35,310 bases of DNA from a bacterium (GCA_044869275.1 JBIOXB010000079.1:1-35310); one strand, 5' to 3'. Shown: positions 1-35,310, counted from the first letter of the stretch. Numbers and translations are program-made. Notes: generated by a model from the letters alone, not told the origin.

Positions 1-1473
1 CATCGGGGGCGAACTGGGATCGGCAGCAGTTGCGGCTACCACCCGGAATTGCATGATCTGACCTGTGGTTTCGGAATCTGCCGGCTCAAAATCAACGCCC
101 GGCGTGCCGCCACTAAAAGGCTCATCCGGGCCAAGATTCATTAGAATGATTTCAGCGCCAACCGGAACGTTGGTGAAATCGATAATAACATCGGCTCTTT
201 CAGCAGGCGACATGAGGAGTTGATTGAGTTGCACCGGCGCGGGCAAAAAGCCGCCTTCAGTGCCAATCTGATAGAACGGCAGATCCCTATCGAACTTTAA
301 GATTAAAAATCGGGCATTACATCCGTTAAGAAAGCGAAAGCGGCAGCGTCGTTGTTCCACTTCCAAATATGGCCAGGTGCCTCCATTCACCACCATGGCA
401 TTGCCAAAAAATTCAGGGTTCCAGATCGGAGAAACATCGCTCGGACCACCGGCTGCCGGCTCAGGAATAAATGGAATTTGCAGCTGCGCGGGATCGAGTC
501 CTTCAAAGAAGGCGCGATTGTCGGGATAAAACAAGGAACCGTCGGGCTGGAATGAGCGATCTTGGATGGCAATAGGAATTTCGTAATATGTTCCGAATGG
601 ATCATCGCCGACTCCGGGTGCCGGTCCGGGGAGCACGCCCTCGACTTGATCGGCCGGCCCACCCCGCAATAAGTAAAATCCTGCCGGTCCCGCATAGACA
701 TTCAAGCGTGTCATCCCGAGGGTGTGGTCATGATACCAGAATGTCCCAGCACGCTGGCTATTCGGATATTTGTAGAGCACGGCGCCGGATCCCCATCCCA
801 GTCCATATTTTGTGTTAAAGTAATCGAAGAAAGTGCCGGTTTTGGCATATCCCGGCGGAATATTTTGCGCCTCTGGCAGGAACCACGCTTCGGCGAAACC
901 ATCGTTTTCCTCCGTCGTATGGGCGCCGTGAATATGCGTCACCAATGGCACAGGACCCAGATACGGCTCCGGAGACATTCCTCTCGTGTCTCTATGCTCC
1001 ATTCCTCCCGGCGGATTCGCCCAATGCAGCGTTTGATCCACCGCGAAAAGATGCGGCAGAAAATTACCGCTGGTGTCCTTCAAATCATTGATCCATTTGA
1101 TTTCGACGCGTTTATTGTATTTGGCTTCAATCGTGAAGGCAGGATAATTGAAAGTCCCGCCGGCAGCCACGGTTCCGGGGTGATTAATCGAGCCATAACT
1201 CCACACCGTGGACGGCTGCAAACCCATGATAGGGGGCAGAATCTGCTGCTGAAACTGCCGCACCGCGATTTCATAATAGTCGAACCCCTCGCCTATCGTG
1301 CCTGGCATCGCCGGAGGTTTGACCAAGGGCGTGACATATTTCGGAATGCTTCTTGGATCAAGCGTGTTATTGCTTATAAATCCAGCATGGGCTTGCCGTA
1401 ATTTCATTTTCCACGTAAGCACCAATCCGGCCCCTAAAAGGCCCAAAGTCTTAATACATTCTCGCCTTTTCAT
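1..1473 (-). CDS. Multicopper oxidase, CotA/bilirubin oxidase-like, Tat-type signal; 3' part outside the window
   Basis: Not in the ORF track; N-terminal half translated by hand from ATG at 1473 (AAGGAG RBS upstream): MKRRECIKTLGLLGAGLV...LDPRSIPKYVTPL...YEIAVRQFQQQILP...LVTHIHGAH...FWYHDHTLGMTRLNVYAGPAGFYLLRG. It contains the HxHG and WYHDH copper-ligand motifs and a twin-Arg N-terminus. Confidence 0.92.
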   Translation of the reverse strand, partial: MKRRECIKTLGLLGAGLVLTWKMKLRQAHAGFISNNTLDPRSIPKYVTPLVKPPAMPGTIGEGFDYYEIAVRQFQQQILPPIMGLQPSTVWSYGSINHPGTVAAGGTFNYPAFTIEAKYNKRVEIKWINDLKDTSGNFLPHLFAVDQTLHWANPPGGMEHRDTRGMSPEPYLGPVPLVTHIHGAHTTEENDGFAEAWFLPEAQNIPPGYAKTGTFFDYFNTKYGLGWGSGAVLYKYPNSQRAGTFWYHDHTLGMTRLNVYAGPAGFYLLRGGPADQVEGVLPGPAPGVGDDPFGTYYEIPIAIQDRSFQPDGSLFYPDNRAFFEGLDPAQLQIPFIPEPAAGGPSDVSPIWNPEFFGNAMVVNGGTWPYLEVEQRRCRFRFLNGCNARFLILKFDRDLPFYQIGTEGGFLPAPVQLNQLLMSPAERADVIIDFTNVPVGAEIILMNLGPDEPFSGGTPGVDFEPADSETTGQIMQFRVVAATAADPSSPPM

Positions 1474-1526
1474 AATATGGTCTCCTTCCTCGAAATTGTA
1501 CCCAACCCGCAAAGCTGCATTTTTCG

Positions 1527-2912
<1,386 letters not shown>

Positions 2913-3221
2913 AGAACTTCGCCTTTCCCGAATGGGCCCATTGGCCCTTGCCGTACGTGCCCAACAATTATCTAACATAATCTGTTCAGCGCAAAAACTC
3001 AAAGGCTTTTTGGCAACAATTTTCCTTTGGCAAAAAAAACGGTGGCGGATTTGCGCACGTTTTCTTACCATATATGAACACTACCCCCGGGCATTGGTAA
3101 GGTAAAATGGATGGAATGTTCGAAGCATGGCCCCCAGGCGGCAACAAATGTCATGCGGCATGCAGATTTTTGCTCCCCGGTTTCTCCTCACCCTGGCATC
3201 GCATTCTAAGACAGAAACTCG

Positions 3222-4079
3222 ATGGAACCCCAGTGCAACATGTGCGGCCACCGTGGCCGTTTCTTGACTCCTGATCGCGGCCGGGAAGGCTGGCATTGCG
3301 CCAATTGCTCGGCCTCGGCGCGCAGCCGCTTAGTGATGTATGCGCTCGGCAAAATGCTGCATCTGGAAACGCAGCCGGTTTATTTGTGGCCGGAAAACAA
3401 GCGCTTGAAGATTCTTGAACCTTGCCCGGGAGGGCCGCACGCCATGTTTCTGCGCGAGAAGTTCGATTATTATGCGCCGGCGTTCGACCCCGAAAAAATC
3501 AAACAGGGTGCGGACCCGCGGCAGTATTCCGATATTCAACAGCTCGCCTTTGCCGATGACAGCTTCGATCTCATCATCGCTTCGGAAGTTTTTGAGCACG
3601 TGCGTGAAGATGCCAAAGGCTTCCAGGAGGTTTATCGCACGCTGAAGCCGGAAGGCAACTTCATTCTCACCGTGCCGTACGATCATCAACGCCCCCATAC
3701 GTTGGTGAGCGTCGAGGTGCAGGGGGATCAGGATATTTATCGCGTGCCGCCGCAATATCACGGCGGCAGCGGAGCCACGCTGGAATACCGCCAATACGGC
3801 CGGGATCTGCTGGAACGTTTGCGCGCGGTGGGATTTACGGTGGGATATTTTGAATCGGAGATGCCACAATATAAAATTCCAAAATGCGGCATTATCATTT
3901 GCAAAAAATCGCCGTATTTCGATTTCGGCCAGGCCTGGCTGCACGCCGGCGAGAATCATGCGCCGTTTCCACGCCTGGGCCCACTGTTGCCTTTCCGATT
4001 GTTTGTTTTGTATAAATTCAATTTGAAAAGCCTGGGGCACTACCTGCGGGAGATCAAAAGCAAAATGGCCTTGCGTTAA
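3222..4079 (+). CDS. Class I SAM-dependent methyltransferase with N-terminal CxxC...CxxC
   Basis: DIQQLAFADDSFDLIIASEVFEHV...VYRTLKPEGNFILTVP (Methyltransf_11-like); CNMC/CANC at the N-terminus; stops 2 nt before the WYL gene. Confidence 0.8.
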   Translation: MEPQCNMCGHRGRFLTPDRGREGWHCANCSASARSRLVMYALGKMLHLETQPVYLWPENKRLKILEPCPGGPHAMFLREKFDYYAPAFDPEKIKQGADPRQYSDIQQLAFADDSFDLIIASEVFEHVREDAKGFQEVYRTLKPEGNFILTVPYDHQRPHTLVSVEVQGDQDIYRVPPQYHGGSGATLEYRQYGRDLLERLRAVGFTVGYFESEMPQYKIPKCGIIICKKSPYFDFGQAWLHAGENHAPFPRLGPLLPFRLFVLYKFNLKSLGHYLREIKSKMALR

Positions 4080-4081
4080 AC

Positions 4082-5080
4082 ATGAATCGCATTGACCGGC
4101 TGGTCGCGACGGTGCTGTTGCTGCAAAGCAAGCGCCTCATTCGCGCACAAGATATTGCTGAACACTTCAGCATCAGCATTCGCACAGTGTATCGCGATCT
4201 CATCGCGCTGCAGGAAGCGGGTGTGCCGCTGGCGGCGGAGGCCCGGGAGGGTTACAGCCTGGTGGAAGGCTATCATCTGCCGCCGGTGATGTTCACGCAG
4301 GAGGAAGCGAGCGCCTTGTTCGTGGGCGGGGAGTTCGTACAGCGTCTCACGGATGCTTCGCTGAAAAAGCACATGGCTTCCGCGTTGCTGAAAATTCGCG
4401 CCGTATTGCCGGAAGAAAGGCAGGACTATGTCGAGCGCTTGCAGCAAGCGACCGCGGTGCTGGCGCGCCCGGCATGTCTTGAAGACGGTTTTCGGGACGA
4501 CGTGCTGGCGCTCATGCAGGAGGCGGTGGTGCGTCGCCAGGTCTTGAAAATGGAATATTCCGCGACCTCCAACGACGCCATCACCAAACGCTGCGTCGAG
4601 CCGCAGTGTTTGATTTACTACAGCGATCACTGGCATCTCGTAGCCTATTGCCAGCTACGCCAGGACTTCCGCGATTTTCGCACGGATCGCATCAAGCATA
4701 TCCTGCCCACCGGAGAGGTTTTCGCAGCGCATCGGGATTTTTCGCTGACGCAGTATTTGCACGACGCCAATAAAATTGAAAACCCGCAAGAAGCACGCAT
4801 CAAGTTCAGGCGCGCGGTGGCGCAACGCCTGCGCCGGCGATATTTCTTTACCGTGGCGGAAGAAGCCACCGGCGACGGGGGCATTATCCTCACCTTTCTC
4901 GTTCCCACCTTGCAAGTTTTGCTGGACTGGCTGTTGCCCTTTGGCACCGAGATTGAAATCATTCACCCTCCAGAATTGCGCCAACTGCTGCTCGACTATG
5001 CGCAGAAGATGGTGGCGCACTATGGCGGTGTTTGCCAACCCTCATTAAGCCTGGATCTCTCCAACCTGAATAACTCATGA
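4082..5080 (+). CDS. YafY-family WYL-domain transcriptional regulator (HTH-WYL-WCX)
   Basis: MNRIDRL...AQDIAEHFSISIRTVYRDLIALQEAGVP (HTH); YHLPPVMFTQEEA; RCVEP...WHLVAYCQLRQDFRDFRTDRI (WYL); LLPFGTEIEIIHPPELR (WCX). Confidence 0.95.
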   Translation: MNRIDRLVATVLLLQSKRLIRAQDIAEHFSISIRTVYRDLIALQEAGVPLAAEAREGYSLVEGYHLPPVMFTQEEASALFVGGEFVQRLTDASLKKHMASALLKIRAVLPEERQDYVERLQQATAVLARPACLEDGFRDDVLALMQEAVVRRQVLKMEYSATSNDAITKRCVEPQCLIYYSDHWHLVAYCQLRQDFRDFRTDRIKHILPTGEVFAAHRDFSLTQYLHDANKIENPQEARIKFRRAVAQRLRRRYFFTVAEEATGDGGIILTFLVPTLQVLLDWLLPFGTEIEIIHPPELRQLLLDYAQKMVAHYGGVCQPSLSLDLSNLNNS

Positions 5081-5216
5081 CCGCAGAGTCGCCGAGCACG
5101 CAGAGATTGAAAAAGTTTAGATTAGGCTGATCTCGTGAAGGAGCATGGAAGAGGCTGCTTCTATCCGATGCTATTCGACAACTTGATGTTCTCTGTGAAC
5201 TCGGGGGCTCGGCGGT
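5080..5216. repeat. Imperfect 27-bp inverted repeat (REP/MITE-like hairpin element)
   Basis: ACCGCAGAGTCGCCGAGCACGCAGAGA (5080-5106) vs TCTCTGTGAACTCGGGGGCTCGGCGGT (5190-5216): 21/27 complementary, and two of the mismatches are G-U compatible. Confidence 0.7.
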
Positions 5217-5261
5217 TTGATTTCATGCATTAACCAGCCGGAGTTCAAAATTTCGGCTTCG

Positions 5262-5307
5262 ACAAGCTCAGCCTGCAACAAGCCCAGCCTGCACAAGCTC
5301 GGCCTGC
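5262..5307 (+). repeat. Three near-tandem 15-bp repeats ACAAGCYCRGCCTGC
   Basis: ACAAGCTCAGCCTGC (5262-5276), ACAAGCCCAGCCTGC (5278-5292), ACAAGCTCGGCCTGC (5293-5307). Confidence 0.85.
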
Positions 5308-5343
5308 GCTGAAACCAAGCGTTTTCAAACAGCCTGTATGCTC

Positions 5344-5377
5344 CTGACATAGGGTTGTCACAAGCCGCCTTTATATT
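5344..5377 (+). promoter_or_regulatory. Putative WYL-regulator operator/promoter of dinB: TGACA-N6-TGTCAC-N10-TATATT
   Basis: Palindrome TGACA(5345-5349)-TAGGGT-TGTCA(5356-5360); -10-like TATATT at 5372-5377; identical 18-mer recurs at 8351; AAGGAG RBS at 5419-5424. Confidence 0.8.
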
Positions 5378-5429
5378 CCTCCCGTTTCAAATTTGACCCA
5401 CCAACTCACTCGCCCAGAAAGGAGCAGGC

Positions 5430-5927
5430 ATGCTACGTACCACCAAAGATTTTGTGAAGATGTGGGATGATGAGACCCGCATGACATATAAAACTTTTCG
5501 TAATCTCACCGACGCTACGCTCACGCAGAAAATCACACCCGAGGGGCGGAGCCTGGGGAAACTGGCCTGGCATCTCGCGGTCTCGTTGAATATGATTACG
5601 GAGGCCGGTTTGCCGGTGGAGGCGCCGTCTGATGATAATGCGGTGCCCTCCAATGTCCAAGACATTCTCGCGGCTTATGAGAAAGGCGCGGCTTCGGTGC
5701 GCGAACGCGTCGGCGCGAATTGGAGCGATGCGGCGCTGCTGGAGATCGTGCCGATGTACGGCGAACAATGGGCCAGGGGCTATGTGTTGTGGGCGCTGAT
5801 ACTACACCAAACCCACCATCGCGCGCAGATGACGGTGTTGATGCGGCAGGCCGGCCTGAAAGTGCCCGGCGCCTACGGTCCGGCGCGCGAAGAGTGGGCG
5901 GAGATGAATCTGCCTGCACCGGAGTGA
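5430..5927 (+). CDS. DinB/YfiT-family putative metalloenzyme
   Basis: GRSLGKLAWHLA and LILHQTHHRAQMTVLMRQAGLKVPGAYGP: His triad and C-terminal motif of the DinB family. Confidence 0.93.
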   Translation: MLRTTKDFVKMWDDETRMTYKTFRNLTDATLTQKITPEGRSLGKLAWHLAVSLNMITEAGLPVEAPSDDNAVPSNVQDILAAYEKGAASVRERVGANWSDAALLEIVPMYGEQWARGYVLWALILHQTHHRAQMTVLMRQAGLKVPGAYGPAREEWAEMNLPAPE

Positions 5928-5982
5928 GGAAAACGTTCTCAAAGTTTTTCGGCAAAACATATAGCTATGGGTGTCGAGGGTC

Positions 5983-6326
5983 ATGAGATTTTTTGCCCTG
6001 CTCTCGCACGCGGTGGCGTTGCTGCTCGCGCTTGTGCTGTGTCCGGGGTGCAAAAAAGAAGCGCGGGACGATTCTGCCCAGCCCATCCGCGTGGAAGCCA
6101 TGAAGAAGCTGGCGTGGATCGAAGGCGCTGCCGGTAAACTCTGTGTCGATCGCGGCGGCGCCGGCGGCCTGCCAGTTGTGATCGTTCACTCTCTCGCCGA
6201 TCCTATCGGCGACGCGCGCGGATTTCCCAAAGTTGAGATTGACAAATGGCTCACGGCTTTGCGTTCCGCGGCTTATGCCGAGGCCATCGAAACGCATTGG
6301 CGCTCTATTTTGGTCAACGCCGAGAC
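5983..6326 (+). pseudogene. Remnant of a secreted/lipoprotein alpha/beta-hydrolase, internally deleted and 3'-truncated
   Basis: Signal-like MRFFALLSHAVALLLALVLCPGC; WIEGAAGKLCVDRGGAGGLPVVIVHSLA resembles an alpha/beta-hydrolase N-terminus, then jumps to DPIGDARG with no GxSxG elbow. The frame runs on out of frame over the SDR to a stop at 6414. Confidence 0.55.
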
Positions 6327-7141
6327 CCGAGACGATCGAGGAGACGGCCGAGATGGTGAACGCCGCAGGTGGTGTGGGCATCGCCGTCCGCGTGGATCAC
6401 ACGGTGGAAGATGAAGTCAAGGCACTGTTCGCTCGTATCGAACAAGAGCATCAAAGCCTCGAGGTGTTGGTGAATTGTATTGCCGGCGAAGATCCGATGC
6501 TCGGTGGCTGGGGGTCGTTTTGGAAGACGGACCTGAGTCGAGGCGTGGAGGCGCTCCGGCAGACGTTGCTCTCGCGCCTGATCACGGCGAAGTATGCCGC
6601 ACCGCTGATGATTCAGAAACGCCGCGGCCTTATCGTCGAGGTGACCGAGGGCGACATGCCGGGTGGCGCGGGCGGCAACGTGCTCAGCGGCTTCGCCAAG
6701 AGCGGGTCCAAGGATCTCGCGTTGAGAATGGCGGAGGAGCTGCGCAAACATCGCGTGACCGCAATTGCGATCACGCCGGGTTTTCTGCGGTCAGAGTCGA
6801 TGCTCGAACATTTTGGCGTCACCGAAGCGAACTGGCGGGAAGGCGGCAAGAGAGACAAGAATTTCCTCGCCTCCGAGTCGCCGCTATTCCTTGGCCGCGC
6901 AGTCGCAGCGCTGGCGCAAGACCAGAGGGTGTTCGCTCGCTCGGGCGAGCTTTTGAGTTCGTGGGAGCTGGGGCGGGAGTACGGATTCACCGATTACGAC
7001 GGCCGCCGGCCCGACTGGGGCAAGCATTTCAAGGAGGACGTCATTCCCTCGCGCAAATGGATGAAAGAAGCGTTCGCGCGGCAGGCCGCGTGGCTGGAGC
7101 GGATGGCGCGCCGTGCGCGGCAGTATCTCGGAGAGGAATAG
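6323..7141 (+). pseudogene. 5'-truncated SDR oxidoreductase (DHRS1-like)
   Basis: RPETIEETAEMVNAAGGVGIAVRVDH...AITPGFLRSESMLEHFGVTEANWR...SESPLFLGRAVAALA...YGFTDYDGRRPDW. No N-terminal Gly-rich nucleotide-binding motif and no credible start codon/RBS. Confidence 0.7.
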
Positions 7142-7222
7142 GGCCAGCGCCGCGGAGCCAAAGCCAGCAAATAGACAGATGCCCAAAATGACCTCGGCTC
7201 CGGCGCGAGTTCGATGGTTCAC
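7142..7222 (-). pseudogene. Orphan 5' end (signal peptide) of a lost minus-strand gene
   Basis: AAGGAG (7229-7234, minus strand) 6 nt before GTG 7222; MNHRTRAGAEVILGICLFAGFGSAALA is signal-peptide-like and then runs into the antisense of the SDR. Extended -10-like TGCTATATT at 7298-7306 (minus). Confidence 0.4.
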
Positions 7223-7495
7223 AGCTTACTCCTTTGTTTTTTGATAAGCCGCAATTATCTTACCGCAGCGATTCTTGCAGTGAAATAAACGCACAGGAAT
7301 ATAGCACGAATTCCACGAAAAGTCTTGCAAAAAAGCGAAAAGACCTCAACGCAACGGCGCGCTTGTTGCCAACGGAGTATGTCGCGGCAAATGCACAAAA
7401 CCTCTTTTGTTTCAGGTCGTCGCGGGCACAACCACAATCGCACCATGCTTTGCAAATGGAAAAGCTGAGACTGGGATAATTTCTAGAGAAGCGAA

Positions 7496-8347
7496 ATGTT
7501 AAAGGTGACAAAGCTTTATGAAGAGATTCGGGCCGGTTCGTCGTTGCCACTCATTGTTGGCGGCAGCGATGGCAATAAATATGTCGTGAAGCCGCGAGGC
7601 AGCGGAGAGGGGGTGCTGGCGAACGTGGCGGAATACCTATCACTCAAGCTGGGACAATTGGCGCAAATACCGGTGCTGGAGCCCGAGCTTCTGGCCATCG
7701 AGCCCGGTTTCGAGCATAAGGCACTGGATCCCGAAATCAGAGAGCTCTTGGCGAGAAGCGCCGGAATCAATTTTGGAACGAAATATGTGGAAGCTGCCGC
7801 GGTGTACCATGAGCACAGCGCAAACCATAAAATTGATTATGCCCTGAAGAATCACATCTTCCTATATGATTTGTTTCTCTTGAATATGGATCGAAATTCA
7901 GAGAACCCGAATATTATATTCAATCAGAAAGGATGGTGGTGCCTGGATTATGCTTCCGCTTTAGCCATTAGAAGCGCCATCGATGGTAAAAGCTATGAGC
8001 AACTCGCGATTCTTCGAGAAATGAAAAGACATCTTTTCTATCGCCATGATATCGACCCATATTATTTCATCGGGAAATTCAAAGAGATTGCAGACGCCAG
8101 TATCTCGGAGATGATTGGAGAACTGCCTGCGGAATGGGTTGCGCGTTTAAACGCTGCAAAGGAAAGCGAGGAAATGAAAAGAATCATCAGCAAGAGACTG
8201 ATTGATAAGAAGAATAATGTGCATGCGCTGATAAAAAGGCTGGATCTATTGAGAGTGCTGAAAATGGAAACAGAAGAAGAACGGAGATTGAAGGCCGTCA
8301 AAAACAGGAATGCCTTTGAGCAAAAATTTGGCAAACATGGAAAATGA
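7496..8347 (+). CDS. HipA-like (PI3/4-kinase-fold) kinase
   Basis: GSSLPLIVGGSDGNKYVVKPRGSGEG...AEYL...LLARSAGINFG...YDLFLLNMDRNSENPNII...WWCLDYASAL; visibly more AT-rich than its neighbours. Confidence 0.82.
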   Translation: MLKVTKLYEEIRAGSSLPLIVGGSDGNKYVVKPRGSGEGVLANVAEYLSLKLGQLAQIPVLEPELLAIEPGFEHKALDPEIRELLARSAGINFGTKYVEAAAVYHEHSANHKIDYALKNHIFLYDLFLLNMDRNSENPNIIFNQKGWWCLDYASALAIRSAIDGKSYEQLAILREMKRHLFYRHDIDPYYFIGKFKEIADASISEMIGELPAEWVARLNAAKESEEMKRIISKRLIDKKNNVHALIKRLDLLRVLKMETEEERRLKAVKNRNAFEQKFGKHGK

Positions 8348-8350
8348 CTG

Positions 8351-8384
8351 CTGACATAGGGTTGTCACTTCTCCTGCTTATAAT
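8351..8384 (+). promoter_or_regulatory. Second putative WYL-regulator operator/promoter: TGACA-N6-TGTCAC-N10-TATAAT
   Basis: CTGACATAGGGTTGTCAC (8351-8368) identical to 5344-5361; perfect TATAAT at 8379-8384 at the same 10-nt spacing. Confidence 0.8.
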
Positions 8385-8457
8385 CTCATGTGTAATCTCT
8401 GTATGCGATTAGTCACTCAGAATAAAAGACGTAAGCTTTGTTACCACAGGATAGATG

Positions 8458-8654
8458 AGGACAGAAAAATGTCTGCCGTCTGCTCCTGCCGTCATCGTCA
8501 GCTTCCCTGATTTGACGCTAAAGGCCATTTTTCTGTCCTGGCCTTTGTTCAAGCTAACTGAACAGCTCGAGGATGCGACTTCTCTAAATTTTTCGTGGGG
8601 TCGCACGCAGGGCTTCGGTTTTTAGCTTAACTGCAAAGCAAGGTGGTCCTTTTT
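8458..8654 (+). ncRNA. Candidate structured RNA or long 5' leader (two long stem-loops), family unknown
   Basis: Perfect 14-bp stem 8458-8471/8526-8539; second nested hairpin CTTTG/CAAAG, AAGCTAA/TTAGCTT, TGCGAC/GTCGCA spanning 8543-8638; lies downstream of the 8351 promoter with no plus-strand ORF of 60 aa or more. Confidence 0.4.
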
Positions 8655-8724
8655 ATAGCTGGCGCAAGAGCTCAAAAATCAATTGAGGTCCGGTGAACGC
8701 TGAATCTTCAGACTGGCAATAAAA

Positions 8725-9348
8725 ATGCCCCGCACGGCTATCGGCTTCCGTGTAAAGTCTGGTTGGGCAACTGCCATCCTGCTTGCCGGTCCGGCACATG
8801 CTCCACGCGTGCTCGACCGCAGAGTGGTCGAGCTGGCCGATCCGGATCTGCCAGTGTCACGCCAACCTTTTCATGCCACGCTGAGATTGCATGAGGCGGC
8901 TGAGGAAAACGCGGCGGCGGGATTGGTGAAGATTGTACAACGCTACTCCAGGCGGGCGATGACCAGATTGATCAAGGATTACCGGAGCGGAGGCCACGAA
9001 TTATGCGGCGCCGGTCTCGTGGTGGGCAGCGACCTCGATCCGGCAAAGATCAAGCAAATCGGTAACTTGCACATTCGGATACATGCACAGGAAGGACGCT
9101 TGTTCAGAGAGGTGCTCGAAGCTGCTCTACGAGCACACGGATTGGGTTGCCTCGTGATCGTCGAGCGGCAGTTGTATAACGTGGCAACTGCGCGCTTGCG
9201 ACGGACCGAAACCGAGCTGAAGCTTTACATTGCCGAATTGGGTCGCGGCGTGGGTGGCCCATGGCGATCAGAAGAAAAGACGGCGGCGTTGGCGGCCTGG
9301 CTCGCGTTGCGAACAAAGCTTCCCGCAACCAAAGAGAAAGAGCTATGA
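8725..9348 (+). CDS. Hypothetical protein (possible RNase H/RuvC-like fold without canonical catalytic acids)
   Basis: 207-aa ORF (AIGFRVKSGWATAILLAG...HAQEGRLFREVL...GGPWRSEEKTAALAAWLAL); its stop overlaps the tag start (ATGA at 9345-9348). Confidence 0.75.
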   Translation: MPRTAIGFRVKSGWATAILLAGPAHAPRVLDRRVVELADPDLPVSRQPFHATLRLHEAAEENAAAGLVKIVQRYSRRAMTRLIKDYRSGGHELCGAGLVVGSDLDPAKIKQIGNLHIRIHAQEGRLFREVLEAALRAHGLGCLVIVERQLYNVATARLRRTETELKLYIAELGRGVGGPWRSEEKTAALAAWLALRTKLPATKEKEL

Positions 9349-9914
9349 CGACTTTGAACGATAAAGTTCGCTGCAGTTGGTGTCTGGGGCACGAATTATT
9401 GATTCCCTATCACGACGACGAATGGGGCGAGCCGGTGCACGAGGATCGCCGGCTTTTTGAAATGCTCATTCTCGAGGGCGCGCAAGCCGGTTTGAGCTGG
9501 CTGACAATTTTAAAAAAGCGCAAGAATTACCGCAGCGCTTTCGATAATTTTGAGGCCAGGAAGATCGCCAAGTATGATGGCCGCAAAGTGGCGCAACTGC
9601 TCAAAGACGAAGGCCTGGTGCGCAATCATTTGAAGATCGCGGCCGCGATTCAAAACGCGAAGGCATTTTTGGCCATACAGAAGGAATTTGGCAGCTTCGA
9701 CAAATACCTTTGGCAGTTTGTGGGCGGCAAACCGAAAATCAATCATTGGAAAGACTTGAAGGAGTTTCCGGTCAAGACCGCAGAGAGCGATGCGATGAGC
9801 AAAGATCTGCAGAAACGCGGCTTCAAATTCGTCGGCTCGACGATATGTTATGCTTTCATGCAAGCCGTAGGCATGGTAAATGATCATATGGTGGATTGTT
9901 GGAAAAGACGATGA
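9345..9914 (+). CDS. tag: DNA-3-methyladenine glycosylase I
   Basis: RCSWC...YHDDEWGEPVHEDRRLFEMLILEGAQAGLSWLTILKKR...GFKFVGSTICYAFMQAVGMVNDHMVDC. Confidence 0.97.
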   Translation: MTTLNDKVRCSWCLGHELLIPYHDDEWGEPVHEDRRLFEMLILEGAQAGLSWLTILKKRKNYRSAFDNFEARKIAKYDGRKVAQLLKDEGLVRNHLKIAAAIQNAKAFLAIQKEFGSFDKYLWQFVGGKPKINHWKDLKEFPVKTAESDAMSKDLQKRGFKFVGSTICYAFMQAVGMVNDHMVDCWKRR

Positions 9915-10333
9915 AATACTGGATCAACACGGTCTCGCGTGACCACACTCTGATTGGAAAAGAAGGCGGCTTTGTGCAGGCTGGCCATGGCAAGAAGCAG
10001 CCTTTGGAGAAGATGTCGGCGGGCGATATGGTGTTGTTTTACTCGCCGCGCACCGCGCTGGAAGAAGGCGAGCTGTTGCAGTGCTTTACCGCCATTGCCG
10101 AAGTTGCCGACGAGGCGATTTACACGGCGGCAATCCCCGAAAGCCTTCGCCCGCACCGCAGAAATGCCAGGTACTTTCCATGCGAAGAAATCGAAATCAA
10201 GCCATTGCTCCCGCAATTGGCGTTCATCAAGAACAAATCTTCGTGGGGCTTCCTTTTCCGGTTCGGACTGTTCGAGATTCCGCAGGCGGACTTTGAGTTT
10301 ATCGCGCAGCAGATGAAGGCCAAGCGCATTTAG
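9911..10333 (+). CDS. EVE-domain protein (PUA-like)
   Basis: MKYWINTVSRDH...GGFVQAGHGKKQPLEKMSAGDMVLFYSPR...FIKNKSSWGFLFRFGLFEIPQADF; ATGA overlap with tag. Confidence 0.9.
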   Translation: MKYWINTVSRDHTLIGKEGGFVQAGHGKKQPLEKMSAGDMVLFYSPRTALEEGELLQCFTAIAEVADEAIYTAAIPESLRPHRRNARYFPCEEIEIKPLLPQLAFIKNKSSWGFLFRFGLFEIPQADFEFIAQQMKAKRI

Positions 10334-10398
10334 AAGATTTGATTAAGCGATTTTTTCGTCTGGGAAGGGCCGCGTGGCAAAAAAGACCGAGGCAAGGA

Positions 10399-10602
10399 AT
10401 GAAACAAAAACTGAATAAAGATTGGCATGCGCAAAACCAGATGCCCGCGCACCCTACGGTGGCAGTGCGTCTCCACTGGCATTTGGAGCATGCCAAGCAT
10501 TGTGGCTGCCGGCCTATCCCTGCCAAGCTGATGGCACTGAAAGCAGGGTTGGATAAATTAGAGGTTGATAAGACGAGAAGAACCGGCGGGCTGAGTGAAT
10601 GA
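10399..10602 (+). CDS. Small His/Cys-containing hypothetical protein (67 aa)
   Basis: MKQKLNKDWHAQNQMPAHPTVAVRLHWHLEHAKHCGCRPIP; fills the gap between EVE and the epimerase on the same strand. Confidence 0.6.
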   Translation: MKQKLNKDWHAQNQMPAHPTVAVRLHWHLEHAKHCGCRPIPAKLMALKAGLDKLEVDKTRRTGGLSE

Positions 10603-10628
10603 TGCGAATGTATTTTCTTGAATGAACC

Positions 10629-11666
10629 ATGCACGTCCTGATCATTGGCGGAACAGGCTTTATTGGCGCATGTGTCGTACGGCGCTTAGTTGAGGACGGA
10701 CATCTAGTCGCGCTTTTTCATCGTGGACAAACGAAGGCCCATTTGCCGGCAACCGTTTCTCATCTGTATGGGGTGCGCGAAGATCTTCTTCGTTTTGTCA
10801 CGACATTCAAGCGATTTTCACCGCAAGTTGTGTTGGACATGTTTCCCTACATTGAACAGGATTCCCTGAATGTCGTGCAAGCCTTTCGCGGTGTCGCCGA
10901 GCGCGTGATCGCCATCAGCAGTGTGGATGTTTATCGTGCGTACGGTCTTTTTCTTCGTCTCGAGGACGGCGAGCCCGAGGCAAAGCCTTTCGCCGAAAAT
11001 GCGCCTCTTCGCAGGAGTCTATATCCTTATCGCAGGTTGGCTCAGGAACCCGGCGATCTTTTATACAACTATGAAAAGATTTTGATCGAGAAGATAGTGA
11101 TGGGAGAGCCTGATTTGCCTGGCACAATCCTGCGCCTGCCACAAGTCTATGGACCTGGAGATAAGCAGCATCGATTATTTGATTATCTCAAGCGCATGGA
11201 TGATGGCCGGCCCGTCATTTTGTTGGATGAAACAAAAGCAAATTCGCGCTGGACGCGCGGTTACGTTGAAAATGTCGCCGATGCCATTGCTCTTGGTGTC
11301 ACGAACGAACACGCCGCGGGGCGCATCTATAACATCGGCGAAGAACATGCCCTCACAGAAATGGCATGGGTGAAAAAGATTGGCGAGGCGGCGCGATGGA
11401 AAGGTGAAGTCAAAATAGTTTCCAAAGCTTTGTTGCCTGTACATCTGGCAGAACCCTATGATTGGAGACACCATTTAACAGCGGACACAAGTCGAATACG
11501 GCAGGAGCTTTCATACAAAGAAAAGATCGGGACCGGGGAAGCAATCAAACGAACTCTATTGTGGGAACTTGCGAACCCACCGCGAGAAATCGATCTCAAA
11601 CGGTTTAATTACGCTGCTGAAGATGAAGTGCTGCTACATCAAGATGACGCAGAAATTTTCCGGTAA
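10629..11666 (+). CDS. NAD-dependent epimerase/dehydratase (atypical SDR)
   Basis: VLIIGGTGFIG, ISSVDVY, YEKILIE, TILRLPQVYGPGD. Confidence 0.9.
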   Translation: MHVLIIGGTGFIGACVVRRLVEDGHLVALFHRGQTKAHLPATVSHLYGVREDLLRFVTTFKRFSPQVVLDMFPYIEQDSLNVVQAFRGVAERVIAISSVDVYRAYGLFLRLEDGEPEAKPFAENAPLRRSLYPYRRLAQEPGDLLYNYEKILIEKIVMGEPDLPGTILRLPQVYGPGDKQHRLFDYLKRMDDGRPVILLDETKANSRWTRGYVENVADAIALGVTNEHAAGRIYNIGEEHALTEMAWVKKIGEAARWKGEVKIVSKALLPVHLAEPYDWRHHLTADTSRIRQELSYKEKIGTGEAIKRTLLWELANPPREIDLKRFNYAAEDEVLLHQDDAEIFR

Positions 11667-12000
11667 TGATTACGCCGTTTGCAAGCTCGAAGGACTGTGG
11701 TGGGGACGTGAGCAGCAAGCAGATTTTATCGATGCGCCGCCGGACGCATGGAATTGGAAATTGCTCATTCGTACGCCGGATTTTATCACGGAAAGACATT
11801 TATGCGAGGCAATTTCTGCTCTGCAGAAGAAGGGCAAAAGCGCGCCAGTGGGCGAAGTGAAGCTCGAGAAAATCAATGAAGGCTTGTGCGTGCAAATGCT
11901 CCTCCTCGGGCCTTATCGCGAGGAGAGCGAAACCATTGCGCAGATGAAGGAATTTGCCGAACGAGAAGGTGTAGGCATTCATGGTTTGCATCATGAGTAA
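11638..12000 (+). pseudogene. Internal fragment of a GyrI-like effector-binding protein
   Basis: IKMTQKFSGNDYAVCKLEGLWW...WNWKLLIRTPDFIT...EGLCVQMLLLGPY...GLHHE-stop. It lacks the N-terminus and stops at HHE, where homologues continue HHEIYLSDP. Confidence 0.72.
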
Positions 12001-12062
12001 CTTCTTCGAAAGTTGCACATCCAATTGAAAAACGCATTAATATTCTTGACAAAGGAATACCC

Positions 12063-12842
12063 ATGCAAAGCCAATTCATATTGTCTCCTTTTTTCCTCGA
12101 AAAGCCGCTCCCCGCTGCCGAACGCTTGGCAGCTCCAGATTGGATCATCAATAAGCCGGCATGGACAGACGAGGATCAGTTTGCGCGCCTCACCGCCGTA
12201 CACCGGCGCTTGGCGGATATCGTTGCGGATACGGTGAAAGCCGGACGCCGCCCGGTGAGTGTTTCGGGCGATTGTTGCACCGTCATCGGTGTTCTGGCGG
12301 GCTTGCGGCGCAGCGGCGTCAATCCCATCCTCGTCTGGCTTGATGCCCACGGCGACTTCAATACCTGGGAAACGAGCCCCAGTGGTTTTGTCGGAGGTAT
12401 GCCGTTGGCGATGCTCGTGGGGCGAGGAGATCAAAGGTTGATGCAGGCGGTGGAACTCACACCGCTGGGCGAGCAGGAGGTTTTCCTGATTAATGCGCGC
12501 GATCTCGATCCGGAGGAGCGCACGGCAGTACAGCAGTCGGCAGTGCACCATGTCACAGACACCTCTTCTCTCCCGCAACGCCTCGCGCCGGGGCGACCCC
12601 TCCACATCCATTTAGACGTGGACGTGCTCGATCCGCAGGAAGCGCCGGCAATGGCGTACCCCGTGAAAGGCGGCCCCAGTTTGATCTCGCTCGGTGAGAT
12701 GGCTGAGCGTCTCGCCAATACTGGGCGAGTGATTGCGATCTCTTTGACCTTATGGGATTTGGCAGCGGATCAGGACAGGCGCACGGAACGCGCCAGTCTG
12801 TCCCTGCTCAATGCATTGCTTGGAAACAAAGAGTGGCGTTAA
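12063..12842 (+). CDS. Arginase/ureohydrolase-family protein
   Basis: SGDCC, WLDAHGDFNTWETSPSG, HIHLDVDVLDP, GG motifs. Confidence 0.9.
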   Translation: MQSQFILSPFFLEKPLPAAERLAAPDWIINKPAWTDEDQFARLTAVHRRLADIVADTVKAGRRPVSVSGDCCTVIGVLAGLRRSGVNPILVWLDAHGDFNTWETSPSGFVGGMPLAMLVGRGDQRLMQAVELTPLGEQEVFLINARDLDPEERTAVQQSAVHHVTDTSSLPQRLAPGRPLHIHLDVDVLDPQEAPAMAYPVKGGPSLISLGEMAERLANTGRVIAISLTLWDLAADQDRRTERASLSLLNALLGNKEWR

Positions 12843-12855
12843 TCCATAACAAGTG

Positions 12856-12986
12856 AAATCTGTGCTTTTTGAGCAAAGAAACCCAAAATCCAAAACTCAA
12901 AATTCAATACCACCTTTGGGCTTTGTATTTTGAGTTTTTCGTTTCCAGCTTGTCCGGGTTAGGGTCTCAACAGCCAAATCTGTGCT
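12856..12986. repeat. Hairpin flanked by 11-bp direct repeats
   Basis: AAATCTGTGCT at 12856-12866 and 12976-12986; 12-bp inverted repeat AAAACTCAAAAT (12892-12903)/ATTTTGAGTTTT (12927-12938) between them. Confidence 0.65.
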
Positions 12987-13131
12987 AACAAAACGCTAGT
13001 TACTCCAGCTTGAGGGATTGCGGCTTGCCCGCCTTTGTGAAAAAGAATTTGCGCCACAGGAAACTTTGTATATATTGTTGCAAACAGCAGGCCCGCACTT
13101 TTCATCTCATACGCCGAGCATGAGGCGCCAC

Positions 13132-14415
13132 ATGAAAATCAAAACCATCGTTTTGCCGGTGGTCGTTCTTCTTTTGATGAGCGCGGCGCACGATGCGCTT
13201 ATTGCCCGCGGCGAGAACTGGCCCCGCTGGCGCGGGCCGCGCAATGACGGCACCAGTCTGGAAACCAATTTGCCCGCGCGCTGGAGCAAAACCGAAAATC
13301 TCAAGTGGCGCGTCGCACTGCCCGGGCCTGCGCCCTCGACGCCGGCCATTTGGGATGATCGCATCTTTCTCACTTCGACCGAAGGCGCGGATTTGGTCTT
13401 CCTGTGTTTCGACACCGCGGGCAAGCTGAGGTGGAAGCAAAAACTCGACAGCGGAAACTACGACATTCGCGGTGACGAAAGCAACGCCGCTTCTCCCTCA
13501 CCCACGACCGATGGCCGGTACATTTGGGTCAAATTGGGCACGGGCGTTTTGGCGTGTTTCGATTTTACCGGCAAAGAAATTTGGAAATTCAACCTGCAGG
13601 AACGCTATCCGCCGTTCAGCATGTATCACGGCATGTCTTCTTCGCCCCTGCTCGACCGCGACCGGCTTTATTTGCAATTGCTGCATTCCAACGCGCAGCT
13701 CGTGCTGGCGCTGGATAAAGTGACGGGCCGCGAAATTTGGAAGCACGCACGCCAAAGCGACGCGCAACAAGAGTCGCAGCATTCATACGCCACACCGTTT
13801 GTCTATCGCTTCGACGGCCAGGAGTTTCTGCTCACGCACGGCGCGGACTATATCGTCGCGCACGATTTGAAAGACGGTCACGAGCTCTGGCGCTGCGGCG
13901 GCTTGAATGATCGCAACAATTACAATCCGTATTTTCGCTTCGTCGCTTCGCCGGTCGCGACCGCAGGATTGGTGGTTGTTCCTTCCGCAAAAAACGGTCC
14001 AGTGCTCGCACTCAATCCCCAAGACGCGCGAGGCGACTTGACCGCCCAGCAAGCACGATATCATTGGCGCATGGCGGACAATACGCCCGATGTTCCCTCG
14101 CCCTTGATTCATGACGGCCTGCTCTACTTGTGCCGCGAAAATGGCGTGCTCATTTGTTTGGATGCTAAAAGCGGAGAGCGCTACTATATGGAGCGCACGC
14201 ACAATCAACGCCATCGCGCTTCGCCGGTTTATGCCGACGGCAAAATTTATTTGATCGCGGCGGATGGCATGGTCACGGTCGTCAAGGCCGGCAAGAAATT
14301 CGAGAAGCTTGCGCAGAATGCCATGGAGGAGCGCATTTCTGCTTCACTCGCCGTTTCGAATGGGGTGATTTATCTGCGCAGCTATAAGGCGCTGTATGCC
14401 ATTGCTGCGCCATGA
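13132..14415 (+). CDS. Secreted PQQ-binding-like (BamB-type) beta-propeller protein
   Basis: Signal peptide MKIKTIVLPVVVLLL; ENWPRWRGP, WSKTENLKWRVALPG, STPAIWDDRIF, repeated DxxGKxxW blades, ASPVYADGKIY. Confidence 0.9.
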   Translation: MKIKTIVLPVVVLLLMSAAHDALIARGENWPRWRGPRNDGTSLETNLPARWSKTENLKWRVALPGPAPSTPAIWDDRIFLTSTEGADLVFLCFDTAGKLRWKQKLDSGNYDIRGDESNAASPSPTTDGRYIWVKLGTGVLACFDFTGKEIWKFNLQERYPPFSMYHGMSSSPLLDRDRLYLQLLHSNAQLVLALDKVTGREIWKHARQSDAQQESQHSYATPFVYRFDGQEFLLTHGADYIVAHDLKDGHELWRCGGLNDRNNYNPYFRFVASPVATAGLVVVPSAKNGPVLALNPQDARGDLTAQQARYHWRMADNTPDVPSPLIHDGLLYLCRENGVLICLDAKSGERYYMERTHNQRHRASPVYADGKIYLIAADGMVTVVKAGKKFEKLAQNAMEERISASLAVSNGVIYLRSYKALYAIAAP

Positions 14416-14504
14416 TCGCTGCGTGCGTAGTCGAATCCTAACCAGCCACCGCAGAGCTCTACTCATAAGTCGATGAAATTATAACAGCCTATCACAACTA
14501 AACC

Positions 14505-14533
14505 TTGACTTTCTGGCGTATTTTTCTTACTTT
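14505..14533 (+). promoter_or_regulatory. Putative sigma70-type promoter
   Basis: TTGACT (14505-14510)-N17-TACTTT (14528-14533), 33 nt upstream of ATG 14567. Confidence 0.5.
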
Positions 14534-14566
14534 TCCCTAAAAGTTTCTTTACCATAGGGTGGTGAA

Positions 14567-15736
14567 ATGTCGAAAAGGACCGCGAAATCCCCACGCATTG
14601 GTATAGTTTTTTTACTCGCAGTCGCAGGTTTGGCACAAGCGCAAGAATCAAAATTTGGCCTGAGCTTGCGAGGCGGAGCAGGCAGGATTGAAGGGGACGT
14701 TAGAAAATCAAGCCTGAGAGCTTTGGGAAGCGGCACTATTTTTTATGCGCCGGATCCGCATCTCTGGATCGGGATAGAAGGGGGCTATGGCGAGTTTATT
14801 ACCGATCACGATGCGCAAGTTGACTCGCTGGTGCGCCTGGTGCCGGCGGCGTTGACCCTGACGTTCAATTTCTCGCCTTACAAAACTGTCTCCCCGTTCG
14901 CCACTCTGGGAGCTGGCGCGATTTTTTGGCACAATTTCCGGGCCTCGGATAAAGAAACATTATCGGATTCGCAAGGCGACGACTCGGCGATGATGCTGAA
15001 AACTGCCGGCGGGTTGAATTGCGCGCTCTCCGATAATCTGCTGTTGACGGTGGGCGGTGATTTCAGCTATTTCTTGCATGATCGCGTCGATTTGACCGCC
15101 ACGGGGGATCAAGATGACGGCCTGCTTTCGGTATTCGCTGGCTTCACCATCAATTTCGGCGGTGGCAAACCCGACAGCGACGGCGACCGCGTGTTCGACC
15201 GCTACGATCTCGATTCCAACAACAAGGAAGACCGCGATGGCTACATGGATCACGACGGTTTGCCGGACACGCAAATCAGCCCGAACCTGCTGGCCATGGG
15301 CGGTACGCAAGACGGAAACGGCGACACCGCGGATGAAATTCCACCGATCGTGATTCATCATCCAGTGAGGCGCGCGACCGCGGGCAAAGATTTGCGCGTG
15401 CGTGCGGAGGTTTTTGAAAACCGAAAACTGCTCAAAACCGCGGTCTTGTATCGCCCGTACAATGTCCGGCGCTGGCTGGTTGAGCCGATGGTCTCCGGTG
15501 ACAGTGAGGTATTCGAAGCGGTGATCCCCGGCTCGGTCATCCCGGCTTCAGGATTGGAATATTGTGTGGTGGCCGTCGATGAAGCGATCAGCGGCATCGG
15601 TTATTCCGGCTTGCCGAATCGTCCGAATTTCGTGATGGTACACGGCAAAGAAACGTGGTGGCGCGTGGCGAGTGTGGTGGCGGCCTTGGGCGGATGGGGC
15701 ACGGCGTCTTATTTAGTCACGCGCGAGCAAAAATGA
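14567..15736 (+). CDS. Outer-membrane beta-barrel protein with Asp-rich TSP3-like repeat and C-terminal beta-rich domain
   Basis: Signal peptide; alternating beta-strands (VSPFATLGAG, SVFAGFTINF); DSDGDRVFDRYDLDSNNKEDRDGYMDHDGLPD; PPIVIHHPV...GLEYCVVAVD; hydrophobic C-terminal tail. Confidence 0.7.
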   Translation: MSKRTAKSPRIGIVFLLAVAGLAQAQESKFGLSLRGGAGRIEGDVRKSSLRALGSGTIFYAPDPHLWIGIEGGYGEFITDHDAQVDSLVRLVPAALTLTFNFSPYKTVSPFATLGAGAIFWHNFRASDKETLSDSQGDDSAMMLKTAGGLNCALSDNLLLTVGGDFSYFLHDRVDLTATGDQDDGLLSVFAGFTINFGGGKPDSDGDRVFDRYDLDSNNKEDRDGYMDHDGLPDTQISPNLLAMGGTQDGNGDTADEIPPIVIHHPVRRATAGKDLRVRAEVFENRKLLKTAVLYRPYNVRRWLVEPMVSGDSEVFEAVIPGSVIPASGLEYCVVAVDEAISGIGYSGLPNRPNFVMVHGKETWWRVASVVAALGGWGTASYLVTREQK

Positions 15737-15814
15737 AGTTTATCTCTGAGGAACAGTAAAGCCATGATCAACGCTGGCGCAGATGGACAGCGCGCAGGAT
15801 TGGGAGATGACAAC

Positions 15815-16633
15815 ATGCGTAATCAGTTTGGAGTGAAAAGCCGCCGGCGTGGTGCTGGAGCGTGGTTGCTCGCCGTGGTTTTTGCCGGCTTCGCCATCGC
15901 GGCCTGCGGCGGCAGCCGCAATGCAACGGTCGGCGACCAGCCCACGGGCGAGGAAGTCGATATTGATAAATTGCTCGGTACGCAAGATACTTCAGCCACC
16001 GCACAGTCTTCAAGTGATGAAAACGAAGTGCTGCGCTTGCTGGGTCTGGCGCCGGATACCAGCAAAACCGACATGTCGAAGGCTTTGGCAGCCACGGAAG
16101 CCGCCGCGACACCGGAGCCTGAAATGGAAAAACTGCAGCGCGAGCTTTCGGAGAAGGATCAAACCATCGCCGCCTTGCAGAGCGACGTGACCGAGAAGGA
16201 CAGAAAGATTCAGCAATTGCAGATGGATCTGGATCGAGCGCAAAACTCCGGCAAATCTTTGGGCAACGACTATGCCTCGCGCTATGCGCACGGCCGCGAT
16301 TTGTACGAGCAGCGCAATTACCGCGAAGCCATCAAGGTTTTTGCGAATCTGCTGGTGGAGAACGATAAGAACAGCCTGGCAGACAACGCGCAATATTGGA
16401 TCGGCGAATCTTATTACGGCCTGGGAAATTACGTCCAAGCCATTGCCGAGTTCGAAAAAATCTTCACTTTTCCGCGTTCAGACAAAAGCGATGATGCTCA
16501 GCTCAAAATCGGGCTTTGCTATTTGCGCATGGGCGATACCCAGCAGGCCAAAAACGGCTTGGAGCAACTGCTGGCGGCTTATCCCAACAGCGAATATGCG
16601 GGCAAAGCGCGGCAATATCTCCGCAGGCTGTAG
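15815..16633 (+). CDS. ybgF: Tol-Pal-associated YbgF/CpoB-like TPR lipoprotein
   Basis: Lipobox IAAC, coiled coil, then TPRs: LADNAQYWIGESYY...KSDDAQLKIGLCY...LLAAYPNSEYA. GGAG RBS before ATG 15815. Confidence 0.82.
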   Translation: MRNQFGVKSRRRGAGAWLLAVVFAGFAIAACGGSRNATVGDQPTGEEVDIDKLLGTQDTSATAQSSSDENEVLRLLGLAPDTSKTDMSKALAATEAAATPEPEMEKLQRELSEKDQTIAALQSDVTEKDRKIQQLQMDLDRAQNSGKSLGNDYASRYAHGRDLYEQRNYREAIKVFANLLVENDKNSLADNAQYWIGESYYGLGNYVQAIAEFEKIFTFPRSDKSDDAQLKIGLCYLRMGDTQQAKNGLEQLLAAYPNSEYAGKARQYLRRL

Positions 16634-16699
16634 GCTCGCAGCGATACATCAAATGCAAATGAATATGAAGGGGTGGCGCGCAGCCACCTTTTTCTTTCC

Positions 16700-17698
16700 A
16701 TGCCCGAATTAAGAAAAGATCCGATTACCGACCGCTGGGTGATTATCTCCACCGAGCGCGGAAAACGGCCCAGCGATTGGCATACCGAATCTTCTCTGAA
16801 GAGCAGCGGCTTTTGCCCGTTTTGTCCCGGCAATGAGGACAAGACGCCACCGGAGATTACCGCGATCCGCCCGGCCGGCCTGCCCCGCGACAGCGCGGGC
16901 TGGAGCGTACGCGTGGTACCGAACAAATTTCCCGCTCTGCAAATTGAAGGGGGTTTGGAGCGCCGCGGCGAGGGCATGTATGACTTGATGAACGGCGTAG
17001 GAGCGCACGAGGTCATTATCGAGTGTCCCAATCATCTTGCCGAGCTGTCGGATTTGGAGCCGGCGCATATTCGCGAGGTGTTGTTGATGTACAGCCAGCG
17101 CATCCTGGATCTGAAGAACGATGCGCGCATGAAGTACATTCTGGTGTTCAAAAACCACGGCACCTCGGCGGGCGCCTCGCTGGAGCACGCGCACTCGCAA
17201 TTGATTGCCACACCCATCATACCCAAGCGCGTGGTCGAGGAGCTGGAGGGCGCGCGCCGGCATTATGAATTCAAGGAGCGCTGCATTTACTGCGATATCA
17301 TCCGGCAGGAGCAGCACACCGGCAAGCGCGTCATCGTGGCGCGCGACGAATTCGTGGCCTTGGAACCCTTTGCCTCGCGTTTCCCCTATGAAACCTGGCT
17401 GATCCCGGTGCGCCACTACTCGCATTTCGAAATGATGCCGGCTGCCTCCTATCACAGCTTGGCGTTGACGTTGAAGGAGACTTTGTTGCGGCTCAACCTG
17501 GCGCTGGATCATCCGCACTATAATTTTATATTGCATACCTCGCCGGTGCAGGAAGCCGCGCTCGTGGAATATCACTGGCACATTGAGATTATTCCCAAGT
17601 TGACGAAAGTCGCGGGCTTTGAGTGGGGCTCGGGATTTTATATCAATCCCACGCCGCCCGAAGTGGCGGCGCAGCATCTGCGCGAAGTGCAAATCTGA
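16700..17698 (+). CDS. galT: GalT-family nucleotidyltransferase (galactose-1-phosphate uridylyltransferase / ADP-glucose phosphorylase-like)
   Basis: MPELRKDPITDRWVIISTERGKRP, CPFCPGNE, RVVPNKFPAL, GASLEHAHSQ (HxHxQ), CIYC, YHWHIEI, AGFEWGSG. Confidence 0.92.
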   Translation: MPELRKDPITDRWVIISTERGKRPSDWHTESSLKSSGFCPFCPGNEDKTPPEITAIRPAGLPRDSAGWSVRVVPNKFPALQIEGGLERRGEGMYDLMNGVGAHEVIIECPNHLAELSDLEPAHIREVLLMYSQRILDLKNDARMKYILVFKNHGTSAGASLEHAHSQLIATPIIPKRVVEELEGARRHYEFKERCIYCDIIRQEQHTGKRVIVARDEFVALEPFASRFPYETWLIPVRHYSHFEMMPAASYHSLALTLKETLLRLNLALDHPHYNFILHTSPVQEAALVEYHWHIEIIPKLTKVAGFEWGSGFYINPTPPEVAAQHLREVQI

Positions 17699-17700
17699 TG

Positions 17701-17742
17701 CTCACGCTTTGCGCTTTGAGTTTGACGTGTAAGGCGTGAAGC
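17701..17742. repeat. Degenerate heptamer-period inverted repeat after galT
   Basis: CTCACGC TTTGCGC TTTGAGT TTGACGT GTAAGGC GTGAAGC. Confidence 0.45.
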
Positions 17743-17817
17743 ATAACCAGAGACTATTGCAGCTCAGAGATATATGCGCGCTTTGATTCTCGAAGCGCCC
17801 CTTAACCGGGGAGAGGA

Positions 17818-19308
17818 ATGAAAAACAAGTTCAAAGTCTTTTACGTGGCTTCCGAGGTGACGCCGTTCATCGGCAAGGGCCGTCTTGCCTCTGCCGCCGG
17901 CGCCTTGCCCAAATCATTGAAGGATTTGGGTCATGACATTCGCATGATGATGCCGAATTATCGCAGCGTCAACGAACGCAAGTATATATTACGCGATGTT
18001 ATCCGGCTGAAAGATATGCCGATCCAGATCGGCACGCAGGCTTACGCCGCGAGCGGCAAGTCCGCCTTTTTGCCGGATTCCAAAGTGCAAATCTATTTTC
18101 TGGACTATAAGCCGTTTTTCGACCGGCAAAGCTTATACCTCGATCCCAAAACCCGCAAGCCTTACTCGGACAACCCCGAGCGCTTTCTGTTTTTTGCCTA
18201 CGGTTGTCTGGAAACGCTCAAGCTCTTGCACTGGCAGCCGGATGTGATTCACTGCAATGACTGGCAAACTGCGTTGATTCCCTTACTGCTCAAGACGCAT
18301 TATCGCAACGATGCGTTCTTCAAGAATGTGCATGTGTTGATGACCATTCATAATTTTGCGGAACAGGGGGCTTTCCCCAGCGCGCTGATGCCGTTGCACG
18401 ATATCGCAGCCAACGGCTTGTTTACCGGCGGCCAGGTTGAAATGAACGGCAAATTTAATTTCCTGAAAGCAGGATTGTTGAATTCTGACTTGTTCAACGT
18501 CGCCGGTGAAAACTATGCCAGAACCGTACAAGAGGACAAAGCGCTGGCCAAAGAATTCAGTGAGGTGTGGCAGGCCCGCCGTAAAGGGCTCATCGGCGTG
18601 AGTGAAGGCATTGACACGGCGCGCTGGAATCCTGTGTCGGATGCGCTTCTGGAGCACCACTATTCCGCGAACAATTTCACCGGCAAATTGCAGGGCAAGC
18701 GCACGTTTGCGGCTTCCGCTGGATTGCAGGTGCCGGAAAGCGCTCCGCTATTACTCGTGCAAATGTCTCCGGCGCTCTCCGCCGCCATTCCGGAGCCGGA
18801 GAAGCTTTTCGCGCAATTGCTGGCAAAGAGAGTATACCTCATCGCCTCCGGCCCCATGGACGGCAAGTGGCAAAAAGCATTGGCGAAATTCGCCAAGCCC
18901 TATGCCAGCCAGTTGCTGCTCAAATCCGACGCGGACGAGCAGTTCATTCATCGCGCACTCGCGGCCGCGGATATGATGTTGCTGGCATATGGCGAGGACG
19001 CTGAAGCGTATAATCACCTGCACGCCATGTGCTACGGCACGCTTCCGGTGGTTCTGAGTTTGGCGGGCGAGCCGGAAGGCGTAGTCGATTATGCCAGCAA
19101 ATCGAGTGCGGCCACGGGCTTCCTGTGCTGCAAAGCGAACGTCAGCGAAATTTCGAAGACCATCAACGCCGCACTCAAAGTTTTTGAAGATTCCAAGACC
19201 TGGGTCAAACTCATGAAAAACGCCATGAAGAAAGATTATTCCTGGAAGGCAGTGGCGGAAAAATATACTGTGCTGTATTCGCAATTGGCTTTAAGCGGAA
19301 AGAAATAG
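17818..19308 (+). CDS. glgA: Glycogen synthase-like protein (GT5) with degenerate catalytic motifs
   Basis: VASEVTPF, ALPKSLKDLGHDIRMMMPNY, YSDNPERF, PDVIHCNDWQTALIP, TIHN, NFLKAGL, GIDTARWNP, NAMKKDYSW. The KxGGL and EPCGL motifs are absent. Confidence 0.8.
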   Translation: MKNKFKVFYVASEVTPFIGKGRLASAAGALPKSLKDLGHDIRMMMPNYRSVNERKYILRDVIRLKDMPIQIGTQAYAASGKSAFLPDSKVQIYFLDYKPFFDRQSLYLDPKTRKPYSDNPERFLFFAYGCLETLKLLHWQPDVIHCNDWQTALIPLLLKTHYRNDAFFKNVHVLMTIHNFAEQGAFPSALMPLHDIAANGLFTGGQVEMNGKFNFLKAGLLNSDLFNVAGENYARTVQEDKALAKEFSEVWQARRKGLIGVSEGIDTARWNPVSDALLEHHYSANNFTGKLQGKRTFAASAGLQVPESAPLLLVQMSPALSAAIPEPEKLFAQLLAKRVYLIASGPMDGKWQKALAKFAKPYASQLLLKSDADEQFIHRALAAADMMLLAYGEDAEAYNHLHAMCYGTLPVVLSLAGEPEGVVDYASKSSAATGFLCCKANVSEISKTINAALKVFEDSKTWVKLMKNAMKKDYSWKAVAEKYTVLYSQLALSGKK

Positions 19309-19452
19309 CCTTTTGCCAACTGTCTCATGCTTGTGACGACTTTATTACAATTTGTTTCACGTTGAAACGCCGGCGTTGTTCATAAATGAGCAAACGCCTC
19401 AGGCGTGATCGATAATCGGGCATCGCGGAGAGCCGAGCTAAGGAATCGCTTC

Positions 19453-20175
19453 ATGCAAGGAATTGAAATCTCAATCACCAATGTTGGCACGCGGCGCGAC
19501 ATTTCCTTGTTTCGCGTGAAAGGATACATTGACACCCAAACCTGCACCGACATGCTGGCTCAAATCACTTCTGTGCTGCAAAAGGGAACATTCCATTTGA
19601 TCATTGACATGAGCCAAGTCAATTACGTGAGTTCGGCAGGTTGGGGAGTGTTCGTGGGCGAAATCAAAGGCATTCGCGAAAATGGCGGTGATCTCAAAAT
19701 CGTTGAAATGACACCGGAAGTCTATGATGTGTTCGAAATGCTGGAATTTAACCGTATTCTCGATTATTACGACTCCTTAGAAGAGGCGATCGATGATTTT
19801 GACCTTTCCATCGGCCTCGACCTCACTAAAAGCCTGGCGCAATCGTACAGCCCGGCGGAATTGACCAGTGGTGAAGCAGCCGTGCTCGACCCGCCGAAAT
19901 CGGCAACGCGCACCCGCGACGGCGAAAGCGGCCGCGGCAAATCACGCTCTACGTTCGCCAAGCCCAAAATTGATGAACGCGTGTTGCCGGTTTCAGAAAA
20001 AATAAAGCTGATTATCATTGACAATCCCACTCTCGGTCTGTTCAAGATTCGCCAGGCGCTGAACACCGAACGGTACGGTTTCGTCAATATCCAATGGTGG
20101 AAATTGTATCAGCTCCTGCGCAAATTGAATCTCAATACAAACGAAAAACGCCTTCGTTTTTACCGTTCTCGATAA
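19453..20175 (+). CDS. STAS-domain anti-sigma-factor antagonist with C-terminal helical (HTH-like) domain
   Basis: VKGYIDTQT...IIDMSQVNYVSSAGWGVFV...GGDLKIVEMTPEVYDVFEMLEF; low-complexity linker, then an extra ~65-aa domain. Confidence 0.88.
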   Translation: MQGIEISITNVGTRRDISLFRVKGYIDTQTCTDMLAQITSVLQKGTFHLIIDMSQVNYVSSAGWGVFVGEIKGIRENGGDLKIVEMTPEVYDVFEMLEFNRILDYYDSLEEAIDDFDLSIGLDLTKSLAQSYSPAELTSGEAAVLDPPKSATRTRDGESGRGKSRSTFAKPKIDERVLPVSEKIKLIIIDNPTLGLFKIRQALNTERYGFVNIQWWKLYQLLRKLNLNTNEKRLRFYRSR

Positions 20176-20510
20176 ACTGGGAAAGCCAGCCTCAACCAAA
20201 CTCAATCCAGCTCGATTTTTTCTCAAACCTGAAACAAGTGATAAAAATCGGCCATCCCGATGGATGTTTTTCGTTCACGGGGCATGGTATGGTGTTTGCT
20301 GAACAACCGCACGGTCGCCTGGGTGCGGCCGGTTGGTGACGGCATTTTTTACACGCACAATTCTGCTCAAATCACCATGGTGTCGGGTAAACTTCATTTT
20401 GCTTTAGCAGCAAGAGTTGGGATTGGGTTTTCAGCGAAGTCTAAACGCGCGCCGCAAAAGGCGCCACTCCGCTCAAGGGAATGAACCGTTTTATCGGAAG
20501 GAGTTCGAAC

Positions 20511-21197
20511 ATGATGTTTCGTATGCTGCACACGCGTCCTTTCAAGGGAGCGGTGTTCATGCTTTGCTTTTCGCTGTTGCATCCGGCCCTTGCGCCGGTC
20601 ATCAGCCAAAGCCTGTCGCAGCCGAATCGATTGCGCGCCGGCGATGGTGTGCGCATCATGGTGTGGAAGGATTTGGACAATCAAATGCGGGTGGAGGATT
20701 TGGGCATCGCCGGAGATCAATTGATCGACGGCTCCGGCAATATCCTGGTGCCCGGTTTGGGCGAAGTCAGAGCCGCGGGCTCGACGCCGCAAGCGCTGGC
20801 AGAAGCGATACAACAGCAGCTGGAAATTAAGAAGATTCGTATCGTCTGCGCGCCGCTCATGCGCGTGACCGTGCTCGGCGCCGTGCAACGCCCCGGCTCC
20901 TATCTCGTGCAGCCCAAGGAATCATTGTGGGAATTGATCAGCAAGGCGGGTGGACCCGCGAACGAGGCCGACGTGCGCAAGATCAATGTGATTCGCAGCG
21001 GCCGCATGGTAAATGAAAACCTGTTGGAAGCCTTCGAAAAAGCCCATTCGCTCGAGCAAATGGGCGTGCAGTCCGGCGATCAAGTCGTGGTGCCGGGCCG
21101 TGGCGGTTTTAACTCGGATGACTTTTTTCGCTACGCGACCTTTGCGATGTCGGTGGGCATTTTCGTGCTGGCGCTTTCCGAGCGTAATCGTAACTGA
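20511..21197 (+). CDS. Polysaccharide export protein (Wza-like, Poly_export + SLBB)
   Basis: LRAGDGVRIMVW, IDGSGNILVPGLGEVRAAG, VTVLGAVQRPGSY, ISKAGG, VQSGDQVVVP; AAGGAG RBS 7 nt before ATG 20511. Confidence 0.85.
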   Translation: MMFRMLHTRPFKGAVFMLCFSLLHPALAPVISQSLSQPNRLRAGDGVRIMVWKDLDNQMRVEDLGIAGDQLIDGSGNILVPGLGEVRAAGSTPQALAEAIQQQLEIKKIRIVCAPLMRVTVLGAVQRPGSYLVQPKESLWELISKAGGPANEADVRKINVIRSGRMVNENLLEAFEKAHSLEQMGVQSGDQVVVPGRGGFNSDDFFRYATFAMSVGIFVLALSERNRN

Positions 21198-21250
21198 AAT
21201 GATTGCCAAGGATCGAGAGTAGGGCGTACAAGCAGCAGGGTTGAGGCATA

Positions 21251-23572
21251 ATGAACATGGAACTCTACGAGCTAGAAGACAATGGCGCAGCGGATGGCCA
21301 AAAGCTGGATCTGAGCCGTTATATCTCTGCTTTGAAACGCCGTTGGTGGCTGGCAGCTTTGATCGCCGTCGCGGTGACGGTACCCTGGGTGTGGTATGTC
21401 AAAATGGAATTGCCCATCTACGAAGCCACGGCTTCGATTCGGTTTCGCAACTTCGCCAGCAATTCCGAAAATTTGATGGAGGACATCTACGAGCAGATCA
21501 CCAGCCGGAGCTTTATCGAGCAGGTGGTTTCAGACTTGGGCTTGGTCGTCAGTCTTGAACAATACGGCGAACAGGAAAGATTCCTCACCCGGCGGCAAGT
21601 CTTTGCGAAATTCACCAGCACGCATTTTCCCGAAGCCGGCCGGTACGTTGTGCGCTTTCCGGGCGGCGGCAAGGTGGGGATTTTTGCGCTGGACGAAGAC
21701 GACAATGAAGTCAAGTTGCGCACCGTGGACCTCGCGCGCGCCACGACGGATACGATATCGATTCACGGCTTTTCTTTTCAACTGGCCGATCAAAAAAACC
21801 TGCCGGCGCAAGTGACTTTCAATATCGACCCGTTCCGTGTGGCGGTCAAGTCGCTGCAGGATCGCATCGGCGTGGATTTGAATCGTTCTTGGACGCTGAT
21901 GTTCGTCACCTTGCGCGACAACGATCCCTATCTCGTCACGCAATCGGTCAACAGCCTGGCGAATATTTTCATCCGCAAAAGCGAGAAAATCGGCAGTGAC
22001 AATCAGAGCAATCAGCTCGAGATGCTGCGCACGCAGATGGAACGCGCCAAGCGCGATTATGATGAAGTGGATGCGCGCTACACCGAGGCCTTCAAGCGCG
22101 TGGGCCTGGGCAGCCAAAGCGGGTTTCAAATGACATTCGAGCAGCGCCGCCTGGCCTCCGGGGAATTGCAATCACTGACGGAGCAGCAGGAAAACCTGGA
22201 AACCCTGCTCAACAAGATCGCCAGCGGCAGCGCTCAGACCCTCGAAGAAAAACGCCTGATCTATGGCGCCATCGCCTCCAGCAAGATTTTCGACAACAAT
22301 CCGACCATGGCAATTACCCGCCAGCGTTTCGAAAATATGGGAGCGGATTATGCCAAGCAAATCGAATTGAAGAACGAAACGCATCCCGATGTCGTGAAGC
22401 TGCAGGGACAAATCGATCAAGTCTGTGATCAGATTCAAGAAACCGCGCGCGCCAAGCTCACCACTCTGCAGCGCGACGTGCAGCGCAAGCAGAGCGAAGT
22501 CAGCCAGCTTGCCGCCAAAATAAGCGATTTGCCCGCGCAGGCGGGAACATTGGAGGAATTGGGCAAGGAACGCGACCGCACTTTTCAATACTACCAGCAG
22601 CTCCAAGCGCAAGTGCAGCAGTTGGAGGTAACCAGCGCCGCGGTGCAGGGCTCCATCGAGATTTTGGATCCGGCGATTGAGCCGCAATTCCCCATCAATC
22701 GCAACAAGGCCGCTAGGGCCGCCGTCGGCGCTGCCGTCGGGTTTCTGCTGGGCCTGGGCGTGGTGCTGGGGATCGAAGCCTTGGATCGCACCATCAAGAC
22801 GGTGGATGACGCCAAGAGCAGCATGAAGCTCAATGTGCTCGGCGCGATACCGCAAATCAGTTTTGGCGATTATTATGATTTGCAAGATTTGGAAAAGGCC
22901 AAAATGGTTGACCAGCAATTGGTCACGCACGATTTCGCGCCCACACCGATCGGAGAAGCCTATCGCTCGCTGCGCACGAATATCTTGTTTTCGAAATCCG
23001 CCGGCCGCGTTCAAACTTTCGTGATCACTTCCACCGCGCCCGGCGACGGCAAATCTTTCACCGCCGCGAATCTCAGCATTTGCATGGGGCAGCAAAAGAG
23101 CAATACCCTGCTGGTGGACACCGACATGCGGCGCGGCGTTTTGCATAACACCTTCGGCGTGGCGAAAGAACCGGGATTCAGCAACTATTTGATGGGCTCG
23201 ATTCTGTCGTCGGAAATCATTCACGAAACGCACATTCCCAATCTCTCCGTGATCAGCTGCGGCTCGCTGATCCCGAACCCCTCGGAAATGCTGGGTTCGG
23301 TGCAATTGCGCCGTTTTCTCGATGAAATGCGGCGCCGCTTCGATTTGATTATTTTCGACACCCCACCGCTCAACGCCGCCACCGATGCCGTGGTGCTGGG
23401 CACGCAAGTGGACGGCGTCGTGATCGTGCTGCGTGCCGGCAAAACACGCAAGGAAGTCGCACAACAGAAAATGGAATTGTTCAAGAACGTGCATGCGAAG
23501 ATCATCGGCGTGATCCTGAACGGCACGGCCGTCGATCTCGCACACGAAGGCTACAGCTATTATCATTATTGA
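21251..23572 (+). CDS. wzc: Polysaccharide co-polymerase / BY tyrosine kinase (Wzc)
   Basis: Two TM segments around a coiled-coil periplasmic region; EAYRSLRTNI, Walker A STAPGDGKS, LLVDTDMRR, IIFDTPP, C-terminal Tyr cluster GYSYYHY. Confidence 0.93.
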   Translation: MNMELYELEDNGAADGQKLDLSRYISALKRRWWLAALIAVAVTVPWVWYVKMELPIYEATASIRFRNFASNSENLMEDIYEQITSRSFIEQVVSDLGLVVSLEQYGEQERFLTRRQVFAKFTSTHFPEAGRYVVRFPGGGKVGIFALDEDDNEVKLRTVDLARATTDTISIHGFSFQLADQKNLPAQVTFNIDPFRVAVKSLQDRIGVDLNRSWTLMFVTLRDNDPYLVTQSVNSLANIFIRKSEKIGSDNQSNQLEMLRTQMERAKRDYDEVDARYTEAFKRVGLGSQSGFQMTFEQRRLASGELQSLTEQQENLETLLNKIASGSAQTLEEKRLIYGAIASSKIFDNNPTMAITRQRFENMGADYAKQIELKNETHPDVVKLQGQIDQVCDQIQETARAKLTTLQRDVQRKQSEVSQLAAKISDLPAQAGTLEELGKERDRTFQYYQQLQAQVQQLEVTSAAVQGSIEILDPAIEPQFPINRNKAARAAVGAAVGFLLGLGVVLGIEALDRTIKTVDDAKSSMKLNVLGAIPQISFGDYYDLQDLEKAKMVDQQLVTHDFAPTPIGEAYRSLRTNILFSKSAGRVQTFVITSTAPGDGKSFTAANLSICMGQQKSNTLLVDTDMRRGVLHNTFGVAKEPGFSNYLMGSILSSEIIHETHIPNLSVISCGSLIPNPSEMLGSVQLRRFLDEMRRRFDLIIFDTPPLNAATDAVVLGTQVDGVVIVLRAGKTRKEVAQQKMELFKNVHAKIIGVILNGTAVDLAHEGYSYYHY

Positions 23573-23606
23573 GACCACAGTCAAGGCAAGGCAGTGGACT
23601 ATTGAT

Positions 23607-23649
23607 ACTTTACACGTTACACGTGTAAAGTGTAACGTGCAACGTGTAA
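23607..23649. repeat. Heptamer-period palindrome (TTACACG units)
   Basis: ACTTTACACG (23607-23616)/CGTGTAAAGT (23622-23631) perfect stem; also TTACACGTTACACG vs CGTGCAACGTGTAA (23636-23649). Confidence 0.75.
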
Positions 23650-23724
23650 TGCGCGAAGTTTTTTTCCGAAGTCTAAACTTTTGTCATTTATTGAATGATG
23701 GGCGAACAAGGGTAGGAGCGACGC

Positions 23725-24684
23725 ATGAAAACTCTGATTACGGGCGGTGCGGGCTTTATCGGCTCGCATCTCAGCGAGCGTCTGTTGGCGCAAGGGCATG
23801 AAGTTGTGAGTTTGGACAGCTTCAACGACTATTACGACCCGCGCCACAAGCGCCTGAACGTGGTGCCCGTGCTTGGAAAGCCGGGCTACACGCTCGTGGA
23901 AATGGATATTCTAGATTGCGACGGTTTACAGAAGCTATTTCGCGAGCAGCGGTTCGATGTGATCGTGCATTTGGCCGCGCGCGCCGGCGTCCGGCCTTCC
24001 ATCGCCCAGCCTTTGCTTTACGAAAAAGTGAACATGGAAGGCACGCTGAATCTGCTGGAATTGTCGCGCCACGCGGGCATTAAGAAATTCATTTTCGCCT
24101 CTTCTTCTTCGGTTTACGGCGAAAACCCCAAAGTGCCTTTTTCCGAAGACGATCGCGTCGATTTTCCCATCAGCCCATACGCCGCCACCAAGAAAGCGGG
24201 CGAGGAGATGTGCTACACCTATCATCATTTGTATGGCCTGAAAATAACCTGCTTGCGTTTCTTCACCGTGTATGGTCCGCGGCAGCGGCCCGACATGGCG
24301 ATCAACAAATTCACCAAACTCATCGCGGCCGGTGAAAAAGTGCCGATGTATGGCGAAGGCACCAGCCGGCGCGATTACACCTATGTCTCGGACATCATTG
24401 ACGGCATTGAAAAATCAATCGACGCCTGCTCCGCTTATCACGTCTACAATTTGGGCGAGTCACGGACGATTGAATTGCGCGCGCTCATTCAACTCATACA
24501 AGAGAGCTTGGGCAAGAAAGCGCTCGTCGAGCAGTTGCCCGCGCAGCCCGGGGACGTTCCCATCACTTACGCCGACATTTCCAAAGCACGCCGGGAAATC
24601 GGCTACCATCCGCAAGTTGACCTCACCGAAGGTGTTCGGCGCTTTGTGGAATGGTTCCAAGAGCATCGTGCCGAAAGATCTTGA
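23725..24684 (+). CDS. NDP-sugar epimerase, UDP-glucuronate 4-epimerase-like
   Basis: ITGGAGFIG, HLAARAGVRPS, ASSSSVYG, PISPYAATKK, LRFFTVYGPRQRPDMA, QPGDV. Confidence 0.9.
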   Translation: MKTLITGGAGFIGSHLSERLLAQGHEVVSLDSFNDYYDPRHKRLNVVPVLGKPGYTLVEMDILDCDGLQKLFREQRFDVIVHLAARAGVRPSIAQPLLYEKVNMEGTLNLLELSRHAGIKKFIFASSSSVYGENPKVPFSEDDRVDFPISPYAATKKAGEEMCYTYHHLYGLKITCLRFFTVYGPRQRPDMAINKFTKLIAAGEKVPMYGEGTSRRDYTYVSDIIDGIEKSIDACSAYHVYNLGESRTIELRALIQLIQESLGKKALVEQLPAQPGDVPITYADISKARREIGYHPQVDLTEGVRRFVEWFQEHRAERS

Positions 24685-24784
24685 CTCTCGCTCTCTCACA
24701 TCCGCTGCTGCGCGCGCGGCGGGCGCCTCCACGACGGAGCGCGCTGGCGTGGCTTCCGTGGAGATCGGGAAGGTGAGGTAAGAC

Positions 24785-26242
24785 ATGGTTCGCGAGAAGC
24801 AAGCATTTTTGCGCAATCTGGTCATTCTCTCGGATGCCCTGCTGATCGGGCTCGGTTTTGCCGCCTCCTACTTCATCAGCTTTTACTTGCGTGAGGCCTA
24901 CGGCCTCGGGGAGATGGCGTACGCCGTGTCGCCGGATTGGGAGGGCTTGTCGTATTTCACGCAGAAGAACATTGCGCTCGTCGCCTTTTACTTGATCGGT
25001 TGGCTTTCGACGCTGGTGTTCGTCGGCGCCTACAAGGACCTGCGCACGCACACATTTTTTAAGAGCGTTTTGCAGATCTTTGGCGCCGGCGTGGTGGCCT
25101 TGTTAATGGTCAGCACGCCGATTTTTTTGTTTAAAATGGTGCTCACCAGCCGCCTTTTTATTGCGACGTTGTGGCTGGCGACGGTCGCCCTGCTGCTGGT
25201 GGCGCGCCTCGGCATGAATCATTTGCTTGATTCTATTCATGCCCGTGGTTATAATCATGTCAACTTGCTCATCGTGGGCACGGGCAAGCGCGCGCGGGAT
25301 TTCATTCGCACGGTCAAATCACACGCGAATTGGGGACTGACCATTTCCGGGTTGATCGACGACGATCACGGCATGTTCGGCAAGGAAATAGAAGGCTATC
25401 GCGTGCTCGGCCGCATTCAAGATATTCCGTTCATCATTCATCGCAAGATCATCGACCGTGTCATCTTCGTGGTGCCGCGGCTTTGGCTCAATCGCATCGA
25501 TGAAGCCATTCTCGCGTGTGAGCGTGAAGGAATTCCCACCAGCATTTCTATGGACTTGTATAATCTCCGCATCGCACGCGTGCGGCAGACGGATTTCAGC
25601 GGCTTTCCGTTGCTGGAATTCGAGACCTTCAATGCGCGCACGTGGCAATTGTTTGCCAAACGCGTGATCGACGTCGTGCTGGCGCTGGGACTGCTGCTGG
25701 CGTTGTCGCCGGTGTTTTTTTTCATTTTCCTGGCCATCAAGCTTTCCTCCGGCGCGTCGGTGTTCTTCAAACAGAGGCGCTGCGGCTTGAACGGCAGAAC
25801 TTTCACGCTCTATAAATTCCGCTCCATGGTCGAGAACGCGGAAATGCGGCGGCGCGAGCTGGAAAAAATGAACGAGATGGACGGCCCGGTATTCAAAATT
25901 AGGCGCGATCCGCGCATCACCACTATTGGCCGCGTGCTGCGCAAAACCTCCCTCGACGAATTGCCGCAATTGTTCAACGTGCTCATGGGCGACATGAGCT
26001 TGGTCGGCCCGCGCCCGCCGCTCGCGGTCGAAGTCGAATTGTACAAGCATTGGCAGCGGCGCCGGCTTTCGCTCAAACCGGGTTTGACCTGTATCTGGCA
26101 AGTGAGCGGCCGCAACAAAATCGGCTTCGAGAAATGGATGGAAATGGATATGGAATACATCGACAACTGGTCGCTCTGGCTGGATTTCAAAATCATGGTG
26201 AAGACGGTTTTCGTGGTATTGTTCGGCTACGGAGCGAGTTGA
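24785..26242 (+). CDS. Priming undecaprenyl-phosphate glycosyl-1-phosphate transferase (WcaJ/CpsE-like)
   Basis: N-terminal TMs; KRVIDV, FTLYKFRSM, DPRITTIGRVLRKTSLDELPQLFNVLMGDMSLVGPRP, KPGLTCIWQVSGR, YIDNWSLWLD. Confidence 0.93.
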   Translation: MVREKQAFLRNLVILSDALLIGLGFAASYFISFYLREAYGLGEMAYAVSPDWEGLSYFTQKNIALVAFYLIGWLSTLVFVGAYKDLRTHTFFKSVLQIFGAGVVALLMVSTPIFLFKMVLTSRLFIATLWLATVALLLVARLGMNHLLDSIHARGYNHVNLLIVGTGKRARDFIRTVKSHANWGLTISGLIDDDHGMFGKEIEGYRVLGRIQDIPFIIHRKIIDRVIFVVPRLWLNRIDEAILACEREGIPTSISMDLYNLRIARVRQTDFSGFPLLEFETFNARTWQLFAKRVIDVVLALGLLLALSPVFFFIFLAIKLSSGASVFFKQRRCGLNGRTFTLYKFRSMVENAEMRRRELEKMNEMDGPVFKIRRDPRITTIGRVLRKTSLDELPQLFNVLMGDMSLVGPRPPLAVEVELYKHWQRRRLSLKPGLTCIWQVSGRNKIGFEKWMEMDMEYIDNWSLWLDFKIMVKTVFVVLFGYGAS

Positions 26243-26244
26243 TT

Positions 26245-26329
26245 GTAGAGAGTAGATTGTGGCTGGTGGATGGTGGTCGCGCATGCGAGTAGCGATTTAC
26301 GATCCACGATCTACTATCCGCGATCCACG
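26245..26329. repeat. Heptamer-period inverted repeat (5+5 units)
   Basis: GTAGAGA GTAGATT GTGGCTG GTGGATG GTGGTCG (26245-26279) facing ATTTACG ATCCACG ATCTACT ATCCGCG ATCCACG (26295-26329). Confidence 0.7.
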
Positions 26330-26467
26330 TTGCTTCACCTTGAACACTGAGTATCAAAACAAACCAACGGCTTTGGGGCTAGCATCCCAGCGCGAATAAA
26401 ACGGGCGTGACGGGCGAAAAGCAGGCGCTCCAACACGGCTTTACGAAATTTCTCTGGAGGAATATCT

Positions 26468-27781
26468 ATGCGTATTTGTATGGTTGGTACCGGCTATGTC
26501 GGACTGGTGACCGGCACGTGCTTCGCGGAATTCGGCAATGACGTCGTCTGCGTGGATATCGACAGCGGCAAAATCGAGACCTTGAATCGCGGCGAGATTC
26601 CGATCTACGAGCCGGGCTTGGATACCATGGTGGCGAAGAATGTGAAATCCGGCCGCTTGAAATTCACCACCGACATGAAATATGCGATCGATAATTCTCT
26701 GGTGATTTTCGTCGCGGTGGGCACGCCGCAAGCGCAGGATGGCTCCGCGGACATGCGCTACGTTGAGAACGTGGCGAAAGATATTGCCAAATACATGAAC
26801 GGCTACAAGGTCGTGGTGAACAAGAGTACGGTGCCGGTGGGCGCAGGCAAATGGATCAAAGAAGTGATTCAAAAGCATCAAAGGACCTCCATCCATTTCT
26901 CCGTCGTTTCCAATCCGGAATTTCTGCGCGAAGGCTCGGCCATCGAAGACTTCATGCGCCCCAATCGCGTGGTCATCGGCGCGGAGGACAGTGAGGCCAT
27001 GGCGATCATGAGAGATTTGTACTCGCCCTTGTATTTGATCGAAACCCCGATTGTGATGACCGATCTGGCCAGCGCCGAATTGACGAAATACGCGGCCAAT
27101 GCTTTTCTTGCCGTCAAAATCAGCTTCATCAACGACATCGCCAATGTGTGCGAGCGCGTGGGCGCGGATGTGCACGATGTGGCACGCGGCATGGGCCTGG
27201 ATAACCGCATCGGCACGAAGTTTTTGCACCCCGGCCCGGGCTACGGCGGTTCGTGCTTCCCGAAGGATACGCTGGCACTGCTTTCCATTGGCGCCAAACA
27301 CGAATATCCACTCCGCATCGTCGAGGCCGCGGTAAAGGTGAACGAGATGCAGCGACAAGTCATGGTGCAAAAAATCAAGAACGCGATCGGCAGCATTGCA
27401 GGCAAGACCATCGCAGTTCTCGGGCTCGCCTTCAAGCCGGAAACCGACGACATACGCGAAGCGCCGGCCATCGACATCATTCAGGCGCTGCTCAAAGAAG
27501 GCGCGCGCGTCCGTGCCTACGATCCGGTCGCCATGGCGCCCGCACGTCAGCTATTGCCGGAGGTGGAATTTGGCGAAGGGAATAAAGTCGGGGAAGAATA
27601 CAAGATCATGGAAGCCGCAGACGCGCTGGTGTTCGTCACCGAGTGGAACCAATTCCGCAGCCTGGACCTCGACCGTGTGCGCGGTTTGTTGAAGTCGCCC
27701 ATCGTGATCGACCTGCGCAACATTTACGATCCGCTCAGGATGAAGGAAAAAGGTTTTCAATATTTCTGCGTTGGCCGGTGA
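26468..27781 (+). CDS. ugd: UDP-glucose 6-dehydrogenase
   Basis: GTGYVGL, IYEPGL, KSTVPVG, SNPEFLREG, AELTKYAAN, GYGGSCFPKD, GLAFKPETDDIRE. Confidence 0.95.
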   Translation: MRICMVGTGYVGLVTGTCFAEFGNDVVCVDIDSGKIETLNRGEIPIYEPGLDTMVAKNVKSGRLKFTTDMKYAIDNSLVIFVAVGTPQAQDGSADMRYVENVAKDIAKYMNGYKVVVNKSTVPVGAGKWIKEVIQKHQRTSIHFSVVSNPEFLREGSAIEDFMRPNRVVIGAEDSEAMAIMRDLYSPLYLIETPIVMTDLASAELTKYAANAFLAVKISFINDIANVCERVGADVHDVARGMGLDNRIGTKFLHPGPGYGGSCFPKDTLALLSIGAKHEYPLRIVEAAVKVNEMQRQVMVQKIKNAIGSIAGKTIAVLGLAFKPETDDIREAPAIDIIQALLKEGARVRAYDPVAMAPARQLLPEVEFGEGNKVGEEYKIMEAADALVFVTEWNQFRSLDLDRVRGLLKSPIVIDLRNIYDPLRMKEKGFQYFCVGR

Positions 27782-27877
27782 GAATGTAGCAGATTTTCAC
27801 CGCCAAGGGGCGAAGGACGTAATCGGCAAGCGCCTCCAGCCTCTTGCTGTTACAATGTTGCGGTTTTGAAACATTCC

Positions 27878-27914
27878 GCCCGATTCCGGATTCTTGGAGT
27901 CGGGCTTTTTATTT
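27878..27914 (+). terminator. Intrinsic terminator after ugd
   Basis: GCCCGATTCC (27878-27887)/GGAGTCGGGC (27896-27905), a 10-bp stem with one G-U, followed by TTTTTATTT. Confidence 0.75.
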
Positions 27915-28129
27915 GCATGTGTCACACAAATACATCGTTTCATCGTGGCACATAACGGGACGGCCGGCCCGCTGTATTCAAGAGATTTTGACCGAGCAAA
28001 CTTCATAAAAAATAGCCAGAAATCAGACTTTGCTGGTATATAAAAAACTGGCATCACTGTTGCAAAAGGCGGAGGGGACGATAACCAATTTGAAAGAGCA
28101 ATTTGACAGTTATGCAAAAAGATGCTCGT

Positions 28130-29374
28130 ATGAAAGTGTTGATGATCGCGCCACAGCCGTTTTTTCAGCCGCGTGGCACGCCCTTCAGCGTGCTCCATCG
28201 CTTGCGCGCGTTGGCGCTGCTTGGTTATCAGATTGATCTGGTGACGTATCATCTGGGTCAGGAGGTTCAAATCGAGGGCGTGCAGATTCACCGTGCCGCC
28301 CCCGTGCCGTTCGTGAAAAAAATCGCCATTGGCCCGTCGCGAGCTAAGATTTTCTTGGATGTGCAAGTCTATCGCCGGGCGGTGGAATTGCTCAAGCGCC
28401 AGCGCTATGATTTGCTGCACACGCACGAGGAAGCCGGCTTCATGGGCATTCGTTTGTGCAAGCAATTTGGCACGCTGCATTTGTACGACATGCATTCCAG
28501 CTTGCCGCAGCAGTTGTCGAATTTCAAATTTACACGCTCCCGGGCGGTGATCCGGTGGTTTGAAAAATTGGAAGGAGCCACGATCGCGAGCGCGCAGGCC
28601 GTGATCACGATTTGTCCCGAGCTTTACCGTTATGTACACCAGCGCTATCCGGCCAAATATAACAAGCTGATTGAAAACGTCGCCGACAACAGCACGGTGT
28701 TCGGCGAACGCGGAGTGAAGCTCGATCTGCGCCGGCAGTACAACCTCAATGGTGAAACGGTCGTTCTTTATGCCGGCACGCTCGAGCCCTACCAAGGCAT
28801 TGGCATGTTGATCGAAGCGGCGGCCCAGATCGTGCAGCAACGTCCTCACCTGCGTTTCCTGGTGGTCGGCGGGCATGTCGAGCAGGTGCAAACGTATCGT
28901 GAAATGGCCCAGCGGCTGGGAGTGGGTGAGCATTTTCTCTTTACCGGGCAACGCCCGCCCGAGGAGATTCCGCACTTCATGCAATTGGCAAATGTGCTGG
29001 TTTCCCCTCGCCTCGAGGGCAACAATACACCTCTCAAAATCTACTCGTACCTTCGTTCGGGTATCCCCATCGTTGCCACCAATCACCTCACCCATACACA
29101 AGTTTTGCATTCGGAGGTCGCGGCGCTGACCGATTGCACCTCCACGTCGTTTGCGCAGGGACTGTTGCAGGTGCTGGAGGATGATGGCTATCGCCAACGC
29201 CTCGCACGGAACGCGCAAGCCCTGGCCGAGCGCGAATACAGCTATGATGCTTATCTGCGCAAAACCCGGGAAACTTACGAGTATCTGGAAGCACTTCGTT
29301 CGAACCAGAGCCAGCAACGCAAAGACACAAGAAAGCACCAAGCCCAGGAAGCGGTTGTGGCGCCGGTGGCCTGA
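28130..29374 (+). CDS. Glycosyltransferase family 4
   Basis: MKVLMIAPQPFFQPRGTP, VLYAGTLEPYQG, ANVLVSPRLEGNNTPLKIYSYLRSGIPIVAT. Confidence 0.9.
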   Translation: MKVLMIAPQPFFQPRGTPFSVLHRLRALALLGYQIDLVTYHLGQEVQIEGVQIHRAAPVPFVKKIAIGPSRAKIFLDVQVYRRAVELLKRQRYDLLHTHEEAGFMGIRLCKQFGTLHLYDMHSSLPQQLSNFKFTRSRAVIRWFEKLEGATIASAQAVITICPELYRYVHQRYPAKYNKLIENVADNSTVFGERGVKLDLRRQYNLNGETVVLYAGTLEPYQGIGMLIEAAAQIVQQRPHLRFLVVGGHVEQVQTYREMAQRLGVGEHFLFTGQRPPEEIPHFMQLANVLVSPRLEGNNTPLKIYSYLRSGIPIVATNHLTHTQVLHSEVAALTDCTSTSFAQGLLQVLEDDGYRQRLARNAQALAEREYSYDAYLRKTRETYEYLEALRSNQSQQRKDTRKHQAQEAVVAPVA

Positions 29375-29535
29375 GCCCATCCCGCCCTGCCGATCTGGAG
29401 TAAGCTGATGAGGTGCCGGGAATGGTGGTGCTGGAGGTTCAGCAAGATTCCCGCGGAAGGACAACGGCGCAGGCCAGATGGAGGCAGCGCCATGATTGTG
29501 GCTTTTGTACCCTGGTGCTAAAATAGGATCAAAGC

Positions 29536-31422
29536 ATGTGCGGCATTTGTGGCGTTATGAATTTCGACCATGAGCGCAGCGTCGATGAACACGAGTTGCG
29601 GCGCATGAACGACGCGATCTTTCACCGCGGGCCGGACGAGGACGGCTTCTATGTGAAAGGCCGCTTCGGCATGGCCATGCGCCGACTGAGTATCATCGAT
29701 CTCTCCGGTGGCCGGCAGCCCATCCGCAACGAAGACGGCAGCATCTGGATCGTGTTCAACGGCGAGATTTATAATTACCCCGAGCTCAAAGCCGATCTGG
29801 AAAAGCGCGGGCATCGTTTTTATACCAAAGCTGACACCGAAGCCATCGTGCATGCCTATGAGGAATATGGCCACGAATGTCCGGGCAAATTGAACGGCAT
29901 GTTCGCCTTTGCGCTTTGGGATGAAAAGCAGCAATGCCTGTTCATGGCGCGCGACCGTCTCGGCAAAAAACCGCTGTATTATTATCATGACCGCGAGCGC
30001 CTGGTCTTCGGGTCGGAATTGAAGAGCCTTTTGCAAATGAAGAGCATTCCGCGCCGCGTTTCGGCCGAGGCCTTGGATTTGTATTTGACCTACGAATACA
30101 TTCCTGCGCCGCACACGATTTTTGCGGACATCAAAAAACTCCCGGCCGGGCATACCCTCACGATTCACGGCGACGGCAAAACCGAATTGCGCCGCTATTG
30201 GGATTTGCACTTTCACGAAAACGGCAGCACACCCGAAGACTTGCAACACGGCTTGCTGGAGCTGCTGCAAGACGCCGTGAAAATCCGCCTGATGAGCGAG
30301 GTGCCGCTGGGCGCCTTTCTTTCCGGCGGAATCGATTCGAGCTGCGTGGTCGCCCTGATGGCGCGCGTCATGGATCAGCCCGTCAAAACCTTTTCCATTG
30401 GTTTTGAAGAAGGCAGCTACAATGAACTGCATTATGCCCGCGAAATGGCGCGGCACTTTAAAACCGATCATCACGAAATGATCATTCGCCCGAATGCGCT
30501 GGAATGGACCGAGAAGCTGGTCACGCATCTCGACGAGCCGCTGGGCGACTTTTCCATTTTCCCGACTTTTCTGGTGTCACAAATGGCGCGGCAGCACGTG
30601 ACGGTTGCGCTCTCCGGCGACGGCGGCGACGAATTGTTCGGTGGGTATGACACCTATATCGCGGATGGATTCGCGCGCCAATACCGCCGGCTGCCCGCGC
30701 CTTTGCGCCACGGGTTGATTCCGGCGGTAACCAGAAGAATTCCACCGCGGGAGAAGAAAAAAGGCGCGATCAACCGTCTCAAGCGCTTCGTGGACGGTGC
30801 GGTGCTGCCGGAAGATTTGCAGCACGTGCGCTGGATGATTTTTTTGACCGAGCAGGAAAAGACCAAGCTTTACGGCGACGCGATGCGCCACTTGTCGCGT
30901 TCGACGCTCGCGCACGATTTTATCCGCGGCTTTTTTCAGCGCGCGGATGCGAAAGATGACCTCAATCGCCAGTTGTACGTCGATATTAAAACTTACTTGT
31001 GCGATGACATCATGGTGAAGGTCGATCGCATGAGCATGGCGACCTCGCTCGAAGCGCGCGCACCGTTCTTGGATTATCGCGTGGTCGAATATGCCGCCAC
31101 GATTCCGAGCGCGCTCAAGATTCAAGGCAGGCAGACGAAAAAGATCTTGAAAGACGCGATGAAACCGTTGCTCCCGCCCAACATCATTGGCCGCGGCAAA
31201 GAGGGCTTCAGCATTCCGATCAAAAGCTGGCTGAAAAACGAATTGCGTGGCATGATGCTGGAAGTGCTGTCGCCCGCCGCGCTCAAACGGGACGGCTTTT
31301 TCAACGCGGAGCACGTGCAACGCTTGATCGACGAGCATGTACAGGGCGTCGAGAATCACAGTCACCGGCTGTGGGCGTTGATGGTATTCGGCATTTGGCG
31401 CAACCAATATTTGCAAAATTGA
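29536..31422 (+). CDS. asnB: Asparagine synthase (glutamine-hydrolysing)-type amidotransferase
   Basis: MCGICG, HRGPD, RRLSIIDL, FNGEIYN, ARDRLGKKPLYY, FLSGGIDSS, LSGDGGDELFGGY, KVDRMSMATSLEARAPFLD. Confidence 0.95.
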   Translation: MCGICGVMNFDHERSVDEHELRRMNDAIFHRGPDEDGFYVKGRFGMAMRRLSIIDLSGGRQPIRNEDGSIWIVFNGEIYNYPELKADLEKRGHRFYTKADTEAIVHAYEEYGHECPGKLNGMFAFALWDEKQQCLFMARDRLGKKPLYYYHDRERLVFGSELKSLLQMKSIPRRVSAEALDLYLTYEYIPAPHTIFADIKKLPAGHTLTIHGDGKTELRRYWDLHFHENGSTPEDLQHGLLELLQDAVKIRLMSEVPLGAFLSGGIDSSCVVALMARVMDQPVKTFSIGFEEGSYNELHYAREMARHFKTDHHEMIIRPNALEWTEKLVTHLDEPLGDFSIFPTFLVSQMARQHVTVALSGDGGDELFGGYDTYIADGFARQYRRLPAPLRHGLIPAVTRRIPPREKKKGAINRLKRFVDGAVLPEDLQHVRWMIFLTEQEKTKLYGDAMRHLSRSTLAHDFIRGFFQRADAKDDLNRQLYVDIKTYLCDDIMVKVDRMSMATSLEARAPFLDYRVVEYAATIPSALKIQGRQTKKILKDAMKPLLPPNIIGRGKEGFSIPIKSWLKNELRGMMLEVLSPAALKRDGFFNAEHVQRLIDEHVQGVENHSHRLWALMVFGIWRNQYLQN

Positions 31423-31434
31423 AGGGCAGCCGAG

Positions 31435-32514
31435 ATGTTCAAGCAGATGAAACATCTTCAGAACTTTTTACGCTTCGCCAAGGGAGAGCAAGAGCCGATT
31501 ATCGGGCCGGTTAAGGCGATGTGGGAGGTGTTGTACATTTGCAATGCCAAGTGCCGCACCTGCGATCGCTGGCAAGAGCAGCCCGATCCGCGCACGCTGT
31601 CGACGGACGAGGGCAGGCAATTGATCGAGCAACTGGCGCAGGCCGGGGTGATGCACTTGTGCTTCACCGGCGGCGAGCCTTTGCTGCGCCGGGACATTTT
31701 CGAATTGATCGCGTGCGCGCGTGCCAATGATCTGTCCACTTCCATGTTCACGAATGCATTGCTGCTCAACGAGCGCCGTGCCAACGAATTGATCAACGCG
31801 GGCTTGGATGCGGTCTACATTTCGCTCGACGGCAGCACGCCGGAATTGAACGATACGCTGCGCGGCATCAACGGCTATTTCACCTTGGCGATCCAGGCCA
31901 TCGAAAATCTCAAAGCGCTGCGCAGCAACAGCCGCCCGAAAATATTCATTGCCGTCACGGTCACCAAGGCGAACATGTATGATTTGGAGAATCTCGCACG
32001 CTTCGTGAAAAGCCGCACGCTCGACGGCCTTTCGTTTCAACCGGCTCTGCACGTGCCTGAAATCATGTACCGCGTGGCAGACGATCTGGCCTTCGCGCCC
32101 GGCGACGGCGCCGTTCTGCAAAACCTCGTCAATCAGGTGGTCAAAATGTACGGCGATATTTTGCCGATGAGTCGCGATTACTACCGCCAATTTGCAGCGC
32201 ATATCGACAATCCGCCGAGCTTGAAGGAGCACAACAACATCGCCGGTTATGCCCTTGCCATGATCGACCCGTTCGGCAATATTTATCCCGATCCGCTCGA
32301 AATTGCCGCCATGGGCAATATTCGCGAGCAAACATTCAAGGAAATTTGGTTCGGCGGCCGCGCCCGTGAAGTGCGCCATCGCATCGCGCATCGCGAGCAT
32401 CCCGTGGAATTGTTCGAAAGCTTCATTTCCATGAACATGGCCGTGCGCCGCTTGAATCCGTTGAATCTGCACCGCACCTTCCGGCCTTTGATGAAAGCTG
32501 CGGAACATTTTTGA
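31435..32514 (+). CDS. Radical SAM protein with SPASM/twitch-like C-terminus
   Basis: CNAKCRTC (CxxxCxxC), FTGGEPLLR, ISLDG, LRG; C-terminal IDPFGNIYP...MGNIREQTFKEIW. Confidence 0.9.
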   Translation: MFKQMKHLQNFLRFAKGEQEPIIGPVKAMWEVLYICNAKCRTCDRWQEQPDPRTLSTDEGRQLIEQLAQAGVMHLCFTGGEPLLRRDIFELIACARANDLSTSMFTNALLLNERRANELINAGLDAVYISLDGSTPELNDTLRGINGYFTLAIQAIENLKALRSNSRPKIFIAVTVTKANMYDLENLARFVKSRTLDGLSFQPALHVPEIMYRVADDLAFAPGDGAVLQNLVNQVVKMYGDILPMSRDYYRQFAAHIDNPPSLKEHNNIAGYALAMIDPFGNIYPDPLEIAAMGNIREQTFKEIWFGGRAREVRHRIAHREHPVELFESFISMNMAVRRLNPLNLHRTFRPLMKAAEHF

Positions 32515-32616
32515 TGACGTTTGGAATAGCGTTTTCACACAGCCTGAATCTGCTCCGGCGCAACCTCGGTGCTCATGCTTACTCATGAAACTGCCATGGC
32601 GTCTTCGCCAGTGCAA

Positions 32617-33438
32617 ATGGAGTCTATGACCACAACACAAACTCGGCATCGCAAAACTGCACCCATAAAATCCTCCAATGGTGAATTGATCAAAGCCATC
32701 GCCGATTATTGGAATGCGCACATTCATGATCTCGCCATTGCCAAGCATCCCGTGGGCACGGCGGGTTTTTTCAAAGACCTCGACTGCTATCGCTTCGATA
32801 AACTGCGCTACCTGCCGCAAGTGGTCGACTTCAACGGCTATCGCGGCAAGACGATTCTCGAAGCCGGCTGTGGCATCGGCATTGACTTGCTGCGTTTCGC
32901 CCAGGGTGGTGCGCAGGTGATTGGCGTCGATCTTGCCAAAACCTCCATCGAGCTCGCCAAAAAGAACTTTGAATTGAACGGCGTGCGTGGCGAGTTTTTG
33001 AAAATGAACGGTGAAGCCTTGGAGTTCGAGGACAATAGCTTCGACGTCGTTTACGCGCACGGCGTTTTGCAATACACCGCCAGTGCCGACAAAATGGCGC
33101 GCGAGCTGCATCGCGTGCTCAAGCCCGGCGGCGAAGCGATCGCGATGGTTTACAACCGGCTTTCGTGGCTCAACGCGTTGTCCCGCGTCATGAAAGTTGA
33201 CCTGGAGCACGAAGACGCGCCGGTATTGAACAAGTATTCGATCAGCGAATTCAAGAAAATGCTCGCGCCGTTTGCGCAGGTGCGTATCGTGCCGGAGCGC
33301 TTTCCCGTGCCCAGCCAGTTGCACAAAGGCTGGAAAGCCATGTTGTACAATGGCATGTTCGTTCCGGCATTTACGATTTTACCTCGCTTTCTCGTGCGCC
33401 CATTGGGCTGGCACTTGATGGCCTTCTGCAAAAAGTGA
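32617..33438 (+). CDS. Class I SAM-dependent methyltransferase (start uncertain, 32569-32626)
   Basis: ILEAGCGIG, VIGVDL, LEFEDNSFDVVYAHGVL, LHRVLKPGG. Confidence 0.9.
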   Translation: MESMTTTQTRHRKTAPIKSSNGELIKAIADYWNAHIHDLAIAKHPVGTAGFFKDLDCYRFDKLRYLPQVVDFNGYRGKTILEAGCGIGIDLLRFAQGGAQVIGVDLAKTSIELAKKNFELNGVRGEFLKMNGEALEFEDNSFDVVYAHGVLQYTASADKMARELHRVLKPGGEAIAMVYNRLSWLNALSRVMKVDLEHEDAPVLNKYSISEFKKMLAPFAQVRIVPERFPVPSQLHKGWKAMLYNGMFVPAFTILPRFLVRPLGWHLMAFCKK

Positions 33439-33446
33439 GCGGCGGG

Positions 33447-34445
33447 ATGGCAAAAAAAGTTTTGGTTACGGGTGCCAACGGTTTCACCGGTAGCTATCTC
33501 TGCAAGCACCTCGCCCAAAAGGGCTATCACGTGCGCGGGCTGGTGCGCGCCTCCAGCAAGCTCGATTTGTTGAACGGTAATGATATTGAGTTTGCCCGCG
33601 CCGATATCGCCGACGAGCAGAGCGGCCGTGATCTCGATGCCGCGATGAAGCAGATCGACCTCGTGTATCACGTCGCCGCGACCTATCGCATCGAAGGTGT
33701 GCCGCGCAAGTATTTTTGGCAGGTAAATGTGGAAGGCACGCGCCGGGTGCTCGAAGCGGCGCAGCGCGCGGGGGTGAAACGCTTCGTGCATTGCAGCACC
33801 GTTGGCGTGCAGGGCGAAATCAAAAATCCCCCGGCAAGCGAGGACGCTCCGGCCTCGCCGGGCGATGTTTATCAAGAATCAAAATTGGCTGGAGAGTTGC
33901 TGGCGCGCAAGTTTTTTGAGGAGCAAGGCCTTGCCGGTGCGGTCGTTCGTCCGGTTGGCATATATGGCCCCGGCGATACTCGCTTTCTCAAATTATTTCG
34001 CTTCATCCACAACGGCAAATTTCGCATGTTGGGCAGTGGCCGGGTGTTGTACCATCTGACTTTCGTAGAGGATCTGGTCGCCGGCATCGCACTGGCCGGA
34101 GAGAAGCATGAAGCGGTCGGACAGGTCTTCACCATCGGCGGCAATGAATATACGACGATGTCGGAATTGGTGGTGCGCATTGCGCGGGCGCTTGAGGTTC
34201 CCGTGCCCAAGAAAAGATTTCCGGTTTGGCCGGTGTGGTTCGCCGGACTGTTGTGTGAAATGATGTGCCGGCCCCTCGGCATTGAACCGCCGCTTTACCG
34301 GCGCCGTGTGGAATTCTTTATCAAAGATCGCGCGTTCGATATCAGCAAAGCGCGGAAACTTTTGGGCTATCAACCCCAAGTCGATTTGGATAGCGGTTTG
34401 AAGCGCACGGCCGATTGGTATCGCGCGCAAGGCATGTTGCATTAA
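33447..34445 (+). CDS. NAD-dependent epimerase/dehydratase (alternative start GTG 33435)
   Basis: VLVTGANGFTG, VYHVAA, VNVEGT, FVHCSTVGV, YQESK, RPVGIYGPGD. Confidence 0.92.
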   Translation: MAKKVLVTGANGFTGSYLCKHLAQKGYHVRGLVRASSKLDLLNGNDIEFARADIADEQSGRDLDAAMKQIDLVYHVAATYRIEGVPRKYFWQVNVEGTRRVLEAAQRAGVKRFVHCSTVGVQGEIKNPPASEDAPASPGDVYQESKLAGELLARKFFEEQGLAGAVVRPVGIYGPGDTRFLKLFRFIHNGKFRMLGSGRVLYHLTFVEDLVAGIALAGEKHEAVGQVFTIGGNEYTTMSELVVRIARALEVPVPKKRFPVWPVWFAGLLCEMMCRPLGIEPPLYRRRVEFFIKDRAFDISKARKLLGYQPQVDLDSGLKRTADWYRAQGMLH

Positions 34446-34565
34446 ACCAGGATCGTGTCATTCTGAAATGGTCGTGGCAGAAACGGGCATTCTGCCACCA
34501 GGCCACCATCCCGATTTCCGCATGACCTCCCGGCGATCCGGCCAGAAATTGAAACGGGTGCTCCG

Positions 34566-35310
34566 ATGACCTCTTTTGCGAGAATTCACAAAGTGGCTGA
34601 TTCCACCGACTCTTCCCCGCGCCGGGACAGCGTTGAAATCCAAGAGAAACTGTTCGACGCCAAAAAATCCAAGCTGCAAAAATACCGCGAGCTCATTCTC
34701 GGCGAGGCTAGCACTTGGTTTTTGATCAAGTATGAATTCATCATCACGTTGGTCAGCTGGCTGCCAGGGGCCCTGGGCCTGGTTTTGCGCAGCAAGCTTT
34801 ATCCCATGTTGCTCGGCAGCGCCGGCCGTAATGTGACTTTTGGCGTGAACGTCGTTCTGCGCCATCCGAAAAAGATTCATGTGGGCGACGACGTCGTGAT
34901 TGACGACAACGTCGTGCTCGATGCAAAGGGGCATGATAACAAAGGTTTGTTCATCGGCAACGGCGTGTTTATCGGCCGCAACACGATATTGAGCTGCAAG
35001 AACGGCGACATTCGCTTGGAAGACCATGCCAATCTCGGCTTTAATTGTGAGATTTATTCCGCCAGCGCCGTGACGGTGGGCAAAAATGTTTTGATGGCGG
35101 CATATGTTTACCTCGTGGGCGGCACACACACTTTTCGCCGCACCGATATTCCGATTCTTTTTCAGGAGCGTGTGAGCGAGGGCATCCGCATCGGGGAGAA
35201 TGCCTGGCTGGGTGCGCACGCGGTCGTGTTTGACGGCACCCAAGTCGGCAAAGAATGCATCGTTGGCGCGGGTTCGATCATTAACGACGATATACCGGAT
35301 TGGAAAATCG
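34566..35310 (+). CDS. Hexapeptide-repeat (left-handed beta-helix) acyltransferase, 3' end outside the window
   Basis: Not in the ORF track; translated by hand (ATG 34566 or GTG 34593): ...SWLPGALGLVLRSKLYP...GRNVTFGVNVVLRHPKKIHVGDDVVIDDNVVLDAKG...IRIGENAWLGAH...VGKECIVGAGS. Confidence 0.88.
   Translation, partial: MTSFARIHKVADSTDSSPRRDSVEIQEKLFDAKKSKLQKYRELILGEASTWFLIKYEFIITLVSWLPGALGLVLRSKLYPMLLGSAGRNVTFGVNVVLRHPKKIHVGDDVVIDDNVVLDAKGHDNKGLFIGNGVFIGRNTILSCKNGDIRLEDHANLGFNCEIYSASAVTVGKNVLMAAYVYLVGGTHTFRRTDIPILFQERVSEGIRIGENAWLGAHAVVFDGTQVGKECIVGAGSIINDDIPDWKI

What the first reader, a model, noticed from the sequence alone, without database searches (positions are those of the whole stretch)
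4082..10602. Candidate WYL-activated damage regulon with PafBC-like promoter geometry
Seen: an identical 18-mer, CTGACATAGGGTTGTCAC, at 5344-5361 and 8351-8368. It contains the palindrome TGACA-N6-TGTCA. In both copies TGTCAC is followed after exactly 10 nt (different sequence) by a -10 hexamer, TATATT or TATAAT. The first copy lies between a YafY-type WYL regulator and dinB; the second precedes unknown-tag-EVE. Established: the mycobacterial WYL activator PafBC uses TGTCGG-N10-TA-N3-T promoters (-26 element, sigma adaptation); the WYL factors DriD and SiwR are ssDNA-responsive activators, and SiwR controls DinB/YfiT-like genes. Inference: the 4082 protein binds the palindrome as a homodimer and activates a LexA-independent regulon that includes alkylation repair (tag) and a putative modified-base reader (EVE), apparently outside Actinobacteria.
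Basis: partly seen in the sequence, partly recalled or inferred. Interest (0 to 1): 0.82.

Follow-up and report, generated by a model that had tools for sequence, protein, structure and literature searches.

The report
YafY-type WYL operator for genotoxin defence
A short DNA palindrome sits at one fixed distance before the promoter core at three places in this genome and beside related regulator genes in several bacterial phyla; it is likely the docking site of a DNA-damage-sensing regulator predicted to switch on a small set of detoxification, export and repair genes.

Summary
Observation confirmed. The 18-mer lies at 5344-5361 and 8351-8368, each 10 nt before a -10 hexamer; a third copy lies before a MacAB-like exporter on another contig. 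The core TGACA-N6-TGTCA-N11-TAnnnT occurs 72 times in 40 of 167 genomes of the phylum (control 5). The palindrome lies in 48 of 80 loci of the regulator's homologues. In Bacteroidota the 11-nt gap is kept, but in front of that phylum's own -7 element. The box is therefore very likely the operator of the YafY-type WYL protein at 4082. Corrections: the geometry is not special to PafBC, since DriD and SiwR share it, and DriD works without sigma adaptation. 'dinB' is a DinB/YfiT metalloprotein, not Pol IV. recA and uvrA carry no box here. Targets across genomes are mostly DinB/YfiT, VOC, GyrI-like, NapW-like reductase and exporter genes, with some tag, AlkA-like, AlkZ and uvrA: likely a small defence regulon against DNA-damaging compounds. 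This window's cluster is partly decayed. The scan has noted other WYL boxes at this spacing on other DNA. I did not find this operator in the open-access papers searched. Binding, activation and ligand are untested.

The parts
4082..5080 (+). YafY-type wHTH-3HB-WYL-WCX regulator (332 aa); the only WYL gene found in the genome
   Evidence: Pfam HTH_11, WYL, WCX; one WYL match in G000; AlphaFold model pLDDT 87, best folds DriD and PafBC, E about 1e-17; recognition helix RTVYRD with R34, Y37, R38 invariant in 48 homologues
5062..5237 (.). Dispersed hairpin-forming repeat (about 175 nt), unrelated to the box
   Evidence: 18 BLAST hits in the genome, self included
5242..5340 (.). REP-like dispersed repeat that ends just before box 1 (the REP label is recalled, not tested)
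   Evidence: 178 BLAST hits; the other copies lack the box
5344..5361 (+). Operator copy 1, palindrome TGACA-N6-TGTCA, over the position where a -35 element would lie
   Evidence: matrix score 47.7 bits
5372..5377 (+). -10 hexamer TATATT, 11 nt after TGTCA
   Evidence: same spacing at 10 of 10 strict palindromes found near orthologues without asking for a -10
5430..5927 (+). DinB/YfiT-superfamily protein (PF05163), not DNA polymerase IV; candidate bacillithiol transferase
   Evidence: PDB 3DI5 'DinB-like protein' E 6.5e-36; bshC present in the genome; commonest first target in relatives
5983..6327 (+). Remnant of an alpha/beta-hydrolase gene, internally deleted and cut off at about 6325
   Evidence: tblastn with the intact genes of G001 and G016 matches two separate parts of the protein
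6323..7141 (+). Remnant of a NapW-like short-chain reductase lacking its first ~48 residues and the box that relatives have before this gene
   Evidence: E 1.2e-50 to PDB 7BSX/7BTM = NapW; 56% to the intact G001 gene, which has a box
7496..8347 (+). HipA-like kinase (PF20613); recurs in the same cluster elsewhere
   Evidence: homologue between dinB and the reductase in L099 and near the WYL gene in G014
8351..8368 (+). Operator copy 2
   Evidence: 47.8 bits
8379..8384 (+). -10 hexamer TATAAT, 11 nt after TGTCA
8450..8628 (.). Dispersed hairpin-forming repeat between promoter 2 and its first gene; holds a terminator-like stem at 8596-8617
   Evidence: terminator count in the region is at chance level, 9 against 8.2; in G016 the homologous gene starts 40 nt after the -10
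8725..9348 (+). Conserved hypothetical protein with a RuvC-like fold but Arg where RuvC has its first catalytic Asp; likely not a standard resolvase
   Evidence: no Pfam match; 998 homologues; model pLDDT 94.5; RuvC best, Z 13.8, rmsd 3.4, 148 aligned; the RuvC residue position is recalled
9345..9914 (+). tag, 3-methyladenine DNA glycosylase I; ATGA overlap with the gene before
   Evidence: TIGR00624 above cut-off; overlap read
9911..10333 (+). EVE-domain protein; ATGA overlap with tag
   Evidence: PF01878, PRK02268

Best explanation
The 18-mer is very likely the operator of the YafY-type WYL protein at 4082-5080, which is predicted to bind it as a homodimer and, probably after sensing single-stranded DNA, to activate a small regulon that would defend against DNA-damaging compounds. 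SHOWN: the box, its fixed spacing to the promoter core, its co-occurrence with this regulator subfamily in several phyla, and the gene families behind it. INFERRED: each subunit reads one GTC triplet with R34 and R38, as DriD R37/R41 and PafB R46/R50 do; Y37, in the place of PafB E49 and DriD E40, would explain TGAC instead of CGAC. The promoters have a -10 but no usable -35, because the box covers that position. ssDNA bound in the WYL pocket would free the HTH domains, and the dimer would recruit RNA polymerase at a fixed register, as DriD does. The induced genes would conjugate, reduce, bind or export genotoxic small molecules (DinB/YfiT, NapW-like reductase, VOC, GyrI-like, MacAB-like exporter) and remove alkylated bases (Tag, AlkA-like, AlkZ, at times UvrA). 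In this genome the regulon has three promoters and is partly decayed.
For: Phylum scan: 72 sites in 40 of 167 genomes, 5 for the reversed pattern. With a free gap of 7-15, 51 of 52 TGACATA-core sites have an 11-nt match. Box in 20 of 21 genomes with an orthologue. Strict palindrome in 48 of 80 homologue loci; 0-1 loci for each of seven control patterns. Bacteroidota: the gap stays 11 (49 of 53 matches; 2 control matches) but leads to TNnnTTTG, that phylum's -7 element (PMC7366714), so the spacing follows each phylum's own sigma element. Box beside the YafY gene in 5 of 6 annotated loci read (Bacillus, Cytobacillus, Paenibacillus, Deinococcus, Spirosoma). Motif-first test: 41 of 120 metagenome loci hold a WYL-profile hit, against 3 of 65 viral loci whose match count is near chance; all 19 readable recognition helices read RT[VI]YRD. 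DriD ssDNA residues Y168, R178, R204, R207 align with invariant Y159, R170, R197, R200. First genes after the box in 94 metagenome ORFs: VOC 19, GyrI-like 10, DinB 8, AlkA-like 4, UvrA-like 2, AlkZ 1, RecA 1. Box-linked reductase is a NapW homologue, E 2.8e-82; NapW inactivates DNA-alkylating tetrahydroisoquinolines (PMC8648761). Box before the MacAB-like exporter in 10 relatives.
Against: No binding, transcript or induction data exist. Six genomes carry a convincing box without an orthologue at E 1e-30 (G001, G002, G009, G013, G018, G023); in G001, G018 and G023 the site is near a contig end, but G002 (100% complete) shows only a distant WYL protein. One orthologue-bearing genome (G006) has no site. 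In two of three Bacillota loci the best -10 lies at 12 nt, not 11. DriD R176 aligns with T168 and Y192 with H185, so two of six ssDNA contacts differ. In this genome a repeat with a terminator-like stem separates copy 2 from its genes, and an FMO-like fragment on the other strand separates copy 3 from the exporter, so both promoters may be impaired. Related genomes are not independent samples. No substrate of any target was tested; many targets have no family.
Confidence: 0.72

Rival explanations
1. Activation by PafBC-type sigma adaptation: the downstream HTH reads a -26 element and the other HTH displaces sigma region 4.
For: TGTCAC-N10-TAnnnT has the register of tGTCgg(N10)tA(N3)T (PMC8635444). 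PafBC is the best sequence match among solved structures. The half-site gap is 8 bp, not DriD's 7, so the upstream subunit sits differently. SiwR authors left sigma adaptation open.
Against: Both half-sites are conserved, so both HTHs probably read DNA; in PafBC only PafB does. DriD has the same register and makes almost no sigma contact. No second WYL subunit gene was found.
Confidence: 0.12
2. Same operator and regulator, but the signal is not ssDNA (a cyclic dinucleotide as for MbpR, or a small molecule), and the regulon is a general xenobiotic or electrophile response.
For: MbpR of L. plantarum binds c-di-GMP through its WYL domain, and its ChIP motif YAATGGTGCCA resembles the right half of some boxes here (PMC11880434). 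Many targets (VOC, ABM, DJ-1, GFA, SnoaL, RibD_C) are not specific to DNA damage.
Against: Four DriD ssDNA-contact residues are invariant. Direct DNA-repair genes recur behind the box (tag in 6 of 26 genomes, uvrA in G025 and G056, AlkA-like, AlkZ, RecA). SiwR, with the same gene context, binds ssDNA.
Confidence: 0.1
3. The protein is a repressor (BrxR/CapW type) that blocks these promoters until an inducer removes it.
For: The box overlaps the -35 position, and WYL repressors exist (PMC13004042 introduction).
Against: A repressor needs no fixed register; here it is fixed across phyla and co-varies with the sigma element. No -35 is present (ATAGGG at the 17-bp position; cTGACA lies 22 bp from the -10). 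The fold is closer to DriD/PafBC (TM 0.54-0.58) than to CapW/BrxR (about 0.3). The box does not precede the regulator's own gene here.
Confidence: 0.04
4. The 18-mer is the end of a dispersed mobile repeat, unlinked to the WYL gene.
For: Copy 1 abuts a REP-like repeat, and the region is rich in dispersed repeats.
Against: Only 3 copies in 6.7 Mb; the repeat's other copies lack the box; flanks differ between copies; the box follows the regulator across phyla.
Confidence: 0.02

Closest known systems
SiwR (MSMEG_1359) of Mycobacterium smegmatis, PMC10693628
   Same: Stand-alone wHTH-WYL-WCX regulator beside DinB/YfiT genes (VOC genes in some relatives); palindromic operator between -35 and -10; downstream GTC 12 nt from the -10 (read from the EMSA oligos); small regulon apart from SOS.
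   Different: SiwR's palindrome is GGAC-N7-GTCC; here TGAC-N8-GTCA. SiwR has one known operon and is described mainly in Actinobacteria; this box recurs at several promoters per genome (1-7 matches among relatives) in KSB1-type, Bacteroidota, Bacillota and Deinococcus genomes. SiwR's protein sequence was not compared here.
DriD of Caulobacter crescentus, PMC9186387, PMC10853764, PMC13004042
   Same: Same fold (best structural match); two-arginine GTC readout; fixed site over the -35 position at the same register to the -10; four of six ssDNA contacts identical.
   Different: CGAC-N7-GTCG against TGAC-N8-GTCA; Glu40 against Tyr37; about 19% identity; DriD drives didA, recA, recJ, bapE, dnaG, whereas these targets are mostly detoxification and export genes.
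PafBC of mycobacteria, PMC8635444
   Same: [quoted passage not shown]
   Different: Heterodimer on a non-palindromic site, sigma adaptation, about 150 genes. Here one gene, a full palindrome, three promoters.
DdaA of Moraxellaceae, PMC12392091
   Same: Homodimeric WYL activator of a dispersed regulon defined by a palindrome.
   Different: CGWCA-N5-TGWCG; controls core repair (recA, uvrA, ssb) and anti-phage genes and replaces SOS.
YafY-EVE-VOC/SRPBCC neighbourhoods, PMC7641849 section 8
   Same: Already predicts ligand-activated resistance operons joining YafY, EVE and VOC genes.
   Different: Gene-context prediction only; the section read gives no operator or promoter geometry.

Membership tests
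Class A homodimeric WYL activators (DriD/SiwR/DdaA type) | wHTH + linker helices + WYL + WCX in one chain | tested here: met
   Pfam; model and fold search
Class A homodimeric WYL activators (DriD/SiwR/DdaA type) | Two recognition-helix arginines that read GTC | tested here: met
   R34 and R38 invariant in 48 homologues; align with PafB R46/R50
Class A homodimeric WYL activators (DriD/SiwR/DdaA type) | ssDNA-binding residues in the WYL pocket | tested here: met
   4 of 6 DriD residues identical and invariant (Y159, R170, R197, R200); H185 for Y192, T168 for R176. Sequence only.
Class A homodimeric WYL activators (DriD/SiwR/DdaA type) | Palindromic operator at a fixed distance from the -10, no consensus -35 | tested here: met
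   same GTC-N12 register as DriD and SiwR
Class A homodimeric WYL activators (DriD/SiwR/DdaA type) | Homodimer, ssDNA-dependent activation shown in vitro or in vivo | not testable with these tools
   no experiment; no complex prediction was run
DriD orthologue | Operator CGAC-N7-GTCG read with Glu40 | tested here: not met
   TGAC-N8-GTCA in 48 of 80 loci, CGACA-N5-TGTCG in 1 of 80; Tyr at that helix position
PafBC (sigma adaptation) | PafB/PafC heterodimer from two adjacent genes | tested here: not met
   one WYL gene found in G000; 94% complete assembly
PafBC (sigma adaptation) | Non-palindromic -26 element | tested here: not met
   both half-sites conserved
PafBC (sigma adaptation) | GTC 12 nt before the -10 hexamer | tested here: met
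   shared with DriD and SiwR, so not diagnostic
SiwR orthologue | Operator GGAC-N7-GTCC | tested here: not met
   SiwR oligos
SiwR orthologue | Adjacent DinB-superfamily target | tested here: met
WYL repressors (BrxR/CapW) | Lies before and controls an anti-phage operon | tested here: not met
   targets are not defence operons (one Cas3 among 94); the HipA-like gene has a PADLOC candidate-system hit, PDC-M66A
NapW-like SDR (box-linked reductase) | Close homology and catalytic Asp165 | tested here: inconclusive
   Intact G001 and G016 genes keep Asp; the window's remnant has Glu there and lacks the N-terminus; activity untested
RuvC Holliday-junction resolvases (8725-9348 protein) | RNase H-like RuvC fold | tested here: met
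   Z 13.8, rmsd 3.4, 148 aligned
RuvC Holliday-junction resolvases (8725-9348 protein) | Acidic catalytic residues, first on strand 1 | tested here: not met
   strand 1 reads IGFRVKSG with Arg nearly invariant and no Asp; RuvC residue positions recalled, not superposed

The most novel reading that the evidence does not exclude
TGACA-N6-TGTCA-N11 is the operator code of the widespread YafY subfamily and marks, across at least five phyla, a dedicated ssDNA-triggered defence regulon against DNA-attacking natural products. The box would then flag undiscovered resistance and repair proteins, such as the RuvC-fold protein coupled to tag and the MacAB-like exporter. In Bacteroidota most of these promoters lack the A of the -7 element (T in 36 of 40 and 33 of 49 sites), so the activator may help to melt the promoter and not only recruit polymerase.
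Probability: 0.35. Interest if true: 0.75.

Novelty: new variant of a known kind. Interest (0 to 1): 0.5.

Why it matters
YafY-type WYL regulators are common and mostly uncharacterised. A sharp operator-plus-promoter code lets their regulons be read from sequence in any genome and tested in culturable hosts. It ties scattered small genes (DinB/YfiT, VOC, GyrI-like, NapW-like) to one likely signal, and suggests what they defend against. It also shows that the 'PafBC' promoter register is general to WYL activators, with half-site gap and one helix residue setting specificity. The mechanism class itself is known, which caps the interest.

Tried and rejected
Mobile-repeat origin of the 18-mer: rejected. 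Larger hidden regulon: a matrix from 51 sites of relatives finds only 3 sites of 12 bits or more in G000; shifting the spacer in that scan was uninformative because the box alone passes the threshold. Box at recA or uvrA of this genome: none. cTGACA as an ordinary -35: rejected, 22 bp from the -10; the sigma-70 scan did not list these promoters. Viral enrichment: 65 matches against roughly 90 expected per 1e11 positions (collection size assumed), so no enrichment. RNA data: no RNA holder listed. Atlas search of the 8725 protein: only unnamed clusters. ORF 10339-10602: no family, not pursued. The RuvC-fold gene occurs in 3 of 61 genomes; 2 have a box upstream, G041 does not. Literature searches for this operator found none; the library holds open-access papers only, so subscription papers and regulon databases were not seen. 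Figures with promoter alignments (DriD Fig. 4C, SiwR Fig. 6a) are not held as text; spacing was read from oligos in the methods and supplement, and the -10 assignments there are mine.


Full report
1. Observation. The 18-mer is identical at 5344-5361 and 8351-8368, and each copy is followed after 10 unlike bases by TATATT or TATAAT. About 0.01 such pairs are expected by chance in the window. The 6.67-Mb genome holds six strict TGACA-N6-TGTCA palindromes; three have TAnnnT 11 nt after TGTCA: the two in the window and G000:C208:52112. A weight matrix from 51 sites of relatives scores these three at 47.8, 47.7 and 38.9 bits and finds nothing else at 12 bits or more. Dispersed repeats lie close by (5062-5237, 5242-5340, 8450-8628), but the box is not part of them.

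2. Anatomy. 4082-5080 encodes an HTH_11-WYL-WCX protein, the only WYL match in the genome. Its closest homologues carry record titles such as 'candidate division KSB1', so the organism is probably of that phylum. Box 1 leads to a DinB/YfiT gene (PF05163; not Pol IV). Next come the remains of an alpha/beta-hydrolase and a short-chain reductase, run together at about 6325; the reductase has lost its first ~48 codons. In G001, G014 and G016 the reductase is intact and has a box of its own. A HipA-like kinase follows, then box 2, a 180-nt repeat, and three genes joined by ATGA overlaps: a hypothetical gene, tag and EVE. In G016 the homologue of the hypothetical gene starts 40 nt after an equivalent box and -10, which supports the link that the repeat now interrupts. 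The hypothetical protein folds like RuvC (Z 13.8) but has Arg where RuvC's first catalytic Asp is recalled to lie. Box 3 lies about 600 nt before an adaptor-ATPase-two-permease exporter of MacAB type, with an FMO-like fragment in between; in G001 the box is 125 nt before the same adaptor gene.

3. The box tracks the regulator. Among 61 genomes, the full pattern gives 61 sites in 28 genomes against 4 for the reversed control; at phylum level 72 sites in 40 of 167 against 5. Of 21 genomes with an orthologue (E below 1e-90), 20 have the box; of 40 without, 8 do, two of them chance-like. Five of the other six were searched again: G023 has a cut-off WYL gene at the contig end beside its box, the rest only distant WYL proteins; G018 was not searched again. 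In 80 homologue loci from all genomes, the strict palindrome occurs in 48; seven control patterns occur in 0 or 1 each. It also lies beside the YafY gene in 5 of 6 annotated loci read. In reverse, 41 of 120 metagenome loci picked by the motif hold a WYL-profile hit (15 of 33 among loci of 4.5 kb or more), against 3 of 65 viral loci. These genomes are related and not independent.

4. Geometry. Ten of 10 palindromes found near 20 KSB1-type orthologues, without asking for a -10, have TAnnnT at 11 nt. With the gap free from 7 to 15, 51 of 52 TGACATA-core sites match at 11. In Bacteroidota the box is followed at 11 nt by TNnnTTTG (49 of 53 matches in 30 of 81 genomes of one family), the phylum's -7 element being TAnnTTTG (PMC7366714, one passage). 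The second base is mostly T instead of A (36 of 40 next to the regulator; 33 of 49 genome-wide), whereas 420 box-free upstream regions show TA 46 times and TT 32 times. Against strict invariance: two of three Bacillota loci have their best -10 at 12 nt. The register GTC-N12-(-10) is that of PafBC (PMC8635444, passages). It is also what I read in the DriD promoter oligos (PMC13004042, methods) and the SiwR oligos (supplement rows). It is therefore a class feature. What differs is the half-site gap (8 here; 7 in DriD, SiwR and DdaA) and the outer base, matched by Tyr37 in place of PafB E49 and DriD E40.

5. Targets. Among 56 first-ORF calls behind boxes in this group (37 scanned), 17 are DinB/YfiT (own gene included), 10 genomes have the box before the MacAB-like exporter, 3 before the reductase, 2 before canonical uvrA. 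tag lies on the same strand within about 4 kb after a box in 6 of 26 genomes that have tag; in G001 two opposite-strand genes intervene. In Bacteroidota the targets are GyrI-like, DinB, ABM and DJ-1 proteins (24 scanned of 52). Of 96 first ORFs in metagenome loci, 94 were scanned (two near-duplicates left out): VOC 17, GyrI-like 8, DinB 4, and one each of AlkA-type glycosylase, UvrA, AlkZ and RecA by Pfam; BLAST among them adds 2 VOC, 2 GyrI-like, 4 DinB, 3 AlkA-like and 1 UvrA-like. The reductase is a NapW homologue (E 2.8e-82); NapW inactivates DNA-alkylating tetrahydroisoquinolines and has homologues in non-producers (PMC8648761, passages). GyrI-like hydrolases, drug-binding proteins and AlkZ are described as defences against DNA-attacking antibiotics (PMC9854587, passages). 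The DinB superfamily includes bacillithiol transferases (PMC10693628 discussion), and bshC is present here. recA and uvrA of this genome have no box. LexA was not found here but in 54 of 61 genomes.

6. Mechanism. Shown: box, spacing, linkage, target families, conserved residues. Inferred from DriD and SiwR: homodimer binding through R34/R38, ssDNA sensing through Y159, R170, R197 and R200, and polymerase recruitment at a promoter without a -35. My odds: operator of this protein 0.9; activator 0.85 given that; ssDNA or genotoxic trigger 0.75; defence against genotoxic small molecules as the main purpose 0.6. Rivals are sigma adaptation, another ligand (MbpR binds c-di-GMP; PMC11880434, passages), repression and a mobile repeat.

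7. Comparison. It works like SiwR and DriD and meets every class feature testable here, but it is not an orthologue of DriD, SiwR or PafBC by operator. YafY-EVE-VOC neighbourhoods were already proposed as ligand-activated resistance modules (PMC7641849, section 8). Six searches found no paper with this operator; only open-access papers were searched. Earlier notes of this scan report other WYL palindromes, of 17 or 18 bp, 10 nt before a -10 or -7 element on other DNA; I did not check them, and they lower the surprise of the geometry. A search of those notes by this protein's sequence found nothing. Papers seen: PMC10693628 (parts 1-2 of 9, sections 12 and 15, passages, supplement rows), PMC13004042 (parts 1-4 of 9, methods passages), PMC7641849 (section 8, passages); passages only of PMC8635444, PMC10853764, PMC9186387, PMC12392091, PMC8648761, PMC9854587, PMC11880434, PMC5133734, PMC7366714.

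8. Verdict. A real regulatory element; a new variant of the known homodimeric WYL activators, with a wide reach and a regulon biased to genotoxin defence. Interest 0.5.

Noticed in passing
G000:C208:52112-57688 (L436): Third box before an adaptor-ATPase-two-permease exporter of MacAB type; the same operon has the box in 10 relatives, in two of them with moaC first.
   Followed up: yes
window 8725-9348: Widespread family without a Pfam model (998 homologues), RuvC-like fold, invariant K11, Q47-P48-H50, H116, H120, E123, R128, W180; candidate DNA-structure or damage-binding protein.
   Followed up: partly
L187, L188, L189 (G002, G009, G001): A second, distant WYL subfamily (helix RTIYRD) lies beside its own variant box, TGACSG-N4/5-TGTCA-like, again 11 nt before TATATT or TATCTT.
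   Followed up: no
Bacteroidota loci L129-L178, L191-L212: Box-dependent promoters mostly read TTnnTTTG, lacking the A of the phylum's -7 consensus.
   Followed up: partly
whole genome G000: No LexA found although 54 of 61 genomes searched have it, the same-genus genome included; probably an assembly gap, possibly a loss.
   Followed up: partly
window 5062-5237, 5242-5340, 8450-8628: Three families of dispersed hairpin-forming repeats (18, 178 and 13 BLAST hits in the genome).
   Followed up: partly
window 7496-8347: HipA-like kinase with a PADLOC candidate-system hit (PDC-M66A, E 5.9e-25) recurs inside the WYL cluster in other genomes; no partner gene sought.
   Followed up: partly
L283:3001-3953: A split YafY-like gene follows the aadE-sat4-aphA3 cassette on an Enterococcus faecium plasmid; similar matches on about 400 Staphylococcus and Enterococcus plasmids; no box in the one locus read.
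   Followed up: no
L429, L384: Metagenome loci with the box directly before recA and before a cas3 gene, so the regulon may at times take in core repair or defence genes.
   Followed up: no
window 20481-34445: Exopolysaccharide cluster (export protein, Wzz/tyrosine kinase, sugar transferases, UDP-sugar dehydrogenase, asparagine synthase-like, radical SAM), unrelated to the finding.
   Followed up: no
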